Part shown: positions 1-64,000 of the stretch, piece by piece
Position numbering within the stretch: the stretch's first letter is position 1
How the letters are laid out: each line of letters begins with the position of its first letter
Source: Gemmatimonadota bacterium
GTDB lineage: Bacteria > Gemmatimonadota > Gemmatimonadetes > Gemmatimonadales > GWC2-71-9
DNA: 64,000 nucleotides
Direction: 5' to 3'
NCBI GenBank assembly: GCA_039587475.1
Contig: JBDHIK010000300.1
Location: forward strand, 39,450 to 103,449
Program-made: the position numbers and the translations under genes
The notes under the pieces: generated by a model
Seen by the model: the letters and a program-made list of their open reading frames with translations, nothing else
The model's database searches: none
What the model was told of the DNA's origin: nothing

Positions 1-1259
1 AGGGACGCCACATCGATCTTCAGGCCAATCTCAAGGAGGGGCGCCGGCAGGGGGAGTCCGCGTCCATCGAGCGCATGCGGTTCCAGCGTGTGTTGGTCGT
101 GGCCCAGGTGGGCATGGCGTTCATTCTGCTGGTGGGCTCCGCACTGCTGATCAACAGTTTCTGGCGCCTGGAACGGGTCGACCCAGGATTCGTGACGGAC
201 AACATCGTGCGCATGAGTTTTCGTCTTCCCGAGTCGCGCTATCCCAGAGACTTCTCGACCTATCCCAATTGGCCCAGGACGCACGACTTCAACCACCGAC
301 TCCTCGAAGCGGTCGAGGCCAGTCCCACCGTGGTGAGTGCCGCGCTGGCCGTCAATCATCCGCTGGATGGTGGCTTCACCAATTCGTTCCGCATCGTAGG
401 GCGCGAGGACGAGGCAGCGGCACAACCGGAGATGCGGATGCGCCTGGTCAGTAGTCGCTACTTCCAGACGGTGGGCGTGCCGCTGCTGGAAGGCCGCATG
501 TTCGATGAACGCGATCTGGCGGATGCTCCACTGGTGATGCTCCTCAATCAGGCAGCCGTGGACCGCTTCTTCCCCGAGGGCGACGCCCTTGGCGCCCGGA
601 TCGCGTTCTGGGGCATGCAGCGGGAGGTCGTCGGCGTCGTCGGTAATGAACGATTCCAGGGATTGGCGGAGGATGCCCCGCCGGCCATGTACGCCGCCAT
701 CAGCCAGGCACCCCCCGTCGGTGGATCGGTGCTCATGCTGCGGACGGCGGCCGAACCGATGACGGCGGTGCCCCTGGCCCGAAGCGCCATCGCCGAGCTC
801 GACGCCGACCTGGCGGTGTACGACGTGTCCACCATGGAGGCCACCCTGGCCGAGTCATTGGCTGCGGACCGGTTCATCATGGTGCTCTTGACGGCGTTCG
901 GGGCCGTGGCGGTGTTCCTGGCAGTCATCGGGGTGTACGGGACCCTGGCGTACCTGGTGGCTCGGCGCCGCCATGAACTCGGCGTACGATTGGCCATTGG
1001 CGCATCCCAGCGCCAGGTCCTGGTGTTGGTCCTGCGTCAGGGCATGAGGCTGACGCTGCTGGGTCTCGGCCTGGGGTTGGTCGGGGCCCTGGCACTCTCG
1101 GGATCGCTTCAGAGCCTGCTGTTCGAGATCTCTCCCCTGGATCCGGTCACCTGGGTTTCGGCGGTGGTGGTACTGGCGGCCGCCGCCATCCTCGCCGGCC
1201 TGGTGCCGGCGCGAAGAGCCAGTCAGGTGGACCCGCTGGAGACGATGCGGGCCGATTGA
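1..1259 (+). CDS. ABC transporter permease, FtsX/MacB-like family (5' end outside window; C-terminal 4-TM FtsX domain plus preceding extracytoplasmic domain)
   Basis: ORF 75..1259 continues open to window edge; C-terminal hydrophobic helices and the motif ...LVARRRHELGVRLAIGASQRQVLVLVLRQG... are typical of FtsX/MacB permease C-termini. Confidence 0.8.
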   Translation, partial: GRHIDLQANLKEGRRQGESASIERMRFQRVLVVAQVGMAFILLVGSALLINSFWRLERVDPGFVTDNIVRMSFRLPESRYPRDFSTYPNWPRTHDFNHRLLEAVEASPTVVSAALAVNHPLDGGFTNSFRIVGREDEAAAQPEMRMRLVSSRYFQTVGVPLLEGRMFDERDLADAPLVMLLNQAAVDRFFPEGDALGARIAFWGMQREVVGVVGNERFQGLAEDAPPAMYAAISQAPPVGGSVLMLRTAAEPMTAVPLARSAIAELDADLAVYDVSTMEATLAESLAADRFIMVLLTAFGAVAVFLAVIGVYGTLAYLVARRRHELGVRLAIGASQRQVLVLVLRQGMRLTLLGLGLGLVGALALSGSLQSLLFEISPLDPVTWVSAVVVLAAAAILAGLVPARRASQVDPLETMRAD

Positions 1260-1274
1260 TCGACCGATTCGGCG

Positions 1275-1844
1275 TCAGGGTGAAGCCAGGGCGGCCGTAG
1301 GCGGTCGAGCGAAATCGGCGCGGGTGAGGTGGTACCAGGCAACGGTGTGTTCCCGCTCCTGACGCGTGCCCTGATAGTGCATTCCCAGGCGTTCCGCGAC
1401 ACGACGGGATGCGGTGTTGTGTGGGAACATGATGGCAACGATCGATTCCACGCCCAGTTGCTTGAAGCCGTAGGTCAGCATCCCCTCCGCGGACTCGCTG
1501 GCGATGCCGAGACCCCGGTGGCCCGACCCGACCAGCCAACCCACCTCCACTTCGCCGGTGTCCATCGGCTTGAGCAACACGTGGCCGGCCAGCGCTGGCC
1601 CCGCCTTGAGTTCTACGGCGAAGATGCCATACCCCTCATGTTCATCGTAGTAGCGGCAGGTGCGCTCCAGGCACGCCTCGGCGCTGACGACATCGGTGAC
1701 CCAGGGCACGCCGCTTCCGAGCATGCGCATGCTCTCCGGGTGGCTCCAGATCGGCATGATGGCTGGGGCGTCTTCGTGCCTGAAGGGCCGTACGATGAGC
1801 CGGGGTGTCGTGAACAGCATGGTCCTCGTGTGGTCGTTGTCCAT
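1275..1844 (-). CDS. GNAT family N-acetyltransferase (RimJ/RimL-like)
   Basis: Within ORF 1275..2087; the segment from MDNDHTRTMLFTTPRLIVRPFRHEDAPAIMPIW... carries GNAT acetyl-CoA binding motifs (VGWLVGSGHRGLGIASE); the upstream 81 aa of the ORF look like noncoding read-through. Confidence 0.8.
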   Translation of the reverse strand: MDNDHTRTMLFTTPRLIVRPFRHEDAPAIMPIWSHPESMRMLGSGVPWVTDVVSAEACLERTCRYYDEHEGYGIFAVELKAGPALAGHVLLKPMDTGEVEVGWLVGSGHRGLGIASESAEGMLTYGFKQLGVESIVAIMFPHNTASRRVAERLGMHYQGTRQEREHTVAWYHLTRADFARPPTAALASP

Positions 1845-1884
1845 TGGAAGGAAGTGTAAGGTCCTAACGCGAAGGCCGAAAGCG

Positions 1885-2802
1885 CTAGGGTGGAGGCACC
1901 AGCCCGATACGGACCGCCAGCCAATCAACAAGGTCGGCCACCCGTTCCTGGGTGAGTGCATGGCCGCCTGCGTACCAGATCTGGGTCTTGGGTTGGCTCG
2001 CCGCCTGGTAATACGCTTCGGCATCCTGTTCTGGCACCAGCCGGTCACCCAGGCCGGATTGAAACAACAGGTGCGCGGGGGCGGCACTTCCGACGAAGCG
2101 GATGGGCTCGATCGGAGTCATGGCCGCCAGCCAGGCTTCCCGCTGCTCTCGAGGCAGCCGCTCGAGTGGCCCGGGGTCGTCGTCGGGCCCGGTGAAATGG
2201 GACACCAGTCCACCATCGCCAACGACGAGTACATACGCCTGGATGCGATGTTCCAGTCCGGCTAGCAGTCCGCCCATGGCGCCGCCGTAGCTCACCCCGG
2301 CATAGCCGAGGCGTTCCGAATCCACCCCCTCGTGCGCCAGCAACAGATCGACCCCGCGCCGCAGGTCGATCATCAGTTGGATCTGGTCGGTGCGGTCTTG
2401 TTCCGTAAAGAGAACCGGGTTGTTGCGGGGCCCGTCGGGCCGGGCCCATGGTGCGGACGGCGCCAGCACGACAGCGCCGCTCAGCACCAGTTGGGTTGCC
2501 AGCCGGGAGCCTCCGCTTCTGCTCCCGGGCATGCCGTGCATCAACAGCATCCCGGCATGAGGCCCAGGGGTATCGGGGACGTAGAGGTAGGCTGGAACCC
2601 GGCCGCCTTTGGGGCTGGCGTAACTCAGGTCGAGGATCCGGAAGCCGTCGCGTTGGCCCGTGCTGGCGATCCGGACGTCCAGTGGGGCCGACGCGTCATA
2701 GGCGAACAGGGCAATGGTCGCCGGATCGGGCGGTGACGATTGGGCGCGCAGCGCCGCGCCAGCGACCACCAGAAACGACAACGCTCGTACGGTCCGGGTC
2801 AT
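1885..2802 (-). CDS. secreted alpha/beta hydrolase (dienelactone hydrolase / prolyl oligopeptidase-like)
   Basis: N-terminal signal peptide (MTRTVRALSFLVVAGAALRAQS), nucleophile elbow GVSYGG, alpha/beta hydrolase fold spacing. Confidence 0.8.
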   Translation of the reverse strand: MTRTVRALSFLVVAGAALRAQSSPPDPATIALFAYDASAPLDVRIASTGQRDGFRILDLSYASPKGGRVPAYLYVPDTPGPHAGMLLMHGMPGSRSGGSRLATQLVLSGAVVLAPSAPWARPDGPRNNPVLFTEQDRTDQIQLMIDLRRGVDLLLAHEGVDSERLGYAGVSYGGAMGGLLAGLEHRIQAYVLVVGDGGLVSHFTGPDDDPGPLERLPREQREAWLAAMTPIEPIRFVGSAAPAHLLFQSGLGDRLVPEQDAEAYYQAASQPKTQIWYAGGHALTQERVADLVDWLAVRIGLVPPP

Positions 2803-2872
2803 GGGAGCTTCCGTTGCAGGGTCCTGCTCCCTACGCGATTCCGGCGTCTGGAGTTGCTCGTCACATCGCGGT

Positions 2873-3349
2873 TCAGCGGTCGTCCGAGTCAGTCGTCACA
2901 CAGTCCCGCTCGACGGTATAGACGATGCCGGCGATCTTCCACCCGTCCGCGGTCTCTATGAGGCTGAAGGCATCGACCCCACAGTGGCTGAACTCACCGT
3001 TCACGTGAAAGTCGTACGGCGTCCATACCACGGCGATGGCGCCGCGGATGCTCACCTCAGCGTCCCACATCCGTTCCTGGAGGACATCCGTTCCGCCGGC
3101 GAGTCCCTCGACGAACGCGCGATTCGTCGAACCACGGATCACCGGAACACCATCCTGCTCTCGCACGCTGAAGTAGGTGGCATCCAGGATCAGAACATCG
3201 CCCGCCAAGGCGGTATCGCGTGTGGCCATGGCGTCGAAGAAGCGTTGCACGGTTCCCAGGACCGCGGAGCGCTCGTCCTGGGCCTCCGCCACCGTCGAGA
3301 TTCCTGTCAGGAGGGTGGCGAGGAGGACACATCGGATGGTCGTCAACAT
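2873..3349 (-). CDS. secreted NTF2-like / SnoaL-like (DUF4440-like) protein
   Basis: ATG at 3349 (MLTTIRCVLLATLLTGISTVAEAQ signal peptide) preceded by AGGGAA; about 159 aa, size and composition of NTF2-fold proteins; the longer ORF to 3526 is an upstream artefact. Confidence 0.6.
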   Translation of the reverse strand: MLTTIRCVLLATLLTGISTVAEAQDERSAVLGTVQRFFDAMATRDTALAGDVLILDATYFSVREQDGVPVIRGSTNRAFVEGLAGGTDVLQERMWDAEVSIRGAIAVVWTPYDFHVNGEFSHCGVDAFSLIETADGWKIAGIVYTVERDCVTTDSDDR

Positions 3350-3501
3350 TCGGGTTCCCTGGGTCAGAGGAAGGGCGGTGAGGCCCCAAGATGAATGGAG
3401 ACGGCGTGGCCGGCCAGGGCCGTTCCTGAAACAGGTTCCCAGGCTGGACCGTACCATCCTAGAGTTCCGCGAGGATCGCCGCTGCGTTTGGCCACTACCG
3501 G

Positions 3502-4404
3502 GTGAGGGGTTCGTACATGCTGGCACTCACGACTGCCATTGTTGCGCTGGTTGGCCTGCCATCCGATTCGACCCAGGCGGTCGCCTCGAAGTACCTCGAG
3601 TTGACCTTCGCCCAGCGATATGACGACTTGCGGGGCCTCTATGCCGACGACGTCTACTTCGTGGATCCCACCGGCGACGTCTGGGGCGGGACCCTGGCCT
3701 CCGGGGTCAGGGGGGCAGACCAGGTCATCGCTCTTCAGAAGTCCTGGGGCCTGACCAGCTCCGCATTCCTGGTCGACGACCAGTTCGTCTCTGGCGAGTA
3801 CGCGCTGTTTCGCGGCACCCTGAGCTGGACGACGGTCAGCGCTCCCGACGGGGTGACGACGGACTTCGTGACCCTGCTCCGAGTGAAGGACGGCAAGGTG
3901 GTGGAGCGGCATGATTACGGGAACTATGCCGCCATTCATGCCGGCACCGACCCCGCGTTCCAGGCCGCCAACACCGCCGCGGCGAAGAGGGTTGGGGAGC
4001 GCTACCTGCAGGCCTACTTGGACCAGCGCCACAGCGACATGCTCGCCATGTATGGTCCGGCTCCGTCCTTTCAGGATCCGACGGCGGCAGTCTTCGGCCT
4101 GGAGAGCGGAGCACTGTATCGAGGGACCGAGGCCATCGCCGCCATGTTGGCGCGGGCCTTCCAGCCCATCAGCCAGTTCACCTTCGACTTCGAAGACGCG
4201 TGGTTTTCCAATCGGCACGCCGTGTTCGGGGGCACCATCCGATACACCCTGGATGGCGCTGCGCTGGGCACACCGACCGACGTGACGTTTGAGAACTCAG
4301 CGGTCTTCGTCGTCACCGTGCAAGACGGCGCGGTCGTGGCCCACCGAGACTACGTGGACTACTCGCACTTCCAGGACCAACTCGAGGCGGCCCGCAGCGA
4401 CTAG
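3502..4404 (+). CDS. tandem SnoaL-like / NTF2-like (ketosteroid isomerase-like) two-domain protein, probably secreted
   Basis: Two ~130 aa halves of similar pattern (...YLELTFAQRYDDLRGLYADDVYFVDPTGD... / ...YLQAYLDQRHSDMLAMYGPAPSFQDPT...); hydrophobic N-terminus MLALTTAIVALVGLPSDSTQA; true start may be the M at 3517. Confidence 0.6.
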   Translation: MRGSYMLALTTAIVALVGLPSDSTQAVASKYLELTFAQRYDDLRGLYADDVYFVDPTGDVWGGTLASGVRGADQVIALQKSWGLTSSAFLVDDQFVSGEYALFRGTLSWTTVSAPDGVTTDFVTLLRVKDGKVVERHDYGNYAAIHAGTDPAFQAANTAAAKRVGERYLQAYLDQRHSDMLAMYGPAPSFQDPTAAVFGLESGALYRGTEAIAAMLARAFQPISQFTFDFEDAWFSNRHAVFGGTIRYTLDGAALGTPTDVTFENSAVFVVTVQDGAVVAHRDYVDYSHFQDQLEAARSD

Positions 4405-4428
4405 TCGCTCGTGAGACCGGACGAAGAA

Positions 4429-4911
4429 CTACGGGTCCGCGGGGTCGCTGGCCCTCTCGGTAGTTGCCTTCTTGAGCTCCCTGCCCACCCACTGCAGCCT
4501 GGCCCAGACCAGCGCTCCCTGAAAGAATGAACCGGCCGTGACCGTGACCGGCCGGTCGAGATCTTCGGTCGGCGAAACGATGCCGCGCAGGGACACCCTC
4601 GTCAGAGGCCCCAGAGAAACCAGGTCGGCACGGAACTGGGCATAGGCATAGGGCGCTCGCCGTCCCATGCGCTCCGTCTCCGAGAGGACCAGGCCCTGGG
4701 CTGTCGAGGCAATGGCGACCTCGATGCCTGCCTCGGCGAACGCGTCGAGGACCATGGCGAAAGCCGTGTCGGCTTCGCGGGGTACGTCCACGACCATCAT
4801 CGAATCGGGGGCTTGTGCTTCGAGGCCGGACGCCCCGAACGAGGAGATCACAGGGGCGGTGATGGCCAGTAGCGTTGCCCATGGAACGGTACGGCGAAAC
4901 ACGTGGCGCAT
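4429..4911 (-). CDS. hypothetical secreted protein
   Basis: ATG at 4911 gives MRHVFRRTVPWATLLAITAPVISSFGASGLEAQA signal peptide; the remaining 157 N-terminal residues of ORF 4429..5382 overlap the DUF2784 gene and are low-complexity. Confidence 0.5.
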   Translation of the reverse strand: MRHVFRRTVPWATLLAITAPVISSFGASGLEAQAPDSMMVVDVPREADTAFAMVLDAFAEAGIEVAIASTAQGLVLSETERMGRRAPYAYAQFRADLVSLGPLTRVSLRGIVSPTEDLDRPVTVTAGSFFQGALVWARLQWVGRELKKATTERASDPADP

Positions 4912-4927
4912 GCACCAATCTAGAGTG

Positions 4928-5311
4928 CTAGGAAGAGCGCACGGTAGCCCGTCGTCGTCGGCGCAGCCAGGCCGCACCGTACAGGACGACGTTGAGGACG
5001 AGCACCGCGACGCCGAACGCCACCTGGTGGGAACGGGTGAGACCTTCCGGGTAGAGCACGGGGAGGACGTAGTGCTCGACGAACCCACCGGTGTAGCCCC
5101 GCTCCCCGCCGGCCTGGCGCAAGCGGTTCTCCAGGGGCGTGAGCGGGCAGATCCAGCCCTGGAACTCGATGAGGGCTCCCCACGCCGCCGCCGGGACGTG
5201 AAGGTACGCCATCCGTGGCCATCTGAGGCTGAGGGCCGCGCCGAACAAGACGAAGAGCACGAACGCGGCGTGCGTGAGGACGACGAGGTCCGCGGCGAGT
5301 CGGTAGCCCAT
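4928..5311 (-). CDS. DUF2784 family membrane protein
   Basis: 127 aa, two to three TM helices and the characteristic ...GWICPLTPLENRLR...GGFVEHYVLPVLYP... motif of DUF2784. Confidence 0.75.
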   Translation of the reverse strand: MGYRLAADLVVLTHAAFVLFVLFGAALSLRWPRMAYLHVPAAAWGALIEFQGWICPLTPLENRLRQAGGERGYTGGFVEHYVLPVLYPEGLTRSHQVAFGVAVLVLNVVLYGAAWLRRRRRATVRSS

Positions 5312-5539
5312 GGGTACGCTTGCGTTCGCCCCCGATCCTCAGGACGACTGATGGCATCCCCTGTACCGTGAGGGCACCACACTCAGGTACGCGGTGTGTC
5401 GTCGGATGCCGGCGGCGACGAAGGGACAGCGTGGCCGGATATCGATGGATCGAGCTCGAGCGTCTTCCAGGCCGTCGTCCACCACCGGCGCGTATCGCGC
5501 GTCGGCCTCATTGTCGATGATGTCGCTGCCGGCCACGGG

Positions 5540-6547
5540 CTACGTCACGCTCCAGGTTCGACCGGCCCGGATCAGGTCGTTGAGTGGCGTGTGCTGGTCG
5601 GCGGTCTCCTTGGGCACGATCTGTGATTCGTAGCTCTCCGCCGGATTGTCGTACAATACCCCCAACACCTCGGGAAATTCCGGCGGTTTGAGGGCGCCCA
5701 GCAGGCCGGCCAGGGTCTTGTCCGTCTGGTCATGTACCAGAACGTCGTCGTCCGTGATGCCGTCTGCGCCGACCACGATGGACTCCAGCTGCAAGGTCCC
5801 CGGTTTGATGCGAAGGCCCCGATTGCCATCGGCGCCGTACCGCATCGGCTTGCCGTGTTCAACGTGGAGCTGGGTATCCGTCGCGGTTGCCCGGTCGGTG
5901 AAATCGGCAAAGACGTTGTCGTTGTAGACGACACAATTCTGGAAGATCTCGACGAAGGACGCTCCCCGATGCTGCTGGGCCGCGGTCAAGACGCCGATCA
6001 GACGCTTCTGGTCGATGTCGATGGCTCGCCCGACGAAACGAGCACCGGCGCCGAGCGCCACCGCCACCGGATTGAGCGGATGTGCCACCGAGCCCCGCGG
6101 AGAGGTGGGCGACTTGGTGCCGACCCGGGATGTCGGAGAGACTTGTCCCTTCGTCAGCCCGTAGATCTCGTTGTTGAACAGAACGATCTGGAGGTCCACG
6201 TTGCGCCGCAAGACATGAAGGAGATGATTACCGCCGATGCTGAACCCGTCTCCGTCGCCGGTGATCACCCAAACGTCCAGGTCCGGGTTCGCGAGCTTCA
6301 AGCCCGTGGCAATCGCCGGGGCTCGGCCATGAATGGTGTGGAACCCGTAGGTCGACATGTAATACGGAAACCGGGACGAACACCCGATGCCCGACACGAA
6401 CACGGTACTCTCCGGGCGGGCCTCCAGGTCGGCGAGCGTCTTTTGCAGAGCCTTGAGGATGGCGTAATCACCGCAGCCAGGGCACCAGCGGACCTCCTGG
6501 TCGGAGGCGAAATCCTTGGGAGCGAGTGGCAACGTCGAGGTCGTCAT
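5540..6547 (-). CDS. korB: 2-oxoglutarate:ferredoxin oxidoreductase beta subunit (TPP-binding)
   Basis: CPGCGDY...GIGCSS...ITGDGDG TPP/FeS motifs of 2-oxoacid:ferredoxin oxidoreductase beta subunits; 4-nt overlap with upstream alpha subunit gene. Confidence 0.9.
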   Translation of the reverse strand: MTTSTLPLAPKDFASDQEVRWCPGCGDYAILKALQKTLADLEARPESTVFVSGIGCSSRFPYYMSTYGFHTIHGRAPAIATGLKLANPDLDVWVITGDGDGFSIGGNHLLHVLRRNVDLQIVLFNNEIYGLTKGQVSPTSRVGTKSPTSPRGSVAHPLNPVAVALGAGARFVGRAIDIDQKRLIGVLTAAQQHRGASFVEIFQNCVVYNDNVFADFTDRATATDTQLHVEHGKPMRYGADGNRGLRIKPGTLQLESIVVGADGITDDDVLVHDQTDKTLAGLLGALKPPEFPEVLGVLYDNPAESYESQIVPKETADQHTPLNDLIRAGRTWSVT

Positions 6548-8421
6548 GGTTGCGACTCCAGGGCCGCATCGATGGCGGCCTCGATCTCTGAGATCTTGAA
6601 CGGCTGTCCGGTCACCTTGGTCAAGGGCTCAGCGGGGACCAGGAAGGTGCTGCGCAGCATCGTCACGAGTTGCCCGTTGTTCATTTCCGGGACCAGGATT
6701 CGTTCGAAATTCCCCAGCAGGGTGCCCAGGTTGGCCGGGAACGGGTTGAGGTAGCGCAGATGGACGTGCGAGACCGCCTGCCCCTTGGCGCGGGCACGTT
6801 CTACTCCCTTGTTGATCGGCCCAAAGGTAGAGCCCCAGCCCACGACGGCCAGACGGCCGGTGTCCTCACCCAGCGCCACGGCCTGGGGCGGAACGTCGTC
6901 GGCGATGCCAGCGATCTTGGCGGCGCGGACGTCGGTCATGGTCTGGTGGTTGTCCGGATCGTAGGAGATGTGACCGGTGCCGTCCTGCTTCTCGATGCCG
7001 CCGATCCGATGCATGAGCCCCGGGGTCCCGGGCACCGCCCAGGGGCGAGCCAGCGTCACCGGATCTCGCCGGAATGGCTCAAAGCCCTCCGGGTCGGTGT
7101 GGAACCGGACCGGCCAAGTCTCCAGGCCGTCGAGGTCCGGGAGAAGCCATGGCTCGGCGGCATTGGCCAGGTAGCCGTCGGAGAGCAGGATGACCGGCGT
7201 CATGTACTTGGTGGCCAGCCGGACCGCCTCACGGCCGACCTCGAAGCAGTCCGTCGACGTCGCTGCGGCAAGGACCGCCACTGGCGTGTCTCCGTTCCGA
7301 CCGTACACGGCCTGGAACAGGTCCGACTGCTCGGTCTTGGTCGGCAGGCCGGTCGAAGGACCGGCCCGTTGCATGTTGAGGATGATCAACGGGAGTTCGG
7401 CGCTCACGGCCAGGCCGATGGCTTCGGTCTTGAGCGCGATGCCGGGTCCCGAGCTCGAGGTGACCCCGAGCGCACCGCCGTACGACGCCCCGATGGCAGA
7501 ACACACCGCCGCGATTTCGTCTTCCGCCTGGAACGTGATCACGCCGAGGTCCCGCATGGTGGCCAGAGAATGCAGCACCGGCGACGCCGGCGTAATCGGG
7601 TACGATCCGAACACCAGTCGCGGAATACCGGCGGACCGAAGGCCCGACACCAGGCCCCAGACGAGTGCCTCCGTGCCGCTGATGGTCCGGTACTCACCGG
7701 GAGGGAGGTCCGCGTCCGCGACCCGGTACCCGGTCAGGTTGCCGGACAGCTCCGCCGTTTCCCCGTACGCATGTCCGGCATTGATCGCTGCGATGTTGGC
7801 CTGCGCCAGGGTCTCGCGGCTGGCGAATTTCTTGGCGAGCCAGGACGTCGTGGCAGTGCGATCGCGGTCGTACATCCACAACATCAGTCCCAGGGCCCAC
7901 ATGTTGCGACAGCGGAGAGCCTCCTTCTTGCTCAACCCGAACGACTCAACCGCGTTCATGGTCAGCTGGGTGACGTCGAGCCGGATCACCTGATAGGGCG
8001 CCAGGGTGTTGTCTTCGAGCGGGTTGGCGTCGTAGCCGGCCTTGGCGAGGTTTCGGTCGCCGAAGCTGCCGCTGTCGGCCACGATAATCCCACCCAGACG
8101 CAGGTTCCCCAGATTCACCTTGAGCGCCGCAGGGTTCATGGCGACGAGCACGTCGATTTCGTCTCCGGCGGTCTTGACGTCCACCGAGCCGAAGTGGATC
8201 TGAAAAGCGGAAACTCCGAAGGTGGTACCGACCGGCGCCCGAATTTCTGCGGGGTAGTCGGGAAACGTGGTCAGGTCGAGGCCGGCCAGGGCCGTCTCCA
8301 GGGTGAACTGGGAGCCGGTCAACTGCATGCCGTCCCCGGAATCGCCCGCAAACCGGACGACGACGGCCTCGCGAACCTCGCGGGTCCCGGTACGGTCGTG
8401 CGTGGGTGCCGTGGTGCTCAT
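6544..8421 (-). CDS. korA: 2-oxoglutarate:ferredoxin oxidoreductase alpha subunit
   Basis: 625 aa; fused pyruvate-ferredoxin-oxidoreductase domains typical of two-subunit KorAB. Confidence 0.9.
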   Translation of the reverse strand: MSTTAPTHDRTGTREVREAVVVRFAGDSGDGMQLTGSQFTLETALAGLDLTTFPDYPAEIRAPVGTTFGVSAFQIHFGSVDVKTAGDEIDVLVAMNPAALKVNLGNLRLGGIIVADSGSFGDRNLAKAGYDANPLEDNTLAPYQVIRLDVTQLTMNAVESFGLSKKEALRCRNMWALGLMLWMYDRDRTATTSWLAKKFASRETLAQANIAAINAGHAYGETAELSGNLTGYRVADADLPPGEYRTISGTEALVWGLVSGLRSAGIPRLVFGSYPITPASPVLHSLATMRDLGVITFQAEDEIAAVCSAIGASYGGALGVTSSSGPGIALKTEAIGLAVSAELPLIILNMQRAGPSTGLPTKTEQSDLFQAVYGRNGDTPVAVLAAATSTDCFEVGREAVRLATKYMTPVILLSDGYLANAAEPWLLPDLDGLETWPVRFHTDPEGFEPFRRDPVTLARPWAVPGTPGLMHRIGGIEKQDGTGHISYDPDNHQTMTDVRAAKIAGIADDVPPQAVALGEDTGRLAVVGWGSTFGPINKGVERARAKGQAVSHVHLRYLNPFPANLGTLLGNFERILVPEMNNGQLVTMLRSTFLVPAEPLTKVTGQPFKISEIEAAIDAALESQP

Positions 8422-8597
8422 CAGGGCCTTTCATTACGTGTCTGCGGCGCCGACCCCGCCCGGGCCGAACATGCTGAATCTGCCCGGAACGGCTTCCCCG
8501 CGCCACCGTCCACCGTCACGGCGGTTGCCGATCCCCGGCGGGCGGTTACCATCTCAGCATTGCTCCCTGCCCCGTTCTACCAACAGCCGGGAAAGCC

Positions 8598-9440
8598 ATG
8601 ACACGTAAGACCGACGACTCCGCCGCGAGTCTTCCCCGAGCGGCGGACCAGCCCGCCGAGGGGATCAAGCTGACCAAGGGCGTGTACAGCAAGGAATTGC
8701 GACGCCTGCAGATCGAGCTGGTCAAGCTCCAGGAACACATCAGTGAGCATGGGCTCAAGGTGGTCGTGCTGTTCGAAGGCAGGGACGGAGCCGGGAAGGG
8801 CGGCACCATCAAACGCATCACCGAAAGCCTCAACCCCCGGATCGTCAGGGTCGTGGCGCTCGCCAAGCCAACGGAAAAGGAACGTACCCAGTGGTACTTC
8901 CAGCGTTACGTCGCTGAACTCCCCTCCGGCGGCGAGATGGTGCTGTTCGACCGGAGTTGGTACAACCGGGCCGGCGTCGAGCGGGTGATGGGGTTCTGCA
9001 CCGAGAAGGAATACGTGGAGTTCATGCGGACCGCTCCCCAGTTCGAGCGGGCCCTCATTCGCTCCGGCATCATCCTGATCAAGTACTGGTTCTCGGTCTC
9101 CGCCGAGGAGCAGGCCCGGCGCTTCCGGGATCGAATCAAGAACCCCACGAAGCGCTGGAAACTGAGTGGCATGGACCTGACGGCCCGGACCCACTGGGTC
9201 GACTACGCCAAGGCCAAGGACGAGATGTTCGCCTACACGGACATCCGGCAGTCCCCTTGGTTTGTCGTCGAATCGGACAACAAGAAGGCCGCACGGCTCA
9301 ACTGCATCAGCCATCTGCTGAGCTTGATTCCCTATGACGAGCCCAGCCACGATTCCATCTCGCTGCCGCCACTCCAGTCGGACAAGTACGTGCGAACGCC
9401 GGAAGACGAGCAGAATTTCATCCCCAGAAGGTTCGTCTAG
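8598..9440 (+). CDS. ppk2: polyphosphate kinase 2 (PPK2, single-domain)
   Basis: Walker A GRDGAGKGG, PPK2 lid region ...WYNRAGVERVMGF...; 280 aa; divergent from korA. Confidence 0.9.
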   Translation: MTRKTDDSAASLPRAADQPAEGIKLTKGVYSKELRRLQIELVKLQEHISEHGLKVVVLFEGRDGAGKGGTIKRITESLNPRIVRVVALAKPTEKERTQWYFQRYVAELPSGGEMVLFDRSWYNRAGVERVMGFCTEKEYVEFMRTAPQFERALIRSGIILIKYWFSVSAEEQARRFRDRIKNPTKRWKLSGMDLTARTHWVDYAKAKDEMFAYTDIRQSPWFVVESDNKKAARLNCISHLLSLIPYDEPSHDSISLPPLQSDKYVRTPEDEQNFIPRRFV

Positions 9441-9489
9441 GCCGGGGTCGGGTCGGGTCGTCTGCCTGCGTGGCCCCGAGGGAGCCCGG

Positions 9490-10518
9490 TCAGTTCTGTT
9501 CCATCGGTCGATAGCGCTGCCCGAAGGCGGCCTCCGCTTCCGCGGCCAGGTACCCGAACGCCGGCCACTGGCCACTGGCCAGAATGGCTTGTCGCAGATC
9601 GTTCGCGGCTGCCGGATTTCCTTGCCACTGATACCAGGCAGTAACTCCGTAGGCCTGCGTCACCTCACCGACGGCGAGGGCCGCCGTCGGTTCCAGAGCC
9701 AGCGAGTCGACCGGCAGGATGCCCCCATAGAGCAGGAGCAGCCGGTGATAGGTGTGGTTCTCAATAAGCGGCCACTGGGGGTCCACGGCCTCAACCACCG
9801 CCTGTGCCTCATCCCAGCGACCCAAGCGCGTCAGGGTCAGGAACAGCCAGTAGCGGGTTGCCACTTCCATGTCGGGCGTCGCCGACACCTCCAGGCATGC
9901 CCGGTAGGCCTCGAGGGCTCCGGCGTCGTCGCCGCTCAGGAAGCGCGCCAACCCCAGGTGGTACCAGATGTTGGACTGGAGGGTGCTGGTGGGCATGTTG
10001 CGGACGTTGGGGAGGCCGTCCGGTTCGATCTGATCCGACTGATCCGCGATCAGTGCCGCCGCCCGCTCGAGATCGATGACAGCGCTGTCGAGTTGTCGGG
10101 TCGTGATGTAGCGGTGGCCCCGGTGGCGATACAGACGCGGTTCGTCGGGGTACTGTTGCAGCCCCAGTCCGAAGATGAGGATGGCCTCCTGGTACCGGCC
10201 CAGATAGGCGGCTCGACGCCCGGCCCAGACGATAGCCTCGATGCTGGTAGGGTCCGCCACCCAGCGGAGCCGGGCCTCTTCGAATTGTTGTTCGCGCTGC
10301 GATCGGATGGCATCATCCAGGGGGATCTCGCTCAAGGTGTCACCCAGGAACGAAATCGCCTCGATCCGCCTTTCCACCGGGAGCACGGCATCGTCAGGAA
10401 CTTCGGTGGGCGGCGCCGCGTTGGTCTCATCGACCAGAGTCGGCGAAGGGGCCGGGTCGGCGGGCTTCCGATTGCATGCCGCCACCAGGACGGTCAGACA
10501 CAGCAGGCAGGTTCGCAC
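9490..10518 (-). CDS. tetratricopeptide-repeat lipoprotein
   Basis: Lipoprotein signal MRTCLLCLTVLVAAC; repeated TPR-like helices (AYRACLEVSATPDMEVATRYWLFLTL..., YQEAILIFGLGLQQYPDEPRLYRHRGHRY...). Confidence 0.75.
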   Translation of the reverse strand: MRTCLLCLTVLVAACNRKPADPAPSPTLVDETNAAPPTEVPDDAVLPVERRIEAISFLGDTLSEIPLDDAIRSQREQQFEEARLRWVADPTSIEAIVWAGRRAAYLGRYQEAILIFGLGLQQYPDEPRLYRHRGHRYITTRQLDSAVIDLERAAALIADQSDQIEPDGLPNVRNMPTSTLQSNIWYHLGLARFLSGDDAGALEAYRACLEVSATPDMEVATRYWLFLTLTRLGRWDEAQAVVEAVDPQWPLIENHTYHRLLLLYGGILPVDSLALEPTAALAVGEVTQAYGVTAWYQWQGNPAAANDLRQAILASGQWPAFGYLAAEAEAAFGQRYRPMEQN

Positions 10519-10588
10519 TAGATCATCCGCGGGAAACGGTCGACCCTAAGTTAGCCTCACTCGCGGACCACCCACAGCCCACGGAACC

Positions 10589-11038
10589 ATGAGCAAGAAC
10601 AACGACAAGACGGACGCCGAGTGGCGCCAAACCCTGACGCCCGAGCAATACCACGTGACTCGTGAGAAGGGAACCGAGCGGCCCTTCACGGGCGCCTACC
10701 TCGACAACAAAGCCGACGGGACGTACCGCTGTGTCTGTTGCGGCGCCGAGCTGTTCGATTCGGAGACCAAGTACGACTCGCGGAGCGGGTGGCCGAGCTT
10801 CACCAGCCCCGCGGCAAGCGGCGCGGTTGCGGAAGAGGCCGATGACAGCCTGGGAATGCGCCGCACCGAAGTCATGTGCGCCCAGTGCCACGCCCATCTG
10901 GGCCACGTGTTTCCAGACGGTCCGGGACCCACGGGCCTGAGGTACTGCATCAACTCGTGTGCCTTGGACTTCGAAGAGGGTGAAGAGCCGGGACCAGCGG
11001 CTCAGGAGCCCCCGGGACCATCCGGAACTCCCTCCTAG
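10589..11038 (+). CDS. msrB: peptide-methionine (R)-S-oxide reductase MsrB
   Basis: CVCCGAELF...[12 protein letters not shown] zinc site and catalytic RYCINS Cys; Cys (not Sec) at the active site. Confidence 0.9.
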
Positions 11039-11235
11039 TCACCGTCCCACATGGCCGCTTCGATGGCGGAGATGAAGCGCATCAGCCAGCCGAACCCGAA
11101 GAGTCCCAGCGCCAGGTAGGCGCCGAACTGCACGGCGGCAGCCAGGAACCGACCTTGAAACAGCTGTCCCAAACCCGGTAGGAAGAAACTGATCACGGCG
11201 GCGAGGATGTTTCCTGCCGATCCACGTCTGGACAT
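11035..11235 (-). CDS. small membrane protein (TM2-like / GxxxG-rich), hypothetical
   Basis: Within ORF 11035..11295; start taken at [49 protein letters not shown], two predicted TM helices; overlaps msrB stop by 4 nt on the opposite strand. Confidence 0.4.
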
Positions 11236-11335
11236 CGTTGCGGACCCCTGATGAGTGATGCAGGACAATACGGCGGCCCCGATGAAATGTTTCATCGGGG
11301 GACGTTGGATAGATAACTGCCTTTATGGCATCTGT

Positions 11336-12601
11336 TTACGGGTTGGACAAGTGCCCTGAAAGCGCCCGGATATCGCCACCGGTCGGGGTCTGGAACACCC
11401 GGAGGCCGAATTCGGGGGCGATGGCCAGCAGATGATCGAAGATGTCGGCCTGGATGCCCTCGTAGTTCACCCAGTTGGTATCGTTGAGGAATACGTAGAT
11501 CTCGAGTGGGAGCCCCTGTGTCGTCGGGGCCAGCTGGCGCACCATCTGGGTGAACCCGGAATGGTGAACCTTGGGATGGCGCTGGAGGTAGGCCCGAATG
11601 TACGCCCGGAACGTTCCGATGTTGGTCAGGCGTCGTACGTTGGAGATCACGTCAGGGGTGTGCACGTGTTCGGCGTTGTACTCGGCGAGTTCCCGGCGCT
11701 TGGTCGTCACGTATTCGGTCAGCAGGTCGTAGCGCTCGAAGTGATCCAGGTCGTCCGGAGTCAGGAAGCGGATCGACTCCATGTCGATGACCAATGGACG
11801 CTTGACCCGTCGTCCTCCCGACTCGGACATGAAACGCCAGTTCTTGAACGAACCCTGGGTCAGCCGGTAGGTCGGAATGGTGGTGATGGTCCGGTCCCAG
11901 TTGCGGACGCTGACCGTGAGCAGATCCACCCGTTCGACGTCGCCGTCGGCTCCGAACTCCGGCACCTCGATCCAATCGCCCACTCGCACCATGTCATACC
12001 AGGTAATCTGCAAACTGGAGACGAAGGACACGATCGTGTCGCGAAACACCAGCACCAGTACGGCCGTCGCGGCGCCGATGCCGCTGAGGAGCACGATCGG
12101 GTTCTGACCCAGCAGGGACGCCAGGAATAGCAGCCCGGCCACCACGTAGACGGCGATGGTGGCGACCTGGAAGTAGGCCCGCAGGGGTCGGCCCCGGGCC
12201 AGGTTGCTGTCGCGGGCGATGTCGGCCACGGCGCTGATAGCCGACCCGATGGCCACGGCTGCGAGCAGAATGGTCACGGCCCCGGTAATGCGCTGGGCCG
12301 CGGACGCCAGCGGGTCGCTCAGGCCGGGGACCAGCATGATGCCGTAGTACACCACCATGGCGGGCGCCAGGTGGGCCAGGCGATGGAACGCCTTGTTCTC
12401 GAGGAAGGCGTCGTCCCAGGTCGCGCTGGTCTTCTTGATGATCCGGTCGACGATGCGCACCAGGATCCGACTGGCAATGCGGTCGACCAGCCAGGCCACC
12501 ATGGCCAGGGCCACGATCCCGGCCGATGACGCGAACAGCGGGTGGGACGTGACCCGGGTGAGCCAGGAGTCGGTGGACGAAGGCGCTTGAGGAATCATCA
12601 C
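11336..12601 (-). CDS. mechanosensitive ion channel, MscS family (YnaI/YbdG-like)
   Basis: N-terminal TM helices followed by the MscS beta domain ...VRVGDWIEVPEFGADGDVERVDLLTVSVRNWDRTITTIPT... Confidence 0.85.
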   Translation of the reverse strand: MMIPQAPSSTDSWLTRVTSHPLFASSAGIVALAMVAWLVDRIASRILVRIVDRIIKKTSATWDDAFLENKAFHRLAHLAPAMVVYYGIMLVPGLSDPLASAAQRITGAVTILLAAVAIGSAISAVADIARDSNLARGRPLRAYFQVATIAVYVVAGLLFLASLLGQNPIVLLSGIGAATAVLVLVFRDTIVSFVSSLQITWYDMVRVGDWIEVPEFGADGDVERVDLLTVSVRNWDRTITTIPTYRLTQGSFKNWRFMSESGGRRVKRPLVIDMESIRFLTPDDLDHFERYDLLTEYVTTKRRELAEYNAEHVHTPDVISNVRRLTNIGTFRAYIRAYLQRHPKVHHSGFTQMVRQLAPTTQGLPLEIYVFLNDTNWVNYEGIQADIFDHLLAIAPEFGLRVFQTPTGGDIRALSGHLSNP

Positions 12602-12723
12602 GTGATGCGACAGGTGGATGGTTCGAAGGACGACGAACGAACGCGCTGGCGCCCACCGGCGTCAGCGGGCATACTGATCGGTTCCGACGATAGACCTTCC
12701 TTCACCGACTTACAAGGGCAGGC

Positions 12724-13455
12724 GTGATGTACGGACTTCTTCTCGGGCTTCTCGCCGTGCTGTCACCAGGTCAGGCTCAGGACGAGGGCACGTATCGGGC
12801 TCTGTTGCTCCGGGCGGCGCCCGGCCATCTCACCGAGCTGATCGACCTCTACCGGGAGCGGGTTGGCCTGTTGACGGCCCTCGGCGAAGATCCCCCGGTG
12901 TTCATGCGGCACAGCCAGGGCGATCAATGGGATCTGATGCTGTTGTTTCCGATCGAGAGCCTGGAGCACTACTTCTCGGCCGAGCGTGCTGAGAGGCTCG
13001 CCCAGGCCGGTGGTGTCGGGTTCGTAGACCGGGTCCGGGCCATCACCGCCTGGCAAGAGGAACTGTTCGTCGCCGGCCCGCCAGTGGACACTGTGGCGGC
13101 GCGGAATGCCGAGGCCGGGTTCTACCACGTCGAGATCTTCCGGGCGCTGCCGGGACGGTATGACGCTCTCGTCGAACAGCGTGTCATGGAGAATCGCTAC
13201 TACCACCGATCCGAACGGGATGGCAACCTCATATTCACTCGTCTCGCGGGGGCGGCGTGGGATGTCTTCACGCTGGGCTTCTACCGCGACATCCAGCATT
13301 TCGTCGCGACCCCCGACCTGGCTCCCGAGGTATTCGAGCAGGCCGCTGTCGACGCCGGGTTTGAATCCCGTGGCGCCATCGGGACGTATCTCCGAACACT
13401 GATCGACGCCCATCACGATACTCTGGCGAACCGGGTCGCGTTCGAAAGCGACTGA
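12724..13455 (+). CDS. hypothetical secreted protein with two tandem ~100-aa alpha+beta (NIPSNAP/ABM-like) repeats (tentative)
   Basis: Signal peptide MMYGLLLGLLAVLSPGQAQ; two internally similar halves (GTYRALLLRAAPGHLTELIDLYRERV... / GFYHVEIFRALPGRYDALVEQRV...). Confidence 0.5.
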   Translation: MMYGLLLGLLAVLSPGQAQDEGTYRALLLRAAPGHLTELIDLYRERVGLLTALGEDPPVFMRHSQGDQWDLMLLFPIESLEHYFSAERAERLAQAGGVGFVDRVRAITAWQEELFVAGPPVDTVAARNAEAGFYHVEIFRALPGRYDALVEQRVMENRYYHRSERDGNLIFTRLAGAAWDVFTLGFYRDIQHFVATPDLAPEVFEQAAVDAGFESRGAIGTYLRTLIDAHHDTLANRVAFESD

Positions 13456-13594
13456 TTCCGGGGGCTAAGCCGCTCCCGGACAGCAGGTTACGCGTCGGCG
13501 CCGCGGCGCATTCCACCCGGTGTCCGGACGGACCGCCATCCGGCCGACAGTCCGCCTCTTCCATCCACCCCAACGTTGCTCTAGCGTTCGTGCC

Positions 13595-14401
13595 ATGACC
13601 CCTTGGGTAAAGCGACTTCTGATCGCCAATTTCGCCGTGTTCTTCATCAGCACGGCCGTCGCCACCGTGCCGGTTGCCGGGACCACCATGGACCGGGCCA
13701 TCATGTACTGGGGTGCGTTCATCCCGGCCCTGGCCCTGGTCCATCCATGGTCGGTGATCAGCTACATGTTCCTGCACGGCGGGTTCATGCACATCTTCTT
13801 CAACATGTTGGGGTTGTTCTTCTTCGGCCCCAGGCTCGAAGTGCGGCTTGGACACAAACGTTTCCTCACCCTCTATCTCCTGGCAGGGGTCACCGGTGCC
13901 TTGCTCTACCTGCCGACCCAATGGGGCAGCGTCATCCCCATGGTCGGGGCCTCCGGCGCCGTGTACGGCGTGCTACTGGGATTTGCCTATTTCTGGCCGA
14001 GGGAAAAGATCTTCATCTGGGGCGTTCTGCCCGTCGAAGCGCGGATCCTGGTAGCGGTCTTTACGGCCATCTCCCTGTACTCCGGCGTACGCGGTGGTGG
14101 TGTCGTCGCGCACTTCGCCCACCTCGGTGGCTTCCTCGGCGCCTATCTCTACCTCAAGTACCTGGAGCACAATTCGCCGGCCAAGAAATGGCAGCGGCAA
14201 ATGCAACCGCAGGTACCCGTGGGCCACGGCGGCAATCATTCGGAAATGGAGCGATGGACCCGCATTCGTCCGGACGATCTCCATCCTGTCAACCGTGATG
14301 AGGTGCTGCGCCTCCTCGAGAAGGTGCGCCAGCACGGCGCTTCCGGGCTGACGCCCACCGAGCGCGACACGCTGAACCGCTTCACGCCCATTCTGCACTG
14401 A
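13595..14401 (+). CDS. rhomboid family intramembrane serine protease with C-terminal soluble extension
   Basis: ATG at 13595 (MTPWVKRLL...); catalytic GASGAVYG serine and AHLGGFLGAY histidine in TM helices; ~90 aa hydrophilic C-terminal tail. Confidence 0.85.
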   Translation: MTPWVKRLLIANFAVFFISTAVATVPVAGTTMDRAIMYWGAFIPALALVHPWSVISYMFLHGGFMHIFFNMLGLFFFGPRLEVRLGHKRFLTLYLLAGVTGALLYLPTQWGSVIPMVGASGAVYGVLLGFAYFWPREKIFIWGVLPVEARILVAVFTAISLYSGVRGGGVVAHFAHLGGFLGAYLYLKYLEHNSPAKKWQRQMQPQVPVGHGGNHSEMERWTRIRPDDLHPVNRDEVLRLLEKVRQHGASGLTPTERDTLNRFTPILH

Positions 14402-14515
14402 CGGCCGCCGCCCTGGTCGCCGGGCGTGCCGCACACGAGGGGCAGGCAGAGCGCTCGACACTCCCGGTGGTGGCTCCTACCTTGGGGCCAACGCGGACAT
14501 CGCCCGGGAGCCGAC

Positions 14516-14776
14516 ATGTCCAAGCCTGACCGGCGCCACTACTGGCGCACCAACCTCCGATATCTCTCGATCCTTCTCACCATCTGGTTCGTGGTGAGCT
14601 ACGGTTTCGGTATCCTGCTGGTCGACCAACTCGACACCGTCCGCATCGGCGGCTTCAAGCTGGGCTTCTGGTTCGCGCAACAGGGCTCCATCTACGTCTT
14701 CATCGTTCTCATTTTCGTGTACGTCCGGTTGATGAACCGGCTCGACAAGCGCTTCGGCGTGGACGAGAGCGAATGA
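14516..14776 (+). CDS. DUF4212 protein (putative small subunit of sodium:solute symporter)
   Basis: ATG at 14516; MSKPDRRHYWRTNLRYLSILLTIWFVVSYGFGILLVDQLDTVRIGGFKLGFWFAQQGSIYVF... matches the DUF4212 pattern; ATGA overlap with downstream SSS gene. Confidence 0.75.
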   Translation: MSKPDRRHYWRTNLRYLSILLTIWFVVSYGFGILLVDQLDTVRIGGFKLGFWFAQQGSIYVFIVLIFVYVRLMNRLDKRFGVDESE

Positions 14777-16479
14777 ACGTTCAAGCATGGACCTTCACCC
14801 TCGTCGGCCTGTCCTTCGCGCTCTACATCGGTGTGGCCATCTGGTCCCGCGCCCGCTCGACCGGCGAGTTCTACGTGGCTGGCGCGAAAGTCCATCCGGT
14901 CCTGAACGGCATGGCGACCGCGGCCGACTGGATGTCGGCCGCATCCTTCATCTCCATGGCCGGCCTTATTTCCTTCATGGGCCGCGATGGCTCGGTGTAT
15001 CTCATGGGCTGGACGGGTGGGTACGTCCTGCTGGCGTTACTCCTGGCACCCTATCTTCGGAAGTTCGGCAAGTTCACGGTCCCCGACTTCGTGGGCGACC
15101 GGTACTACTCCAGAGTGGCGCGTGTGGTCGCCGTGGTGTGCGCCCTGTTCGTGTCCTTCACCTACGTCGCCGGCCAGATGCGCGGCGTCGGCATCGTGTT
15201 CTCCCGCTTCCTGAACGTCGACATCAATCACGGCGTCTTCATCGGCATGGGCATCGTGTTCTTCTATGCCGTCCTCGGCGGCATGAAAGGCATCACGTAC
15301 ACCCAGGTGGCGCAGTACTGCGTCCTCATCTTTGCCTACCTGGTGCCGGCCATCTTCATTTCCCTTCTCATGACCGGTGTGGCACTGCCGCAGCTTGGAT
15401 TCGGGTCCACGCTGGCCGACGGATCCGGCGTCTACCTCCTCGACAAGCTGGACGGCTTGAGCCGAGAGCTGGGATTCCACGAATACACGTCAGGCCAGAA
15501 GGGTACGCTGGACGTGTTCTTCATTACCGCCGCGCTCATGGTGGGGACGGCCGGGCTGCCGCACGTCATCGTGCGGTTCTATACGGTGCCCAAAGTCGCG
15601 GCTGCACGGAGTTCCGCCGGGTGGGCTCTCGTGTTCATCGCCCTGCTGTACACCACGGCGCCCGCCGTCGCGGCGTTTGCCCGGACCAACCTCCTCACCA
15701 CGATCGAGGATGTTCCGTACCGTGAGGCCCCGGGCTGGTTCACCAACTGGGAACTGACGGGACTCATCGAGTATCAGGACCTGAATGGCGACGGCCGGGT
15801 CCAGTACCGTGGCCCCGCTTCCGATGTGGCCAACGAAGTCGCCATCGACCCGGATATCATGGTATTGGCGAATCCAGAAATCGCCCGACTCCCCAACTGG
15901 GTCGTGGCCCTCGTGGCCGCGGGAGCCCTGGCCGCGGCGCTGTCCACCGCTGCCGGATTGCTCCTCGTCATCTCCACCTCGATCGCCCACGACCTGCTGA
16001 AGCGCACCCTCAAACCGGACATCGATGAGAAACACGAACTCATCGCCGCCCGAGTCGCCGCCGGTGTCGCGGTGATTGTCGCGGGTCACTTCGGTATCCA
16101 CCCTCCAGGATTCGTGGCCCAAGTGGTAGCCCTGGCGTTCGGCCTGGCCGCTGCCTCGTTCTTCCCGGTGATCATCCTGGGGATATTCACCAAGCGAACG
16201 AACACCTACGGTGCGGTGGCTGGAATGCTGACCGGGATCGTGTTTACCGGCGGCTACATCGTGTGGTTCAAGGGTTTGTACCCCGAACTCAACACCGCAG
16301 AGCACTGGTTGTTGGGGATCAGTCCCGAAGGGATCGGGACGTTGGGGATGGTATTGAACTTCATCGTCGCGATCACGGTGTCGCGCCTCACACGCCCACC
16401 GCCGGATGCCGTGCAGCGGATGGTCGAAGAGATCCGAGTGCCGCGCGGCGCCGGCGAGGCCCACGAGATCCGCGCCTAG
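14773..16479 (+). CDS. sodium:solute symporter family (SSS) transporter
   Basis: 568 aa, 13+ TM helices, SSS signature region, translationally coupled to DUF4212 gene. Confidence 0.9.
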   Translation: MNVQAWTFTLVGLSFALYIGVAIWSRARSTGEFYVAGAKVHPVLNGMATAADWMSAASFISMAGLISFMGRDGSVYLMGWTGGYVLLALLLAPYLRKFGKFTVPDFVGDRYYSRVARVVAVVCALFVSFTYVAGQMRGVGIVFSRFLNVDINHGVFIGMGIVFFYAVLGGMKGITYTQVAQYCVLIFAYLVPAIFISLLMTGVALPQLGFGSTLADGSGVYLLDKLDGLSRELGFHEYTSGQKGTLDVFFITAALMVGTAGLPHVIVRFYTVPKVAAARSSAGWALVFIALLYTTAPAVAAFARTNLLTTIEDVPYREAPGWFTNWELTGLIEYQDLNGDGRVQYRGPASDVANEVAIDPDIMVLANPEIARLPNWVVALVAAGALAAALSTAAGLLLVISTSIAHDLLKRTLKPDIDEKHELIAARVAAGVAVIVAGHFGIHPPGFVAQVVALAFGLAAASFFPVIILGIFTKRTNTYGAVAGMLTGIVFTGGYIVWFKGLYPELNTAEHWLLGISPEGIGTLGMVLNFIVAITVSRLTRPPPDAVQRMVEEIRVPRGAGEAHEIRA

Positions 16480-16500
16480 CGCCCCCGATCTCCTCACCGG

Positions 16501-17916
16501 ATGACCTCCACCGATTCGACTGCCGGGGCGCCCTTTCGCCTCTGGCCCGCCCTCAAGGAAGCCGTTCGCGGCTCGCAACAGGACTACACCACCGGCCCCA
16601 TCGGGCGGGCGGTCCTGCTGCTGGCCGTGCCGATGGTGCTGGAGACGGCCATGGAATCGGTGTTCGCCGTCGTGGACGTGTTCTTCGTGTCCCGGTTGGG
16701 GCCCGAGGCGGTCGCGACGGTCGGGCTGACCGAATCAATGCTCACGTTGATCTACACGGTCGCCCTTGGCCTTTCGATCGGCGTGACCGCCATGGTGGCG
16801 CGCCGCATCGGCGAGAAGGATCCGGAGGGAGCGGCCGCGACGGCGGTACAAGCCATTCTGCTCGGCGTGGGAATCGCGGTCGGGCTCGGCGTTCTCGGTG
16901 CCATGTTTGCACCCCAGCTCCTCGGCCTGATGGGAGCGGCGCCGGAGGTCATCAGCGCCGGGGCCCCGTACACCAGAATCATGCTGGGCGGGAACGCCAC
17001 CGTGCTGCTCCTGTTCATGATCAATGCCATCTTCCGTGGTGCCGGCGATGCCGCGGTCGCCATGCGCGTGTTGTGGCTGGCAAACGGGATCAACATCGTG
17101 CTCGACCCGATGCTCATCTTCGGGATCGGACCGTTCCCGGAGCTCGGCATCCAGGGCGCCGCGGTCGCGACGAACATCGGCCGCGGGACGGCGGTCGTGT
17201 TCCAGTTCTATCTCCTGGCCCAACGGCATGGCCGCATCCGGATCCAGGCCCGGCATCTTGTCGTTCGCGTGGCGGTGATGTGGCAACTGGTGCGCCTGTC
17301 GTCGACCGGGATGTTCCAGGTGTTCATCGGCATGGCCAGTTGGGTGGGCCTGATACGGATCCTCGCTGGCTTCGGGAGCGAGGTGCTGGCCGGGTACACG
17401 ATCGGCATTCGACTGATCATCTTCGCGCTGCTGCCCAGCTGGGGCATGTCCAACGCCGCCGCCACCATGGTGGGGCAGGCCCTTGGCGCCGGAAAGCCGG
17501 ATCGTGCGGAACGGGCGGTCTGGATCGCGGGCGCGCTCAACATGGTATTTCTGGGCATCGTGGGATTGTGTTTCGTGGTGTTCGCTCCGCAGTTGGTGTC
17601 GATTTTCACCAGCGACCCCGAGCCGACTCGCTACGCCATTCTGTGTCTGCGGGTGGTGAGCTCGGGCTTCCTGTTCTACGCCTATGGCATGGTGCTGACC
17701 CAGTCGTTCAATGGCGCTGGAGACACCTGGACTCCCACCTATATCAACCTGTTCGTGTTCTGGTTGTTCGAGCTTCCCTTCGCCTACCTGATGGCACACA
17801 CCCTGGGTGTTGGTCCCCTGGGGGTGTTCTTGGCGATGACCATCGCCTTTTCCTCTTTGGCGGTCATCAGTGCCATCATCTTCCGGCGGGGTCACTGGAA
17901 GCTCAAGAGGGTGTGA
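16501..17916 (+). CDS. MATE family efflux transporter
   Basis: 471 aa, 12 TM, N-terminal ...GRAVLLLAVPMVLETAMESVFAVVDVFFVSRLG... typical MATE motif. Confidence 0.9.
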   Translation: MTSTDSTAGAPFRLWPALKEAVRGSQQDYTTGPIGRAVLLLAVPMVLETAMESVFAVVDVFFVSRLGPEAVATVGLTESMLTLIYTVALGLSIGVTAMVARRIGEKDPEGAAATAVQAILLGVGIAVGLGVLGAMFAPQLLGLMGAAPEVISAGAPYTRIMLGGNATVLLLFMINAIFRGAGDAAVAMRVLWLANGINIVLDPMLIFGIGPFPELGIQGAAVATNIGRGTAVVFQFYLLAQRHGRIRIQARHLVVRVAVMWQLVRLSSTGMFQVFIGMASWVGLIRILAGFGSEVLAGYTIGIRLIIFALLPSWGMSNAAATMVGQALGAGKPDRAERAVWIAGALNMVFLGIVGLCFVVFAPQLVSIFTSDPEPTRYAILCLRVVSSGFLFYAYGMVLTQSFNGAGDTWTPTYINLFVFWLFELPFAYLMAHTLGVGPLGVFLAMTIAFSSLAVISAIIFRRGHWKLKRV

Positions 17917-17999
17917 CCGAGCCTGCAGAGGGACGGAACTGCCGGGCCGTGGTTGCCGTTTGCTAGGACGACGCGGTCTTCACATTCGGAGGTGGCGCG

Positions 18000-18608
18000 A
18001 TGGTGTACGACTTTCTGGTGGACACCTATGCCACGGAACGCCTGAAGGTGCTGGCGATGTGGAGCATGTTCCGGGGCGACGATCTCCCGACCAGGCCGCA
18101 CCCTTCCGACAGGCGCGGGCGCAGTGTCCTGGAACACATGGTCCACCAGTGCCTCTCGGAGGACATCTGGTTTCGGACCATGCTGGGCATCGATGTCGGA
18201 GCCCCACCCGTGCCGGCCAACGAGACGCGGGTCGGTTTTCTGCAACAGTACGCCTTGGATTCGACTGCGCGGCTCATCGTGTTGCGAGCCAAGCCTGCAA
18301 CGTGGTGGGAGGGTGAGGTGCCGTTCTTTGAGGTCCAGCGGAGCCGGGCCTGGGTCATGGTGCGGCGGATCGCCCACACGGCGCATCACCGGGGACAGCA
18401 GGCGGTCCTGCTTCGCGTGCTGGGTCGAGACGTCTACAGCACCTACGGTCCCACGGCGGATACCGGCGGGCTGATGAAGGACCATGCCCCCACGGTCTAT
18501 CCCTGGGTGACCGAAGAGGAGCTCCTGGCCGGCGAGTCGTCGGGCGGGGCCAAGCGGGCGTTGCACGGTCGTGCCGGTGCCGTCGTCACTGAACGCCCCG
18601 ACCGATGA
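18000..18608 (+). CDS. DinB/YfiT-like (DinB_2, DUF664) metal-dependent protein
   Basis: Conserved His positions (LEHMVHQ..., IAHTAHHRGQ) of DinB_2 four-helix bundle proteins. Confidence 0.75.
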   Translation: MVYDFLVDTYATERLKVLAMWSMFRGDDLPTRPHPSDRRGRSVLEHMVHQCLSEDIWFRTMLGIDVGAPPVPANETRVGFLQQYALDSTARLIVLRAKPATWWEGEVPFFEVQRSRAWVMVRRIAHTAHHRGQQAVLLRVLGRDVYSTYGPTADTGGLMKDHAPTVYPWVTEEELLAGESSGGAKRALHGRAGAVVTERPDR

Positions 18609-18671
18609 ACCCTGCCGGCACACCCCGCGCTCACCGCAGGATACTCAACCCGCTCTCGCGGAGATCTGTCC

Positions 18672-19901
18672 ATGTCGACTGAACGCCTGACGTTCCCGGG
18701 AGCTCTGGGAGATGCCCTCGCCGCCCGCCTCGACCGACCGGCCACGGCACCTCGAGCCACCGCTCTCTTTGCCCATTGCTTCACGTGCTCCAAGGACTTC
18801 AAGGCCGTGCGTCGCATCAGCCAGGCGCTGATTGATGAGGGCATTGCCGTGCTGTCGTTCGATTTCACCGGGTTGGGTGAGAGCGAGGGCGACTTCGCCG
18901 ACACCAATTTTTCCTCCAACGTCGACGACCTCGAAGCGGCGGCACGGTTCCTCGAGGAAGGCGTCGGCGCGCCGTCCCTGCTCATTGGTCATAGCCTGGG
19001 TGGCGCCGCCGCACTGGCGGTGGCCCACCGTCTCGATTCGGTCCGTGCGGTGGCCTCCATCGCCGCCCCGAGCGATCCCGCCCACCTGGTGTCCACGCTG
19101 GAGCGCGCCGCCCCGGCGTTGGGGACCAGCGACGAGGCGGAGGTGACCCTGGCCGGAAGGTCGTTCACCATCAGGCGACAACTGTTGGAGGACCTCGAAG
19201 CCCAGCGGCTCACGACGCTGGTGCGCGACCTGGGCCGTCCGCTGATGATCTTTCATTCCCCAGTCGATGCCATCGTGGGCATCGAACACGCCGCGGCTCT
19301 GTATCAGGCGGCAAGGCATCCCAAGAGCTTTGTCTCACTGGATACCGCTGATCACCTGCTCCTGAACGATCCGGCGGACGCGGCCCTGGTCGGTTCCGTG
19401 ATGGCTGCCTGGGCCGGACGGTATCTCCCCGAGGTCCCCGGACATGGCGATCAGGAGGGTACCGTGGTGGTCGAAACGGGTGCCTCCGGGTACTTCACCG
19501 ACATCCATGCTGGCCACCATCACCTGGCGGCGGACGAGCCGAGGTCGGTGGGAGGCAGCGACCGCGGACCGACCCCCTACGACCTCCTCCTCAGCGCGCT
19601 CGGCGCCTGTACCACCATGACGCTTCGCATGTACGCCGACCGAAAGGGCTGGCCGCTCGAGGGCGTCCGGGCCAGGCTCCGGCACGAGAAGATCCACGCC
19701 ACTGACTGCGCTGACTGTGAGACGACCGCTGGGTTCATTGACCGGATCGAACGCGATCTGGAGTTGACCGGGCCGCTCGATGACGGTCAACGACGCCGGT
19801 TGCTAGACATCGCGGACAAGTGCCCGGTGCACAAGACGCTGTCGTCGGAGACTGTGGTGGCGACCCGGGAAGTGACCACCGTTCAGGACGACGAGTCGTA
19901 G
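18672..19901 (+). CDS. bifunctional alpha/beta hydrolase - OsmC/Ohr family fusion protein
   Basis: N-terminal alpha/beta hydrolase with GHSLGG nucleophile elbow; C-terminal OsmC domain with conserved [14 protein letters not shown] Cys. Confidence 0.85.
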
Positions 19902-19987
19902 CGAAGCGCACCGGGACCGCCCGCTGAATCCTTCCTCGCTGCGGACCCGTACGGCCCGGTCGCATCCCCTCACCCGACAGGAGGTCG

Positions 19988-20445
19988 TCATGTTCGGTCC
20001 CGTGCGTCGCTTTGGCTGGGCCCTGTTCGCTCCAGCCTTGTTCCTGCTGCCCTCCGCCGCCAGCGCCCAGTCGGACGCTGACCGGGCGGGTGTCGAGGCT
20101 GCCGTCCTCGACTACGTCGAGGGGATCTACCTGGTCCAGCCCGAGCGGATCGAACGCAGCGTCCACAAGGACTTGCGGAAGGTCGGTTATTGGCGGCAGG
20201 ACAGTGCGTCGGACTACCAGGAAGCTCCGATGACCTATCAGCAGTTGTACGACCTTGCGGCTCGCTGGAATGCCAATGGTCAGGTCGATCCCGAGACGGC
20301 GCCCAAAGACATCGTCGTGTTCGACGTACTCGACAAGACCGCCGCAGCCAAGCTGACCGCGGCCTGGGGTGTCGACTACTTCCAACTCGGCAAGTACGAT
20401 GGCACATGGATGATCGTCAACGTGCTGTGGCAGAGCGTCGACTAG
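19988..20445 (+). CDS. secreted NTF2-like protein (putative lumazine-binding / DUF4878-like)
   Basis: Signal peptide [27 protein letters not shown]; ~125 aa mature NTF2-fold pattern ...[25 protein letters not shown]...[10 protein letters not shown]. Confidence 0.6.
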
Positions 20446-20563
20446 ACGGCCCGGCAGGTGTTCGCTTCGGGGTGAGCCGGAGGGAGAACCAGGGGATAGT
20501 GGCGGCCGGCTGGGAGCGGGGCTACCTTCGGGACTCGTCCTTCCCCAGACACAGCGCACGCCG

Positions 20564-21265
20564 ATGCCTCACGACTCCGGTCCCGAACCGCCCGAGTGGC
20601 AGCAACCCGACCTCATCCCGCTCGAGGACTATCGGGAATACCCCGTGGCCGACATGCGAACCCGGGCGCTGGAGTTCTATCAGGAGCTGAATCGTCGCCG
20701 TACGGTCCGGGAGTTTTCGTCCCGGGAGGTTCCCCGCGACGTCCTGGAACACTGTCTCCTGGCCGCCGGGACCGCACCATCGGGCGCCCACCGGCAACCC
20801 TGGCGTTTCGTGGTGGTGTCTGACCCCGGACTCAAGAAGCGCATTCGCGAGGCCGCCGAACTCGAGGAACAGGAGTTTTACGAAAGTCGGGCGCCCGAAG
20901 AATGGCTCGAAGCCTTGGCGCCCCTGGGGACCGATGCTCGGAAACCGTTCCTCGAGACTGCGCCGTGCCTGATCGCCATATTCGCCGAACGATTCGGTCT
21001 CAGGCACGACGGCTTTCATGTGCAGAACTACTATGTCAGCGAGTCCGTCGGAATCGCCACGGGCATGCTGATTGCCGCACTCCATCGTGCCGGCCTCGCC
21101 ACCTTGACGCATACGCCCAGTCCCATGGGGTTTCTCAACGAACTTCTGGACCGGCCCAAGAACGAACGCCCCTTTCTCCTTCTGGTCGTGGGGTTCCCCG
21201 ACCCGGAGGCGAAGGTCCCCAACCTCACACGAAAGCCGCTCGACGCCATCGCCGACTTTCGCTGA
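20564..21265 (+). CDS. nitroreductase family protein (iodotyrosine-deiodinase-like)
   Basis: RRTVREFS...[13 protein letters not shown]... FMN-binding nitroreductase motifs. Confidence 0.85.
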
Positions 21266-21291
21266 CCCGTTCCCGAACCCCACAGGCGGAC

Positions 21292-21780
21292 ATGAGCACC
21301 ATCACGCTGACGACATCACACGGCGACATCCTCATCGAATTGCATGCCAACGAGGCCCCGGTCACGGTGGAGAACTTCCTGGCCTACGTCGACGCGGGTC
21401 ACTTCGACGGCACCATCTTCCATCGGGTCATCCCCGGCTTCATGGTCCAGGGTGGCGGGTTCGAGGCCAACATGAACCAGAAGGCGACGCGCGACCCCAT
21501 CAAGAACGAGGCGGACAACGGGCTCAAGAACAAGCGAGGAACGTTGTCGATGGCCCGGACATCGGACGTCAACAGTGCCACCAGCCAGTTCTTCATCAAC
21601 CTCACGGACAACGTGTTCCTGGATCATGGATCCAGGGACTTCGGCTATGCCGTGTTCGCCAGTGTGGTGGACGGGATGGACGTGGTGGACGCCATCGCGG
21701 GCGTCGCCACGGGGAACCACGGTGGGCATTCAGACGTCCCGGTCGAACCGGTGAGAATCGAGAAGGCCGTCAGGGCCTGA
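21292..21780 (+). CDS. ppiB: peptidyl-prolyl cis-trans isomerase, cyclophilin type
   Basis: ATG at 21292; [14 protein letters not shown]...GTLSMAR...SQFFIN cyclophilin signatures; the 130 codons upstream in ORF 20902..21780 overlap the nitroreductase gene in another frame. Confidence 0.9.
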
Positions 21781-23284
21781 GGTCGGTCTCGCCGAATACC
21801 TGCTGCATGATGCGTCTGGCCTGGGGGGGCATCCCGGTGATTTCCACCTCCAGGCCCGCCAGCCGAGCCTCGTTGCTTACCGTCTTCATCGCCAACGCGC
21901 CGGTATAATCGATTCGTCCCAGGCTCGACATGTCGAGGAGCAGCCTGCTGGCGTTTGGGTGGGCCGCCAGTTGGTTCAGAAGCGCCTCTTCCAGGCCGGG
22001 CGCGGAGGCGAAGAACAGGACCCCCATCGGCTCCAGGCGAAGGGTCCCATTCTCCGCGCTGGAGCGGACATCGACGTGCAGCTCGCGCCATACGTGAACC
22101 ATGGTGGCGGCGCCGATCCCCAGAATCACCGCATACTCCACGTGGGGCGCCAGCCACAGGGTGGCGATGGCCGTGGTCCACGCGACGAAAGCCTGCGGCC
22201 GTGATTTCGCCACCAGGCGAACCATGCGCGGGATGGCGATCAGCTGAAGGACCGCGGCGATGACGATGGCCCCGAGGATGGCGCGGGGTAGCGGGGCCAG
22301 GATGCCGGCGAACGGAAGAAACAGCAGCAACGTCAGGCCGGTGATTGCTCCGGCCCACTGAGAACGCGCGCCCGCCAGCCGGCTCACCGATGTCCGGGAG
22401 AACGATCCGCCAACCGGAAAGCCACCCGACAACCCCGAGGCCAGGTTGGCGACCCCCTGTGAGACGAACTCCCGGCTGGGATTCCAACGCTCGCGATCCT
22501 GGGCTGCAAAGGTCCGTGCGATCGCTGCCGGTTCGGCGAAGCCGACCAGCGCGATGATGGCCGCCGGGATGAGGAGGCCGCCGACGGCGGTCCAGGGAAC
22601 GTCGAGCGAGATCGGCGGCAGGCCCGCGGGCAAGCTGCCGACCACCGTGCCGCCGTACCCGGTGATCACGCTGTATCCCATGCCAAGGAGTACCGCCACG
22701 AGCACGCCGGGAAACAGACGGTGCAGCCGCCGGCCTCCCAGAATGGCCAGGACCGTGAACGCCGCCAGCGCGACGGCCGTCGGCTCCCACTCCCCCGGGT
22801 GGGCCAGCGCCCAGACGGCTCGACCGAGGAGCGTCCCGTCCGGCGGTTGGGCGCCGAGCGCGGTGGGGAGTTGCGAGGAGATGATGAGAATCGCGGCGGC
22901 GGTGGTGAAGCCGACGAGTACCGGTTCCGACATGAGGTACGACAGCCAGCCCGCCTTCATGAAGCCCAGGGCCACCCGGATGACTCCGACCAGTATGGCC
23001 AACAGGGCGGCCAGGGCGACATACTCGGAACTGAGCGGGGCGGCCATCGTTCCCAGGGCCCCGAAGGTCAGCAAACTGGTAATGGCGACCGGACCTGTTT
23101 GCAGGTACCGGGAGGAGGCGACGGCCGCGGCGATCAGGGCAGGAAGGGCAGCAGCATACAGCCCGTGCTGGGCCGGCATGCCCGCCAGGTCGGCATAGGC
23201 CACCGCCTGGGGAATCAGGACGGCGGCGACGCTCAGGCCTGCGACGAGGTCCCCGGCTGTGATGCGCACCCACGGTCTCCGCAT
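21770..23284 (-). CDS. SulP family inorganic anion transporter with C-terminal STAS domain
   Basis: 504 aa; N-terminal SulP signature ...[31 protein letters not shown]...; C-terminal STAS (...[20 protein letters not shown]...). Confidence 0.9.
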
Positions 23285-23388
23285 TGAAGTGTTCGGAATG
23301 TAACGCTACCGGCCAAGCACCGAGGCCGGTGCCCGGGTCTCTCCTGCCGCCCTGGCACCGGCCTCGTTCCCGCGTGGGAGCGGTGGCG

Positions 23389-24726
23389 CTAGATCTGCCC
23401 CCGCGTGACGTAGGAGAACTGGGGCTGGATCGAATCCTCGTGCATCGTGTTGGTGACACTGCTGCCCGGAACTGGCCCGGATGGACCGTAGATGGGTCCG
23501 GATCCGCTGTTCTCGAACACGTGGTAGTACCCGACGGTGATCTCGAGATGCCGGGTCGGACGGATCCCCACGCCGAAGGTGGCGTGGTGCTGGACCACGG
23601 CCGGCGCCGGCACGTTGATCATGGACCATTCATCGGGAATCGGGTTCTGGGAGTAGTTGTAGCCGCCGTACAGCGCGAACAGGGACGAGGCATCGAACTT
23701 GAGTCCCGTGGCGATGGAGTAGATGTTCTGCCACGCGAAGCCCGAGACGGATCCGTCAGCATTGAAGGGGCTCGATCCCTGCAGTTCGAAGCCGGGGGTA
23801 CTCTCGTAGAAGTAGTACTTGAAGTCCCCGGTGAGGAGCAGTGACGGAAGAGCCTGCACGCCGATGCCGGCTCCGGCGATGGCAGGGGCGTTCAACTTGA
23901 ACTTGATGGTCCGCGGTTCGCCGAAGTTGGCCAGGTTGGGATTGGCGTGCGTGGAGTTCCATTCGAAGGAGCTGAACCACTGCTCGCTCGCGTAGGAAGC
24001 GCCCAGGGCGATCATGTCGTTGACGTTGTAGAGCAATCCGAGCTGGAAGCCATACCCGAAGGCGCCGTCCGCCGCGCCGGCCTGTGGGAAGTAGGCGGTG
24101 CCACTCCCGGAGTCGAAGTCCGGTGCCGCGACAGGAGCCGGGATGATGGCGAGCTGTGCCCAGTCGATATTGACTGCGGCGCCCAGCCACAGTTTCTCCG
24201 TCGCCTCCCAGGCCACCGACGGCGTCACCTTGAGCAGCGAGTAGTTGCTGTAGACCTGCCCGAAGCCGTTGGGTTGCGGAAACAGAATGGGGTTGGTGCC
24301 GTTGGGTGGATTCTGCTCGGCTGGGTAGTCAACGCCGAAGCCGCCGATCCCCAGGCCGCCCAATCCGAGCACGACGCGTTCGCTCGACAACTTGTAGGTG
24401 GCGCCGAAGGCCGGAATCGGGACCCAGTCACTCACGCTGGTCGTGGAGCCACTGAACGGGCCGGCGCTGCTGGCCACGCTGCGGTCGGCCTTGAAGGCTT
24501 CCATGCTGAATTCCATGCGCGTCCCGTCGAAGGCCATCAGGCCAGCGGGATTCAGGGCAAACGTCCCCAGCAGACTGGCGGGTGCGGCAATGCCCGCGCC
24601 GCCCATCGCGGCGTTGATGGCTCCCACGCCGTGCAGGAAGTGGCCATCCGTGGCCTCGGCCGTGGGCGCGCTCGCCAGCAGCAGCAGGCCGACGAGGCCC
24701 ATGCCTGACAAATGACGACGGATCAT
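23389..24726 (-). CDS. putative outer-membrane beta-barrel transport protein (FadL/TodX/OMPP1-like)
   Basis: Signal peptide MIRRHLSGMGLVGLLLLASAPTAEA; Gly/aromatic-rich alternating beta-strand pattern, N-terminal GVGAINAAMGGAGIA reminiscent of the FadL family; family assignment tentative. Confidence 0.5.
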   Translation of the reverse strand: MIRRHLSGMGLVGLLLLASAPTAEATDGHFLHGVGAINAAMGGAGIAAPASLLGTFALNPAGLMAFDGTRMEFSMEAFKADRSVASSAGPFSGSTTSVSDWVPIPAFGATYKLSSERVVLGLGGLGIGGFGVDYPAEQNPPNGTNPILFPQPNGFGQVYSNYSLLKVTPSVAWEATEKLWLGAAVNIDWAQLAIIPAPVAAPDFDSGSGTAYFPQAGAADGAFGYGFQLGLLYNVNDMIALGASYASEQWFSSFEWNSTHANPNLANFGEPRTIKFKLNAPAIAGAGIGVQALPSLLLTGDFKYYFYESTPGFELQGSSPFNADGSVSGFAWQNIYSIATGLKFDASSLFALYGGYNYSQNPIPDEWSMINVPAPAVVQHHATFGVGIRPTRHLEITVGYYHVFENSGSGPIYGPSGPVPGSSVTNTMHEDSIQPQFSYVTRGQI

Positions 24727-24769
24727 GTTTCCTCCTTGGATTGTATCCATGCGGTGGCCTGGGCCACGT

Positions 24770-25324
24770 TTAGTACAAGCTTTCCTCGACCTTGTCCCGT
24801 ACCTCGTTTTCGATGGACCCCGGCATCCGCATGTTGGCGGCGAATTTCATCTTGCCGGCGTCTTCGAAGTACATCTTCATGCGGAACATGCTGTCGACCA
24901 TGTAGATGGTGATCTCCTCTCCCGTGCGCGTCAGAAGAATCGCGAAGGGGAAGGCTGCGGCGTGGTCGAGACCGGGGCACGTCAGATCGGAGCGCGAGTC
25001 GTCGTTGCCCGCCCCCACGATGGCAAAGGCGCGGCTCTCGATCGGCGCGCCGGTGATCCCGATGAGGGCGACGTTGCGATCTGCGTAGTCGAGCAGGAAG
25101 ACAGGCCGCGTCTCCCACTTGCGATCTCCGCCCTTGGCTGTGAGGGCTTCATAGAGGGCGGTGGCCACCTCCAGCAGGCCGTTGTCGCCTTGAAGCTTCA
25201 CCGAGGCGATCTTCTCGATCTTGTCTTCGAACGGACCACCGGCCACGACACCCATCGTCTTGCTGATGAGACCCCGATCACGCATCTGGCCGTACTGGCG
25301 GTTGGCGAGATGATCCTTGAACAC
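24770..25324 (-). CDS. hypothetical protein (cytoplasmic, no signal peptide)
   Basis: 184-aa ORF with coding-like composition and GC3 bias; no recognisable motif. Confidence 0.45.
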   Translation of the reverse strand: MFKDHLANRQYGQMRDRGLISKTMGVVAGGPFEDKIEKIASVKLQGDNGLLEVATALYEALTAKGGDRKWETRPVFLLDYADRNVALIGITGAPIESRAFAIVGAGNDDSRSDLTCPGLDHAAAFPFAILLTRTGEEITIYMVDSMFRMKMYFEDAGKMKFAANMRMPGSIENEVRDKVEESLY

Positions 25325-25497
25325 CCCTCCGCGGCGTATGAGCGTTCGATGAAGGCCGTTGGAGAGGCCTTCAGAGGGCTGTCACGGCGCCACAATCCGC
25401 GCTATCATGACGGGGAGGACAGACGCACGAGCCCGACACGAATTGGGCAACCAGTTTCGGGGGAACGCGCATGTGCGATCGGGATCCGGGTATACGG

Positions 25498-26541
25498 ATG
25501 GTTCTGGCGACTGCGGTCGCGCTCATGGCTGCGGTGACGTTTGCCGCGCCAACCGTTGCCGCGGCCCAGGGTCAGGCAGGCGCTCACCAGTGGCGATTCC
25601 AATCCCGGGCCCACGTCGACCTGTGGTTCCATGGGCTGGCCGTCGTCGGCTACGAGGGGTTTGGTCTCCTGCCGCTCTACGACCCGGGGTACGCCGATGC
25701 CGTGCGCTCCCTGAAGGAGACCCGCGGCGTCGCACCAACCCCGCTGGACGTCGCCGCTCCCCGGCTCCTGGAGGCGTTCGACCGGGACAGTCTTTTCGAA
25801 GTGCTACACTTCGTCCCTCTCTACTTCGAACATGGGACCGTCGAAAGCGTCCTTGGCGCACTTGACGCCGTGGCCCTGGGGCAGGAGCCTCAGGCGCTCG
25901 GCGCGGAGATCGTCGTGGCCGTGATCACGGGAGATGCACGCCGGCAGGTGTTGGGAGAATTCGTGGCGGCCCTACGTGCCGAGTGGAGCCTGTTCTTCGA
26001 GGCCGTGTGGCAGGAGCAGACGGATGCCCGTCAGGTGCGACTCGAGGAGGCGCAACGGTTCTGGGGCGCTGTGCTGGAGCCGTCGCTGGCACCGTTCCTT
26101 GCGCGACGTGGGCTGGGTGGTGGCGCAGTGTACGCATCCGCCGCTCTCGGTGCGGAAGGCCGGGTCTTCGCCGGTGCGCCGGGCAATCAACTGGACAATC
26201 GGGCGGCGGGAGCCCTTCCGCCGCCTCCGGTGAGTGACGATGTCATGGCGTTCGCGCTGGTTCGGGAGGTGTGCTTTCCGCTCGTGAGCCAGGTGGTGGC
26301 TCGCTCCCGCGCCGGCCACTGGGATCGCGTCGTGGCGGAACGGATGAGCAGCATCGGCGCGGTGCGTTGCGGCGCCGCCTTGCTGGATCGCCATGTCCCC
26401 GACCAGGCCACGCCGTATCGCATGGCGTTCCTGCGGGCCGCGGATGTACCGGAGGCCTCGCCCGAGGATTTTGCTGCGGTCTTCCCGTTGGACCCGAGTG
26501 TCGAGCAGGGAATCGAAGACGCGCTCGATCTCGATGCCTGA
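25498..26541 (+). CDS. hypothetical secreted protein
   Basis: Start at MVLATAVALMAAVTFAAPTVAAAQ signal peptide within ORF 25471..26541; no recognisable domain. Confidence 0.5.
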   Translation: MVLATAVALMAAVTFAAPTVAAAQGQAGAHQWRFQSRAHVDLWFHGLAVVGYEGFGLLPLYDPGYADAVRSLKETRGVAPTPLDVAAPRLLEAFDRDSLFEVLHFVPLYFEHGTVESVLGALDAVALGQEPQALGAEIVVAVITGDARRQVLGEFVAALRAEWSLFFEAVWQEQTDARQVRLEEAQRFWGAVLEPSLAPFLARRGLGGGAVYASAALGAEGRVFAGAPGNQLDNRAAGALPPPPVSDDVMAFALVREVCFPLVSQVVARSRAGHWDRVVAERMSSIGAVRCGAALLDRHVPDQATPYRMAFLRAADVPEASPEDFAAVFPLDPSVEQGIEDALDLDA

Positions 26542-26621
26542 CGCGGGCGGCCGTGCCGGAAGGCCGGGTGCGGCCCCGGTGAACTCGAGCGCCGTGCTTT
26601 GTGAGGAGGGTGCATAACACC

Positions 26622-28148
26622 GTGACGGAGTCCACTGCCTCTACCGTCGCCCAATGGGCCAAGGCCATCGACCACACGCGGTGTATCGGGTGTCACGCAT
26701 GCAGCACCGCCTGCAAGTCCGAGAACGACGTCCCGCTCTCCGTGAACCGTACCTATGTGAAGTACGTCGATGTCGGCGCCTTTCCCCAGGCGCGGCGGGC
26801 CTTCCAGGTCACTCGCTGCAATCAATGCGCCGACCCTCCCTGTGTGGCGGCCTGTCCCACCGCGGCGATGTATCAGCGGGACGACGGGATCGTCGATTTT
26901 GACAAGGCGGCCTGTATTGGATGCAAGGCCTGCATCGCCGCGTGCCCCTACGACGCCATCTTCATCAATCCGGACGACCATTCCGCCGAGAAGTGCAACT
27001 TCTGCGCTCATCGCATCGACATGGGATTGGAACCGGCTTGTGTCGTGGTGTGCCCGACCCAGGCCATCGTGGTCGGCGATCTCCAGGATCCCACGGCACG
27101 GGTTACCCAGTTGGCCCAACGTGAAGCCGTCGCCGTCCGCAGGCCTGAAAAGGAGACCCGGCCCAAGCTGTTCTACCTCGGCGCCCATCACGCCACGCTC
27201 GACCCCATCGCGGCCACCCGTCCGGACGGCGGTCTCTTCATGTGGAGTGAGCAGGCCACCGGACCGCATTCGGTCGTGTCCGGCCACCCGGGGGCGACGA
27301 CCAGTTCCGCTGCTGCGATCTTGTCTTACGACGTGCCGCACAAGGCGCCGTGGGACTGGCGTGTCAGTCTGTACACCTGGACCAAGGGCATCGCCGCGGG
27401 AGCCTACCTGGTCCCACTGCTGCTCGTGGTGCTCGGCGTGCTGGATCCTGCCAGTGCCTTGTGGCACTATGGCGCGCCGGTCATGGGCGGCGCCTTCCTG
27501 GGGTTGACCGGCCTGCTCCTCATCTGGGATCTGGAACACCCCGGCCGCTTCTGGTACATCTTCGCCCGCCCCCAGCTACGGAGTTGGCTCGTTCGTGGCG
27601 GATTCATCATCGGGGGCTACTCGGTTGTGCTTGCCGGGCACTTTGCCGCGGTCCTGGCAGGTGTCGATGGTGCGCTCATGTGGCTGGCCTTCGCAGGCGT
27701 GCCACTGGCAGCTCTCACCGCGATCTATACGGCCTACCTGTTTGCCCAGGCCAAGGGACGGGACTTGTGGCAGAACCCGCTCCTGCCCCCTCAGTTGCTG
27801 GTGCAGACCATCCTGGTCGGGGCCGCGGCGTTCTTGCCCCTGGCGGCTGTATGGGAACCATCCGTCGCGCCGGTGTTGCTCCGTCTCGTGGCCGGTGGCG
27901 CCAGTCTGTATCTCCTGCTGGTCCTGGGCGAGATGACGTTGGCTCACCCGACCGCGCATGCCAAGCTGGCCGCCTGGGAGATGACCTCCGGGCGTTACCG
28001 TCACTATTTCTGGGCCGGGATGGTGCTGCTTGCGGCGGCCGTCACCGCCCCCTGGCTCGGGATCACCGCCGCGCCACTGGCTCTGGCCGGGGTCCTGGCG
28101 CACGAGCACGCCTACGTGCAGGCGGGGCAAGCCGTCCCGCTGGCATGA
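26622..28148 (+). CDS. fusion protein: 4x[4Fe-4S] ferredoxin subunit (PsrB/TtrB/SoeB-like) fused to NrfD/PsrC-type 8-TM quinone-interacting membrane anchor
   Basis: Four Cys clusters (CIGCHACSTAC, CNQCADPPCVAACP, CIGCKACIAACP, CNFC...CVVVCP); C-terminal ~265 aa with ~8 TM helices; SD GAGGAGGG at 26603-26610 then GTG 26622 (ORF-track start is 26601); no Tat/Sec signal. Confidence 0.85.
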   Translation: MTESTASTVAQWAKAIDHTRCIGCHACSTACKSENDVPLSVNRTYVKYVDVGAFPQARRAFQVTRCNQCADPPCVAACPTAAMYQRDDGIVDFDKAACIGCKACIAACPYDAIFINPDDHSAEKCNFCAHRIDMGLEPACVVVCPTQAIVVGDLQDPTARVTQLAQREAVAVRRPEKETRPKLFYLGAHHATLDPIAATRPDGGLFMWSEQATGPHSVVSGHPGATTSSAAAILSYDVPHKAPWDWRVSLYTWTKGIAAGAYLVPLLLVVLGVLDPASALWHYGAPVMGGAFLGLTGLLLIWDLEHPGRFWYIFARPQLRSWLVRGGFIIGGYSVVLAGHFAAVLAGVDGALMWLAFAGVPLAALTAIYTAYLFAQAKGRDLWQNPLLPPQLLVQTILVGAAAFLPLAAVWEPSVAPVLLRLVAGGASLYLLLVLGEMTLAHPTAHAKLAAWEMTSGRYRHYFWAGMVLLAAAVTAPWLGITAAPLALAGVLAHEHAYVQAGQAVPLA

Positions 28149-28158
28149 GGAAACGACC

Positions 28159-31080
28159 ATGACGTCGAACGAACTGAACGAGCGGGTCACCGCTGCCCGG
28201 GACCAGGTAGAACGACGAGGGGAGACGTTCTACCCGGGTCCCAGCCGGATCCACCTCGCCGCGTTCCCGCCAAAGGAGCGCTGGGATGATTGGGTCGAGC
28301 TGGACTCGAAGGCATGGCCCGAGGCCAGCGAGCGGCGTTATACCCTGATCCCCACGACCTGCTTCAACTGCGAGTCCGCGTGCGGCCTGCTGGCGTACGT
28401 AGACCGCGACACGCTCGGGGTTCGGAAGTTCGAGGGGAATCCGGAGCATCCCGGGTCCCGGGGGCGCAATTGTGCCAAGGGACCGGCGACCCTGAACCAG
28501 ATTACCGATCCCGACCGTATCCTGGCGCCGCTCAAGCGCGCCGGGGCTCGCGGGGAAGGCCGGTGGGTCGAAGTGGGATGGGATGAAGCCCTGGACGACA
28601 TCGCGGGCCGCATCCGGAAGGCCATCCAGGAGAAGCGTCACAACGAGATCATGTATCACGTGGGGCGCCCTGGCGAGGACGGCTACACCGAACGCATCAT
28701 GGCGGCCTGGGGTGTGGACGGGCACAACTCGCACACCAACGTGTGTTCCTCCAACGCAAGAGCCGGCTACCAGTACTGGAGTGGTATCGACCGTCCCAGT
28801 CCGGATTTCGCCAACGCCCGGGTGATCCTGTTGGTGTCGGCGCACCTCGAGACCGGCCACTACTTCAACCCCCATGCCCAGCGCATCATGGAGGGGAAAC
28901 AGGACGGCGCCAAACTGGTGGTGTTCGATACCCGGCTGTCCAACACCGCCACCCACGCCGACCACTGGGTATCGCCCCATCCCGGGTCGGAGGCCGCGGT
29001 CTTTCTTGCCATCGCCAACGACCTGATTCAGCACGACCGCTACGACCGGGATTTCGTCCGTCGCTGGTGGAACTGGTCCGAGTACCTCGAGGCGGAATAC
29101 CCGGACCGGGCGGCGACGTTCGAGACGTTCGAGGAGGTTCTCAAGGAACTCTACGCCGATTACACCTTCGCGTTCGCGGCGCAGGAGTCCGGCGTGGACG
29201 AAGAGACGCTGAGAGACATCTCCCGACTGGTCGCGTCCGCGGGGACCCGGCTGGCCACGCATAACTGGCGCAGTGCCGCGGCCGGCAACGAAGGTGGATG
29301 GCAGGTCAGCCGCACGCTCTTTCTGCTGAATGCGTTGCTGGGAGCCATCGCCACCGAGGGCGGCACCACTCCCAACGCCTGGAACAAGTTCGTTCCCAAG
29401 CCCATTCACCTGCCGCCACACCCCAATGTCTGGAATCCGTTGACTTGGCCGGGAGAGTATCCACTGGCCATGAACGAGTTGTCCTTCCTGCTGCCGCATT
29501 TTCTGAAGGAGGGTCGCGGCCGACTGGATGTCTATTTCACACGCGTCTACAACCCGGTCTGGACCAATCCGGATGGGTTTTCGTGGATCGAGGTTCTGTC
29601 GGACGAGTCCCTCATCGGGATGCACGTCGCACTGACGCCCACCTGGAACGAGTCGGCCTACTTCGCCGACTACGTCCTTCCCATGGGGCACAGTTCCGAG
29701 CGGCACGACCTGACCTCCTACGAGACGGCCAACGGCCAGTGGATCGGCTTTCGCCAGCCGGTCCTGCGTGCCATGCGTGAGCGGCTCGGACAGCCCGTGT
29801 CGGATACCCGCGAAACCAACCCGGGCCAGGTCTGGGAGGAAAACGAGTTCTGGATCGACCTCACCTGGCGCATCGACCCCGACGGGTCATTGGGAATCCG
29901 CCAGTATGTGGAATCGAGATCCGCACCCGGAACGAAACTCGGCGTCGACGAATACTATGGCTATGCCTTCGAGCACTCGGTCCCGGGGCTGCCGGAGCGA
30001 GCCCAGGCCGAAGGCCTGACACCCCTCGAGTACATGCGGCGCTACGGTGCGTTCAGTGTCACGGCCAACGTGGATCCACCATACGAACGCGCGGTCCCCA
30101 CCGAGGAACTGGAGGACCCCGCAGAGTCAGCCCATGGGAGGGTCTTCACCCGGGCTCACAAGCCGCCCAATCCCAACATTGCCCCGCAGGCCGCGCCAGA
30201 GGGAGATGCCGAGGGCCGGCGCCCGGTCGGCGTCAATGTGGACGGGACGGTCCTGCGCGGCTTCCCCACTCCCAGCGGACGGCTGGAGTTCTACTCTACC
30301 ACGCTCGCCCAATGGGGCTGGCCCGAGTTTGCGCTTCCGACGTACATCAAGAGCCATGTCCACCCCGACCGGTTGGCCGACGACCAGGTCGTCCTGATTT
30401 CGACGTTCCGCCTGCCGGTGCACATCCACACCCGGAGTGCCAACGCCAAGTGGCTCACGGAAATCGCCCACACCAATCCCCTGTGGCTGCACCCGGACGA
30501 CGCGGGACCGCTCGGTGTCGGGACGGGCGATCTGATGCGTGTCGAGACGGAGATCGGCCATTTCGTCGTCAAGGCCTGGGTGACGGACGGCATCCGCCCC
30601 GGGGTGGTGGCCTGCAGCCATCACATGGGCCGCTGGAAACTCTCGGCGGAAGCCCATGGGACCATCACCGCCACGGCCGACCTGAATCATCAGGGGCACG
30701 ATTGGCGCCTGCGCCGCTCCAGCGGATCCACCAGGCCCGGCGCCGGAAGCGCAGAGGCCGCCCGGATCTGGTGGACCGACGTCGGTGTCCATCAAAACCT
30801 GACGTTCCCCGTGCATCCCGACCCGGTGACCGGACAACACTGTTGGCACCAGGCGGTGCGTGTTCGCAGGGCCCTTCCCAGCGATTGCCACGGCGACGTC
30901 TCGGTCGATAGCGCCAAGGCCGGGGCCGTTTACCGTGCCTGGCTGCAGAGGACCCGGTCGGCGCAAGAGCACTCTCCGGACGGGACCCGGAGACCGTTCT
31001 GGCTCATCCGCCCGCTCAAGCCTCCCAAGGAGGTGTTCCGGCTACCGGGGACCCCGGCTACCCGGGCAGGCTCGGAATAG
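28159..31080 (+). CDS. molybdopterin (bis-MGD) oxidoreductase catalytic subunit, DMSO-reductase superfamily (Psr/Ttr/Soe-like), no Tat signal
   Basis: ATG 28159 after GAGGAA; N-terminal FeS motif CFNCESACGLLAYVD...x26...CAKG; MopB core; C-terminal molybdopterin-dinucleotide-binding domain (...GDLMRVETEIGHFVVKAWVTDGIRPGVVACSHHMG); N-terminus MTSNELNERVTAARDQVERRGETFYPG lacks an RRxFLK Tat motif; extra ~150 aa C-terminal tail. Confidence 0.9.
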   Translation: MTSNELNERVTAARDQVERRGETFYPGPSRIHLAAFPPKERWDDWVELDSKAWPEASERRYTLIPTTCFNCESACGLLAYVDRDTLGVRKFEGNPEHPGSRGRNCAKGPATLNQITDPDRILAPLKRAGARGEGRWVEVGWDEALDDIAGRIRKAIQEKRHNEIMYHVGRPGEDGYTERIMAAWGVDGHNSHTNVCSSNARAGYQYWSGIDRPSPDFANARVILLVSAHLETGHYFNPHAQRIMEGKQDGAKLVVFDTRLSNTATHADHWVSPHPGSEAAVFLAIANDLIQHDRYDRDFVRRWWNWSEYLEAEYPDRAATFETFEEVLKELYADYTFAFAAQESGVDEETLRDISRLVASAGTRLATHNWRSAAAGNEGGWQVSRTLFLLNALLGAIATEGGTTPNAWNKFVPKPIHLPPHPNVWNPLTWPGEYPLAMNELSFLLPHFLKEGRGRLDVYFTRVYNPVWTNPDGFSWIEVLSDESLIGMHVALTPTWNESAYFADYVLPMGHSSERHDLTSYETANGQWIGFRQPVLRAMRERLGQPVSDTRETNPGQVWEENEFWIDLTWRIDPDGSLGIRQYVESRSAPGTKLGVDEYYGYAFEHSVPGLPERAQAEGLTPLEYMRRYGAFSVTANVDPPYERAVPTEELEDPAESAHGRVFTRAHKPPNPNIAPQAAPEGDAEGRRPVGVNVDGTVLRGFPTPSGRLEFYSTTLAQWGWPEFALPTYIKSHVHPDRLADDQVVLISTFRLPVHIHTRSANAKWLTEIAHTNPLWLHPDDAGPLGVGTGDLMRVETEIGHFVVKAWVTDGIRPGVVACSHHMGRWKLSAEAHGTITATADLNHQGHDWRLRRSSGSTRPGAGSAEAARIWWTDVGVHQNLTFPVHPDPVTGQHCWHQAVRVRRALPSDCHGDVSVDSAKAGAVYRAWLQRTRSAQEHSPDGTRRPFWLIRPLKPPKEVFRLPGTPATRAGSE

Positions 31081-31083
31081 TCG

Positions 31084-31941
31084 ATGGAGTTGTTCAGGGC
31101 CCTGGGCGCCCTGGCCGAGCGGCCTGATGCCGCGACGACCAGGCTGGCGGAAATCCTCGGCCTCGATCGGGCGCCGACGGCGGAGGAACACACGGCCCTG
31201 TTCCACCTGGAACTGTCCCCGTATGCCTCGGTCTATCTCAATCCCGAAGGCATGCTTGGTGGGGAAGCGCGCGACCGCGTGGCCGGCTTCTGGCGCGCGG
31301 TGGGCCAGGATCCGCCGGGGGAGACGGATCATGTCGCGGTCCTCATGGCCACCTATGCCAGCCTGGCGGACCTGGAGCAGGCAGAGCAGCAGGAGCGCCA
31401 ACAGGCCGCCTTCAGCCGCATGCGATCCGCGTTTCTGTGGGAACACCTCCTCAGTTGGCTTCCGCCGTTTCTCGATGCCGTTCAGGCCGTCGGCCCCGCA
31501 CCGTACCGCCAATGGGGCCGGCTGGTGGATGAGGCCCTCGAGACCGAGGCCCGTCGCACCACGCCTCCGGATAGTCTCTCCATGCACCTGAAACAGCACC
31601 TGCCTCTCGCCTCGTCTGATGAGGATACCGACGCGTTGCTGGCCGGTCTTCTGGCTCCGGTTCGGAGCGGTCTCGTGCTGACGGGCTCGGATCTGGTTCG
31701 GGCCGCGCGGGACACCGGGCTGGCTCGCCGGGCCGGCGAGCGCCGGTTCGTCCTGCGAGCCTTCCTGGAGCAGGATCCGTCGCGTGTCTGGCCCTGGTTG
31801 GCGGAGGAGGCGAACCGGTGGGCCATCCGGCACGAGGCTCGGCGGCCCTGGTTGGCCTCGATCGCAGCGGAGTGGGCCGCCCGCGCCCGCGCCACCGCCC
31901 GGTTGTTGAGCAGCCTCAGCCCATCTGGCGCCGGCCGCTGA
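31084..31941 (+). CDS. TorD/DmsD/NarJ-family molybdoenzyme maturation chaperone
   Basis: ...HLELSPYASVYLNPEGMLGGEA... and GETDHVAVLMATYASLADLE resemble the TorD-family E(P)xDH region; directly follows the catalytic subunit gene (3-nt gap). Confidence 0.65.
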   Translation: MELFRALGALAERPDAATTRLAEILGLDRAPTAEEHTALFHLELSPYASVYLNPEGMLGGEARDRVAGFWRAVGQDPPGETDHVAVLMATYASLADLEQAEQQERQQAAFSRMRSAFLWEHLLSWLPPFLDAVQAVGPAPYRQWGRLVDEALETEARRTTPPDSLSMHLKQHLPLASSDEDTDALLAGLLAPVRSGLVLTGSDLVRAARDTGLARRAGERRFVLRAFLEQDPSRVWPWLAEEANRWAIRHEARRPWLASIAAEWAARARATARLLSSLSPSGAGR

Positions 31942-31951
31942 TTTCTCCAGA

Positions 31952-32146
31952 TTGGGAGGTAGAGACGTGGCCTTGCAGATGAAGTCGCAGTGTGAGCAGT
32001 GCGGAACGGCCCTGGGCCTCCACGAAGCGGCAGCCATGTGCAGCTACGAATGCACGTTCTGCCCTGTGTGTGCCAAGGACATGTCGTTCGTCTGTCCCAA
32101 TTGTGGGGGGGAATTGGTTGCGAGGCCCCGGCGTACCAGTCCCTGA
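31952..32146 (+). CDS. DUF1272 zinc-ribbon protein
   Basis: CEQCG...CSYECTFCPVCAKDMSFVCPNCGGELVARPRR matches the DUF1272 CxxC x4 pattern; TTG at 31952 or ATG at 31979. Confidence 0.7.
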   Translation: MGGRDVALQMKSQCEQCGTALGLHEAAAMCSYECTFCPVCAKDMSFVCPNCGGELVARPRRTSP

Positions 32147-32185
32147 CTGACGTTCCCACCTGTTTCATCGTGGATCGCGAGTGAG

Positions 32186-33034
32186 GTGTGCCGCATGCGG
32201 GTTGTTTGTTCTGCGCTCACGCTATTGATGACCATCGGCGGCACGCTCGAGGCGCAGATTCCGTTCGATCCCTGTGTGGACAGGGAGGCGCAACCCATCC
32301 GGGGGGTGGTCGACAATACCCTCCCGTATGCCGGCGCGGCCACGGTCGCTCTCGATGGCGAGCCCGTCATCGTGTACAACAAGTCCAGCCTCAGCAGATC
32401 GTCACCGCAGGTGCGCCGGTTCATCTATCTCCACGAGTGCGGCCATCACGCGCTTCGCCACGTGTGGAAGGACGCCTCACGTCTCCGCGAGATGGAGGCC
32501 GACTGTTGGGCCATCCAGCACATGGTCGAGCAGGGGCTCGTCGAGGAGCGCAAGGTCGATGAGTTGCAGGCCGAGATCGGCGTCGCGCGTGGCATCGGAA
32601 GCCTCAAAGGCTGTATCGACGTCAAGACCGATGAGGAGTTATGGCGCCGCCGTCTGGACCTGCTTTCTCTGGCAGGCACCCATGCGTTCGATGCCATCCG
32701 GGGTGATCCCATCATCGAGGACCCCGAGCCCGGCTATTTCGAATCGACGCTCGATCTGCCTGGCATTTTCAATTGCGAGTTGACTCCCAAGGACACCTTC
32801 ACGTGTGTCATCTTCGACGGCCGAGACGAAGGTTCGGCCATCGGCCACTTCGGCACCGTGCGTTCCGTCATCGAGACCTGGTTGACGGACGACTGGCTCA
32901 CGTTCGAGCGGACGCGGGCCCGGCCGACCGAGTTGCGGCGTTTCGTGGCCCAGGCCATCGAGTCCGGTGCCCTGCTGACGCTGGTGATCACCAGCGAGTA
33001 CGATATCCGCTTCGAGTACCAGCCGGTCCCCTAG
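32186..33034 (+). CDS. secreted putative zinc metallopeptidase-like protein (HExxH motif)
   Basis: Signal peptide (MRVVCSALTLLMTIGGTLEAQ); FIYLHECGHHALRH HExxH motif followed by EMEADCWAIQ; no confident family match (ImmA/IrrE-like at best). Confidence 0.5.
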   Translation: MCRMRVVCSALTLLMTIGGTLEAQIPFDPCVDREAQPIRGVVDNTLPYAGAATVALDGEPVIVYNKSSLSRSSPQVRRFIYLHECGHHALRHVWKDASRLREMEADCWAIQHMVEQGLVEERKVDELQAEIGVARGIGSLKGCIDVKTDEELWRRRLDLLSLAGTHAFDAIRGDPIIEDPEPGYFESTLDLPGIFNCELTPKDTFTCVIFDGRDEGSAIGHFGTVRSVIETWLTDDWLTFERTRARPTELRRFVAQAIESGALLTLVITSEYDIRFEYQPVP

Positions 33035-33106
33035 CGCGCTCCCAGGGCAAGAAGCACCTTGAGGCCTGGACCAGACTCTCGAGGAGCGAGCGTGCCTGAT
33101 GCTTCG

Positions 33107-33778
33107 ATGACCCCCAAGGCTCCCGGTGAAGTGGTCGACCCCCGGCCCCTCGTCATTGGGGTCGCCGGAGGCAGCGGGTCGGGCAAGACGACCGTCGCAC
33201 ACGCCATCACTGCGCCGCTCCAACTCGACGCCGTTCTCATCGACGCCGACGCCTACTACCGGGATCAGAGCCACTTGAGCCTCGAGGAGCGCCGCCGGGT
33301 CAACTTCGATCATCCCGACGCGCTCGACATCCCGTTGTTGGCAGAACACCTGGAGCGACTGGGGGCAGGCCTCTCCATCGAGAAACCCACCTATGACTTT
33401 GCCGCCCATACGCGGACGGCCCGAACCGTCCTGGTGGAGCCTCGTGACGTGGTGCTGGTCGATGGCATTCTGTTGTTTGCGGACAGTCGGCTGCGGCCCC
33501 GTTTCGATATCAAGATCTTCGTCGATGTCGCCGCCGACGTGCGGTTCATCAGACGTTTGCGTCGCGACATGCAGGAGCGGGGACGCCAGTTGGCCGACGT
33601 GGTCGGTCAGTACTTGACGACCGTTCGCCCGATGCACCTGGAGTTCGTCGAGCCTTCCAAGCGGTACGCCGACATCATCCTGCCCGAGGGCGGGAGCAAC
33701 GAGGTTGGTGTGGGGATGATCCGTGACCGCGTGGCGGCGGAGCTTCGACGTCGGAGCCAGGCCCCGGCCACGCCTTAG
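33107..33778 (+). CDS. udk: uridine kinase
   Basis: P-loop GVAGGSGSGKTT, ...DHPDALD..., ...ILPEGGSN... uridine/cytidine kinase motifs; start at ATG 33107 within ORF 33059..33778. Confidence 0.85.
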   Translation: MTPKAPGEVVDPRPLVIGVAGGSGSGKTTVAHAITAPLQLDAVLIDADAYYRDQSHLSLEERRRVNFDHPDALDIPLLAEHLERLGAGLSIEKPTYDFAAHTRTARTVLVEPRDVVLVDGILLFADSRLRPRFDIKIFVDVAADVRFIRRLRRDMQERGRQLADVVGQYLTTVRPMHLEFVEPSKRYADIILPEGGSNEVGVGMIRDRVAAELRRRSQAPATP

Positions 33779-35358
33779 GCGTCGACGCCCTGTCGTTCAG
33801 GTCCTTCCGCCGGCAGCAGGAACCAGAAGCAACTGCCCGATCCGAAAATGGACTCGGCGCCAATGGTCCCTCCGTGCATTTCCACGAACTTCTTGGACAG
33901 GGCCAGGCCCAAGCCGGTCCCGCGCTGGCGGCGACTGGCGGAGCTGTCCACCTGGGTGAACTCCGTGAAGAGCCGGGACAGATCGTCATCCTTGATGCCG
34001 ATGCCATCGTCGGCGACCGAGACCCAGATCGCCTCCCGATTGACGAGACGAGGGGAGCTGGTGCCCTGATCGTCGGACTGGCGGGTCGCCGGCACCGGAA
34101 GGGGCACCAGGGTCCGAACCACGGAGAGAGTGATGTGGCCCTCTTCCTGGGTGAACTTGGACGCATTCGACAGGAGATTGAACAGGATCTGGCGCACCCG
34201 GTGGCCATCCGCCACGGCCATGAACGGCTCGTCGTTCATCTGAATCTGGCACTCCTGGGCCTTGCCGGCACGAAGGCTGGCGGTGTCCGCCACCGCCCCC
34301 GTCACGGCCTGGCGCAGGTCGGTCGGCGCCAGGTCCAGCTGGGCGTGCCCTGCTTCGATCTTCGACAGGTCCAGGACGCTGTTGATGAGGGAGAGCAAGT
34401 GCCGTCCATTGCGCAGCACCGACTCGAGGAAGTCGCGCTGCTGATCGTTGAGCGGGCCGGGGTGATCCGTCAGGAGCAAGTCGGAGAACCCGATGATGGC
34501 ATTGAGCGGCGTGCGTAGCTCGTGGGACATGTTGGCCAGGAACTCGCTCTTGAGGCGCGTGGCTCGTTGCAGTTCCACGTTCTTGGCGGTGAGCGCCGCT
34601 TCATTCTGCTTGAGCTCCTGCAGGACGCTGGCGCGGTCGAGTCCCAGGGCGACCAGGTCTCCAAGAGCGTCCAGCAGATTGACGTCCGCCTGCGAGAATG
34701 GTCGGCCATCGATGCGGTTGTAGGCACTGACCGTCCCGATGTTGATCCCGCCGGACCGTAGGGGGACGATGGCGCAGGATTTCAGGCGGATGGGAGAATG
34801 GGCCAGCTGATAGTCACGCAGGTCCGACTCCATGTCGGCCGACAGGACCGGCTCGTCCTCCGTGACCGACCAGCCAACCAGAGAATGGTCGGCCGGGACC
34901 AGCGAGCCGACCACGGAGGCCATCGGGCCGGAGGCGGCCACGACTTTCACGAAGCGCCCTTCCTCGACCACCATCGTGACGACCCCGGTCTCGGCCTGGA
35001 GGAGGTCCATCGCGGCATCGGCCACCTGGCCACACAACTCCAGGAACTCTCGGCCCGAAAGGAGTGAGCCGGCCAGCGAGCGCAGTGTCTCCAGTTCCTG
35101 ATTGCGCAGGTCCGCACTGAACAGGGCCGCCCGCAGACCCTCGCTGCGGGCCCGAGCCAGGGTGCGGCCGCGATGCGTTGCCAGGACGGCCATGGCCGTC
35201 GTGACCACCACCAGGAACCATCCGAGCCAATGCTGACGGGCCAGCAACACGACACCGGACCAGCCGGTGATGAGCGCGAGAATGACGATGGGGACGGGAC
35301 GGTACAACCGGCGCTCGACAAAGCGCTGCCATCGGGTGGACGGCCCTGGCGGGCTCAC
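33775..35358 (-). CDS. GAF-domain sensor histidine kinase (2 N-terminal TM helices, GAF, HisKA, HATPase_c)
   Basis: H-box ANMSHELRTPLNAI, N/G1/G2 boxes (LLSNASKF..., VADDGIGI..., GTGLGLALS); GAF segment between TM region and HisKA; no adjacent response regulator. Confidence 0.9.
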   Translation of the reverse strand: MSPPGPSTRWQRFVERRLYRPVPIVILALITGWSGVVLLARQHWLGWFLVVVTTAMAVLATHRGRTLARARSEGLRAALFSADLRNQELETLRSLAGSLLSGREFLELCGQVADAAMDLLQAETGVVTMVVEEGRFVKVVAASGPMASVVGSLVPADHSLVGWSVTEDEPVLSADMESDLRDYQLAHSPIRLKSCAIVPLRSGGINIGTVSAYNRIDGRPFSQADVNLLDALGDLVALGLDRASVLQELKQNEAALTAKNVELQRATRLKSEFLANMSHELRTPLNAIIGFSDLLLTDHPGPLNDQQRDFLESVLRNGRHLLSLINSVLDLSKIEAGHAQLDLAPTDLRQAVTGAVADTASLRAGKAQECQIQMNDEPFMAVADGHRVRQILFNLLSNASKFTQEEGHITLSVVRTLVPLPVPATRQSDDQGTSSPRLVNREAIWVSVADDGIGIKDDDLSRLFTEFTQVDSSASRRQRGTGLGLALSKKFVEMHGGTIGAESIFGSGSCFWFLLPAEGPERQGVDA

Positions 35359-35588
35359 GATCCGGGAGACTCCAGGGACGTCGGCTCAGGCGGAAGCAAT
35401 TCGTGGAACTCCGTCGTCCCGTCGGCCAGCATGACGCGAAGATAGGGCCGGCACAGTCCGCATTGGTCGCCACATCCCGTCTGAGCCATTACATCCTCCA
35501 GGGTCCAGGCCTGGTGACGTGCCAGGTCGCGCAGGTGCGCGAACGGCATCCCTTGACATACGCAATGGGTGATGTGGACGCCGGCCAC
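35355..35588 (-). CDS. BFD-like [2Fe-2S]-binding domain protein
   Basis: 77 aa with CxC...CGDQCGLC pattern of bacterioferritin-associated-ferredoxin-like domains; 4-nt overlap with the start of the histidine kinase gene. Confidence 0.7.
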   Translation of the reverse strand: MAGVHITHCVCQGMPFAHLRDLARHQAWTLEDVMAQTGCGDQCGLCRPYLRVMLADGTTEFHELLPPEPTSLESPGS

Positions 35589-35591
35589 GCG

Positions 35592-36302
35592 TCAGGGGTT
35601 GGTGGGGCGAATATCCAGCTCGCTCACCGTCGCCCGGGACGGCATGGACAAGAGATCCAACACGACGCGCGCCACGTCGTCCGGTTGGAGGATGCGCTCG
35701 AGATCCGGTTGCATCACGTCCTGATTCCTGATCAACGGGGTATCGACCGACCCCGGGCACACCGCCACGACCCGAATGCCGTCCCCGCGAGCCTCCAGCA
35801 TCAGCGCCCTGCTGAACCCGAGGACGCCGTGCTTTGACGCGCAATAGGCCGTTCCGCCCACGAAACCATTGCGGCCGGCGAGGCTGGCGATATTGATGAT
35901 CGTGCCGTGACTACGCCGCCGCATGCCAGGGAGGACCGCTCTGGTGACGAGGAACGTGCCTCTGAGATTGGTGGACATGGTGGCATCCCAATCGTCGACC
36001 GACAGGTCTTCGAGTGGGCCCATGCGCGCGATACCGGCATTGTTGACGAGGACTTCGATTGGCCCCAGGGTGCTTTGGACGGTATCCACGACAGCGGCCA
36101 CGTCCGCTTCCTGCCCAACGTCGGCTGCGCCTCCGGCCGCATCGATCCCTTGCGCCTCGAGCTCCGTCAACAACAACTCGACCGTGGCCTCATGACGGGC
36201 GCACACCCCTATCCGGTAGCCTTTGCGTCCCAGGAGGAACGCCACGGCCCGGCCGATTCCTTCCGTGGCCCCAGTGACGAATGCAGTGGATGGTCCAGAC
36301 AT
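35592..36302 (-). CDS. SDR family short-chain dehydrogenase/reductase
   Basis: TGATEGIGRA Rossmann motif, NNAG, catalytic S...YCASK triad. Confidence 0.9.
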   Translation of the reverse strand: MSGPSTAFVTGATEGIGRAVAFLLGRKGYRIGVCARHEATVELLLTELEAQGIDAAGGAADVGQEADVAAVVDTVQSTLGPIEVLVNNAGIARMGPLEDLSVDDWDATMSTNLRGTFLVTRAVLPGMRRRSHGTIINIASLAGRNGFVGGTAYCASKHGVLGFSRALMLEARGDGIRVVAVCPGSVDTPLIRNQDVMQPDLERILQPDDVARVVLDLLSMPSRATVSELDIRPTNP

Positions 36303-36312
36303 GGGCTGAAAG

Positions 36313-36651
36313 CTAATAGCGGAGGTCCGGAGGGTGAACGGGACCCCGCTCCCGGGGCACGGTCTGGCGCCGGAGATAGAAGGCGATCCGGTACGCCAGC
36401 TTGCGCACGACGAGCACCTCTCCCGGATCCAGCCAGCCCTGATCCTCGGCGACCATGGCCAGGCGGTGGAGCGCCTGGATGCGGTGCCGGGAGGCGGCGG
36501 GCCGTTCGGCGTGGAGGGCGTTCTGCACCGATCGCAGCGCCCGTGCCAGGCCGTGGGTGGGGCGGCGGGCCAGGCGCGTGGCCAAGCGGTCCAGTTCGCC
36601 CGTCAGGGCTTCCACGTAGGCGTGAAGCGCCTCCTCGCAACCCAGCCACAT
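36313..36651 (-). CDS. hypothetical protein (weak call)
   Basis: 112-aa C-terminal part of ORF 36313..36933 from MWLGCEEALHAYVEALTGELDRL...; sits in an otherwise 500-nt gap; Arg-rich N-terminal part of the ORF looks non-coding. Confidence 0.25.
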   Translation of the reverse strand: MWLGCEEALHAYVEALTGELDRLATRLARRPTHGLARALRSVQNALHAERPAASRHRIQALHRLAMVAEDQGWLDPGEVLVVRKLAYRIAFYLRRQTVPRERGPVHPPDLRY

Positions 36652-36746
36652 GCCGCCAGCATGTCGTGGCGGGCGCCTGTATCCCGTACCACAACGGCGC
36701 CGCCGGGTCCGAAAACATGGCCTCGCAGAGGGAGGCGGCACGTCAT

Positions 36747-36775
36747 TTGACATCTTCCGCGTCTGCCTCCAAGAT
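36747..36775 (+). promoter_or_regulatory. candidate sigma70-type promoter of the EF-G paralog (TTGACA -35, 17-nt spacer, weak CAAGAT -10)
   Basis: Perfect TTGACA at 36747-36752, 35 nt upstream region to ATG 36810; -10 element poor, so low confidence. Confidence 0.25.
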
Positions 36776-36809
36776 CCAGATCTCAACATCTGAAGGAGGT
36801 GGGACCGCG

Positions 36810-38861
36810 ATGAAGGTCTACGATACCACACATATCCGGAACGTTGCCTTCGTCGGACACGGTGGCAGCGGCAAGACGACTCTGGTCGATGCCCTTGCCT
36901 TCGTGTCCGGCTCCAGCCGCAGGCACGGCACAATCACTGACGGCACGACCCTGACGGACTACTCCCAGGATGAAATCGAACGGCAACACTCCATCGGATT
37001 GGGGATGGGGTTCGCCGAGTGGATGGACACCAAGATCAACATGATCGACACGCCCGGTTACCTCGACTTCTTTGGCGAGGCGGTTACCGGATTGCATGCG
37101 GCCGACGCCGCCGTCGTGGTGCTCAGTGGCACCGGCGGTGTGGAAGTCGGCACGGAGAAGGTGTGGGAGATGTGTGACCGGCTGCATCTTCCGCGGATGC
37201 TGTTCGTGTCGCTGATGGACAAGGAGCATGCGGACTTCGAGCGAGTCTTCGCCGACGTGAAGGAGCATCTCTCGCCCAAGGTGTTGCCGGTCGAGATTCC
37301 CGTCGGAGACGGCCATGACTTCCATGGCATCATCAATCTGTTTTCGGGCAAAGCGCACATGTACAAGGCCGGCACACCGACCGGCGAGTACGACGAGGTG
37401 GATGTCCCCGACGAATATGCCGAACGATTTCGTGCCTACAGCGAACAGCTGACCGAGACCGTGGCTTCGACGGATGACACGCTCATCGAACGGTATCTCG
37501 AAGGGGAATCGATTTCCCGGGCCGAAGTGATCACGACCATGAAGCGGGCTATGCTCGCCGGCGAGATCGTGCCACTCTTCGTTGGCAGCGGGGAACTCAC
37601 CTTCGGCATGCGGGCGCTGTTGGCCAAGATGGTGGAACTGTTGCCTTCTCCCGACGAGGTGGAGACCCCCTCGGACGCCCCGCTTGTCGGACGTGTCTTC
37701 AAGACGGTGTCCGAGCCGCATGTCGGCGACGTGAGCCTGTTCCGGGTCTATCAGGGCACGATCAAGAACGGCGATGCGGTGTTTAACGCCGAACACGAGG
37801 TGGTGGAAAAGCTGAACCATCTGTCGGTGCAGCAGGGTCGTGACCGGCACGAGGTGGCCGAATTGGCGCGCGGAGACATCGGGTCCGTCGCCAAGCTGAA
37901 GGACACCCATACCAACGACACCTTCTGTAGCCAGGCGACACCGGTGCATCTCGACCCGATCCCGTTTCCCGAACCCGTCGCAACCTCAGCTGTCCGGGTC
38001 AAGGCCCGGGGCGAGGAGGACAAGCTGGCGGCAGGGCTCCACAAGTTGCACGAGGAGGATCCCACGTTCCACTTCGAGTACAACTCGGAATTGGGGCAGA
38101 CCTTGATCCACGGAATGGGGGAGCGGCACTTCGAGATCCTGCTGAAACGCCTCGAAGGGAAATTCGGGGTCGCGGCCGAACTCCTGCGCCCCAAGATCGC
38201 CTATCGGGAGACCTTGCGAGGACGGGCCGAGGGGCAGGGCAAGCACAAGAAACAGTCGGGAGGGCGGGGCCAGTTCGGTGACTGCTGGATTCGCCTGGCG
38301 CCGCGATCGCGAGGAGAGGGCTACGAGTTCCAGAACAAGATCGTCGGCGGCGTCATCCCCAGTAAGTATGTCCCCGCGGTCGACAAGGGCGTCCGGGAAG
38401 CCGCGGCGCGCGGTGTCGTCGCCGGATATCCGATGGTCGATTTCGCCGCCGAATGTTTCGACGGGTCCCACCATTCCGTCGACTCGAACGAGATGTCGTT
38501 CAAGATGGCGGGCATTCTGGCGTTTCGTAACGTCGCGCCTCAGGCCAGGCCCGCCCTTCTCGAGCCCCTCGACGATGTCGAAGTCTGGACACCGGAAGAC
38601 ACCCTCGGCGACGTGATGGGGGACCTGAGCGGGCGCCGGGGCCAGATCCTCGGCACGGAGCAGGACGGACGGCTGACCAAGATCACCGCCATCGTGCCGC
38701 AATCCGAACTCTATAAGTACTCCACCACGTTGCACTCCATGACCCACGGACGCGGGACGTTCCACCGCAAGTTCCACGGGTACGTGGAAGCGCCACCCGA
38801 GGTCGCCGCCAAGGTGGCCGAGGACACCAAAGCGGAGCGGACTCCCGCCGGCGCCACCTAG
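36810..38861 (+). CDS. elongation factor G paralog (EF-G-like GTPase) with degenerate G3/G4 motifs
   Basis: ATG 36810 preceded by AGGAGG; five-domain EF-G architecture; P-loop GHGGSGKTT; switch II DTPGYLDF (canonical DTPGHVDF); G4 SLMD (canonical NKMD); the 301 upstream codons of ORF 35907..38861 overlap SDR gene antisense and are not coding. Confidence 0.9.
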   Translation: MKVYDTTHIRNVAFVGHGGSGKTTLVDALAFVSGSSRRHGTITDGTTLTDYSQDEIERQHSIGLGMGFAEWMDTKINMIDTPGYLDFFGEAVTGLHAADAAVVVLSGTGGVEVGTEKVWEMCDRLHLPRMLFVSLMDKEHADFERVFADVKEHLSPKVLPVEIPVGDGHDFHGIINLFSGKAHMYKAGTPTGEYDEVDVPDEYAERFRAYSEQLTETVASTDDTLIERYLEGESISRAEVITTMKRAMLAGEIVPLFVGSGELTFGMRALLAKMVELLPSPDEVETPSDAPLVGRVFKTVSEPHVGDVSLFRVYQGTIKNGDAVFNAEHEVVEKLNHLSVQQGRDRHEVAELARGDIGSVAKLKDTHTNDTFCSQATPVHLDPIPFPEPVATSAVRVKARGEEDKLAAGLHKLHEEDPTFHFEYNSELGQTLIHGMGERHFEILLKRLEGKFGVAAELLRPKIAYRETLRGRAEGQGKHKKQSGGRGQFGDCWIRLAPRSRGEGYEFQNKIVGGVIPSKYVPAVDKGVREAAARGVVAGYPMVDFAAECFDGSHHSVDSNEMSFKMAGILAFRNVAPQARPALLEPLDDVEVWTPEDTLGDVMGDLSGRRGQILGTEQDGRLTKITAIVPQSELYKYSTTLHSMTHGRGTFHRKFHGYVEAPPEVAAKVAEDTKAERTPAGAT

Positions 38862-38929
38862 GAGACAATCCACGCCGCGGGAGCCTCATGTGTCTGAAGA
38901 GGTTCCCGCGGCCATCCCGACCCTTCCAT

Positions 38930-39025
38930 GCCTCGATCCGCTTGCCCCCGGTAATTCCGACTAATAGATTCCGATATCAAAACTAGTTGATAATCAATCT
39001 CATTTACGGGATCGACACTACCTCT
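38930..39025 (+). promoter_or_regulatory. AT-rich promoter island upstream of porin operon containing inverted repeat TTGATaATCAA (38987-38997)
   Basis: Local AT-rich stretch (ctaatagattccgatatcaaaactagttgataatcaatctcatttac) in a ~70% GC genome; perfect 5-bp inverted repeat with 1-nt spacer. Confidence 0.4.
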
Positions 39026-40489
39026 ATGCCTGGTGCAGTTCTGAGCCTCATCGGGACCCCCCCGCTCTTGGGTGTCCGCAGTCGCCCACGACGGATAGGA
39101 CGCCGCACCCTGCCGGCCCTGGCGATAGCGCTCGCCGCTCTGGCCGGCCTCGGTGTGCCACGAGCCGCCGCACAGGAATCCGACAGCATCAGGATCGAGA
39201 CCCTGGAACGTCAGGTGGCGGGCCTCCAGGCCCAGCTGGACTCGCTGCGCGGGGCAGCGCCCGACGCCGAGCGGCTGGACGAGCTGAGGCGTCAGATCGA
39301 CGCCATCAGCCGGCAGATCGAATCACTACAACTGGGACAGGACGTCGTGGAGGCGCGCGATGGCCGGTTCGGGCTCGGGCCTGCCGCCTCGAAGGTGTAT
39401 CAGGTGGAGCGTGGAGTCTCGATCGGTGGATATGGCGAGATGCTGTATCGCAACTACTCGAAGACACGACAGGACGGCAGCGCGTCCGGGGAGAAAGACC
39501 AACTCGACTTCCTGCGCGGCGTGTTCTACGTCGGCTACAAGTTCAACGACAGGATCCTCTTCAATTCGGAGATCGAACTGGAGCACGCCGCCACTAGCAA
39601 CAGCGGCTCGGTATCCCTGGAGTTCGCCTATCTGGACTTCTTCTTCACGTCGTGGCTGGGGGCCCGGGGCGGCTTGGTACTGATTCCCATGGGTTTTCTC
39701 AACGAACTTCACGAGCCTCCCATCTACCTTGGCACCGAGCGTCCAGAAACCGAGCGCCTCATCATTCCGACGACATGGCGAGAGAATGGGGTCGGGGTGT
39801 TCGGAGAAACCGGAGGCTTCGCCTTCCGGGGGTTTGTCGTCAATTCGTTCGATGCCGTGGGAGGCGGCACGTCCAACGCCAAGGGCTTCAATGCCGAGGG
39901 CCTGCGCGACGGTCGCCAGAAAGGCTCCAAGGCGGTCATCGAGAACGTGGCCGGGGTGGCTCGGCTGGACTACGTGGGGCAGCGTGGTGCGACGATCGGG
40001 CTGTCGGCATTCTACGGGAATACCGGACAGGGGAATACCGATCCGGCCGGTCAGGTCATCGCCGCACCGACCTTCATCGGCGAAGTACACGCGGAGTACC
40101 GCTCACGGGGGTGGTGGCTTCGCGGCCTGTACACCTTGTCCACCGTTGGAGACGTCCCCCAGCTCAACGCGGCCCGGAACCTCACCGGTGCGGAGTCCAT
40201 CGGTGAGCGTCTCACCGGGTGGTATCTCGAGGCCGGTTACGATGTGTTGCGATCCGTGGCGACGACTCACCAGCTGATTCCCTACCTGCGCTACGAACAG
40301 CTCAATACGCAGGACCAGGTGCCGGCAGGGTTCAGCGCCAATCCCGCGAACGACCAGACCATCACGACGGTGGGCGCCATGTGGAAGCCCATCGCCAACA
40401 TTTCCGTCAAGGCGGACTACCAGATCCGGACCAACGGCGCTCGGACCGGTGTCGATCGGCTCAACCTCAACCTCGGGTACCTGTTTTGA
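39026..40489 (+). CDS. outer-membrane porin with N-terminal coiled coil (phosphate-selective-porin O/P-like)
   Basis: Signal peptide (RRIGRRTLPALAIALAALAGLGVPRAAAQ); coiled coil IETLERQVAGLQAQLDSLRG...; beta-barrel pattern ending ...LNLNLGYLF; start may instead be TTG ~39068. Confidence 0.7.
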   Translation: MPGAVLSLIGTPPLLGVRSRPRRIGRRTLPALAIALAALAGLGVPRAAAQESDSIRIETLERQVAGLQAQLDSLRGAAPDAERLDELRRQIDAISRQIESLQLGQDVVEARDGRFGLGPAASKVYQVERGVSIGGYGEMLYRNYSKTRQDGSASGEKDQLDFLRGVFYVGYKFNDRILFNSEIELEHAATSNSGSVSLEFAYLDFFFTSWLGARGGLVLIPMGFLNELHEPPIYLGTERPETERLIIPTTWRENGVGVFGETGGFAFRGFVVNSFDAVGGGTSNAKGFNAEGLRDGRQKGSKAVIENVAGVARLDYVGQRGATIGLSAFYGNTGQGNTDPAGQVIAAPTFIGEVHAEYRSRGWWLRGLYTLSTVGDVPQLNAARNLTGAESIGERLTGWYLEAGYDVLRSVATTHQLIPYLRYEQLNTQDQVPAGFSANPANDQTITTVGAMWKPIANISVKADYQIRTNGARTGVDRLNLNLGYLF

Positions 40490-40503
40490 GGCTGTGGTAT
40501 GCG

Positions 40504-41043
40504 ATGGTGCTGACCGCCACCGTGACCGGCGCGGCCTGGGGACAGGGGGTGGTCACCCAGGAGGAGGCCTTGGCGCAGGCGGTGCCGGGGGCTATCTGGG
40601 ATCGCCGGACGGCCTACCTGTCGGAGCAGGACCTGGTGGCCATTGCCGGTCTGGCACATCCAACGGCCGCGCACGATCGGCCGGTCGTCAGTTACTACCT
40701 GGCCTGCCAGAACGGTATCGCCAGTCATGTGGCCTATTTCGAGGCCCATCCGGTACGCACGCTCCCGGAAGTCTTGATGGTCGTCGTCGGGCCCGATGGC
40801 CGGGTGGAGCGGGTCGCCGTCCTGAAGTTCTCGGAGCCACCGGAGTATAGGGCCCCGGAAGGCTGGCTTCGACAGTTCGTGGATCACGGTCTGGATGACG
40901 CACTATCCCTGAAGCAGGACATCGATGGCATGACCGGGGCGACGCTCACCGCCAACGCGGTGACGGACGCCGTGCGGAGGCTCCTTGCACTCCACGCTCA
41001 CCTCGATCCCTTCGAGACAGGCGCGGGCGGGGCCGCACCGTGA
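40504..41043 (+). CDS. FMN-binding domain (FMN_bind) extracytoplasmic protein with flavinylation motif
   Basis: Signal-like N-terminus MVLTATVTGAAWGQG; FMN_bind fold pattern; DGMTGATLTANAV contains the [S/T]GA[T/S] ApbE flavinylation motif; alternative TTG start at 40486 overlaps porin stop. Confidence 0.7.
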   Translation: MVLTATVTGAAWGQGVVTQEEALAQAVPGAIWDRRTAYLSEQDLVAIAGLAHPTAAHDRPVVSYYLACQNGIASHVAYFEAHPVRTLPEVLMVVVGPDGRVERVAVLKFSEPPEYRAPEGWLRQFVDHGLDDALSLKQDIDGMTGATLTANAVTDAVRRLLALHAHLDPFETGAGGAAP

Positions 41044-41561
41044 GCCGGTTCGAGCGCTGGAACCTGTGGGTGACCTCGGCACTCGTCGTGATTACGGGGA
41101 TTGGCCTCTTCGGCGTCAAGTACCTCATGACCCCAGTCGAGCCATGGGCGGTCATCAACCACCCGGTCCAACCGTGGTTGCTCAAGACCCACATCCTCGT
41201 CGCGCCATTCATGGTCTTTGCGGTCGGCAGCATCACCCTGCGCCATGTGTGGCAACACTATCGCAGCGGACAGCCGCAGGGCCGCACCAGCGGGATAGCC
41301 ACCGCGCTCGTGGTGGTCCCCATGATCGTGACGGGGTACCTGATCCAGGTCGTCACGTCTGTCGGATGGTTGCAGGCGATGGTGGTCGTCCACCTCGTCA
41401 CCGGGACGGTGTACGCCCTGGCGTTGAGCCTTCACCAGGCGGCGAATCGGTCCAGGGGGCCCTCGGATGTCCGGCCCGAGCCTCCGCGCCCTGCTCGGCG
41501 CCCGCGCCGAGACAGCCCCCGGCGCGGCCGAGCCCCCGATCGACCTCACGCCACGCCCTAG
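41040..41561 (+). CDS. 4-TM membrane protein with conserved intramembrane His (DUF4405-like / putative b-type haem membrane protein)
   Basis: GTGA start/stop overlap with FMN_bind gene; four predicted TM helices carrying His (KTHILVAPF, LRHVWQHY, VVVHLVTG); Arg/Pro-rich C-terminal tail. Confidence 0.55.
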   Translation: MSRFERWNLWVTSALVVITGIGLFGVKYLMTPVEPWAVINHPVQPWLLKTHILVAPFMVFAVGSITLRHVWQHYRSGQPQGRTSGIATALVVVPMIVTGYLIQVVTSVGWLQAMVVVHLVTGTVYALALSLHQAANRSRGPSDVRPEPPRPARRPRRDSPRRGRAPDRPHATP

Positions 41562-41567
41562 AACGTC

Positions 41568-42149
41568 CTAGTCGGCGGGATCCCGGTCCGGGGTCAGCAT
41601 GCTCGTTTCGGGATAGGCCCTGGCACCGGGGAAATCTGCCGCGACGGTCTTGCGCTTCCCCACCCACTCCTCGATGTCGACCCGAAACACGGAAGTGCGC
41701 TTGAGCTCTTCCGCGGTGATGGCATGGTAGTCACGTCCCGGGGCCAGGTCGTCGAAGTACTTGTCCAGCAACAGCTGCAGTCCGTACTCGGCTTCGCCGG
41801 GGACCGTGACCACCTGCCCGCGCCCGAAGGCCATGACGGAGGCGTATTCGGTACTGAACTCGAGCGCGGTGTCCGCCGGAAGGAGCCGGCCCAGCTCCAT
41901 GACCGTAAAGGCGACGCGATCGTTGCGTTCGACGACGTCTCGGGTATGCCCCCGCCGAGCGGTGTGCAGATAGATGGCGTGACGGGCCTCGTCATAGACG
42001 AACAGGTTGGCATTCAGGAACGGCTGACCGTCCTGGACGGTGGCAAGCACTCCGGTTGCCGCCGTGCTCAGCATGGCCTTCATCCAGGCCTCATCCTGAA
42101 CGGCGCGGTCTCGTCTGCGGACTTCCGTGCGGTCGCCGGGTTGGGCCAT
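41568..42149 (-). CDS. pyridoxamine 5'-phosphate oxidase family FMN-binding split-barrel protein
   Basis: 193 aa; PNPOx-like pattern ...ATVQDGQPFLNANLFVYDEARHAIYLHTARRGHTRDVV... Confidence 0.75.
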   Translation of the reverse strand: MAQPGDRTEVRRRDRAVQDEAWMKAMLSTAATGVLATVQDGQPFLNANLFVYDEARHAIYLHTARRGHTRDVVERNDRVAFTVMELGRLLPADTALEFSTEYASVMAFGRGQVVTVPGEAEYGLQLLLDKYFDDLAPGRDYHAITAEELKRTSVFRVDIEEWVGKRKTVAADFPGARAYPETSMLTPDRDPAD

Positions 42150-42180
42150 GGCGCCCCCAGAGCGGTGGGTTGAGGGTGGA

Positions 42181-42210
42181 ACGTGAAACCGCCCGGCGAC
42201 GGCCGGGCGG
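42181..42210 (-). terminator. candidate rho-independent terminator after folA (thyA-folA operon)
   Basis: Perfect 9-bp GC stem CCGCCCGGC-GACG-GCCGGGCGG at ~42189-42210, followed on the minus strand by UUUCACGUU; ~115 nt downstream of folA stop. Confidence 0.35.
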
Positions 42211-42324
42211 GGCTCTCAAAACGCAGCGAGGTTCGTCGCTTCGCTCGTACAATCTGGTGCTGACTCCGATCCCACCGCTGCTTGTGGATCGGGCTCGCTG
42301 TGATCCGAAAGCGCTACCCGAAAA

Positions 42325-42855
42325 CTAGCCTCTTCCCGTCGGCGGGACCACTGCCTCGCCAGTGGCGCTGCGCACACGATCCAACTGCTGGAACGTGAAG
42401 TCGTAGGGGTGCTGGGCATCGGCGCTATGACGTTCCTCCCAAACCAGTCGCCATTGGGTGGGATCCCAGGTCGGGAAGGTGACGTCCCCCTCCACGGTGG
42501 CGTGGACTCGGGTCAGGTAGAGCCGGTTCGCCAGCGGCAGGGCTTCCCGGTAGATGGCGGCTCCCCCCACGATGAACACCTCCGCCTCGTCGCTCACCAG
42601 GGCCAGGGCGGCCTCGAGGCTCCCGGCGACGTCGACGCCGGCACTTCGGTACTCCGTGTTGCGGCTGACGACGATAGTCCGGCGCTTGGGAAGCGGCTTC
42701 CCGATCGATTCGAAGGTCTTCCGGCCCATGATGATGGCATGGCCAGTCGTCAGACGTTTGAACCACTGCAGATCCAGGGGAAGCCGCCACGGCAGGTCGC
42801 CGTCCCGCCCGATGACGCCGTTTTCCGCGGCGGCCACCAGGAGGGCGATGATCAC
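42325..42855 (-). CDS. folA: dihydrofolate reductase
   Basis: [52 protein letters not shown]... canonical DHFR N-terminus; 4-nt overlap with thyA. Confidence 0.9.
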
Positions 42856-43646
42856 ACTGCCACCGTGGCTCGGATGGCGGGGTGTGGGTCGTATCCGTGC
42901 AGGGTGAAGTCTTCGAACACGAAGTCATCGAGAGACGTCACGTCCGGCCTGATCTCCATGGTCGGGAGGGACCGAGGTTCGCGCCCCAATTGGGTGCGCA
43001 CCTGCTCGAAGTGGTTGCGGTAGATATGCGCGTCGCCGAACGTATGGATGAATTCTCCCGGTGCCAACCCGGTGACCTGGGCCATCATCATCGTCAAGAG
43101 TGCGTAGGATGCGATGTTGAACGGTACGCCGAGAAAGAGATCGGCGCTGCGCTGATAGAGTTGGCACGACAAGCGGCCGTCCGCGACATGGAACTGGAAC
43201 AGGGTGTGGCACGGGGCGAGGGCCATCTTGGGGAGCTCGGATACATTCCAGGCGCTCACGATCAGGCGCCGGGAGTTGGGGTTGGCGCGGATCTCCTCGA
43301 CGACTCGCGCGATCTGGTCGATCGATCCACCCTCCCGCGTCGGCCACGACCGCCACTGGGCTCCATAGATCGGCCCCAGGCTCCCCTCGGAGTCGGCCCA
43401 CTCATCCCAGATGGTGACGCCGCGCTCGTTCAGCCAGCCGACGTTGCTTTCTCCCCTGAGAAACCACAGGAGTTCATGGATGATGGACTTGAGGTGCACC
43501 TTCTTGGTCGTCACCAGAGGAAAACCGTCCGCCAGATCGAACCGGAGCTGATGGCCGAAGATCGCCACGGTCCCGGTGCCGGTCCGGTCTGCCCGGGCCA
43601 CCCCGGTGTCGAGCACGGTCTGCAGCAGATCGAGATAGCTTCGCAT
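42852..43646 (-). CDS. thyA: thymidylate synthase
   Basis: 264 aa; ...[59 protein letters not shown]... ThyA active-site region. Confidence 0.95.
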
Positions 43647-43648
43647 GG

Positions 43649-45265
43649 TCAGTTCCAGTCAGCCAGGCCGAGCCGGGGCCTCGAGTACTCGGCAGCACTC
43701 TCGAGGCGCCGTAAGGCAGCGGCGATGTCGTTGGGAAGGACGGCGACGCCCGCTCCCGTCTTGAGCCGCTCGAGTGGGGCCCAGTCCTGTGGAAATATGG
43801 TGCCGGGGTTCAGCATGTGCCCGGGGTCGAAGGCGTCCTTGACCTGGAGCAACAGGGTCATGACCTCCCCTCCATAGACACGTTCCACCAGTCCGGCACG
43901 AAGCCGTCCATCGCCATGTTCGCCGGCGGTGGTCCCGCCAAGGCGCAGCACTTCGTCGGTCACCTCGAAGAGCAGGGCGCGCACGGCCTCCTCCCAGCCA
44001 GGGTCGGACACATCCGGGAGGAGGTTCACATGCAAATGCCCGTCACCGGCATGCCCGAATATAACGACGGGAATCCCGGCGTTCTTCGCCGCCGCCCGGA
44101 TGAAGGAGAGGTAGTCGGTCAGTCGCTCGAGCGGAACACACCCGTCCTCGATGACTTGCAAGGAACGTCGCGAGTCGGGGAGGCGCGCCAGGGTGGGGCT
44201 GGCAGCGTGGCGGAGCCGCCAGAGTTCGGCGACCTCCTCGGCGGTCAGCGCGGTGCGGACGTCATCGACCCGGTCCTCGATCGCCCGCACCGCATCACCC
44301 ACCCTGCCACGGAGCGCGGCCTGGTCGTCGCCCTCGAACTCCACCAGTAACACGGCGTCACCGCCGGGTCGCTGTTCTTCCGGGACGACCTCCAGAAAGC
44401 TTCGATCCAGGAGTTCCACCGCGGAGGGGCCCAGGCGCAACAGTGCCGTCACCACCTCGACCAGCGCCGACAGGTCTCGCAATTGCACCAGCATGCCGGC
44501 CTGGTGCCCTGGAATCGGGGCCAGGCGCCACTCGATGCTGGTGATGAGGCCCAGGGTTCCCTCTGATCCGATGATGAGGTCGAGCACGTCGCCCGAGTCG
44601 AGATAGGCATCCAGCCCCAGCCCGGCAGTGTTCTTCGTGGTCCTGGGGAACCGGCTCCGGATGAGACGCCGCGCCTTGTGGATACCATCCGCCACGCCGT
44701 CCTGGAACCGCACCAGGGCGGCGCAGTCCATAAGCGCCGCTCCGCGCTCCAGACGCGCCGGTTCCCCATCGGCCGTAACCATTTCGACGGCTCGGACCCA
44801 GGCGCGGACTGGTCCGTGCCGGAGCGATCGTGCGCCTGCGGCGTTGGTGGCAACCATGCCACCCAACGTAGCGAAGGCGCCACTGGACGGGTCCGGAGGG
44901 AGTCGCAGGCCATGGATTGCCGCGGCCTCGGTCAACCTCCCCCAGGTGACGCCAGGCCGGGTCACCGCCACAGCGGCTTGGGGATCGACCGTCACCTCCG
45001 CTCCCCCAAGCTGGTTGAGGTCGACGATGACACCGCTCCCCACGGAACTTCCCGAGACCGCGCTCCCGGCGCCTCGGGCGATCAGGGGGTGGCCCTGTGA
45101 CCGAGCCCAGGTCACCAGAGTACGGAGGTCCCGGTCGGTTTCCGGTATGGCGACCGCCATGGGCATCATGCGATAGATGCCTGCGCCCTCGGCATAGGCG
45201 GCCCGGGCCCGCTGGTCGGTTCGGAAGATCCCTTCGAATCCGGGTGGGGCTGCGACCGTTGCCAT
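43649..45265 (-). CDS. FAD-linked oxidase (GlcD / D-lactate dehydrogenase-like)
   Basis: FAD_binding_4 region ...[12 protein letters not shown]... and C-terminal FAD-oxidase_C (...[11 protein letters not shown]...[14 protein letters not shown]...). Confidence 0.85.
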
Positions 45266-45272
45266 GGTTGCG

Positions 45273-46346
45273 TTACGACCACCGGCTCAGTCGCCGGAAG
45301 TACCAGCGAATCAGGGTGTTGCTCGGGGCGACGAAAAAGCTCATGGCCAGAATACGGTAGACCTCTCGGCGAGAGATCTTGACGGTACGCCCTTCGACGA
45401 GGCCGCCGTCTTCAGCGGCAGCCAGTCGCAGCGTCCGCACGGCGAAGAACAGCGATGTCATGCAGAAGAGCCGCACCCGGTACTGCGTGGCCGGCAGCGT
45501 GGTGGTGTAGTCCAGGGCGTCCTGCAAATGCCCACGCGCCTTGGTGATGAGCTCCGCGAACACCCTTCGTGACGGTTCCTGCCGATCGGGCCCGAACAGG
45601 CTCTCGACGTCGATGCCCTCTCGTTCGCACAGCTCTCGGGGGATGAAGCTCCAACCCCGACGATGATCCTGGGAGGCGTCCTTGATGATGTTCGTGAGCT
45701 GGAGGCCCAGGCCGAAACTGGTCGCGTTGGCCGAAAGGCGGGGGATGCGATCCTGATCTCGCCGTCGAAACCTGAGACCATACAGGCCGGTCAGGAGATG
45801 CCCTACCGTCCCGGCGACGTAGTAGCAGTAGCGGTCGAGATCCTCCAGGGTCGCCAGGGTCGGCAAGCCGCTGTCGGACCCTTCAGGCCCGCGGCTGAAT
45901 TCGATCATCCCCCGGGCCATTTCTTCGACCCAGGGCCGGATCGCCTCCTGCTCGGCCGGCGTCAATCGCTGGAAGGTTCGGAGCACCCGGTCGGCGTGAC
46001 GGCACAGGTGGTCTTCGGCGTTCCCCGACGCGTCGAAGGTCCGGCGCAAGTATTCCACGTCGTCCCCGGGGGATCGCAGAGACAGGGCGAACTGTTCCAG
46101 GAGATGATGCTTGTCTGCCAGCGGGAGCGTGGCGTCATCCTCGATCGTGTCGGCAATCCGGCACAGGAGATACGACACGGTCACGGATCGCTTGAGATCC
46201 GCGGGAAGGAGTCGGATGCACAACGCGAAGGTGCGTGACACCTTCGGCAAGGCCGCCACACAATAGGCCCAATCAGCGCCCGCGTCCGCCGGGTGCGGTG
46301 CCAGGGGCGGGGTCTCCGGAGTCTGAGGTCGAACGCTGGATGTCAC
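45273..46346 (-). CDS. squalene/phytoene synthase family (trans-isoprenyl diphosphate synthase, head-to-head)
   Basis: ...VSRTFALCIRLLP...YLLCRIADTIEDD... and ...YCYYVAGTVGHLL... Asp-rich motifs of SQS/PSY family. Confidence 0.85.
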   Translation of the reverse strand: MTSSVRPQTPETPPLAPHPADAGADWAYCVAALPKVSRTFALCIRLLPADLKRSVTVSYLLCRIADTIEDDATLPLADKHHLLEQFALSLRSPGDDVEYLRRTFDASGNAEDHLCRHADRVLRTFQRLTPAEQEAIRPWVEEMARGMIEFSRGPEGSDSGLPTLATLEDLDRYCYYVAGTVGHLLTGLYGLRFRRRDQDRIPRLSANATSFGLGLQLTNIIKDASQDHRRGWSFIPRELCEREGIDVESLFGPDRQEPSRRVFAELITKARGHLQDALDYTTTLPATQYRVRLFCMTSLFFAVRTLRLAAAEDGGLVEGRTVKISRREVYRILAMSFFVAPSNTLIRWYFRRLSRWS

Positions 46347-46399
46347 GGCTGGAAGTTAGTTGCGGGCCATTGGCGCAGCCACCGGGCCAGAAGAACGAC

Positions 46400-46897
46400 T
46401 CAGCCCCCCGTCCTGGTGCCATAGCGCAGTCGTATCGCCTCCAGGCTGCGGATGACGCGGAGCAGGGCGGGGTTGTCGTTGGGCACCTGTTGATCCAGCT
46501 CCCTGGGTGGCAGTGACGGATCGGCCAGAGGCCGATACACCAGCTCGACCGTCACGTGGCTGTGTCGCGGAGCCCCAGGCTCGACCCAGCCTTGCAGCCT
46601 CACGACATCGGGGCCGAGGGGCCAGGCCTCGGTGGGATCGCCAGTGTTCGCGTCGAACCACGGCGAGGCCAGGTAGCCGTCCTGGGGCTCAACGATGTCC
46701 ACCGGAATGGAATCCAGAGACAACTGATCGGCCACCTCCTGGGTGGCCCGAGCGCGTTCCAGTCCCAACTCGATTCTCACGGCCCCGGTGACGGGCACGA
46801 CCTGCGGTGGCCGGGTGCTGTTGGGGTTGCAACCCGCCACCCCCGCCACCACGACGACGGCCACTCGCCGCGCCAGGCCCCCGCGCTCGCCGGGCAC
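46400..46897 (-). CDS. hypothetical lipoprotein
   Basis: GTG 46897 gives MPGERGGLARRVAVVVVAGVAGC lipobox; the upstream 196 codons of ORF 46400..47485 overlap hbd in a different frame. Confidence 0.4.
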   Translation of the reverse strand: MPGERGGLARRVAVVVVAGVAGCNPNSTRPPQVVPVTGAVRIELGLERARATQEVADQLSLDSIPVDIVEPQDGYLASPWFDANTGDPTEAWPLGPDVVRLQGWVEPGAPRHSHVTVELVYRPLADPSLPPRELDQQVPNDNPALLRVIRSLEAIRLRYGTRTGG

Positions 46898-46899
46898 GT

Positions 46900-47787
46900 T
46901 CAGAGACCGAGTTCCATCGGGGTGGGCGGGTTGTCGCCGTAGTCGTAGAAGCCCTTGCCGCTCTTGCGGCCATACAGGCCCGCCATGACCATGCGCTTGA
47001 GCAACGGCGGTGGCGCATAGCGCTGCTCGCGATACTCCTCGAACATGATCTCGGCAATCTTGTACGTGGTGTCGTTGCCGACGAAGTCGAGCAGCGTCAG
47101 CGGCCCCATCGGGTAGCCGCAACCCAGCTGCATGGCCTGATCGATATCGGTGATCGACGCGACGCCGGTCTCCAGGGCGCGAATGGCGTCGAGCAGATAG
47201 GGCACCAGCAGGAGGTTCACGATGAACCCCGAATTGTCCTTCGCGGCGACCGCCACCTTCCCGAGACTCTTGGCGAACGCGAACGCGCGATCGAACGGCT
47301 CCTGCCCCGTCGTGACGGTCCGAACCACCTCGACCAGCTTCATGAGGGGCACGGGATTGAAGAAGTGCAGGCCGACGAAGTGGTCCGGCCGCGACGTGGC
47401 GGCGGCCATGGCGGCGATCGTCAGGCTCGAAGTGTTCGACGCGAAGATCGTGTGTGGCGCACACTGCCCATCGAGCTCCTTCCACATGGTGTTCTTGAGC
47501 TCCAGGTCCTCCGTCACGGCCTCGATGATGATGTCGCAGCCCGCCACCGCGCCGAGGTCCGTGACGAAGGACAAACGCCCCAGGGCGGCATCGCGCTCGT
47601 CATCGGTCATCTTGCCCTTCTCGACGAACTTGCCGAGCGATTTCTCGATTCCGGCTCGCCCCTTGTCGAGCGGCGCCTGAGCGACTTCGCGTACCGTCGT
47701 CGCATAGCCCGCCGCAGCGGCCACCTGTGCGATGCCGCTGCCCATGAGCCCGCAGCCGAGTACTCCGACCTTCGAAATGTCCGTCAT
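46900..47787 (-). CDS. hbd: 3-hydroxybutyryl-CoA / 3-hydroxyacyl-CoA dehydrogenase (NAD-binding)
   Basis: VGVLGCGLMGSGIAQV Rossmann fold, ...NTSSL... and C-terminal 3HCDH_C domain. Confidence 0.9.
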   Translation of the reverse strand: MTDISKVGVLGCGLMGSGIAQVAAAAGYATTVREVAQAPLDKGRAGIEKSLGKFVEKGKMTDDERDAALGRLSFVTDLGAVAGCDIIIEAVTEDLELKNTMWKELDGQCAPHTIFASNTSSLTIAAMAAATSRPDHFVGLHFFNPVPLMKLVEVVRTVTTGQEPFDRAFAFAKSLGKVAVAAKDNSGFIVNLLLVPYLLDAIRALETGVASITDIDQAMQLGCGYPMGPLTLLDFVGNDTTYKIAEIMFEEYREQRYAPPPLLKRMVMAGLYGRKSGKGFYDYGDNPPTPMELGL

Positions 47788-47812
47788 TGCATGCGTATCC
47801 GTGTTGGAAGGT

Positions 47813-48646
47813 TCAGGATCCGAGAGCCTTTCGTACTTCGTTCGTTACGACCTGGAGCAGGCTGGCCTGTCCGGACGGCAGTTCGTGTCCCGGTTTGACC
47901 GTGCCCCGCTCGAGATGGTCCAGCGCGCGCTCCAGCCCCAACCGTGTGCGTGCCAGGGTGGGACGGTAGCTCCGCCAGATCACACTGGCGAGGGCTGCAC
48001 CCGCGATGACCGGGATCGGCATGAGCACCAGCAGGGCTCCGGTGCTGGCAAGCACGGCCGTGCCGACCGCGCCCCCACCAAGAAACAGTGCACCAAAACC
48101 GAGATGCTCGTTGCGCGGGGTCTTCAGGTCGGCCTGCAACCGGACGTGGCAGTAGCCGGGCTCCAACTCCGTGATGATGGCGGTCACCTGCTTGGCTTTG
48201 GCCAGCATGAAGGGTTTCCGGCCCCCGCCCAGAGCTGCCGAGGAACGCTTGAAGGCCACTTGGAGTCCCGGCAACGGTTCCCAGTCGATCCGTCCGGGCC
48301 GTTGCCGCTGAATGGCCAGCAGTTCCTCGTCCTCGACCCACTTCATCATCGTCCGCTCGATCCCGGCCCGCTCGCCACGGATGACCCGCTCGGCTTCGGC
48401 GGTCGCCGTGCCGACGACCCGCTCCACCACACCCGAGGCAATGACCTCGGGCGACCTGTTCTGCTCCTCCAGCAGGGCTTGTTGCAGGAATCGACCCGGA
48501 ATACCCACTTCTTTGCCAAGCTGTCGTACCTCGTCCCACGTCAGATCGTCGCCAACCTCCCGTTCCGCGGTTTGCAGTTCCGCGGCGCGCATGATGATGC
48601 GCTCCAATGCGGCCCGGTCGACACGTCGTGGGACGAGGTCGCTCAT
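47813..48646 (-). CDS. hypothetical membrane-anchored protein (soluble N-domain + 2 C-terminal TM helices), SPFH partner
   Basis: Start abuts stop of upstream SPFH gene (48646/48647); TM region ...FGALFLGGGAVGTAVLASTGALLVLMPIPVIAGAALASVIW... Confidence 0.55.
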   Translation of the reverse strand: MSDLVPRRVDRAALERIIMRAAELQTAEREVGDDLTWDEVRQLGKEVGIPGRFLQQALLEEQNRSPEVIASGVVERVVGTATAEAERVIRGERAGIERTMMKWVEDEELLAIQRQRPGRIDWEPLPGLQVAFKRSSAALGGGRKPFMLAKAKQVTAIITELEPGYCHVRLQADLKTPRNEHLGFGALFLGGGAVGTAVLASTGALLVLMPIPVIAGAALASVIWRSYRPTLARTRLGLERALDHLERGTVKPGHELPSGQASLLQVVTNEVRKALGS

Positions 48647-49507
48647 CTAGTCGGTGCGCTTGGCCGGGTCGGGTTCGCGCTGTTCCTCCACCTGGACCTT
48701 GGGTAACGCGTCGAGGAGGCTGCCGGCGGTCAGCGCCTCCGGGGCCGCCGCGGCGCTGGTTTCGCCGCCGCCGGTTCGCGTGAGAAACGGCTTGAACAAC
48801 TCGATCGGAATGGGGAAGATCGTCGTGGAGTTGTTCTCCGCAGCGATTTCGGTCACGGTCTGGAGGTAGCGCAACTGGATGGCGCTTGGTTCCGTCGCCA
48901 GGGTGGCCGCCGCCTGGGCCAGCGTGGTCGAGGCCTGCAGCTCGCCCTGGGCAGCGATGACCTTGCCGCGCCGTTCCCGCTCCGCTTCCGCTTGCCGCGC
49001 CATGGCGCGCTTCATCAGTTCGGGGAGATCGACGTCTTTGACTTCCACCGCCGACACCTCGATACCCCAGGGATCGGTGCGCTCATCGATGATGGTCTTG
49101 AGGATGCCGTTGATCTTCTCGCGATCGGACAACAGTTCGTCCAGTTCGACCTCGCCCAGCACGGCCCGGAGGGTGGTTTGCGCCAGCTGACTCGTGGCGT
49201 AGAGATAGTCTTCGATGTCGATCACCGCACGCGCCGGCTCCGTCACCCTCATGTAGAGGACGGCATTGACCTTGACCGAGACGTTGTCTCGGGTGATGAC
49301 GTCCTGTGGCGGGATATCCAATGCCATGATGCGGAGCGATACCCGCTTCTGGACGGCAAGACCGAGGGGGAGAAAGATCAGGCCCGGCCCCTTGGTGCGT
49401 TGATACTTGCCAAGAAAGAACACCACGCCACGCTCGTACTGCCGCAAGACCCTCAAGCTGGCGAATATGTAGCCGACCCCGAGGCCGGCGGCGATGAGAA
49501 GTTCCAT
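48647..49507 (-). CDS. SPFH / band-7 (stomatin-like, slipin) family protein
   Basis: N-terminal TM, ...[17 protein letters not shown]... then SPFH core and coiled-coil ...[24 protein letters not shown]... Confidence 0.9.
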
Positions 49508-49519
49508 GACAACCTCGCT

Positions 49520-50731
49520 CTAGGGCGCGAACGCCTCGACGATGACCGCTGCTCCCTGTCCGCCTCCGATACAAGCGCTTCCCACACCAAACCTGCCGCC
49601 GGTGCGTCGCAAAGCGTGAAGGAGGTGCAGCGTAATACGGGTGCCGCTGGCGGCGAGCGGATGTCCGATGGCGATGGCCCCGCCATCGGTGTTGGTCTTG
49701 TCGCGGTCGAGTCCCATCTCACGCTCCACCGCGAGATATTGGGCCGAGAACGCCTCGTTGACTTCGACGAGATCCATGTCGCTCAACGCCATGTCCGCCT
49801 TGCTCAGGGCCTTGGCGATGGCCGGAGCCGGGCCGATGCCCATGTACTTCGGTTCTACGCCGACGAGGCCCCAGGCGACGAGCCGCCCGATGGGGGTGAG
49901 GCCATGGTCCCTGGCAGCCGCCTCGGAGGCGATGACCACCGCCGCACCACCGTCACAGATGCCCGAGGCGTTGCCGGCTGTAACCACCCCATCCGCCTTG
50001 AAGTACGGTGGCAGCTTCGCCAGGCCCTCAGGAGTCGTGTCGGGTCGCATGTGCTCATCGGCGCGCCACGGCTCCATCGCCTTGGTTTTGCGGTTCTTGA
50101 TGGGGACGGGGATCACTTCGTCATCGAAATGCCCTCCGTTCCAGGCTGCCTGCGCCGCCAACTGGCTGCGAAGGGCGTATTCGTCCACGGCCTCACGCGG
50201 GATGGCGTACTTGTCGGCCAGGTTCTCGGCCGTCTCGGCCATGGAGAAGCCGCACTGCGGGTCTTGCAGCGATTCCCACAGCAAGTCCTCGAACGGCGGC
50301 GCCGGGCCCAGCCGGAGCCCCCACCTGGCCCCGCGGACGACATGCGGCGCTTGACTCATGGATTCGGCGCCGCCGGCCAGCACCGTCGCCGATTCACCCA
50401 GCATGATCTGTTGCGCGCCTTGGATGATCGACTCGAAGCCGGAACCGCACAGTCGGTTCACGGTGACCGCCGGGGTTTCGATGGGGAGGCCGGCGTGCAG
50501 GGCGACGTGCCGGGCCATATAGATGGCGTCCGCCGAGGTCTGGAGGGCGTTCCCGAACACGACGTGGTCTACCTTGCCGGCCTCCACGCCGGCCCGTTCG
50601 AGGGCCTGCTGGGCCGCTATGGTGCCTAGATCGATGGCGCTGTGGTTCTTGAGGGTGCCGCCAAAACTGCCAAAACCCGTCCGCACCCCGGACAGGAACA
50701 CTACATCGGTATCGTGACCCTGGGTCTTCAT
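49520..50731 (-). CDS. acetyl-CoA C-acetyltransferase (thiolase II)
   Basis: Active-site NRLCGSGFESI (Cys), ...GNASGICDGGAAV..., C-terminal ...GHPLAASGTRI...GVGSACIGGGQGAAV... Confidence 0.9.
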   Translation of the reverse strand: MKTQGHDTDVVFLSGVRTGFGSFGGTLKNHSAIDLGTIAAQQALERAGVEAGKVDHVVFGNALQTSADAIYMARHVALHAGLPIETPAVTVNRLCGSGFESIIQGAQQIMLGESATVLAGGAESMSQAPHVVRGARWGLRLGPAPPFEDLLWESLQDPQCGFSMAETAENLADKYAIPREAVDEYALRSQLAAQAAWNGGHFDDEVIPVPIKNRKTKAMEPWRADEHMRPDTTPEGLAKLPPYFKADGVVTAGNASGICDGGAAVVIASEAAARDHGLTPIGRLVAWGLVGVEPKYMGIGPAPAIAKALSKADMALSDMDLVEVNEAFSAQYLAVEREMGLDRDKTNTDGGAIAIGHPLAASGTRITLHLLHALRRTGGRFGVGSACIGGGQGAAVIVEAFAP

Positions 50732-50812
50732 GTGTTGCAGGCTCCACGCGCGAGGAATCGTTGTCGAGCCCTGAAATATGGTCGGTTCCGGAGGGAACCG
50801 GGAGGCGGCCCT

Positions 50813-51865
50813 TCAGGCCTGGGTGACGGCCTCTTCCAGCGCCCGTGCCACCTCACGAGTCCCGGACGTCCCGCCGATATCGCCCGTGGTCGGTCCGTCC
50901 TCCAGGACCAGTTGGACGGCCCTCTCGAGCCGCAGGCCTGCGGGTTCGTGTCCCAGGGACCTGAGCAGCAGTGCGCCGGTCAGCACCATGGCCATGGGGT
51001 TGGCCACGTTTCTGCCGGCCAAGGGAGGGGCTGATCCGTGGACCGGTTCGAACAACCCCGGTGCCCCCGGGCGGAGGTTGGCGGAGGCAGCCATGCCCAG
51101 CCCACCGACCAGGCCGGCGCCCAGATCGGACAGGATGTCGCCGTACAGGTTGTTGGCCACGATGACGGAGAACCGTTCCGGGTCGCGGACCAACTCCATG
51201 GCGAGGGCATCGACGTAGCGGTGCTCCCGTTCCACCTGAGGGAAGTCGCCCCCAACGGCTTCGAACACCTCTCTCCAGATCCGCTGGAACGGGATGGCGT
51301 TGGACTTGTCGCTGAGCGTGACGCGTGTCCGGTCGTGGTCCCTGGCCCAGGCGAACGCGGCGCGGATGATCCGTGTCACGCCCGTCCTCGAGTTGATCTC
51401 CTCCGAGATGTGCTCTTCATCCTCGGAACCGACGTTTCGGGACTCTCCACGCCCGGTGTACTGTCCCTCGGTGTTCTCCCGGAAGATGGCGAAATCGATG
51501 TTGCACGCGTCTCGCAACGGAGTCAGCCGCGGGTGCCACAGGCGAACCGGGCGGAAGTTGATGTAGAGGTCGAGGCGGAAGCGCAGGCCCAGCAGAATGT
51601 CACGGGCGTGTTCGTTGTTGGGGACGCGCGGATCGCCCATCGCTCCCACGACGATGGCATCGGACTCATCCCGAAGGGAAGCGAACGCCTGATCGGGGAG
51701 GGTTTCTCCTGTTGCCAGGAAATGGTCTGCCGAGTAGGGAAGGTGCTCGACCTGTAGTGAGGCGCCGTCGAGGGCGGCGGCCCGATCGATGACCGGCCAG
51801 GCGGCTTCGACCACCTCGGGGCCGATTCCGTCACCGGCGATGATGGCGATGCGGTGCGTGGTCAT
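50813..51865 (-). CDS. isocitrate/isopropylmalate dehydrogenase family (3-isopropylmalate or tartrate dehydrogenase-like)
   Basis: Start at MTTHRIAIIAGDGIGPEVV (ATG ~51865; ORF-track ORF extends to 52036); ...NLYGDILSDL... signature. Confidence 0.85.
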   Translation of the reverse strand: MTTHRIAIIAGDGIGPEVVEAAWPVIDRAAALDGASLQVEHLPYSADHFLATGETLPDQAFASLRDESDAIVVGAMGDPRVPNNEHARDILLGLRFRLDLYINFRPVRLWHPRLTPLRDACNIDFAIFRENTEGQYTGRGESRNVGSEDEEHISEEINSRTGVTRIIRAAFAWARDHDRTRVTLSDKSNAIPFQRIWREVFEAVGGDFPQVEREHRYVDALAMELVRDPERFSVIVANNLYGDILSDLGAGLVGGLGMAASANLRPGAPGLFEPVHGSAPPLAGRNVANPMAMVLTGALLLRSLGHEPAGLRLERAVQLVLEDGPTTGDIGGTSGTREVARALEEAVTQA

Positions 51866-51873
51866 GTCTGTTG

Positions 51874-52629
51874 TCAGGTTGGGGATGTGGGGCGACCGCA
51901 CTCGACGCAGTGCCGCCACCCCGGTTCGAGTACCGCATCGCAATCGAGGCACCGGCTGGCGTCCCGGCTGCGACCGCAATGAGGACAGAAACTGACCCGT
52001 CGATTGGTCGGGATCTCGCCGCCACAGGCACCGCATGTTGGCAGGACATCTTCGGCGACATCCTCCGGTACGGCGTCGTCCGGTGCGATCTCAAAAGTGA
52101 TGTCCGGTGGCACGTCTCGGGTGGTTTCCACCGGGGCTGGATCGACGGGTGTCGGCTCCGGGATGGGCGGTGGTGTCGGTAGCCCAGGGGGGTCCTCGAG
52201 CGGGGTGAAGGCAATCACCGTCGCCTGGCCGCCTGCCGCGTCTTCCTCGTTGTCACGCTCGCCGGGAGGGCGATAGGCCTTCATGGTCTGGGCCGGGTCG
52301 GAGGCCTTGCCGGACGCGAGATTCAGGTCCACGGCCACGGTTGCGTATGTCGAGAGAACGGCCAGGTCGGGGTTGATCTCCCCGGTCTCACGGAGGAAAG
52401 CCTCCTGCGCCTTGGCCTCGTGCAGGGTCACGAAGCCGCCTTCGCCGGCGCACAGACGCAGCAGGAGCATCTCGTGATCCTCGCTGCACTCCAGGGCCAG
52501 GCGATCCCGCACGCGACGGTACGGAATCAGGGAGTGCTGAAGGTCGTACACCGTCACGGGGTCTCCGCGACGGTCGACGTCCGCCTGCACCGCCTCGATC
52601 AGTTCGTTGAACAGTCGATCCAGGGTCAT
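51874..52629 (-). CDS. hypothetical protein with Pro/Glu-rich linker and C-terminal double zinc ribbon
   Basis: ATG 52629 (MTLDRLFNELIEAV...) preceded by GGAG; C-terminus CGACGGEIPTNRRVSFCPHCG...CLDCDAVLEPGWRHCVECG; N-terminal 122 codons of ORF 51874..52995 rejected. Confidence 0.5.
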   Translation of the reverse strand: MTLDRLFNELIEAVQADVDRRGDPVTVYDLQHSLIPYRRVRDRLALECSEDHEMLLLRLCAGEGGFVTLHEAKAQEAFLRETGEINPDLAVLSTYATVAVDLNLASGKASDPAQTMKAYRPPGERDNEEDAAGGQATVIAFTPLEDPPGLPTPPPIPEPTPVDPAPVETTRDVPPDITFEIAPDDAVPEDVAEDVLPTCGACGGEIPTNRRVSFCPHCGRSRDASRCLDCDAVLEPGWRHCVECGRPTSPT

Positions 52630-52646
52630 CGGGGCTCCGTCGGTCC

Positions 52647-53270
52647 TCACCCGACCATGCGCAACGGCAGTGGAGAGCCCGTTGCCAGCTCGTGCTCGAG
52701 AACGGCGAATGCTTCGTCGGGATCGTACTCGAGATAGCGATTCTTGGCCGTGTGTTCCGCCAGCCATGCAGGAAAGCCCGACGGGATGGCGCCATCCGAC
52801 GAATGTTGTTCGGTGGCCGCCTGCACGGCGAGATCGTTCGAGTATTCGTTCTTCACGTGTCCCTTGTGTCCCCGCACCCAGGTCCACTGCACGTCGTGGC
52901 GGGACGCGGCGTCGACGAGTTCTTGCCACAAGGACAGGTTTTCGACCGGGCCGCCCTTGCGTTTCCACCCCCGGGCACGCCACGAGGGCACCCACTCGCG
53001 CATGCCGCGTACAAGGTATTGCGAATCGGATACGATGGCGACGCGAAATCGTTCCCCTTTGGCGGACAACGCCTTCAGGGTCACGATGGCGCCCGCGATG
53101 GCCATGCGGTTGTTGGTGGTGTCGGGGTCGTGCAGGTAGATGTCACGTCGCTGAACGCCCTGGGTCGTGCGGATCTCGATGAGTCCACCGGCCCCCCCCG
53201 GGTTGGCGCCTTCTCGGCCGTTTCCCAGGCAACTCTCGTCGAGATGCACCACCACGACCGACGGCGTCAT
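52647..53270 (-). CDS. rnhA: ribonuclease HI with ~60-aa C-terminal extension
   Basis: VVVHLDESCLGNGREGANPGGAGGLIEIR...TNNRMAIAGAIVTLKAL...WVRGHKGHVKNEYSNDLA; catalytic D/E/D residues present. Confidence 0.85.
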   Translation of the reverse strand: MTPSVVVVHLDESCLGNGREGANPGGAGGLIEIRTTQGVQRRDIYLHDPDTTNNRMAIAGAIVTLKALSAKGERFRVAIVSDSQYLVRGMREWVPSWRARGWKRKGGPVENLSLWQELVDAASRHDVQWTWVRGHKGHVKNEYSNDLAVQAATEQHSSDGAIPSGFPAWLAEHTAKNRYLEYDPDEAFAVLEHELATGSPLPLRMVG

Positions 53271-53503
53271 CCGTCCTCCGGGTCGATGACCTGAAAGGCG
53301 GTCAGGTCGTTGAGGGCAAACGTCAACTCTTCACCGGTCATCGGCAGGCGCCCGATGAGGGATTCCTGTGACCCGACCATGCGAAGGTCGACGGCGATGA
53401 CGACATACTCGGTGCCGCGCCGTTCCAGGGCGACGCGCTTGCCGGATCGTGTTGCGGACTCCAGCTGGTCGTAGCGATCGCTCGACCATCGCATGGCACT
53501 CAT
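53267..53503 (-). CDS. small hypothetical protein (78 aa)
   Basis: 4-nt overlaps with both selD (upstream) and rnhA (downstream) imply translational coupling; no recognised motif. Confidence 0.45.
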   Translation of the reverse strand: MSAMRWSSDRYDQLESATRSGKRVALERRGTEYVVIAVDLRMVGSQESLIGRLPMTGEELTFALNDLTAFQVIDPEDG

Positions 53504-54576
53504 TCGGAAGGACGGTTGCCGCGGCGAACCAACACGTCACCTGAAGGGCCCTCGACCAGCCGCCCGATGTGCGCCTGTGCGTGGGTCCCCGCTGCCGCAA
53601 GATCAGCCTGCACCAGGTCGAGGTGCTCCGGTGCCACAGCCAGGAGCAGCCCGCCCGAGGTCTGGGCGTCGGCGCATACCAGCCGCCCCGCCTCCGGGAT
53701 GTTCTCCCAGCGTACCCGGCTGGCATGGTCGAGATTGCGGCGGGTGCCGCCGGGGACCACGCCTCGCTCGGCCAGGGAGAGCGTACCGTCCAACACCGGG
53801 AGGGCATCAAAGTCGATTTCGGCCGCGAGCCCGCTTGCCACCAGCATGTTGTTCAGGTGGCCCAGGAGCCCGAATCCGGTGACATCGGTCGCGGCCTTGA
53901 CCCCGTGGCGGACCGCCACGGCCGCGGCATCACGATTGAGCGATTGCATGACGGCGATGGTCTGTACCAGGGCTTCCTCCGCGATCTCGTCGCGCTTCCG
54001 GGCGGTGGTCATGATACCGCTTCCCAGCGGCTTGGTGAGGACCAGTTCCTGGCCCGCGCGGGCCCCCGCCGTGGTCATCATGTGATCAGGATGGACTTCC
54101 CCGACGACCGCAAGGCCGAACTTGGGCTCCGGATCGTCCACCGAGTGGCCTCCCAGCAGCAGGCAGCCCGCGTCACGGGCAACGTCCGCCGCGCCCTCGA
54201 GGACTTCGCCCAGGATCTCGAGCGGAACGGTGTCGCGAGGCCACGCGACCAGGTTGAGTGCGAACAGCGGTGTTCCTCCCATGGCGTAGATGTCACTCAA
54301 GGCATTGGCGCAGGCAATGCGGCCCCAGGCCCCGGCGTCATCGACGATGGGCGTGAAGAAGTCGGTCGTCGCCACGAGCGCTCGATCGGACGACAACAGA
54401 AAGACGGCCGCGTCATCGTGTGACGCGGCCTCCACCAGGACTCGAGTGTCCTCGACCACAGGCAAGTAGCGCAGAACCTGCGCCAGCTCGGCTGCGCCGA
54501 GCTTACTGGCTCAACCGGCGCCGTGCGCCAGGGTGGTCAGCCGGATGCGTGGTCGCTGATCGGCGAGATCGTTCAT
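53500..54576 (-). CDS. selD: selenide, water dikinase (selenophosphate synthetase) SelD, selenocysteine-containing (in-frame TGA at ~54511-54513)
   Basis: ATG 54576: MNDLADQRPRIRLTTLAHGAG-[TGA]-ASKLGAAELAQVLRYLPVVEDTRVLVEAASHDDAAV... aligns with E. coli SelD [30 protein letters not shown]...DDAAV, placing TGA at catalytic Cys17; downstream DFFTPIVDD and IACANALSDIYAMGG SelD motifs; the ORF track splits the gene at the TGA. Confidence 0.8.
54469..54502 (-). promoter_or_regulatory. candidate SECIS-like element: two GC-rich hairpins 11-45 nt downstream of the selD UGA
   Basis: mRNA UGAGCCAGUAA-GCUCGGC-GCA-GCCGAGC-UG-GCGCAG-GUU-CUGCGC: perfect 7-bp and 6-bp stems in the position expected of a bacterial SECIS. 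Confidence 0.45.
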
Positions 54577-54588
54577 GCGTCCGAAGGG

Positions 54589-55506
54589 CTATCCTCGTGT
54601 GCGTGCCCAGAGGAACGCCCGCAACCCGATGAGGGCTCGCTCCTCCTGGGCGGTGGTCCCAAAGGTACCGTCGCTGCGCTGCTGCTCGAGCAGGGCTGGA
54701 ACGGCCCGGCACACGGCGAACTTGGCCTTGGCCGTTCCGGCCGCGACCAGATGGTCCAGCACGTGGAACAGGTCGGCATTGGGCCAGGTGCCGTCACGGT
54801 TCTGGTGGCCGGCGATGAACGCAGCCGCCTCGGGTATGTGGTCGCGAAACGGTGGTGGAGCTACCGCAAGTGGCCCCAGTGCGCTCACGATGGCGTCGGG
54901 AGAAAAATAGCCGTCCCACCGTGTCGAGGTCTCCCGGAGCAGGATCAGGCTTTCCAGATGCTTCCGGACGGCCGGGCGGGCGTCGTGCCCGGCCATGAGG
55001 GAGGCGCGAAGCGCCAGGCAACTGACGGCGAACCGTGCCGCGCCTTCGGAGCGGAACACCTTGCCGCTGGGCAATGAGACCGGAGACAGCCGTTCCGAGG
55101 GCAGGGCCGGCGAGAAGAACCCGCCGACGAAGTGCTCACAGACTTTGTTGGCGTGCCGGGCCTCGTCGCATCCCTGTCCAAAGGCCCCGGGTTGATCCTG
55201 AAGTCCGAGGACCCATCCCACCACCCGAATGACGCCCGCCTCGTCCCGGCGGTGCCCCAATTCCATCAGCTCGATGACGCGCCAGATCGTGGGCACGACC
55301 GCCCCGCCCAGACTCCCGTCCAGGCGGGTTTCCCCCCTGAGCTCGCGTATGAGCCGCGTTCGCAGGATTTCGTCTCCGGCAACGAGCCGGTCCAGGGCAC
55401 GCCTCGCCAGCAGGCCCTGTCGGGTGGCCCGGGACTCGAAGAACGCGCCCAGGCGGTCGATGCCGTCCTGCAGGCCCGGGATCCGGTGTTTGACGAGGGT
55501 CATCAT
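54589..55506 (-). CDS. hypothetical protein with prenyltransferase/squalene-oxidase-like alpha-alpha toroid repeats (tentative)
   Basis: Repeated ...DGS(L/F)G..., RDGTWPN, SDGTFG motifs reminiscent of terpenoid cyclase/prenyltransferase repeats. Confidence 0.45.
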   Translation of the reverse strand: MMTLVKHRIPGLQDGIDRLGAFFESRATRQGLLARRALDRLVAGDEILRTRLIRELRGETRLDGSLGGAVVPTIWRVIELMELGHRRDEAGVIRVVGWVLGLQDQPGAFGQGCDEARHANKVCEHFVGGFFSPALPSERLSPVSLPSGKVFRSEGAARFAVSCLALRASLMAGHDARPAVRKHLESLILLRETSTRWDGYFSPDAIVSALGPLAVAPPPFRDHIPEAAAFIAGHQNRDGTWPNADLFHVLDHLVAAGTAKAKFAVCRAVPALLEQQRSDGTFGTTAQEERALIGLRAFLWARTRG

Positions 55507-55608
55507 CCGTGGTTCCCGGCAGCCAATCGGCCGCCGGGCTTCTCCTCCTTTGACGCTGGTATGTTATCCCGAATGAGGCCAGTCAGCCAGCGAGGCCAGG
55601 CCGGGCGG

Positions 55609-56964
55609 CTACCATTGGTCCTTGACGGTCTCGACCAACATCAAGCGGCCGCGGTACATCACGTTGATGACCGCCCGGGTGTTGCGGATGTCCTGGAGGG
55701 GGTCCGCTGCCAGGACGACCAGGTCGGCGACCTGGCCCCCCATGAGGATCCCCAGTGAGTCGAGCCCCATGGCGGCCGCGTTGCCCGAGGTCGCCGCCAT
55801 GAGGACCACCATCGGCTCCAGGCCGGCCCGGACCAGCAGCTCCATCTCCTGGTGCAGGCTCATGCCCGGTACCAGGTAGGGCTGAGGGGCTCCGGTCCCC
55901 ACGGTGATGGTGCCTCCCTGGGCCTGGAACTGCTCCACGAAGCGGTCCTGTACCGGACGGCTCTGTCGGAAGGCCCTGAGGTCGGCCGCCGACCAGCGAC
56001 GTTCCCGCATGAGAGAGGCACCGTCCCAGCCGAGAGCGATCTCCGAAGGCACCGCGTCCGGGTCGGGGCGTTCCAGTTGTCCCGGATCGTCGAGATTGGC
56101 CGTGGTCTCGTGGAGAATGAGCGCTGGTGTGATCGTGACGTGGAGATCGGCCAGTTCCTTGGCGACGCGGTCGACGCTGGCGGGACGGAGCCGACTCCAG
56201 GCCTGTTGCTCGTAGCCCCAACCCTGGTTGAACGACTGCCGGTAGGCGCTGTAGAACGGCGTCGCAGAACCGGCGGCAGCTTGAGGGATCCCGCTCAATC
56301 GCTCGATGGAGTGCATGCCAGCTCGCGCCGCGCTCACGGCATCCGTGAGACCGAGTATGCCACCGACCTTCAACTCGAAGGAGGTCGCTTCGTCGATGAC
56401 CGCTGCGAGGAGATTGCCGGACAACGATGGGTCCACCGAGATATAGTGCGTCCCGGCGATGCTATTGTCGTCCACGGCCCGTCGTGCATCGACCGTGCTC
56501 ATGCCCTGTCCGGCATGACCATCACCAACAGGCGTCCCCGCGAAGTAGATCCTGGGACTGACCAAAGCGCCCAGATCCACGTCCTGCGCCAGGACCTGGA
56601 TCGCCTCCGTCTGGCTGGAAAGGTCGCGTACCGAGGTCACCCCGTACGCGAGAAAGCGCGGCAGGGCCCAGGCGGCCGCTTCGACGTCGGCGTCGATCAA
56701 CCCCGGGATGATCCAGTGACCGGTGAGGTCGATCGTCTGAGCCGATCCCGGGACCGACACGGCGTCGGCGCTTCCCACGACCTCGACGTGCTCTCCGTCG
56801 ATGATGATGACGGCATCGTGAATGGGGGGGCGGCCGCTTCCGTCGATGACCGTGGCACCAACCAGGGCAATTCTTGGTGCTTCACCCGAACCGCACCCAA
56901 GAACGGTTGCGACGGCGAGGGCCATCACAACGGGGGCGCGTGACGTCAGAATCCAACCTGGCAT
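55609..56964 (-). CDS. amidohydrolase family lipoprotein (metal-dependent hydrolase)
   Basis: Lipoprotein signal ...VMALAVATVLGC; N-terminal ...IDGEHVEVVG...IDLTGHWIIPGLID... and C-terminal ...VADLVVLAADPLQDI... amidohydrolase motifs. Confidence 0.85.
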   Translation of the reverse strand: MPGWILTSRAPVVMALAVATVLGCGSGEAPRIALVGATVIDGSGRPPIHDAVIIIDGEHVEVVGSADAVSVPGSAQTIDLTGHWIIPGLIDADVEAAAWALPRFLAYGVTSVRDLSSQTEAIQVLAQDVDLGALVSPRIYFAGTPVGDGHAGQGMSTVDARRAVDDNSIAGTHYISVDPSLSGNLLAAVIDEATSFELKVGGILGLTDAVSAARAGMHSIERLSGIPQAAAGSATPFYSAYRQSFNQGWGYEQQAWSRLRPASVDRVAKELADLHVTITPALILHETTANLDDPGQLERPDPDAVPSEIALGWDGASLMRERRWSAADLRAFRQSRPVQDRFVEQFQAQGGTITVGTGAPQPYLVPGMSLHQEMELLVRAGLEPMVVLMAATSGNAAAMGLDSLGILMGGQVADLVVLAADPLQDIRNTRAVINVMYRGRLMLVETVKDQW

Positions 56965-57041
56965 TGATGGCTCCCGCGAGCGTCCTCCCAGACGCGACGA
57001 GGCGCCGCGGTGAGGCGACGCCCTGTCTACGCCGGCGGCCG

Positions 57042-57540
57042 CTACTTCTTACGTGTCGGCCGTTTGGCCTTCTTGGTGGTCCGCTTGCTGGCCTTCTTGA
57101 CCTTCCGGGCCGTCGTCCTGGCCGTCTTCTTGGCCTTCCGGGCCGTTGTCCTGGCCGATTTCTTGGCCGTTCTGGCCGTCGACCGTGCTTTCTTCTTCAC
57201 CTTCCGCGCGGTTGATCGGGCAGCCTTCTTGGCCTTCCGGACGGTCTTCCTGGCTTTGGCCCGGGTCTTCTTCACCGCCCGCTTGGCAACCTTCTTCGCG
57301 GCCTTCTTACCCTTGGTAGCCTGGCGCTTCGCCTTCTTCGCTACCTTCTTGACCGCCTTCTTGACCTTCTTCTTCGTCTTCTTCACAGCCTTCTTGGTGG
57401 CCCGCTTGGCCCGGGAGACCCGCTTGGCGGCGGTCGGTTTCGGAGCGGCCTTCTTCGGCGTGGCCTTTCGCGCCGTCGCCTTGGCCGGCGCGGGGGCAGG
57501 CTCAGGTTTGGGAGCCTGGGCCGGTTCCGGCTCTGTCCCG
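57042..57540. repeat. in-frame imperfect tandem nucleotide repeats (GGCCTTCTTGGCC/GTCCTGGCC-type) encoding the Lys/Ala repeats of the histone-like gene
   Basis: Visible periodic CTTCTTGGCC / CCTTCCGGGCCGT units on the + strand; coding low-complexity, not a CRISPR (no spacers, no cas). Confidence 0.6.
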
Positions 57541-57644
57541 CTGTCCTGAGGCATCTGTTCCGGTGTCGGCTCGCTTGCCAAGGGCATGGGATCCATCCAC
57601 CCAGAGCCCGACCACCCCAACTCAGTATCGTTCTGTTCTGCCAT
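57042..57644 (-). CDS. histone H1-like / AlgP-like Lys/Ala-rich nucleoid-associated protein
   Basis: ATG 57644 preceded by GGAGGAGG; acidic N-terminal ~70 aa followed by ~130 aa of KKAxKKxAR-type repeats; extra 23 codons of ORF 57042..57713 rejected. Confidence 0.75.
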   Translation of the reverse strand: MAEQNDTELGWSGSGWMDPMPLASEPTPEQMPQDSGTEPEPAQAPKPEPAPAPAKATARKATPKKAAPKPTAAKRVSRAKRATKKAVKKTKKKVKKAVKKVAKKAKRQATKGKKAAKKVAKRAVKKTRAKARKTVRKAKKAARSTARKVKKKARSTARTAKKSARTTARKAKKTARTTARKVKKASKRTTKKAKRPTRKK

Positions 57645-57963
57645 GTCTACCTCCTCCACCACGGTGTACGGCTCCTCCCAGTGGCTGGGCCGTTGGGTTG
57701 CCGGTCCTGGCACCCGAAACAGTGTGCAGCAAATCGCCTATAACATGCCAACAAATGAAGCGCGTGCAAGTAGTTAGACCACGCGGCGGGTGCCAATTCA
57801 GGCCTGCAATGAATTGCACTACGCCAAGTCACATACCCGCTTGAACTTAACCAGGTCGACCCCGACACGCGAAGTCGGTGACCCAGCGGTGATTTGCGGC
57901 ACCTCGAAGCAGGAGCCGATTAGGTAACACCTTGTATGTCAAAGGCTTAACGCAATTTGTGAT
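57645..57963. promoter_or_regulatory. ~320-nt relatively AT-rich divergent intergenic region between histone-like gene (-) and Big_2/TolB gene (+)
   Basis: No convincing ORF; lower GC than surroundings (…cctataacatgccaacaaatgaag…gcaatttgtgatgtgg…); expected to carry two divergent promoters. Confidence 0.4.
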
Positions 57964-59694
57964 GTGGCCCACACTTTGCCTCCCAAACAGGTCATGCCCA
58001 TCCACGCGCTACCGGGAATGGTCGCCACCCTCTGCCTCACCGGGGTAGTGGCCTCGTTCCCAGGACCCCTGCACGCCCAGGAAGTCGTCGAGGTCCAGGT
58101 GTCTCCTCAGGTATTGGCCCTTCAGGTCGGCGGCCGCGAACGGCTGTTCTTTTCCGCCTTCGACGGCAGGGGCAACCTGGCGGACGCACCCGTCTTCCAG
58201 TTGACGACTTCGGACGCCGGCGTCGCCAGAGTCGATTCGGATGGGACGGTGACCGGCATGGCGACCGGTCGGGCTACCCTCGTCGTTCGGTCCGGCAGCG
58301 GTTCAGCCACGGTGGACGTGATCGTAGGCCCCGTACCGGGAGCCTCGACCGTGGCCGGAGGAGTCCAGTCCGTCGACCGGATCGTGGTGTCACCGCCGCC
58401 AACACCCGAACCGGTGCCGTTGATGGTGGGATCCACGTTCGCCGTCGATGTCCGACTGCTGGGGCCGGACTCGCTCCTTCCACCGCCAGTCACCTGGTCG
58501 GTTTCAGACAGCCAGGTTGCACGTTTCGATGCTGGTTCCAAGACGCTTCACGCCACGGCTCCCGGGCTGACGGTTCTCACCGCTCGGGTCGCGGGGCTGG
58601 CGGAACTGCAGTGGCGATTCAGTGTCGCCGCCGCGGCTCTGTCCCTCCCGGATGTGGTTGCGGTGAGCCTTGGCGCCAGCCCCGACTTCGAAGCCACTGT
58701 CGTCGGCAACGCCGGCGGTGCACCGTTTCCTGCCGGAAGGCGACGATGGTCGAGTGACGACCCCGCGGTGATCAGCATCGATGATTCGGGCGTCGCCAGG
58801 GCGCTGGACTTGGGACGGGCCACCGTCACGGCCATGGCGGGTGAAGCCAGAGCCTCGACGACGGTGTACGTCGTCGCCGACATGGTGGTCTCCTTGCAGG
58901 GACGGGACCGGCGGGGCCGTGGACTGTATCAAGTTGACCTTGCGTCAGGCACCCTGACGCCCCTGCTGGTCGATTCAGCGAGCAACCTCTACGCCGCCCG
59001 TTCGCCGTCGCGTGATGCGCTGGCGTTCGCGTCAGACCGCGAGGGGTTGTTTCACCTCTACACGATGCGGCCTGACGGGACTGGAGGGGCTCGGCTCACG
59101 ACGTCCTCTGGCCATCAGACCCAACCCGCGTGGTCCCCCGACGGCCAGTCCCTGGTCTATACGGCCACGTCTTCCGGAACGGCTCAGTTGTTCGAGGTGA
59201 GGCTCGACGGTACCAACCCACATCAGCGTACCTTCGGGGACGTACCGAGTCACTCGCCGGCCGTGTCGAACGATGGACGATCGGTGGCCTTCACTCGCGG
59301 AACGGGAGCGGCGGACCGCGTCTACTTGATGGACCGTGAAGGCGGGAACGTCCGCCCGGTGTCATTGGCCGAGGCGGGTCGGTTCGAGCGGACACCACGT
59401 TTCTTCCCCAACGGGGACCTGGCCGCGGTGATTCAGATCGGCACGCGCGCCTCGGCCATCGTCCGGTGGGACCGCCTTCGGGATCGACGAGTCTCCCTGG
59501 TGACGTCGGACGGCACGATTCAATCGTATGCCGTTTCCAGGGATGGACGAACCCTGGTGGCTGTGGTAGAGTCCAGCCCACACGACCCTGCCGGGAAGGC
59601 GGAGTTGCTCGTGGTCGACCTCCCGACGCGACAAGCGCGGTCGCTCGTCCTCGACGTACCGCCCGGGACCCACCTGTCCCACCCGTCCTTCTAA
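57964..59694 (+). CDS. secreted protein with Ig-like (Big_2) domains and C-terminal TolB-like WD40/PD40 beta-propeller
   Basis: Signal peptide ...MVATLCLTGVVASFPGPLHAQ; Big_2-like segments (...VTGMATGRATLVVRSGSGSATVDV...); PD40 repeats (...SPDGQSLVYTATSSG..., ...SNDGRSVAFTRGTG...); GTG 57964 or ATG 57994 start. Confidence 0.7.
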   Translation: MAHTLPPKQVMPIHALPGMVATLCLTGVVASFPGPLHAQEVVEVQVSPQVLALQVGGRERLFFSAFDGRGNLADAPVFQLTTSDAGVARVDSDGTVTGMATGRATLVVRSGSGSATVDVIVGPVPGASTVAGGVQSVDRIVVSPPPTPEPVPLMVGSTFAVDVRLLGPDSLLPPPVTWSVSDSQVARFDAGSKTLHATAPGLTVLTARVAGLAELQWRFSVAAAALSLPDVVAVSLGASPDFEATVVGNAGGAPFPAGRRRWSSDDPAVISIDDSGVARALDLGRATVTAMAGEARASTTVYVVADMVVSLQGRDRRGRGLYQVDLASGTLTPLLVDSASNLYAARSPSRDALAFASDREGLFHLYTMRPDGTGGARLTTSSGHQTQPAWSPDGQSLVYTATSSGTAQLFEVRLDGTNPHQRTFGDVPSHSPAVSNDGRSVAFTRGTGAADRVYLMDREGGNVRPVSLAEAGRFERTPRFFPNGDLAAVIQIGTRASAIVRWDRLRDRRVSLVTSDGTIQSYAVSRDGRTLVAVVESSPHDPAGKAELLVVDLPTRQARSLVLDVPPGTHLSHPSF

Positions 59695-59714
59695 ACTCCA
59701 ACCGCTCCCCTCCC

Positions 59715-60755
59715 ATGAAGGCACTGGTCCTGCATGCCGTCGGCGGGATGGAACACCTCGCCGTCGCCGATATCCCTGAACCCGTCCTGACGTCCCCCAA
59801 CGACGTGATGGTCCGGGTGGCCCGGGCAGCACTGAACCACCTCGACCTATGGGTGGTTCGCGGCCTCCCCGGTGTGGAGTACACCTTCCCGCACGTGATG
59901 GTCGGTGATGGTGCCGGCGAGGTGGTGGAGGTTGGCGCCAACGTCGAGGGGGTGTCCGTTGGGGATCGCGTCATGCTCAATCCGGGCGTGTCGTGCTACC
60001 AGTGCGCGGCCTGCCGGGCCGGGGAACATTCGCTGTGCTCCACGTACCGACTGCTGGGTGAACATCTGTCCGGGACGGCGGCAGAGTACATCACTGTACC
60101 GGGGCGAAACTGCGCCCTGGCACCTGACGGCATGCCGTGGGAACAGGCCGCCGCGTTTTCCCTCGCGAACCTGACCGCCTGGCGCATGCTGACCAGACGT
60201 GCTCACCTCACGGCTGGAGAGACGGTACTGATCTGGGGGATCGGCGGAGGGGTCGCACAGGCGGCGCTCCGGATTGCCAAGCATCGCGGCGCTCGCACCA
60301 TCGTCACGAGTTCCTCGGATGTGAAGCTGCAACGGGCCGCAGAGGCGGGCGCCGACGTCACCCTCAATCACGCCACGCTCGACGTCGCCAGAGAGGTCCG
60401 GGCACTGACCGAAAGACGCGGCGTCGATGTCGTCGTCGACAATGTGGGTGAGGCGACCTGGCAGCAGTCGTTGCGCTGTCTCGCGCCGGCCGGTCGACTG
60501 GTCACCTGCGGCGGAACGTCCGGCCCTCTGGTCACGACCGATGTGCGGCGACTCTTCTGGTACCAATACGACATCATGGGTTCGACCATGGGCAACGCCG
60601 AAGAATATCGGCGCATTGCCGAACTGGCCGGCGAAGGGCATCTCTGGCCGGTCATCGACTCATGTGTTCCGCTGGAAGAGGGACGAGCCGCATTCGAGCG
60701 CCTCGAGCGGGCCGATCAGTTCGGTAAGGTCGTGATCGATGTGTCGGGAGCTTGA
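59715..60755 (+). CDS. zinc-binding alcohol dehydrogenase family (MDR) oxidoreductase
   Basis: ATG 59715 (MKALVLHAVGG...); ...GDGAGEVVEVG...; Rossmann IWGIGGGVAQAA; first 83 codons of ORF 59466..60755 rejected. Confidence 0.9.
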   Translation: MKALVLHAVGGMEHLAVADIPEPVLTSPNDVMVRVARAALNHLDLWVVRGLPGVEYTFPHVMVGDGAGEVVEVGANVEGVSVGDRVMLNPGVSCYQCAACRAGEHSLCSTYRLLGEHLSGTAAEYITVPGRNCALAPDGMPWEQAAAFSLANLTAWRMLTRRAHLTAGETVLIWGIGGGVAQAALRIAKHRGARTIVTSSSDVKLQRAAEAGADVTLNHATLDVAREVRALTERRGVDVVVDNVGEATWQQSLRCLAPAGRLVTCGGTSGPLVTTDVRRLFWYQYDIMGSTMGNAEEYRRIAELAGEGHLWPVIDSCVPLEEGRAAFERLERADQFGKVVIDVSGA

Positions 60756-61798
60756 GCGTTCCGGAACTGCCATAGCCGCACACCGCCGATGACGGGCTCG
60801 GCAACCAGGACCAGGTCCGGGCCGACGGCGAGAATGCGGGCCGCGACCGGCACCTGAATGAGGGCCTCGAGGGCGCCATCCCGGCCGACGCGATGATAGA
60901 TCTGTACGCTGTCCGTCAGTTCCCGGCTTTTTTCGAGCCACACCTTGCCGTCCCCGCCCGTGAGGCCAGACCGGAATGGCGGCTTGATGTCTGCAAAGGG
61001 AAGCCGTTCCGCCGTACCGCGCATGCCTTCGGGGAACTGCCTCAAGAACACCTCCCGGTCGGCCCGCGTCACGGGATAGACCGGATCGGGCAACATGGGG
61101 CCACGAGTGACCGTGGAGTCATCCACCCACCAGACCCGGTTGTGTTTGATCCGTGCAATCCACAACGCACCGTCCGGAAGGACGCCCCAGGCGTCCTCCC
61201 CGGAGAAGATGCGTCGCTCAAAACGACGACCGGCGTCCCCGAAGACTTCCTCGATGTCGAGTGGTGCCAGCATCGCGAGGTTGTCCGCGCGTGTCAGGCT
61301 CGGGTCGGTTCTGAGCACGGCAGCAGAGTCGGCGTTGCCGGACCCATCCGGACCGGGATGCGGCCGGACGGCGACGTAATAGCGGCCGGCGGCATCTCTG
61401 GCTCGCGGCAGCGCGCCGCGAGTGACGTCGGTGGCCCGGGTCGAGTCCAGCAGCCGTCCCTCCATCGACCAGACCGTAGTGCGGCCCATGCCCCAGTCGT
61501 TGACGAACACCGTGTCGGCGAACCCGAACACACCATGAGGGTTGCGGTAGGAGACGCCAGGGGTCCCGAGCGGCCGGGGCGATCGGGTGGCAAAATCGAC
61601 CAGCCACACGGTGGCATCGTCCGGGCCGAGGACGGCCCAGATCTGATCCCGGAGCCAGGCGCCTTCGGTCAGGGCCCCCGAAGCCATCGTCAGGGTATCG
61701 GTCGTCGACTCAAGGGAGAGAGTGGGAGCCTCGACCTGATTGCGGCACCCAAGCAGCGCAACAGCGAGTACTCCCCCAAGACAGATATGGCGGCTCAT
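60716..61798 (-). CDS. hypothetical lipoprotein (possible beta-propeller)
   Basis: MSRHICLGGVLAVALLGC lipobox; 360 aa; convergent 40-nt overlap with MDR gene end. Confidence 0.55.
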   Translation of the reverse strand: MSRHICLGGVLAVALLGCRNQVEAPTLSLESTTDTLTMASGALTEGAWLRDQIWAVLGPDDATVWLVDFATRSPRPLGTPGVSYRNPHGVFGFADTVFVNDWGMGRTTVWSMEGRLLDSTRATDVTRGALPRARDAAGRYYVAVRPHPGPDGSGNADSAAVLRTDPSLTRADNLAMLAPLDIEEVFGDAGRRFERRIFSGEDAWGVLPDGALWIARIKHNRVWWVDDSTVTRGPMLPDPVYPVTRADREVFLRQFPEGMRGTAERLPFADIKPPFRSGLTGGDGKVWLEKSRELTDSVQIYHRVGRDGALEALIQVPVAARILAVGPDLVLVAEPVIGGVRLWQFRNAQAPDTSITTLPN

Positions 61799-61848
61799 CG
61801 TGCCCGGCAATGTAATGGATCTCGTGGCCCGGCCCAGCCCGGTTCACA

Positions 61849-62583
61849 TCACCCGTCGCGAAGGATGTCCTCGTAGATGGCAATGGCGCGGGCCCGATCG
61901 GTCTGTCCCAGCCAAAAGAGCGCCGTCTTGCGGAGATGCACCGGGTGGTCTCCTTCGATCACCCGGACCAATGCGGGGACCGCTTCTCGCATGGGTCTTT
62001 GGGACAGGGCGAAGACGGCGCTTTCACGGAAGTCGCCGCCGTGGCCGGTTTCGTCCGGCCCAAGGGCCTCTCCCGCCGCGAACCCCAGCCACAGAACAGC
62101 GTCATCACGGATGTCCTCGTTCACGGTCGTGGCCCGCGCCAGGGCGAGGAGTCCAGGCCATACGACTGCGCTGTCAGCCAGCACCGCCCCCAAGATCAGT
62201 TCGTCTCCGCGGGTGTCGGGCCGTCTGGCCAGGGCCAGGAACGCCTCTGCCGCATCGGGGGCGCTGACGGTGCCCAGGTTACGGGTGGCTGTCCCCTCCC
62301 ACACGCCACCAACCTTGATGTCGGCATCGCGGATCTCCCCGTTCCGTACCGTCAGGGTCATTCGGGCAGGCCCGGGCTGGCAGCGCGAATCCTGGTGACC
62401 CTTCCAGTGCCTGCCGGCGGTGTTGATCATTCCTTGACCGTCTCCACAGACACCATTCTTGGTCCGATAACTGAGGCGCACGTCTCCATCGGTGCTGGTG
62501 ATCCGGTCCGCCAGCTCCTGTCCGGCCATGGAGCCGGGAACGAGGACCGCCAGGGCCATGATCCAGGATGCGCATTTCCTCAT
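61849..62583 (-). CDS. secreted HEAT-repeat (PBS-lyase-like) protein, short paralog
   Basis: Signal peptide MRKCASWIMALAVLVPGSMAGQ; N-terminal Cys-containing domain; HEAT-like repeats with DAVLWLGF / TALFWLGQTD motifs. Confidence 0.65.
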   Translation of the reverse strand: MRKCASWIMALAVLVPGSMAGQELADRITSTDGDVRLSYRTKNGVCGDGQGMINTAGRHWKGHQDSRCQPGPARMTLTVRNGEIRDADIKVGGVWEGTATRNLGTVSAPDAAEAFLALARRPDTRGDELILGAVLADSAVVWPGLLALARATTVNEDIRDDAVLWLGFAAGEALGPDETGHGGDFRESAVFALSQRPMREAVPALVRVIEGDHPVHLRKTALFWLGQTDRARAIAIYEDILRDG

Positions 62584-62606
62584 TGGTCGGTCCTCCGGTT
62601 GGTCCC

Positions 62607-63941
62607 TCAGTTGGTGATCAGGTCTTCCAGGTAGGCCAGTGCGGCAGGGTCGTCCGATTGCCCCAGCCAGAAGACGGCGTTCTCGCGCAGGTCATGGTCA
62701 CGCTCCGTCTTCGCAATGTCCATCAGCTTGGCCAGAGCGTCGGCATCGTCCATTTGCGAGTACACGAAGATCAATTGCTGCTTGAGTTCCCGGTCCTGGA
62801 CTCCGTCGTACGCTTCCAACAGACGACCCTCGGCCCCACCGGTCTGGCCGACCCAGAACAGGGCGTTCTTGCGGAGCGCTACGGGTTCGGCGGCATCGCC
62901 GGCAAGGGCCATGAGCCAATCGATGGCGGTCTCGGTCCCCACCTGGGCCATACTGAAGATGACCTTCTCCCTGAGATCCTCGATCTCCAGGTGCGGGTAC
63001 ACCGCGGCGAGGAAGGAAACGGTCTCTCGCTCGCCTCCCTGTCCCAACCAGAAAATGGCGTTCTCTCGCCGCTCGGTGGCGACCGAACGGTCGACGACCA
63101 GCGCCTCGAGCGCGGCATGCGCCTCCGGGCTGTCGTGCTGTGACAAGGCGAACACTGCGTTCTCGCCCAGTGCGTCGGACTCGCGAGCCAGGGCTTCGAG
63201 GAAGGCCACGATATCGGGAGCGTCGGTCTGGCCCAGCCAGAAGACGGCGTTCTCCCGCAGGTCCGTCGGTGCGCCGATCTGGGCAATGCGTTTGAGAGCC
63301 GCTGCGCCTCCGTGGTCACTTTCCTGGGACAGCCCGAAGACCGCTGCCTCGCGGACATCCATCGGGAGCCCCTCGTCCATGGCCAGGACCTCGAGCTCTT
63401 CGGCCACCTCGGCATCCGTGCCGTGACTGAGCCAGAAGACCGCGGCTTTTCTGGTGTCGGTCGTGGGAGCGGATGACCGAGCCAGTCGCAGGAGCGGCGC
63501 AGCCAATTCGATGCTGTCTGCCAGAACGGCGGCGAAGACCAGGTCCTCGCCGCTGTCCGCCGAGGCGGACTCCGCCAGGCGCAAGAGATCCCTGGCTGCT
63601 GCTGGCGCCGGAACCAGGCCCACATCGGTGATGGGTCCGCTGGCGGCCGGCCAGGACGCACGTCCGACCCGGACGTGAGACTCGACGACTCGTCCATTTC
63701 GGACACTCAGCTGGAGAAACGCCGGCCCCTCGATACAGGGTTCATCGTTCCATCTGCCACGGTGGACGTCCTGGGTGACGAGTTGGATGTTGTCCCGGGT
63801 GCCACAGGTTCCGGGACGGGTCTGGTACGTTGCCCGAACTACACCGCGCTCGACCTGTGAGACCTGATCCGTCAGGTCCTGCGCGCCGGCGGGTATTGCT
63901 CCGAGGACGCCGGCCACGGCAGCGACGAAGAGGTGTCTCAT
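62607..63941 (-). CDS. secreted HEAT-repeat (PBS-lyase-like) protein, long paralog
   Basis: Signal peptide MRHLFVAAVAGVLGAIPAGAQ; same N-terminal domain as 61849..62583; six or more repeats carrying (E/K)NA(V/I/L)FWLGQ motif. Confidence 0.7.
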   Translation of the reverse strand: MRHLFVAAVAGVLGAIPAGAQDLTDQVSQVERGVVRATYQTRPGTCGTRDNIQLVTQDVHRGRWNDEPCIEGPAFLQLSVRNGRVVESHVRVGRASWPAASGPITDVGLVPAPAAARDLLRLAESASADSGEDLVFAAVLADSIELAAPLLRLARSSAPTTDTRKAAVFWLSHGTDAEVAEELEVLAMDEGLPMDVREAAVFGLSQESDHGGAAALKRIAQIGAPTDLRENAVFWLGQTDAPDIVAFLEALARESDALGENAVFALSQHDSPEAHAALEALVVDRSVATERRENAIFWLGQGGERETVSFLAAVYPHLEIEDLREKVIFSMAQVGTETAIDWLMALAGDAAEPVALRKNALFWVGQTGGAEGRLLEAYDGVQDRELKQQLIFVYSQMDDADALAKLMDIAKTERDHDLRENAVFWLGQSDDPAALAYLEDLITN

Positions 63942-64000
63942 GGGAACCGCCCTTTGGCTGAAGAGGCCGGGCGCGAGGGAAATCCTTCCCGCGCGCCCCC

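What the first reader, a model, noticed from the sequence alone, without database searches (positions are those of the whole stretch)
26601..32146. Predicted cytoplasm-facing SoeABC/Ttr/Psr-like molybdoenzyme locus, gene order (B-C fusion)-A-chaperone-Zn ribbon
Four tightly spaced co-directional genes: a 4x[4Fe-4S] subunit fused to an NrfD/PsrC-type anchor, a ~970-aa bis-MGD catalytic subunit, a TorD-family chaperone and a DUF1272 zinc ribbon. The FeS and catalytic subunits both lack Tat motifs, whereas Psr/Phs/Ttr enzymes are Tat-exported and periplasm-facing. The only established cytoplasm-facing NrfD-anchored member is sulfite dehydrogenase SoeABC (three separate genes, order A-B-C). B-before-A order recalls ttrBCA. 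A fused B-C subunit plus cytoplasmic orientation suggests an uncharacterised quinone-linked molybdoenzyme.
Basis: partly seen in the sequence, partly recalled or inferred. Interest (0 to 1): 0.75.

Follow-up and report, generated by a model that had tools for sequence, protein, structure and literature searches.

The report
Cytoplasm-facing fused sulfite-type molybdoenzyme operon
This is a real four-gene operon for a membrane-bound molybdenum enzyme that faces the cell interior and most likely oxidises sulfite to sulfate; it is one more member of a very widespread enzyme group whose odd fused layout was noticed years ago but whose activity has never been measured.

Summary
Four co-directional genes lie 3-10 nt apart: a 4x[4Fe-4S] domain fused to an 8-helix NrfD/PsrC anchor, a 973-aa Mo-bisPGD catalytic subunit, a TorD/NarJ-type chaperone and a DUF1272 zinc ribbon.

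Neither redox protein can carry a Tat signal. The positive-inside rule puts the FeS domain in the cytoplasm, so the module is inverted relative to Psr/Phs/Ttr.

The layout is not unique. All 69 related species genomes with enough upstream sequence have the fusion. Relatives occur in Gemmatimonadota, Acidobacteriota, Chloroflexota, Actinomycetota, Binatia and haloarchaea.

Every Tat-less relative I examined has the fusion. The three unfused B-C-A loci I examined all have a Tat signal.

Neighbours recur: persulfide dioxygenase-rhodanese in 32 of 80 loci, then DsrE, TusA, SulP and TauE/SafE. This points to cytoplasmic sulfite oxidation to sulfate with quinone reduction.

A psrBC fusion with psrBCA order and no Tat signal was already reported for green sulfur bacteria, Marine Group A, Haladaptatus and Caldilinea, with sulfite oxidation proposed. 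I therefore rate this a new member of a known kind that remains biochemically untested.

Orthology to SoeA could not be tested. DUF1272 is lineage-specific.

The parts
26601..28148 (+). Gene for the fused B-C subunit: an N-terminal 4x[4Fe-4S] ferredoxin domain joined to an 8-helix NrfD/PsrC-type quinone-site membrane anchor. 26601 is the longest possible ORF; the probable start is the GTG at 26622.
   Evidence: Pfam Fer4_11 and NrfD. Thermus PsrB matches residues 18-195 at 3.5e-51. The fusion is present in 69 of 69 related loci with upstream room and in all of the 120 best database homologues. Start-site reasoning.
26652..27185 (+). FeS (PsrB-like) domain with 16 Cys forming four [4Fe-4S] binding motifs. 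It has no signal peptide and is predicted to be cytoplasmic.
   Evidence: Cys at residues 28, 31, 34, 38, 73, 76, 81, 85, 105, 108, 111, 115, 132, 135, 147 and 151, all invariant. Alignment to PsrB.
27342..28133 (+). NrfD/PsrC-type membrane domain with 8 predicted helices and both ends in the cytoplasm. Conserved polar residues cluster on the cytoplasmic loops.
   Evidence: Pfam NrfD covers residues 248-511. Family-averaged K/R per loop is 4.1, 3.2, 1.9 and 2.9 on the FeS side, against 0.4, 0.2, 0.2 and 0.0 on the other side. In the AF2 model this domain has mostly high confidence (pLDDT blocks from residue 251: all 65 or higher, most above 80). It matches PsrC (2vpw_C, target-normalised TM 0.73) and ActC of alternative complex III.
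28159..31080 (+). Gene for the catalytic Mo/W-bisPGD subunit (973 aa). It is Tat-less and has a conserved hydrophilic N-terminal tail of 65 residues.
   Evidence: Pfam domains. Closest solved structures are PsrA (2.6e-34) and ArrA. The N-terminal tail is conserved and has no signal-like region in any of the 80 genome-scan loci or the other fused-type loci. A 100% identical protein is in JGI metagenome 3300041024.
28360..28473 (+). FS0 [4Fe-4S] binding motif C68-x2-C71-x3-C75...C105 of the catalytic subunit.
   Evidence: all four Cys invariant.
28744..28746 (+). Codon for Cys196 (TGT), the predicted molybdenum ligand in HTNVCSSNARAG.
   Evidence: Aligns with Cys173 of Thermus PsrA in the HMMER alignment. 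Invariant in 30 homologues. Codon checked. That PsrA Cys173 is the Mo ligand is from my own knowledge (Jormakka et al. 2008).
31084..31941 (+). TorD/NarJ-family redox-enzyme maturation chaperone (285 aa) with an unassigned C-terminal extension of about 150 residues.
   Evidence: Pfam PF02613, 8.9e-16. A homologue is found in 59 of 80 related loci, directly downstream of the catalytic gene in 55.
31952..32146 (+). DUF1272 zinc-ribbon protein (probable start GTG 31967). It is a lineage-specific passenger, not a conserved component.
   Evidence: Pfam PF06906, 3e-22. Present in only 2 of 80 related loci, L006 and L007.
21770..23284 (-). SulP-family anion permease with a STAS domain, divergently oriented 3.3 kb upstream. 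It is a possible sulfate or sulfite transporter partner; the link is weak in this window.
   Evidence: Pfam Sulfate_transp plus STAS. SulP genes lie within 8 kb in 16 of 80 related loci, and directly after the catalytic gene in the eight loci L025, L055, L061, L062, L064, L066, L073 and L075, six of which are labelled Candidatus Binatia.

Best explanation
The locus encodes a two-polypeptide, membrane-bound complex iron-sulfur molybdoenzyme whose whole redox module faces the cytoplasm.

Proposed mechanism:
1. [quoted passage not shown]
2. Two electrons pass through FS0 and the four [4Fe-4S] clusters of the fused FeS domain.
3. [quoted passage not shown]
4. The reaction is therefore electroneutral unless the NrfD domain also moves protons. 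Energy is conserved downstream by the respiratory chain.

Fusing the FeS domain to the N-terminus of the anchor fixes that N-terminus in the cytoplasm. Together with loss of the Tat signal and a reversed loop-charge bias, this inverts the module relative to its Tat-exported B-C-A relatives.

The TorD-like protein probably holds the conserved N-terminal tail of the apo-catalytic subunit during cofactor insertion, as NarJ does for NarG.

The physiological role is probably removal and energy-yielding use of sulfite made inside the cell, by persulfide dioxygenase, sHdr or organosulfonate breakdown. Sulfate would leave through SulP- or TauE-type permeases.

What is shown: domain content, cofactor motifs, absence of an export signal, topology bias, conservation of the fusion and the gene neighbourhoods.

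What is inferred: the substrate, the direction of electron flow, the position of the quinone site and the chaperone's target.
For: Architecture and cofactor motifs:
-.

No export signal:
-. The N-terminal 65 residues are conserved and hydrophilic in all 80 genome-scan loci and in the other fused-type loci.

Topology:
- Family-averaged K/R is 4.1, 3.2, 1.9 and 2.9 in the loops on the FeS side, against 0.4, 0.2, 0.2 and 0.0 on the other side.
- Seven fused proteins have 12-15 K/R on the N-terminal side against 0-5 on the other. Unfused Tat-dependent partners show the reverse: 3-5 against 9-10 in two clear cases, a third after allowing for an extra N-terminal helix, and one ambiguous.

Fusion and Tat loss go together:
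- Seven Tat-less lineages, from 39% to 100% identity, all have the fusion.
- The three unfused B-C-A loci whose context I examined all have an RRxFLK-type signal on the catalytic subunit. Further Tat-bearing representatives in the tree were not checked for gene context.

Membrane fold:
- PsrC and ActC are the best structural matches.

Sulfur context across phyla and domains:
- Persulfide dioxygenase-rhodanese in 32 of 80 loci, DsrE-family in 21, TusA in 19, SulP in 16; at least one of these in 39 of 80.
- Myxococcota relative: sigma-54 regulator, PDO-rhodanese, two YeeE-type transporters, BC, A.
- Rhodococcus RHA1 plasmid pRHL3: DsrE, TusA, BC, A, with three MBL-fold PDO-like genes nearby.
- Halomicrococcus: rhodanese, TauE/SafE sulfite exporter, BC, A, MobA, anion permease.
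- Thermomicrobium roseum: a CsoR/CstR-family regulator directly upstream. This organism also has a strongly induced sHdr sulfur-oxidation cluster (PMC6776052).

Literature:
- SoeABC is the accepted cytoplasm-facing, NrfD-anchored sulfite:quinone oxidoreductase with an inverted anchor (PMC8076601).
- The cytoplasmic fused PSR-like complex of green sulfur bacteria was proposed to oxidise sulfite (PMC3906813).
Against: - No activity data exist for any fused member.
- I could not obtain a genuine SoeA or green sulfur bacterial sequence, so orthology is untested.
- The best 150 cluster representatives (down to about 280 bits) contain no unfused, Tat-less protein of about 950 aa. A KEGG-Orthology-based study reported no SoeABC in samples whose labels match MAGs that carry this enzyme. 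The family may therefore lie outside SoeA proper.
- In this window no persulfide dioxygenase, DsrE or TusA gene occurs within 64 kb; only SulP is nearby.
- 41 of 80 related loci show no sulfur gene within 8 kb.
- The Aquifex relative of SoeABC was first described as a sulfur reductase, so the direction and substrate could differ.
- AF2 did not model the FeS domain (pLDDT below 50), so docking of that domain on the anchor is not shown.
Confidence: 0.55

Rival explanations
1. It is a cytoplasm-facing reductase. Quinol is oxidised at the NrfD site and the Mo centre reduces an intracellular sulfur species: elemental sulfur or polysulfide, persulfide, thiosulfate or tetrathionate.
For: The closest solved and curated relatives are reductases: PsrA, ArrA and PhsA. 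The bacterial Sre/Soe enzyme of Aquifex was first described as a sulfur reductase (PMC10100899; PMC4378227). The rhodanese, DsrE and TusA neighbours handle sulfane sulfur.
Against: The most frequent neighbour is an O2-dependent persulfide dioxygenase, whose product is sulfite (the reaction is from my own knowledge). Anion permeases of the sulfate/sulfite type recur. The carriers appear, from their taxonomic labels, to be mostly aerobic soil and sediment heterotrophs (lifestyle is my inference). Quinol-driven reduction of low-potential sulfur couples is uphill and, with both sites on the cytoplasmic side, would gain nothing.
Confidence: 0.15
2. It oxidises carrier-bound or low-molecular-weight sulfane sulfur rather than free sulfite, for example TusA/DsrE persulfide or thiosulfonate, or thiosulfate. 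It would then be a new Mo-dependent route parallel to sHdr or persulfide dioxygenase.
For: DsrE and TusA sit immediately upstream of BC-A in Rhodococcus and lie within 8 kb in 19-21 of 80 loci. DsrE3A/TusA carry thiosulfonate in Metallosphaera (review PMC8551704).
Against: No DMSO-reductase-family enzyme is known to act on protein-bound persulfide. DsrE and TusA are absent from most loci and from this window. Sulfite-type exporters and persulfide dioxygenase fit free sulfite more simply.
Confidence: 0.12
3. It acts on a non-sulfur oxyanion or other substrate, such as arsenite, selenite, tellurite or an N- or S-oxide. The sulfur neighbours would then reflect shared stress regulation.
For: ArsR/SmtB-family regulators are common nearby (17-25 of 80 loci). 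Copper-type P-type ATPases neighbour two distant relatives. ArrA is the second-best solved relative.
Against: ArsR-family members include persulfide sensors, so they do not discriminate (my own knowledge). No ars, arr or aio genes recur. The persulfide dioxygenase, DsrE, TusA, SulP, TauE and YeeE signal is specific to sulfur and recurs from 46% to 80% identity and in archaea.
Confidence: 0.08
4. It is an ordinary periplasm-facing Psr/Phs/Ttr-type reductase whose Tat signal was missed because of a wrong start codon or a hitchhiking partner.
For: PsrB-type subunits often lack their own signal and hitchhike on the catalytic subunit (my own knowledge). The public gene call for ORF1 is indeed wrong.
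Against: The reading frames leave no room. A stop codon lies 17 codons upstream of the FeS core. The only upstream extension of the catalytic ORF overlaps ORF1 and has no hydrophobic stretch. None of the 80 genome-scan loci nor the other fused-type loci has a signal. The loop-charge bias is the reverse of Tat-dependent relatives. An N-terminal cofactor-loaded FeS domain fused to a polytopic protein has no known export route.
Confidence: 0.02

Closest known systems
Cytoplasmic polysulfide-reductase-like complex with a psrBC fusion (psrBCA operons of green sulfur bacteria, Marine Group A, Marine Group II, Haladaptatus paucihalophilus and Caldilinea aerophila). From my own knowledge it is called PSRLC3 in the green sulfur bacteria literature.
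   Same: The FeS and NrfD-type subunits are fused into one gene. That gene lies upstream of the catalytic gene. The catalytic subunit has no Tat signal and is predicted to be cytoplasmic. A sulfur-cycle role has been proposed, with sulfite oxidation suggested for the green sulfur bacterial complex (PMC3906813). Haloarchaeal (53%) and Chloroflexota (61%) fused loci fall in the same clade as the window protein in my tree.
   Different: I could not compare directly with green sulfur bacterial or Marine Group A sequences, so common ancestry with those particular complexes is inferred and not tested. Here the host is probably a Gemmatimonadota heterotroph. The recurring partner in relatives is persulfide dioxygenase rather than Dsr. 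The operon also carries a TorD-like chaperone and a DUF1272 gene.
SoeABC sulfite:quinone oxidoreductase (Allochromatium vinosum, Aquifex aeolicus, Ruegeria pomeroyi)
   Same: It is a molybdoenzyme anchored by NrfD without haem, with Mo-bisPGD plus FS0 and a 4x[4Fe-4S] subunit. It has no signal peptides, faces the cytoplasm and has an inverted anchor with the quinone site on the N-side (PMC8076601). The catalytic subunit is of similar size, about 109 kDa (my own knowledge). It co-occurs with cytoplasmic sulfite-producing pathways.
   Different: SoeABC has three separate genes in A-B-C order; here there are two genes in BC-A order. No unfused Tat-less protein of about 950 aa appears among the nearest 150 cluster representatives. 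KEGG-Orthology-based annotation apparently does not call these genes soeA. The closest unfused relatives are Tat-dependent. The cytoplasmic orientation may therefore have arisen independently.
Thermus thermophilus polysulfide reductase PsrABC (PDB 2VPW/2VPZ)
   Same: It is the best solved match for all three modules: PsrA 2.6e-34, PsrB 3.5e-51, PsrC by fold with TM 0.73. The Mo-ligand Cys is at the same position and the anchor core has 8 helices.
   Different: PsrABC is Tat-exported and faces the periplasm, has three polypeptides and is a quinol-oxidising reductase. The catalytic subunit is about 200 residues shorter. PsrA His145 corresponds to an invariant Arg170 here.
Uncharacterised Tat-dependent B-C-A-TorD clusters followed by a gene for a 4Fe-4S protein of about 360 aa (Azoarcus sp. 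KH32C pAZKH, Sulfurovum mangrovi plasmid, metagenomic P0246)
   Same: These are the nearest unfused sequence relatives of the catalytic subunit (33-43% identity). They share the B-before-A order, a TorD-family gene and the YPPFE/FPPKE motif after the N-terminal region.
   Different: The B and C genes are separate. The catalytic subunit has a canonical RRxFLK Tat signal. The loop-charge bias of the anchor is the opposite. An extra FeS protein is encoded downstream.

Membership tests
Mo/W-bisPGD (DMSO reductase / MopB) family, complex iron-sulfur molybdoenzyme type | Catalytic subunit with Molybdop_Fe4S4, Molybdopterin and Molydop_binding domains | tested here: met
   Pfam E-values 6.3e-10, 4.7e-21 and 5.2e-17.
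Mo/W-bisPGD (DMSO reductase / MopB) family, complex iron-sulfur molybdoenzyme type | FS0 Cys motif and a protein ligand to Mo at the canonical position | tested here: met
   C68, C71, C75 and C105 are invariant. Cys196 aligns with PsrA Cys173.
Mo/W-bisPGD (DMSO reductase / MopB) family, complex iron-sulfur molybdoenzyme type | Four-cluster ferredoxin subunit and NrfD-type haem-less anchor | tested here: met
   16 invariant Cys in four motifs. Pfam NrfD. Fold match to PsrC and ActC.
SoeABC sulfite dehydrogenase | Catalytic subunit belongs to the SoeA clade | not testable with these tools
   No SoeA reference sequence, model or solved structure was reachable. NCBIfam has no SoeA model, the PDB has none and the AFDB library was unavailable. 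Indirect signs argue against close membership.
SoeABC sulfite dehydrogenase | No signal peptides; redox subunits on the cytoplasmic side; inverted NrfD anchor | tested here: met
SoeABC sulfite dehydrogenase | Three separate subunits encoded in soeA-soeB-soeC order | tested here: not met
   B and C are one ORF and lie upstream of A.
SoeABC sulfite dehydrogenase | Sulfite-dependent quinone reduction | not testable with these tools
   This needs an enzyme assay. Only gene-neighbourhood support is available.
Cytoplasmic psrBC-fusion PSR-like complexes (psrBCA type) | psrB and psrC fused into one gene, located upstream of the catalytic gene | tested here: met
   Definition taken from PMC3906813.
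Cytoplasmic psrBC-fusion PSR-like complexes (psrBCA type) | Catalytic subunit without a Tat signal | tested here: met
Cytoplasmic psrBC-fusion PSR-like complexes (psrBCA type) | Phylogenetic clustering with the green sulfur bacterial and Marine Group A complexes | not tested
The link is indirect, through fused haloarchaeal and Chloroflexota relatives that cluster with the window protein, taxa that the paper lists with the green sulfur bacterial group.
Periplasmic Psr / Phs / Ttr reductases | Twin-arginine signal on the catalytic subunit | tested here: not met
   Absent here and in all 80 genome-scan loci and the other fused-type loci. Present in unfused relatives.
Periplasmic Psr / Phs / Ttr reductases | Score above the curated equivalog cut-off (PhsA, TtrA, TtrB, ArrA, ArrB) | tested here: not met
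   PhsA 202 against 694; TtrA 93 against 1750; TtrB 181 against 416; ArrA 108 against 1600; ArrB 148 against 450.
TorD/NarJ redox-enzyme maturation proteins | PF02613 domain, encoded next to its molybdoenzyme | tested here: met
   58.6 bits against a cut-off of 22.2. Directly downstream in 55 of 80 loci.
DUF1272 | PF06906 zinc-ribbon domain | tested here: met
   78.9 bits against a cut-off of 25.3. It is linked to the operon in only 2 of 80 relatives.

The most novel reading that the evidence does not exclude
This fused family may not be SoeABC in the strict sense. It may be a separate lineage that turned a Tat-exported B-C-A enzyme inside out, by losing the signal peptide, fusing B to the anchor's N-terminus and reversing the loop-charge bias. 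It may be the missing direct sulfite dehydrogenase of the very abundant heterotrophs in soils and sediments that carry persulfide dioxygenase (Gemmatimonadota, Acidobacteriota, Chloroflexota, Actinomycetota, Binatia, haloarchaea). Standard KEGG-Orthology-based sulfur-cycle surveys would currently overlook it.
Probability: 0.4. Interest if true: 0.65.

Novelty: new member of a known kind. Interest (0 to 1): 0.42.

Why it matters
Heterotrophs that oxidise sulfide through sulfide:quinone reductase and persulfide dioxygenase make sulfite inside the cell, yet surveys often find no direct sulfite-oxidising enzyme in them. The Bohai Sea study reported SoeABC as not detected (PMC12345210). MAGs whose names match that study's sample labels carry this fused enzyme, and two of them (L009, L027) have it next to DsrE and persulfide dioxygenase genes.

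If the enzyme is a sulfite:quinone oxidoreductase, three things would follow:
- It would close that pathway gap.
- It would add an energy-yielding step to what is usually treated as detoxification.
- It would change estimates of who oxidises sulfite in soils and sediments.

The clean pairing of fusion with Tat loss, alongside a reversed loop-charge bias in most of the anchors compared, is also a tidy natural example of how a whole respiratory module can be re-oriented in the membrane.

For this particular window the locus is an ordinary member of that family.

Tried and rejected
Attempts to obtain a genuine SoeA or green sulfur bacterial reference sequence for a phylogeny all failed:
- NCBIfam has no SoeA model.
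- The PDB has no SoeABC structure.
- Plasmid tblastn returned only fused relatives, Tat-dependent relatives and PhsA.
- Cluster names were uninformative.
- The supplement of the MopB phylogeny paper holds no sequences.
- The AFDB fold library was unavailable.
- Key papers (Gregersen 2011; Koch and Dahl 2018) are not held.

Hits that turned out to be unrelated enzymes:
- Ralstonia syzygii and Thioclava plasmid hits are smaller, different enzymes.
- Representatives P0269 and P0309 lie on contigs with broken gene calls.
- P0362 and P0335 are soluble enzymes in other contexts.

Analyses that gave little:
- The AF2 model of the fusion gave a good membrane domain but an unusable FeS domain, with pLDDT below 50 from a shallow alignment. 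Docking of the two domains could not be examined.
- phmmer of the NrfD domain against the PDB found nothing. The fold search did find matches.
- Rfam found no RNA element in the window, including no Moco riboswitch.
- Promoter and terminator scans were at chance level.
- Literature searches for DUF1272 and for a fused SoeBC gave nothing relevant, and one search was badly chosen.

Ideas rejected:
- The secreted 347-aa protein just upstream (25498-26541) belongs to the system: it has no homologue in any related locus.
- DUF1272 is a core component: it occurs in only 2 of 80 related loci.

Full report
**What is in the window**

Between 26601 and 32146 the + strand carries four ORFs separated by 10, 3 and 10 nt.

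ORF1 (26601-28148, 515 aa) combines a four-cluster ferredoxin domain with an NrfD domain. Pfam gives Fer4_11 at 1.5e-24 and NrfD at 1.4e-16 over residues 248-511. Thermus PsrB matches residues 18-195 at 3.5e-51. Its 16 cysteines form four cluster motifs and are invariant in 33 homologues.

ORF2, read from the ATG at 28159 (973 aa), has the three domains of a Mo/W-bisPGD catalytic subunit. It has the FS0 motif C68/C71/C75/C105. Cys196, in HTNVCSSNARAG, aligns with Cys173 of Thermus PsrA. That Cys173 is the Mo ligand of PsrA is from my own knowledge.

ORF3 (31084-31941) is a TorD/NarJ-family chaperone and ORF4 (31952-32146) is a DUF1272 zinc ribbon.

The window is identical to a contig of JGI metagenome 3300041024. 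The closest relatives are Gemmatimonadota MAGs at 77-80% identity.

Minor corrections:
- ORF1 most likely starts at the GTG at 26622, behind a GGAGG motif.
- The public gene call at 26742 removes the first FeS cluster.
- DUF1272 probably starts at 31967.

**Orientation**

ORF1 cannot extend more than 17 codons upstream of the PsrB-like core. The only possible upstream extension of ORF2 overlaps ORF1 and is proline- and glycine-rich, with no hydrophobic stretch.

In the 80 related genomic loci and the other fused-type loci, the 65 residues before FS0 are a conserved, hydrophilic tail (consensus ...RVSAAR.E.EARGETFYPGPSRIHLAAFPPKERWDDW...). None has a Tat-like signal.

The membrane domain has eight hydrophobic segments. 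Averaged over 72 family members, the loops on the same side as the FeS domain carry 4.1, 3.2, 1.9 and 2.9 Lys+Arg. The alternate loops carry 0.4, 0.2, 0.2 and 0.0. By the positive-inside rule the FeS domain and both termini of the anchor are therefore cytoplasmic.

An AF2 model gave mostly high confidence for the membrane domain (pLDDT blocks from residue 251: all 65 or higher, most above 80). Its best solved matches are ActC of alternative complex III and PsrC, the latter with a target-normalised TM-score of 0.73. The FeS domain was not modelled (pLDDT below 50).

In canonical enzymes the 8-helix core starts on the periplasmic (positive, P) side of the membrane, where the FeS subunit sits (PMC8076601). 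A cytoplasmic FeS domain fused to that N-terminus therefore implies that the whole module is flipped. The same has been proposed for SoeC.

**How general the layout is**

- The catalytic subunit has thousands of database relatives; the best 120 are 72-81% identical.
- The fused BC protein behaves the same way. All 120 best hits have both Fer4 and NrfD domains and are 468-607 aa long, nearly all about 500-540.
The top 80 come from Gemmatimonadota, Acidobacteriota (Pyrinomonadaceae, Thermoanaerobaculia), Binatia, Chloroflexota, Actinomycetota, Dormibacterota and a gammaproteobacterial MAG, all at 70-80% identity.
- All 69 loci with sequence upstream of the catalytic gene have the fusion.
- 59 of 80 loci have the TorD-like gene, 55 of them directly downstream.
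- Only 2 of 80 loci have DUF1272.

More distant fused members are:
- Thermomicrobium roseum, 61%
- Rhodococcus jostii RHA1 plasmid pRHL3, 57%
- haloarchaeal plasmids, 53%
- a Myxococcota contig, 46%
- two metagenomic lineages, 44% and 39%

.

**Fusion goes with loss of Tat**

In a distance tree of available sequences, every Tat-less relative I examined sits next to a BC fusion. The three unfused relatives whose loci I examined have separate B and C genes in B-C-A order, and their catalytic subunits carry a canonical RRxFLK signal. These are P0246 (43%), P0271 (33%) and Azoarcus KH32C (34%). Several further representatives in the tree also carry Tat signals, but I did not check their gene context.

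The loop-charge bias of the anchors flips accordingly. Fused proteins have 12-15 Lys+Arg on the N-terminal side against 0-5 on the other. Two Tat-dependent partners have 3-5 against 9-10. A third fits after allowing for an extra N-terminal helix, and one is ambiguous.

The fused family thus looks like an inside-out version of a Tat-exported B-C-A enzyme family.

**What it probably does**

No curated family reaches its cut-off, so function has to come from context. Within 8 kb of the 80 related loci I found:

| Neighbour | Loci (of 80) |
|---|---|
| MBL-fold plus rhodanese protein (persulfide dioxygenase-rhodanese fusion) | 32 |
| DsrE-family protein | 21 |
| TusA | 19 |
| ArsR-type regulator | 17-25 |
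| SulP permease | 16 |
| at least one sulfur gene | 39 |

In eight loci (L025, L055, L061, L062, L064, L066, L073, L075; six labelled Candidatus Binatia) the SulP gene lies directly after the catalytic gene.

The same theme recurs in distant members:
- Myxococcota: sigma-54 regulator, PDO-rhodanese, two YeeE-type transporters, BC, A.
- Rhodococcus: DsrE, TusA, BC, A, Mrp, with three PDO-like genes around.
- Halomicrococcus: rhodanese, TauE/SafE sulfite exporter, BC, A, MobA, anion permease.
- T. roseum: a CsoR/CstR-family regulator directly upstream. This organism also induces an sHdr sulfur-oxidation cluster in stationary phase (PMC6776052).

Persulfide dioxygenase and sHdr release sulfite in the cytoplasm (my own knowledge). 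A cytoplasm-facing, quinone-linked molybdoenzyme next to them, often with a sulfate/sulfite-type permease, is most simply a sulfite:quinone oxidoreductase, working like SoeABC.

Electron flow would be Mo, FS0, the four clusters, then quinone at the cytoplasmic end of helices 1-4. Invariant polar residues (D310, R316, S328, Y340, H347, R387, D388, E444, H449, H453, E502, H503) cluster in that region.

The position of PsrA His145 is an invariant Arg170 here, which would suit an oxyanion. This last point is speculative.

In this window itself the only sulfur-related neighbour is a divergent SulP gene at 21770-23284. No persulfide dioxygenase, DsrE or TusA gene occurs anywhere in the 64 kb.

**Relation to what is known**

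However, a psrBC gene fusion, psrBCA order and a Tat-less catalytic subunit were described earlier. They were reported in green sulfur bacteria (Frigaard and Bryant 2008, cited there) and then in a Marine Group A fosmid, Marine Group II fosmids, Haladaptatus paucihalophilus and Caldilinea aerophila. Gregersen et al. 2011 proposed that the cytoplasmic complex of green sulfur bacteria oxidises sulfite (Wright et al. 2014, PMC3906813).

My fused haloarchaeal and Chloroflexota relatives fall in the same clade as the window protein, so the window enzyme very probably belongs to that already-noticed group.

Whether the group is SoeA in the strict sense could not be tested, because no SoeA sequence was reachable. 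Indirect signs suggest it is distinct:
- The 150 nearest cluster representatives, down to about 280 bits, include no unfused Tat-less protein of about 950 aa.
- The MopB survey describes bSreA/SoeA as a separate, low-diversity radiation (PMC10100899).
- The Bohai Sea study used IMG KEGG-Orthology assignments and reported SoeABC as not detected (PMC12345210). Yet MAGs named after its samples (BHB10-26, M8-58, M8-62, M3-44) carry this enzyme, and two of them (L009, L027) have it next to DsrE and persulfide dioxygenase genes. That these MAGs come from that study is my inference from the names.

**Verdict**

The enzyme is biochemically uncharacterised, but neither rare nor unnoticed. It is a new member of a known, previously described kind.

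Sulfite oxidation is the best-supported function, and I put my confidence in it at about 0.55. It rests on neighbourhoods in relatives, not on this window.

The parts that seem new in this analysis are:
- the breadth of the family in soil and sediment heterotrophs;
- its link to persulfide dioxygenase;
- the strict pairing of fusion with Tat loss, with reversed anchor charge bias in most of the anchors compared;
- the likelihood that routine annotation misses it.

Noticed in passing
window 26601-26742: The public (JGI) gene call for the fused FeS-NrfD protein starts at 26742 (468 aa). This deletes the first CxxCxxCxxxC cluster motif, which is conserved with PsrB. The real start is upstream, probably the GTG at 26622 behind a GGAGG motif.
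   Followed up: yes
L011-L021, L024, L026, L028-L032, L036, L042 (Pyrinomonadaceae and other Acidobacteriota loci), between the BC gene and the catalytic gene: In many acidobacterial relatives the BC and catalytic genes are 0.2-2.4 kb apart instead of about 10 nt. In 9 loci the gap holds a gene for a DUF1905 plus YdeI/OmdA protein of about 170 aa. For three of them (L011-L013) the tblastn match spans about 3.6-3.7 kb instead of 2.9 kb.
   Followed up: partly
L004 4263-12154, L005 4853-11140, L092 2169-8720: The nearest unfused relatives form their own uncharacterised, Tat-dependent cluster type: B, C, A, TorD-like, then a 4Fe-4S protein of about 360 aa plus small hypothetical genes. They occur in Azoarcus sp. 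KH32C, Sulfurovum mangrovi and a metagenome contig.
   Followed up: partly
L003 8799-9968; L093 9945-11105; L092 857-1732: In Rhodococcus and Natrinema an Mrp/NBP35-type ATPase follows the catalytic gene where the TorD-like gene sits elsewhere. A ParA/CbiA-like ATPase also lies upstream of the unfused P0246 cluster. It may be a dedicated FeS-cluster delivery factor.
   Followed up: no
window 25498-26541 (+) and 24770-25324 (-): These are two genes with no Pfam match. The first encodes a 347-aa protein with a signal-peptide-like N-terminus, ending 60 nt before the operon. Neither has a homologue in any of the related loci.
   Followed up: partly
window 32186-33034 (+): The gene after DUF1272 has only a weak Peptidase_U49 hit on record in the JGI annotation. 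It is conserved, together with DUF1272, in the two closest Gemmatimonadota loci (L006, L007), so this tail of the cluster is local synteny.
   Followed up: partly
window 35907-38861 (+): The longest ORF is 984 aa, but only the C-terminal 680 or so residues are EF-G/GTPase domains. The public call is 683 aa, so the N-terminal 300 codons are probably not translated.
   Followed up: no
window 31084-31941: The TorD-like protein is 285 aa, but the PF02613 match covers only residues 16-130. The C-terminal 150 or so residues have no family assignment.
   Followed up: no
L009, L022, L027, L031, L057: These Gemmatimonadota MAG contigs have names that match sample labels of the Bohai Sea sediment study, which reported SoeABC as not detected. 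L009 and L027 carry DsrE and persulfide dioxygenase genes right next to the fused enzyme.
   Followed up: partly

What the first reader, a model, noticed from the sequence alone, without database searches (positions are those of the whole stretch)
26622..28148. Single polypeptide fusing the four-cluster ferredoxin (B) subunit to the NrfD-type membrane anchor (C)
In Psr, Phs, Ttr, Nrf, Soe and Qrc-type complexes the FeS subunit and NrfD-like anchor are separate proteins. Here ~250 aa with four complete Cys clusters is followed, in one continuous ORF with no stop or frameshift, by ~265 aa with ~8 TM helices. A signal-less N-terminal FeS domain and an even TM number imply both termini are cytoplasmic, consistent with the whole complex facing the cytoplasm.
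Basis: seen in the sequence. Interest (0 to 1): 0.6.

Follow-up and report, generated by a model that had tools for sequence, protein, structure and literature searches.

The report
Fused iron-sulfur/anchor subunit, cytoplasm-facing molybdoenzyme
One gene really does join the four-cluster ferredoxin and the quinone-binding membrane anchor of a polysulfide-reductase-like molybdenum enzyme that faces the cell interior, but this fused, inward-facing design is widespread, was already noted in green sulfur bacteria and marine microbes, and most likely serves to oxidise sulfite to sulfate.

Summary
ORF 26622-28148 (+) encodes, in one frame, a PsrB-like domain with 16 Cys in four canonical [4Fe-4S] groups, a conserved ~50-residue connector and an 8-helix NrfD/PsrC-type domain. 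It is followed at 10 nt by a Cys-ligated Mo-bisPGD catalytic subunit and then by a NarJ/TorD-type chaperone. It is not an artefact: 78 of 80 species-level loci have the same in-frame fusion, and the two exceptions are single-base lesions. At least 594 species genomes carry a relative, in about ten bacterial phyla and in haloarchaea. Cytoplasmic orientation is well supported. K+R is 11 versus 0 across the membrane here and 11.0 versus 0.5 over 130 homologues. No Tat signal was found on BC (0/130) or A (0/68), and a Tat-bearing Azoarcus relative served as positive control. The novelty claim fails. A psrBC fusion, psrBCA order and a signal-less catalytic subunit were described for green sulfur bacteria (PSRLC3) and Marine Group A, with sulfite oxidation proposed. 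New here are the breadth and a frequent linkage to persulfide dioxygenase, rhodanese, DsrE, TusA, TauE and SulP genes. That linkage supports, but does not prove, a quinone-reducing cytoplasmic sulfite dehydrogenase. No member has been characterised biochemically.

The parts
26604..26609 (+). Shine-Dalgarno sequence AGGAGG, 12 nt upstream of GTG 26622
   Evidence: Read directly in the sequence. It argues for 26622 rather than 26601 as the start codon.
26622..28148 (+). Fused BC gene (psrBC-type): four-cluster ferredoxin + connector + NrfD/PsrC-type anchor. 508 aa from GTG 26622; the longest ORF starts at 26601 (515 aa).
   Evidence: AlphaFold model pLDDT 84.8, pTM 0.86.
26652..27185 (+). FeS (B) domain, residues 18-195 of the 515-aa ORF; 16 Cys in four [4Fe-4S]-type groups
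   Evidence: phmmer to Thermus PsrB 2vpw_B, E 3.5e-51. Foldseek TM 0.80, rmsd 2.9 A, 48% identity. Cys pattern.
27186..27341 (+). Conserved connector, residues 196-247 (T-L-D-P..A-A..R..G..F-x-W ... Y-D..H..P-W); not a loose linker
   Evidence: Many invariant or nearly invariant columns in 44- and 130-sequence alignments. Model pLDDT here is only 57-76. Both natural lesions (L010, L040) fall in it.
27342..28133 (+). NrfD/PsrC-type membrane domain, residues 248-511. Eight TM helices (256-279, 289-309, 329-352, 357-381, 394-417, 422-445, 468-486, 489-509), with N- and C-termini on the cytoplasmic side.
   Evidence: Pfam PF03916, E 1.4e-16. Foldseek 2vpw_C TM 0.71 and ActC 8k9e_C/6btm_C. K+R 11 vs 0. 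No sequence-level match in the PDB.
28159..31080 (+). Catalytic (A) subunit, 973 aa: Mo-bisPGD enzyme with FS0 motif CxxCxxxC...C and a conserved Cys at the position aligned with the Cys of PsrA/ArrA. No Tat signal. ATG lies 10 nt after the BC stop.
   Evidence: Pfam Molybdop_Fe4S4, Molybdopterin, Molydop_binding. Best PDB matches PsrA 2vpw_A and ArrA 6cz7_A. No Tat motif. Conserved downstream of BC in the loci long enough to show it.
31084..31941 (+). NarJ/TorD-family maturation chaperone (D), 285 aa; ATG 3 nt after the A stop
   Evidence: Pfam PF02613, E 8.9e-16. Conserved after A in many loci at 31-63% identity.
21770..23284 (-). SulP/STAS anion (sulfate-type) permease, 504 aa. A recurrent neighbour of the system, possibly the sulfate outlet (inferred).
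   Evidence: Pfam Sulfate_transp E 7.8e-76 + STAS. A homologous permease lies within 7 kb in 13/80 related loci.

Best explanation
The ORF is the fused electron-transfer/anchor subunit (PsrBC-type) of a three-module, Psr-like complex iron-sulfur molybdoenzyme that faces the cytoplasm. The catalytic subunit A (Mo-bisPGD, Cys ligand, FS0 cluster) and the N-terminal four-cluster domain stay in the cytoplasm. TM1 of the NrfD domain acts as an N-in signal anchor, so the FeS domain sits on the cytoplasmic face of its own eight-helix bundle. Electrons pass substrate -> Mo -> FS0 -> four [4Fe-4S] clusters -> a quinone site in the TM1-4 bundle near the cytoplasmic surface. The most likely reaction is sulfite + H2O -> sulfate + 2H+ + 2e-, with quinone as acceptor. 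This is the same job as SoeABC, and the job proposed for PSRLC3 of green sulfur bacteria. It would dispose of sulfite made in the cytoplasm by persulfide dioxygenase, sHdr or desulfonation, with sulfate leaving through SulP/TauE-type carriers. The fusion probably arose from adjacent or overlapping B and C genes in a B-C-A operon. It is tolerated because an inward-facing complex needs no Tat export of a folded FeS protein. Shown: domain content, fusion, conservation, orientation signals, operon, gene neighbourhoods. Inferred: substrate, direction of electron flow, quinone site, reason for the fusion.
For: Architecture. Fusion is real and conserved. Orientation: positive-inside bias; no Tat on BC or on A (0/68); the Azoarcus relative has RRTFLK on A and no bias. 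An unfused but equally inward-facing relative has B and C overlapping by 4 nt, in the same B-C-A order (L082/L083). Sulfur context: PDO-type MBL genes in 27/80 loci, PDO-rhodanese fusions 19/80, SulP 13/80, DsrE-like 9-10/80, TusA 9/80; at least one such gene in 33/80 loci and in 20/40 with full flanks. R. jostii RHA1 pRHL3 has trxA, MBL, ArsR, MBL, DsrE-like and TusA next to BC, A and Mrp/NBP35. In T. roseum a CsoR-family regulator sits directly upstream. L081 has GcvH-like lipoate-binding proteins, a lipoate ligase and an Hdr-like CCG protein upstream, and TauE between BC and A. L082 has ComA. Literature: a cytoplasmic psrBC-psrA complex proposed to oxidise sulfite (PMC3906813; PMC6338057).
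Against: No member of this family has been assayed, so the substrate is inferred from neighbourhoods only. About half of the loci with full flanks, and this window itself (only SulP, 3.3 kb away on the other strand), show no sulfur genes within 7 kb. The closest characterised or solved relatives of A are reductases (PsrA, PhsA, ArrA). Gene order (BC-A) and the fusion differ from soeABC, and orthology to bona fide SoeA or to green-sulfur-bacterial PSRLC3 could not be tested because no reference sequence was reachable.
Confidence: 0.6

Rival explanations
1. The fusion is an artefact: a missed stop codon or a frameshift in this assembly has joined two genes.
For: Two related loci do show a break in the connector (L010 frameshift, L040 TGA). 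Gene callers often mis-start these genes (P0001, P0268).
Against: 78/80 independent species-level assemblies have the same in-frame fusion. All 240 listed homologues from two searches carry both domains. Finished records of cultured strains have it: T. roseum 510 aa, R. jostii RHA1 506 aa, Natrinema 607 aa. The connector is itself conserved. The two breaks are single-base lesions, and the same frame continues after them.
Confidence: 0.01
2. It is a conventional outward-facing polysulfide/thiosulfate/tetrathionate reductase, with the FeS domain and A exported to the periplasm.
For: Best family and structure matches are the periplasmic enzymes PsrABC, PhsA, TtrB and ArrAB. A TorD-family chaperone is present.
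Against: No Tat or Sec signal on BC (0/130) or A (0/68), while the criterion detects the Azoarcus Tat signal. Strong K+R excess on the FeS side, 130/130. An N-terminal folded four-cluster domain followed by eight TM helices has no known export route (established knowledge of Tat/Sec; inference). NarJ-type chaperones also serve the cytoplasmic NarG (established knowledge).
Confidence: 0.03
3. It faces the cytoplasm but works as a quinol-oxidising reductase (persulfide/polysulfide, thiosulfate, tetrathionate or another oxyanion) rather than as a dehydrogenase.
For: A is closest to reductases with a Cys-ligated Mo. The neighbours DsrE, TusA and rhodanese handle sulfane sulfur, which could be delivered as a substrate.
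Against: The hosts are largely aerobic heterotrophs or MAGs from oxic soils and sediments. Making sulfide next to sulfide-detoxifying PDO genes would be futile (inference). Quinol-driven polysulfide reduction is endergonic and in Psr depends on the membrane potential (PMC8076601), which an inward-facing site would not harness in the same way. Prior proposals for the fused cytoplasmic complex favour sulfite oxidation.
Confidence: 0.17
4. It is a cytoplasmic quinone-reducing dehydrogenase for a substrate other than sulfite (for example thiosulfate, an organosulfur compound, arsenite or something unrelated to sulfur).
For: Half of the loci, including this window, have no sulfur genes nearby. ArsR/SmtB- and CsoR-family regulators also sense metals and metalloids. 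Haloarchaeal and Pyrinomonadaceae contexts are uninformative.
Against: The enrichment of PDO-type genes (27/80 loci within 7 kb) is far above what a gene present once or twice per genome would give by chance (the expectation is my estimate). TauE, SulP, ComA and sHdr/LbpA-type neighbours all point at sulfite/sulfate. A is 63-83% identical across bacterial phyla, which suggests one conserved substrate.
Confidence: 0.19

Closest known systems
psrBC-psrA ('psrBCA') complexes of green sulfur bacteria (PSRLC3), Marine Group A, Marine Group II archaea, Haladaptatus and Caldilinea (Frigaard & Bryant 2008 and Gregersen et al. 2011 as cited in PMC3906813; PMC5473276; PMC6338057)
   Same: B and C fused in one gene. 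The B(C) gene lies upstream of A. No Tat signal on A, hence a cytoplasmic complex. Two structural genes. Spread across bacteria and archaea with lateral transfer. Proposed sulfite oxidation. My set contains haloarchaeal and Chloroflexota members with the same layout.
   Different: Direct sequence or phylogenetic placement with those references could not be done here. The hosts here are mostly aerobic heterotroph lineages (Gemmatimonadota, Acidobacteriota, Actinomycetota). The linked genes are PDO/rhodanese/DsrE/TusA rather than dsr. Still uncharacterised biochemically in every lineage.
SoeABC sulfite:quinone oxidoreductase (Allochromatium vinosum, Ruegeria pomeroyi, Aquifex aeolicus)
   Same: A CISM with A and B on the cytoplasmic (N) side and an NrfD-like anchor thought to be inverted relative to other family members (PMC8076601). 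Signal-less A of about 109 kDa (size of SoeA from memory). Likely the same physiological role.
   Different: SoeA, SoeB and SoeC are three separate proteins encoded in A-B-C order (PMC5114278); here the order is BC-A with a fusion. SoeC forms its own sequence cluster (PMC6303296). A study that looked for SoeABC found none in samples whose MAG names match loci carrying this system, which suggests that standard Soe searches do not pick it up. Orthology untested.
Thermus thermophilus polysulfide reductase PsrABC (PDB 2VPW-2VPZ)
   Same: Best structural and sequence match for all three modules. B: E 3.5e-51, TM 0.80. C: TM 0.71. A: E 2.6e-34. The Cys and FS0 motifs align.
   Different: Psr is periplasmic, Tat-exported, has three separate subunits and oxidises quinol. 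Here there is no signal, the charge bias across the membrane is the reverse of what a periplasmic B-docking side requires, and B and C are fused. The C halves share only ~20% identity.
Unfused B-C-A-D relatives: Azoarcus sp. KH32C pAZKH (periplasmic, Tat) and L082/L083 groundwater contigs and Sulfurovum mangrovi (signal-less)
   Same: Same gene order B, C, A, (TorD). Homologous A (33-37% identity where measured) and an NrfD of the same subfamily.
   Different: B and C are separate genes; they overlap by 4 nt in L082/L083, and B's end overlaps C's reading frame in Sulfurovum. Azoarcus A carries a Tat signal and its C lacks the positive bias on the B side. These show that orientation and fusion are separable traits.
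Alternative complex III ActB (fusion of a cofactor-less Mo-bisPGD-like module with the FeS module)
   Same: Another CISM-derived complex in which two modules are fused and dock on an NrfD-type subunit (PMC6303296). ActC is a top structural match of the membrane half.
   Different: The fusion is A-like+B, not B+C. It is periplasmic, has lost the molybdenum cofactor and contains haem subunits.

Membership tests
Complex iron-sulfur molybdoenzyme (CISM), Psr/Phs/Arr-type | Catalytic subunit with Mo-bisPGD domains and an N-terminal FS0 [4Fe-4S] motif | tested here: met
   Pfam Molybdop_Fe4S4 + Molybdopterin + Molydop_binding. CxxCxxxC...C and a Cys aligned with the Cys of PsrA/ArrA.
Complex iron-sulfur molybdoenzyme (CISM), Psr/Phs/Arr-type | Four-cluster ferredoxin module (16 Cys in four groups) | tested here: met
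Complex iron-sulfur molybdoenzyme (CISM), Psr/Phs/Arr-type | Haem-free NrfD/PsrC-type anchor made of two four-helix bundles (8 TM) | tested here: met
   Pfam PF03916. Eight TM helices. Foldseek 2vpw_C TM 0.71.
psrBCA / PSRLC3-type cytoplasmic Psr-like complex | PsrB and PsrC encoded as one fused gene | tested here: met
psrBCA / PSRLC3-type cytoplasmic Psr-like complex | B(C) gene upstream of the A gene | tested here: met
   BC stop 28148, A start 28159. A follows BC on the same strand in every locus long enough to show it.
psrBCA / PSRLC3-type cytoplasmic Psr-like complex | No Tat signal on the catalytic subunit (cytoplasmic location) | tested here: met
   (0/68, with a positive control).
psrBCA / PSRLC3-type cytoplasmic Psr-like complex | Catalytic subunit clusters phylogenetically with the green-sulfur-bacterial, Marine Group A and MG-II sequences | not testable with these tools
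SoeABC sulfite dehydrogenase | A and B on the cytoplasmic side, anchored by an inverted NrfD-like subunit | tested here: met
   Feature as described in PMC8076601.
SoeABC sulfite dehydrogenase | Three separate subunits encoded as soeA-soeB-soeC | tested here: not met
   Two structural genes in BC-A order. Soe order as in PMC5114278.
SoeABC sulfite dehydrogenase | Orthology of A to experimentally studied SoeA | not testable with these tools
   No SoeA sequence or model was available. No Soe model appeared among the NCBIfam hits.
SoeABC sulfite dehydrogenase | Sulfite:quinone oxidoreductase activity | not testable with these tools
   Needs biochemistry. Only neighbourhood evidence is available.
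Periplasmic PsrABC/PhsABC/TtrABC reductases | Twin-arginine signal on A and export of A and B to the periplasm | tested here: not met

The most novel reading that the evidence does not exclude
This fused, inward-facing BC-A(-D) enzyme is the main cytoplasmic sulfite dehydrogenase of aerobic heterotrophic sulfide/persulfide oxidisers (the SQR-PDO route) in soils and sediments, across roughly ten bacterial phyla and haloarchaea. On this reading it is systematically missed by surveys that search for soeABC, sorAB or SUOX, which would fill the reported gap in direct sulfite oxidation in such communities. A bolder add-on is that the very exergonic sulfite-to-quinone step drives proton movement through the NrfD half, with the covalent B-C link serving as the coupling element.
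Probability: 0.35. Interest if true: 0.6.

Novelty: new member of a known kind. Interest (0 to 1): 0.3.

Why it matters
The fusion as such is not news. It does, however, mark a very widespread enzyme family (at least 594 species genomes) that has never been characterised and carries only generic annotations such as '4Fe-4S dicluster domain-containing protein' or 'polysulfide reductase NrfD'. The reference review of NrfD-type subunits does not mention it. If the family is a sulfite:quinone oxidoreductase, it would link persulfide dioxygenase to the respiratory chain in many aerobic heterotrophs, and it would change sulfur-cycle gene inventories that currently report direct sulfite oxidation as rare. 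It is also a natural example of an inverted NrfD subunit covalently tied to its FeS partner, which is useful for testing ideas about quinone sites and proton paths in this family. Cultured and partly tractable hosts exist: Rhodococcus jostii RHA1 (plasmid pRHL3), Thermomicrobium roseum and Natrinema.

Tried and rejected
1. Stand-alone NrfD 'orthologues' from the representative search. Most proved to be truncated or mis-started fusions: P0278/P0391 and P0334/P0394, and P0268, whose true ORF is a 525-aa fusion. I dropped them as evidence for unfused close orthologues.
2. L010 and L040 as real two-gene forms. Rejected: both are single-base lesions.
3. First AlphaFold run with 44 close homologues. 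The FeS half had pLDDT ~30 and was unusable for domain packing. It was replaced by a 130-sequence alignment.
4. First Tat test on A. Its hydrophobicity threshold failed on the Azoarcus positive control, so I discarded it and replaced it.
5. First neighbour clustering without a codon-position filter. It was swamped by spurious high-GC ORFs and was redone.
6. Obtaining a bona fide SoeA or green-sulfur-bacterial PSRLC3 sequence. The plasmid tblastn gave no soeABC locus (Thioclava H21 is unrelated). Cluster names gave no Chlorobi. Gregersen et al. 2011 is not held in the library.
7. Sulfur genes elsewhere in this window. tblastn with PDO, DsrE, TusA, TauE, rhodanese and CsoR seeds found nothing credible.
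8. Literature searches for an NrfD/Soe fusion found nothing until the PsrB/PsrC query.
Full report
**1. Observation**

The window contains a continuous + strand ORF, 26601..28148 (515 aa). Numbering below follows this 515-aa ORF.
- Pfam finds a 4Fe-4S dicluster domain (Fer4_11, residues 68-160) and NrfD (PF03916, 248-511). NCBIfam TtrB/NrfC/DsrO models cover residues 8-205.
- The N-terminal half has 16 Cys in the four canonical groups. The C-terminal half has eight hydrophobic spans.
- The FeS half aligns end to end with Thermus PsrB (2vpw_B, E 3.5e-51).
- The catalytic gene starts 10 nt after the stop (28159..31080, 973 aa; Molybdop_Fe4S4, Molybdopterin, Molydop_binding). A NarJ/TorD-family chaperone gene follows 3 nt later (31084..31941).

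**2. Not an artefact**

- All 120 best hits to the protein are 494-537 aa, carry both Pfam domains and are only 68-75% identical. They come from Gemmatimonadota, Armatimonadota and Acidobacteriota.
- A second search seeded with the Thermomicrobium roseum protein again returned fused proteins, nearly all 504-535 aa and all carrying both domains, from Thermomicrobiales, Chloroflexota and Methylomirabilota.
- In 78 of the 80 loci kept, the four-cluster domain is in the same frame as NrfD.
- The two exceptions are a +1 frameshift just after 'FMWSEQG' in a long-read MAG, and TGA replacing the conserved Trp codon of 'FMWSEQ'. The same frame continues after both.
- Several apparently stand-alone NrfD proteins in the databases are truncated or mis-started fusions. 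This includes the JGI call for this very ORF (P0001, which starts at V48).
- Finished records of cultured organisms have the fusion: T. roseum (510 aa), Rhodococcus jostii RHA1 plasmid pRHL3 (506 aa) and the haloarchaeon Natrinema halophilum (607 aa).

**3. Structure**

- With 130 homologues AlphaFold gives mean pLDDT 84.8 and pTM 0.86.
- The FeS half superposes on PsrB (TM 0.80, rmsd 2.9 A, 48% identity). The membrane half superposes on PsrC (TM 0.71, 20% identity) and on ActC of alternative complex III.
- The membrane half is not detectable by sequence against the PDB. It belongs to a small NrfD subfamily: 1,186 of 1.84 billion cluster representatives match at E<=1e-3.
- The ~50-residue connector has many invariant positions, so it is a structured part of the protein rather than a spacer. 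Its model confidence is only moderate.
- I could not access coordinates, so I did not test whether the B-C packing equals that in 2VPZ.

**4. Orientation**

- In the window protein, the loops on the FeS side hold 11 K+R and the opposite loops none.
- Over 130 fused proteins the means are 11.0 and 0.5, and the bias holds in 130/130. A median of 11 residues precedes the first Cys group, and none has a Tat-like motif.
- None of 68 catalytic subunits has an RR motif followed by an uncharged stretch anywhere between the upstream in-frame stop and FS0. The same criterion detects the Tat signal of the Azoarcus relative. An earlier, stricter criterion failed that control and was discarded.
- The Azoarcus system is unfused B-C-A-TorD, with A 33% identical. 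It has 'ITRRTFLK...' on A, and its NrfD lacks the bias (2 vs 3).
- An unfused groundwater relative (L082/L083) has no signals and the same 10-vs-1 bias. Its B and C genes overlap by 4 nt. Sulfurovum mangrovi has a similar signal-less unfused set.
- So the inward orientation characterises a clade with B-C-A order, and the fusion arose within it.
- Inference: once no folded FeS protein has to cross the membrane by Tat, joining B to the Sec/YidC-inserted anchor costs nothing, and it guarantees 1:1 assembly.

**5. Function**

- A keeps the FS0 motif. Its Cys in 'HTNVCSS' aligns with the Cys of PsrA and ArrA, which I recall as the Mo ligand position (from memory). It therefore looks like a competent Mo enzyme of the Psr/Phs/Arr group.
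- A is 63-83% identical across bacterial phyla and ~52% identical to haloarchaeal copies. It often sits on plasmids or megaplasmids, which fits lateral transfer.
- Neighbour census of the 80 loci: PDO-type metallo-beta-lactamase genes in 27, PDO with two rhodanese domains in 19, SulP/STAS permease in 13, DsrE-like in 9-10, TusA in 9, ArsR-type regulators in 6. At least one sulfur-related gene occurs in 33/80 loci and in 20/40 with full flanks.
- In RHA1 the pair lies directly after DsrE-like and TusA genes, next to MBL-fold genes, ArsR regulators and thioredoxin.
- In T. roseum a CsoR-family regulator precedes it.
- In L081 a TauE sulfite-exporter-family gene lies between BC and A, and GcvH-like lipoate-binding proteins, a lipoate ligase and an Hdr-like CCG protein lie upstream.
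- In L082 a ComA gene is adjacent.
- These genes make or move sulfite, sulfate or sulfane sulfur. The best reading is a quinone-reducing cytoplasmic sulfite dehydrogenase.
- This window itself offers only the SulP permease at 21770-23284.
- In RHA1 and Natrinema an Mrp/NBP35 ATPase takes the position of the TorD-like gene after A.

**6. Comparison with the literature**

- The reference review of NrfD-like subunits lists only separate B and C subunits and never mentions a fusion. It treats SoeABC as the one complex thought to face the N side, with an inverted SoeC (PMC8076601).
- The fusion is nevertheless on record. Wright et al. 2014 (PMC3906813) describe a psrBC gene fusion, psrBCA order and signal-less, presumably cytoplasmic PsrA. 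They report these in Marine Group A, green sulfur bacteria (citing Frigaard & Bryant 2008), Marine Group II archaea, Haladaptatus and Caldilinea. They also note the proposal that the green-sulfur-bacterial complex oxidises sulfite (Gregersen et al. 2011).
- PSRLC3 is called 'an alternative sulfite-oxidizing system' (PMC6338057) and is encoded by '2 genes' (PMC5473276).
- The window's system meets every architectural criterion of that kind. Phylogenetic membership could not be tested because no reference sequences were reachable.
- It is not a canonical soeABC: it has two genes, in BC-A order.
[quoted passage not shown] MAGs whose names carry that study's sample codes (BHB10-2, BHB10-38, M8-12, M8-62) are among my loci (L003, L025, L031, L065). 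Two of them (L025, L031) have PDO, DsrE and TusA beside the system. This suggests an annotation blind spot, although I matched names only, not accessions.

**7. Verdict**

- The interpretation (true fusion, cytoplasm-facing complex) is supported and strengthened.
- The claim that such fusions are unknown is wrong.
- What is added here: the very broad distribution, evidence that orientation and fusion are separable, a validated orientation test, a confident model of the fused protein, and a gene-neighbourhood case for sulfite oxidation downstream of persulfide dioxygenase.
- The substrate and the direction of electron flow remain inferred.
- Rating: new member of a known kind; modest interest.

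Noticed in passing
window 26601-26744 (and L081 5275-6852): Public gene calls mis-start this gene family. The JGI protein for this ORF (P0001, 468 aa) begins at V48 and loses the first Cys group. P0268 (283 aa, 'NrfD') is really a 525-aa fusion. Such calls create false stand-alone NrfD entries in protein databases.
   Followed up: yes
L010 ~6880-6900 and L040 ~6895-6900: The only two 'split' loci both break within a few codons of the conserved 'FMWSEQ' motif of the connector. Many metagenomic gene calls also start at that Met ('MWSEQ...'). I did not resolve whether this is coincidence, a gene-caller habit or a real internal start.
   Followed up: partly
L002, L004, L009, L012, L015, L018, L036 (between BC and A): In Pyrinomonadaceae/Acidobacteriota loci, 1-3 kb are inserted between BC and A. 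A similar gap occurs in several further loci of these groups (L011, L019, L021, L032, L051, L059). The insert holds a ~179-aa DUF1905 + YdeI/OmdA-domain gene in the seven loci named at left (the same gene family also occurs in L026). Its role is unknown.
   Followed up: partly
L084 9799-10968; L088 8945-10105; L069: In R. jostii RHA1 and Natrinema an Mrp/NBP35-family ATPase directly follows A, where this window has the TorD/NarJ-like gene. The Mycobacterium locus L069 matches both. This may be an alternative or extra maturation factor.
   Followed up: no
window 25471-26541 (+): A 356-aa ORF directly upstream of BC has no Pfam match. A 30%-identical ORF lies downstream of the chaperone gene in L001. 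It did not pass my GC3 filter, so its coding status is uncertain.
   Followed up: partly
L003, L025, L031, L065 vs PMC12345210: MAG names match the sample codes of a Bohai Sea study that reports SoeABC as not detected and direct sulfite oxidisers as scarce, yet these MAGs carry the BC-A system (two of them next to PDO/DsrE/TusA). This looks like an annotation blind spot. Only names, not accessions, were matched.
   Followed up: partly
(L084, L085, L088 and other plasmid hits): The catalytic subunit is unusually conserved across phyla and domains: 63-83% among bacteria and ~52% to haloarchaea. It often sits on plasmids or megaplasmids, which points to frequent lateral transfer.
   Followed up: partly
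window 23389-24750 (-) and 24770-25324 (-): Between the SulP permease and the BC operon lie a FadL/OmpP1/TodX-family outer-membrane channel (Pfam Toluene_X) and a 184-aa protein with no Pfam match. No link to the system was seen in other loci.
   Followed up: no

Follow-up and report, generated by a model that had tools for sequence, protein, structure and literature searches.

The gene described here lies on the + strand of the 64-kb window, by which we mean the whole stretch of Gemmatimonadota DNA that was analyzed. Read directly from the sequence, an open reading frame of 683 amino acids extends from an ATG at position 36810 to a TAG at 38859-38861. Its best match among the NCBIfam models is NF009381, and the frame (36810..38861) very probably encodes an elongation factor G paralog of the EFG II (EF-G2) type. 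Databases already label the protein "elongation factor G," a name that, in annotations, lumps the housekeeping translocase together with EF-G2-type factors.

Upstream signals and genomic neighborhood

A Shine-Dalgarno sequence, AAGGAGGTG, occupies positions 36793..36801 (+ strand), 8 nt 5' of the ATG, and its GGAGG core was found at this position in six of seven aligned upstream regions. The exception, L007, reads AAGGAGGG, with GGAGG shifted. The strong ribosome-binding signal named in the initial annotation is thus borne out. Farther upstream, a promoter-like element at 36747..36775 (+ strand) comprises TTGACA (36747-36752), a 17-nt spacer, and CAAGAT (36770-36775). The element was missed by the consensus scan because its −10 hexamer matches the consensus at only three of six positions; ATTTGACA is unchanged in all seven orthologous upstream regions (alignment A2), and we infer that the element serves as a promoter. 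Terminator and promoter consensus scans returned nothing useful, a tRNA search found none, and an Rfam scan of the window gave no matches.

No rpsL, rpsG, or tuf neighbors were present at the locus, and the gene sits outside the str operon, where EFG I is normally located. A second trGTPase was found neither in the 64-kb window, which is part of a metagenome contig, nor at any of 82 loci. Upstream genes for a uridine kinase, a GAF-histidine kinase, and an SDR protein are divergently oriented or separate and are kept in about a third of the loci only. Neighborhood analysis across the loci showed no conservation on the downstream side, and neither an operon partner nor a starvation-linked conserved neighbor emerged from it. 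According to published data, genomes with a single EFG always carry EFG I, and EFG as well as EFGII is recorded for Gemmatimonas aurantiaca T-27; these data support the view that a canonical EF-G is probably encoded elsewhere in this genome. The gene most likely represents an additional elongation factor G, distinct from the housekeeping one, and is probably transcribed on its own.

Domain architecture and GTPase-center motifs

All five EF-G domains were detected by Pfam in the 683-aa protein (coordinates in this section are on the + strand). The G domain, including its G' insertion, spans residues 8-280 (36831..37649; GTP_EFTU, E = 8.7e-36) and is followed by domain II (EF-G_D2, residues 292-374, 37683..37931), which carries the EFG II markers Thr299, Gly343, and Lys362; domain III (EFG_III, residues 386-458, 37965..38183); domain IV (EFG_IV, residues 461-579, 38190..38546); and domain V (EFG_C, residues 583-667, 38556..38810). 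The C-terminal tail beyond domain V is variable. Within domain IV, loop I, GKHKKQSGGRGQFG (38238-38279), contains the Lys-Lys pair of EFG II, and loop II, read directly as DGSHHSVDSN (38460-38489), retains a His that lines up with the one in loop II of Thermus thermophilus EF-G. HMMER alignments to EF-G structures ran the full length of the protein, with E = 1e-151 to 1e-154; in the one with T. thermophilus EF-G (E = 2.4e-154), posterior probability was high across the G motifs. With five Pfam domains and these full-length alignments, the five-domain EF-G length attributed to the protein at the outset is secure. An AlphaFold2 model built from 50 close homologs (alignment A1) was set aside (pLDDT 69.9, pTM 0.45, residues 1-89 <50); the fold is already settled by sequence homology to solved EF-G structures.

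Like canonical EF-G (EFG I, fusA; T. thermophilus 1DAR/2BM1), the query has GGRGQ, DGSxH, and domain V within a full-length alignment, whereas AHIDAGKTT (AHxDxGKT), RGITI, DTPGH, and NKMD (NKxD) are all four altered. The G1 motif, or P-loop, reads GHGGSGKTTL (36855..36884) and includes the EFG II markers Gly16 and Leu25; in the HMMER alignment, GHGGSGKTT falls on AHIDAGKTT of T. thermophilus EF-G, and the Ile and Asp of canonical AHID are replaced by Gly and Gly. In switch I, the G2 sequence RQHSIG (36981..36998) replaces RGITIT, with Thr changed to Ser as in EFG II. The G3 motif of switch II, DTPGYLDF (37047..37070), is aligned under DTPGHVDF of T. thermophilus EF-G, so that Tyr84, encoded by TAC at 37059-37061, stands at the site of the catalytic His of canonical EF-G. 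No other His is located near the catalytic position, and the His-to-Tyr change is therefore not a misalignment. The G4 motif is SLMD (37209..37220; codons TCGCTGATGGAC), which replaces NKMD and retains the Asp; FVSLMDK lies under FANKMDK of T. thermophilus EF-G. Finally, the G5 region reads GSGEL (37584..37598), where the canonical sequence is GSALK.

The initial annotation had given G1 as GHGGSGKTT, G3 as DTPGYLDF in place of DTPGHVDF, and G4 as SLMD in place of NKMD, and each of these readings agrees with both the sequence and the alignment. It had also described the NKxD motif as lost, which is accurate for the N and K, both of which are replaced, but not for the Asp, which is kept here and in 76 of 76 orthologs. 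The Asp of NKxD is the residue that specifies guanine.

EFG II membership and conservation in Gemmatimonadota

Profile scores, nearest relatives, and marker residues indicate that this Gemmatimonadota protein almost certainly belongs to the EFG II (EF-G2) subfamily. Against NF009381 (PRK12740.1-5, an "elongation factor G" subfamily; curated cutoff, 583 bits), it scored 835.8 bits, with positions 1-688 of the 692 in the profile aligned, while the canonical EFG I equivalog TIGR00484 failed at 623.1 bits, under its cutoff of 659.4. Scores also fell below the cutoffs of the actinobacterial-type EF-G2 model NF009377 (619.4 versus 890 bits) and of the Bacteroidetes EF-G2 model NF058620 (560.3 versus 1000 bits), the latter match being split in two at query 502/profile 511. 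When the G domain of the query was compared with the PDB, 1WDT, 7UVP, and 9K0Z outranked all canonical EF-Gs. The 150 nearest representatives, which are cluster representatives at 50% identity, comprised 145 EFG II-like proteins and 5 canonical EF-Gs; the canonical-type representatives retrieved include Dictyoglomus.

Of 10 EFG II marker positions tested outside domain V, as defined by Margus 2011 and Atkinson 2015, nine are present in the query (Gly16, Leu25, Asp222, Leu270, Thr299, Gly343, Lys362, Lys480, and Lys481). The type I P-loop markers are Gly16 (Ala in EFG I) and Leu25 (Thr in EFG I) (Margus 2011, Atkinson 2015). Among the representatives, position 16 was Gly in 114 of the 145 EFG II-like proteins and Ala in the canonical ones, and position 25 was Leu in 116 of the 145 and L/T/C/V/T in the canonical ones. 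Domain II columns 291 Thr, 333 Gly, and 352 Lys/Arg (1WDT numbering) correspond to T299, G343, and K362 of the query and are occupied by V/I, A, and G in canonical representatives. The type II positions Asp216, Leu264, and Lys471-Lys472 (1WDT numbering) correspond to D222, L270, K480, and K481. At position 250 (1WDT numbering), the query has Leu where Val is usual, as do 25 of the 145 representatives; the change is a conservative one.

With the EFG II subfamily (Margus, Remm & Tenson 2011; "EFGII" of Atkinson 2015), the protein thus shares the five-domain EF-G architecture, the first Gly and last Leu of G1, a G2 of the form xxxSx rather than RGITI, the Gly and Lys markers of domain II, the Lys-Lys of domain IV loop I, a location outside the str operon, and placement in a phylum-specific subgroup. 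It differs in that the N and K of G4 are always replaced in the Gemmatimonadota subgroup. Although NKxD was described as conserved in EFG II (Margus 2011), K or R is absent at this position in 38 of the 150 nearest representatives and in about 25% of the EFG II-like ones. NKxD is therefore better regarded as a trait loosely held by the family than as one that defines it.

The catalytic His was kept in only 9 of the 150 nearest representatives (5 canonical EF-Gs and 4 EFG II-like proteins), so that about 97% of the EFG II-like ones lack it. Loss of the His is the rule in this already described family and no new oddity. The proposal of a divergent EF-G paralog distinct from the housekeeping translocase agrees with the family scores, the markers, and the lack of str-operon neighbors; the H-to-Y change that it emphasized is real but marks a known, large subfamily with solved structures. 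As a discovery, the observation is accordingly of low importance, His-to-Tyr being the norm in a widespread, published paralog family.

Searches of GTDB species genomes identified 118 relatives, and the best 80 of these 118 were all from Gemmatimonadota bar one mislabelled contig. One ortholog, on the 3.73-Mb contig ERZ25039533 contig_25021, is 77% identical to the query, and that of a cultured Gemmatimonas shows about 70% identity. In 76 Gemmatimonadota orthologs, the catalytic-His position was occupied by Tyr (61), Phe (12), or Leu (3). G4 was [STGA]xMD in all 76, with MD invariant, N and K never present, and the second position varying freely among L, G, Q, A, E, M, and S. Clade orthologs had R[KQ]HSI at G2 and varied among Gly, Ala, and Ser at the second of the replaced P-loop positions, and G5 SAx had changed to SGE in about half of the members of the Gemmatimonadota branch. 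Conserved throughout the clade were the P-loop GK[TS], the switch I Ser, DxPG, the G4 Asp, and the G5 Ser; invariant residues included G16, H17, G18, G21, K22, D80, P82, G83, M136, D137, K138, G259, and S260, as well as loop I (477-490) and H555. Whole-gene dN/dS was about 0.04-0.2; for the G-domain core (residues 1-155), values were 0.04-0.08 versus six orthologs of 78-86% identity and 0.13-0.18 versus the three most distant orthologs.

Strong purifying selection thus acts on nucleotide- and Mg-binding residues and on the tip loops of domain IV, while the residues on which canonical EF-G relies for ribosome-activated GTP hydrolysis have been replaced clade-wide, the switch II His by Tyr or Phe and the P-loop Ile and Asp by Gly-Gly. 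The conservation, dN/dS, and invariant residues, together with the upstream Shine-Dalgarno and TTGACA sequences, argue that the protein is functional. It would most likely bind nucleotide, and its ribosome-activated GTPase center is, to judge from these residues, dismantled. Gemmatimonadota, abundant soil bacteria, uniformly carry a purifying-selected EFG II copy, and this lineage dismantles G4 further than most, offering a natural test of what an EF-G-type factor needs of its GTPase center.

Possible roles of the paralog

Three EFG II proteins provide the closest points of comparison. T. thermophilus EF-G-2 (1WDT/2DY1), the best PDB match for the G domain, has a similar G1 (GHAGSGKTTL) and the Tyr (DAPGYGDF), but its G4 (TKLD) still has the Lys and its length is 665 aa; the query is about 41% identical to the Thermus representative. 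Ribosome-dependent and intrinsic GTPase, translocation, and poly(Phe) activities have been reported for this Tyr-bearing protein, and Margus et al. linked Gly16 to higher intrinsic GTPase. Mycobacterium smegmatis EF-G2 (MsmEF-G2; 9K0Z/9K10) likewise has the Tyr (DTPGYADF), and its P-loop and switch I have diverged too, but it differs in G1 (GPSGGGKTT), in G4 (TKLD), in its displaced domain IV loops, and in a shorter C terminus of domain V. MsmEF-G2 coexists with canonical EF-G1, carries Tyr98 in place of His88, lacks ribosome-dependent GTPase, and reportedly traps post-translocation ribosomes under stress; H88Y in EF-G1 nearly abolishes GTPase.

Bacteroides thetaiotaomicron EF-G2 (7UVP/8DMF) resembles the query in the loss of the catalytic His (DCPGSDDF) and of the G4 Lys (NQLD) and in its N terminus, MKVY, but has Ser rather than Tyr at the His position, is 718 aa long, and has additional sequence following residue 511 or so. 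The HMMER alignment of the two proteins breaks at query 502/chain 511, beyond which their lengths differ by 26; from the break and this arithmetic, the query appears to lack a segment of roughly 26 residues. In B. thetaiotaomicron EF-G2, this segment is reportedly responsible (work by Han and colleagues from 2023) for both the lack of GTPase activity and the release of the protein, and that mechanism therefore may not transfer. B. thetaiotaomicron and the query lineage belong to the same FCB superphylum. In papers citing the original work, B. thetaiotaomicron EF-G2 is described as a starvation-induced, GTP-using factor that translocates without GTP hydrolysis.

Overall, the best explanation, to which we would give an even chance, is that the gene encodes an auxiliary, hydrolysis-poor EF-G of the EFG II subfamily alongside a canonical copy. 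The protein would still bind GTP, would occupy the factor site of the ribosome so that domain IV reaches into the A site, and would hydrolyze GTP poorly or not at all; because of these three predicted properties, we favor an auxiliary role beside the canonical EF-G presumed to be encoded elsewhere. As for its specific mode of action, we tentatively suggest, at slightly below even confidence, that it may act as a slow, energy-sparing translocase of the B. thetaiotaomicron EF-G2 kind when energy is limiting.

The impaired GTPase predicted in the initial annotation is supported by the changed GTPase-center residues and the precedents of MsmEF-G2 and B. thetaiotaomicron EF-G2 but is weakened by the activity of T. 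thermophilus EF-G-2 despite its Tyr; the sequence alone is therefore not enough to establish that hydrolysis is deficient. A protein of the M. smegmatis type, which would bind GTP without hydrolysis, translocation, or recycling and would hold post-translocation ribosomes, slowing translation under stress, is unlikely. The query and MsmEF-G2 have in common the His-to-Tyr change and the diverged P-loop and switch I, the reported inactivity and ribosome trapping of MsmEF-G2 would suit this role, and G-domain similarity to 9K0Z is near that to 1WDT and 7UVP; however, identity to actinobacterial-type representatives is about 40%, the NF009377 score is below cutoff, and the domain IV tip loops, described as displaced from tRNA in MsmEF-G2, are here clade-invariant and canonical (GGRGQ, loop II His), as would suit a protein that works actively at the decoding center. 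Were the protein instead like T. thermophilus EF-G-2, it would be a ribosome-dependent GTPase despite the Tyr and a somewhat slower translocase serving as a condition-specific isoform. This, too, is unlikely: the match to 1WDT, the reported activities of EF-G-2, and Gly16 speak for it, whereas the Gemmatimonadota clade has neither the N nor the K of G4 while EF-G-2 keeps the Lys, H88Y leaves almost no GTPase activity in a canonical EF-G background, and two of the three characterized EFG II proteins lack GTPase activity.

The suggestion that such a protein acts as a ribosome-binding factor rather than a translocase has a precedent in hydrolysis-deficient MsmEF-G2, but family scores lend no support to a protection, RF3, or BipA identity. 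The chance is next to negligible that the gene encodes a ribosomal protection protein resembling Tet(M) or Tet(O) or a factor akin to RF3 or BipA, or that it is a pseudogene in decay. Distant homology to those trGTPases exists, but scores were 291.9 bits for tet_protect NF012153 (cutoff, 775), 157 bits for RF3 (cutoff, 473), and 134.6 bits for TypA, representing BipA (cutoff, 757), and a decaying gene would not be expected to keep an intact frame under strong purifying selection and to be so widely conserved. Use of a non-GTP nucleotide, or action without any nucleotide, is very improbable, even though G4 is [STGA]xMD in all 76 orthologs with an unconstrained second position and G5 reads GSGEL rather than GSAxK. 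Conservation extends to the guanine-determining G4 Asp, the P-loop Lys and GK[TS], DxPG, and the Ser of G5, so that the altered guanine specificity proposed earlier is not upheld; in addition, the G4 Lys is missing in B. thetaiotaomicron EF-G2, described as GTP-using and non-hydrolyzing, just as K/R is in about a quarter of EFG II-like representatives. It is also improbable that loss of the N and K together with the SGE of G5 has markedly weakened or altered nucleotide binding. If it had, one possibility is that rapid exchange of nucleotide, or binding energy by itself, would drive the ribosome cycle of the protein, and such a hydrolysis-free cycle would be a further step beyond that of B. thetaiotaomicron EF-G2.

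Gene model and GTPase motifs

The EF-G paralog gene spans 36810-38861 (+), from an ATG start to a TAG stop at 38859-38861, and encodes a 683-aa product. A strong Shine-Dalgarno sequence (AAGGAGGTG, 36793-36801, +) was read upstream, and alignment of upstream regions showed that this element and the ATG are kept across orthologous loci. On these grounds, and because homologs begin at MKVY, a 984-aa version starting at GTG 35907 was dismissed. The protein displayed the Pfam domain order GTP_EFTU, EF-G_D2, EFG_III, EFG_IV, EFG_C, and residues 4-669 were aligned with T. thermophilus EF-G using HMMER (E = 2.4e-154). In this alignment, DTPGYLDF lies opposite DTPGHVDF (G3), FVSLMDK opposite FANKMDK (G4), GHGGSGKTT opposite AHIDAGKTT (G1), and RQHSIG opposite RGITIT (G2). 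Codons were also read, placing Tyr84 (TAC) at 37059-37061 (+) and the SLMD of G4 at 37209-37220 (+). The initial annotation had reported replacement of the catalytic His by Tyr in switch II together with a changed G4; because alignment and codons both confirm Tyr84 and SLMD, this observation is correct and involves no misalignment. Its claim that the NKxD motif is lost holds for the Asn and Lys, but the Asp is retained.

Assignment to the EFG II subfamily

When the G domain alone was used as a search, the top solved structures, above all canonical EF-Gs, were three EF-G2 proteins: T. thermophilus EF-G-2 (1WDT/2DY1; G1 GHAGSGKTTL, G3 DAPGYGDF, G4 TKLD), Bacteroides thetaiotaomicron EF-G2 (7UVP/8DMF; GSSGSGKTTL, DCPGSDDF, NQLD), and Mycobacterium smegmatis EF-G2 (9K0Z/9K10; GPSGGGKTTL, DTPGYADF, TKLD). 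Like the paralog, the T. thermophilus and M. smegmatis proteins carry Tyr at the His position, whereas B. thetaiotaomicron EF-G2 has lost the catalytic His, but not to Tyr (DCPGSDDF). Among NCBIfam models, the protein scored 835.8 bits against NF009381 (an "elongation factor G" subfamily; cutoff 583), 623.1 against canonical TIGR00484 (cutoff 659.4), 619 against actinobacterial EF-G2 NF009377 (cutoff 890), and 560 against Bacteroidetes EF-G2 NF058620 (cutoff 1000). Tet protection, RF3, and BipA (TypA), the other families raised for comparison in the initial annotation, were not borne out, with 292, 157, and 135 bits versus cutoffs of 775, 473, and 757.

EFG II is defined by a relaxed G2 (xxxSx) and a set of marker positions (Margus et al. 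2011). Markers were transferred via a Thermus representative 94% identical to 1WDT, and the paralog has Gly16, Leu25, Asp222 (=216), Leu270 (=264), Thr299 (=291), Gly343 (=333), Lys362 (=352), and Lys480-Lys481 (=471-472); the sole mapped mismatch is a conservative Leu for Val at position 250. The AHID of canonical EF-G becomes GHGG in the paralog; in EFGII generally, Gly replaces the P-loop Asp through which other trGTPases bind a monovalent cation (Atkinson 2015). The substitutions are hallmarks of the known EFG II/EF-G2 subfamily; the earlier interpretation was partly right, although what it described is this family's signature.

When 1.84 billion 50%-identity cluster representatives were searched in full with HMMER, 4,560 proteins reached E <= 1e-30. 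Among the best 150 of these, the catalytic position is Y in 72, F in 29, D in 12, and H in 9, with various residues in the remainder. Canonical EF-G (AHIDAGKTT, RGITI, NKMD) accounts for five of the nine sequences with His, so the residue survives in only 4 of the roughly 145 EFG II-like representatives. His-to-Tyr is the family norm. The same best 150 have K or R at G4 position 2 in 111 cases (other residues in 38), the G4 Asp in 132, GK[TS] in 148, and DxPG in 147.

Predicted activity

Residues for phosphate binding, Mg2+ binding, and guanine recognition are kept in the paralog (P-loop Lys and Thr, switch I Ser, DxPG, G4 Asp, and G5 Ser), as are the decoding-centre loops of domain IV. The elements for ribosome-triggered hydrolysis in canonical EF-G are replaced clade-wide: the His of switch II, the hydrophobic-gate Ile and the Asp of the P-loop, and the greater part of RGITI. 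The protein would be expected to bind GTP and to dock on the ribosome as EF-G does, and its GTP hydrolysis would probably be poor.

The characterised EF-G2 precedents diverge in activity. MsmEF-G2 (Tyr98) is without ribosome-dependent GTPase and ribosome recycling and reportedly traps post-translocation ribosomes in stress; H88Y in MsmEF-G1 nearly abolishes GTPase activity. According to citing papers, B. thetaiotaomicron EF-G2 translocates without GTP hydrolysis and is induced by carbon starvation. T. thermophilus EF-G-2, with Tyr, is reported to be active in both GTPase and translocation. We favor a putative slow, hydrolysis-poor translocase, because the clade has an invariant domain IV tip of canonical sequence and, like B. 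thetaiotaomicron EF-G2, has lost the G4 Lys. Han et al., in 2023, are said to have found that the behavior of B. thetaiotaomicron EF-G2 rests on a segment after residue 511 that is specific to it. This segment is seemingly absent from the paralog, so transfer of the mechanism is uncertain.

Conservation and genomic context in Gemmatimonadota

The exact protein is encoded on a 103-kb JGI metagenome contig (3300041024, Ga0451564_000619), of which the window forms the final 64 kb. Identity to the 120 nearest proteins in the database is 74-100%, the named ones being Gemmatimonadales, and uncultured Gemmatimonas genomes hold orthologs at 70-72%. A scan of GTDB species genomes yielded 118 relatives, of which the best 80 (66-86% identity) are all Gemmatimonadota MAGs except for one Acidimicrobiia-labelled contig. 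This exception (CAXMUQ010000072.1, MAG "uncultured Acidimicrobiia bacterium") is probably a mis-binned Gemmatimonadota contig, because its copy is 86% identical and has the same neighbours (SDR and 112-aa hypothetical upstream, porin-like downstream).

Among 76 full-length orthologs, the His position is Y in 61, F in 12, L in 3, and never His. G4 reads SLMD, SGMD, SQMD, GQMD, TAMD, AAMD, or similar, with MD invariant, N never at position 1, and K/R never at position 2. This complete loss of N and K is the only lineage-specific point and departs from the 2011 EFG II description, but K/R is also missing from the Lys position in about one-quarter of EFG II-like representatives (best 150 of 4,560). 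The G1 consensus is GH-G-x-x-GKT-x-L, and domain IV loop I is GKHKKQ[ST]GG in 75/76. Invariant residues in 50 close homologs include G16, H17, G18, G21, K22, D80, P82, G83, M136, D137, K138, G259, S260, loop I residues 474-493, and H555, which aligns to the canonical loop II His. Pairwise Nei-Gojobori dN/dS was 0.04-0.2 for the whole gene and, for G-domain residues 1-155, 0.04-0.08 versus six closer orthologs and 0.13-0.18 versus the three most distant, values that are upper-bound-like estimates since dS is saturated. The gene is functional, with a constrained G domain, and is therefore not decaying.

The gene stands alone. Upstream lie, in order, a divergent 112-aa hypothetical, an SDR, a small BFD-like ORF, a GAF-histidine kinase, and uridine kinase; downstream are a porin-like protein, an FMN-binding protein, and other genes. 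The upstream block is kept in 26-28 of 81 related loci, among which the downstream side showed no retention. No rpsL, rpsG, or tuf lies near the gene, and no second trGTPase was found in the 64-kb window or in 82 related loci. Published data indirectly support a canonical EF-G encoded elsewhere in the genome: Gemmatimonas aurantiaca T-27 is listed as having EFG as well as EFGII, single-EFG genomes always carry EFG I, and the uncultured Gemmatimonas genomes above hold orthologs of the paralog. A -35-like TTGACA (36747-36752, +) is invariant in 7/7 aligned orthologous upstream regions, and a 17-nt spacer separates it from a weak -10-like CAAGAT downstream (to 36775, +), which suggests that the gene has its own predicted promoter (36747-36775). 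A consensus promoter scan made no call there, the -10 being weak, and the window held no Rfam elements.

The BFD-like ORF (35355-35588, -), flanked by the GAF-histidine kinase and SDR genes, encodes 77 aa with a [2Fe-2S] binding domain of BFD type (PF04324, 32 bits). JGI did not call it as a gene on this contig, but a related 3.7-Mb genome has a 70-aa gene at the same position (2358-2570 of locus L002). The directly downstream 473-aa protein (39068-40489, +) has a signal-like N terminus and a coiled-coil segment, and its C-terminal part is beta-rich and porin-like. The protein matches no Pfam family significantly, and its place beside the paralog gene is conserved in just the three nearest relatives. 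About 5 kb upstream, a respiratory molybdoenzyme locus (about 26810-31941; L001 1-5132) encodes an Fer4/NrfD-type protein, a 973-aa molybdopterin oxidoreductase, and a Nitrate_red_del-type chaperone. A 223-aa protein at 57042-57713 (-), without a Pfam match, has a C-terminal half of Lys/Ala/Arg/Thr-rich repeats (AKKAxKK/ARKxKK), encoded by 33/66-nt tandem repeats at 57091-57396, and is similar to histone-H1-like basic repeat proteins.
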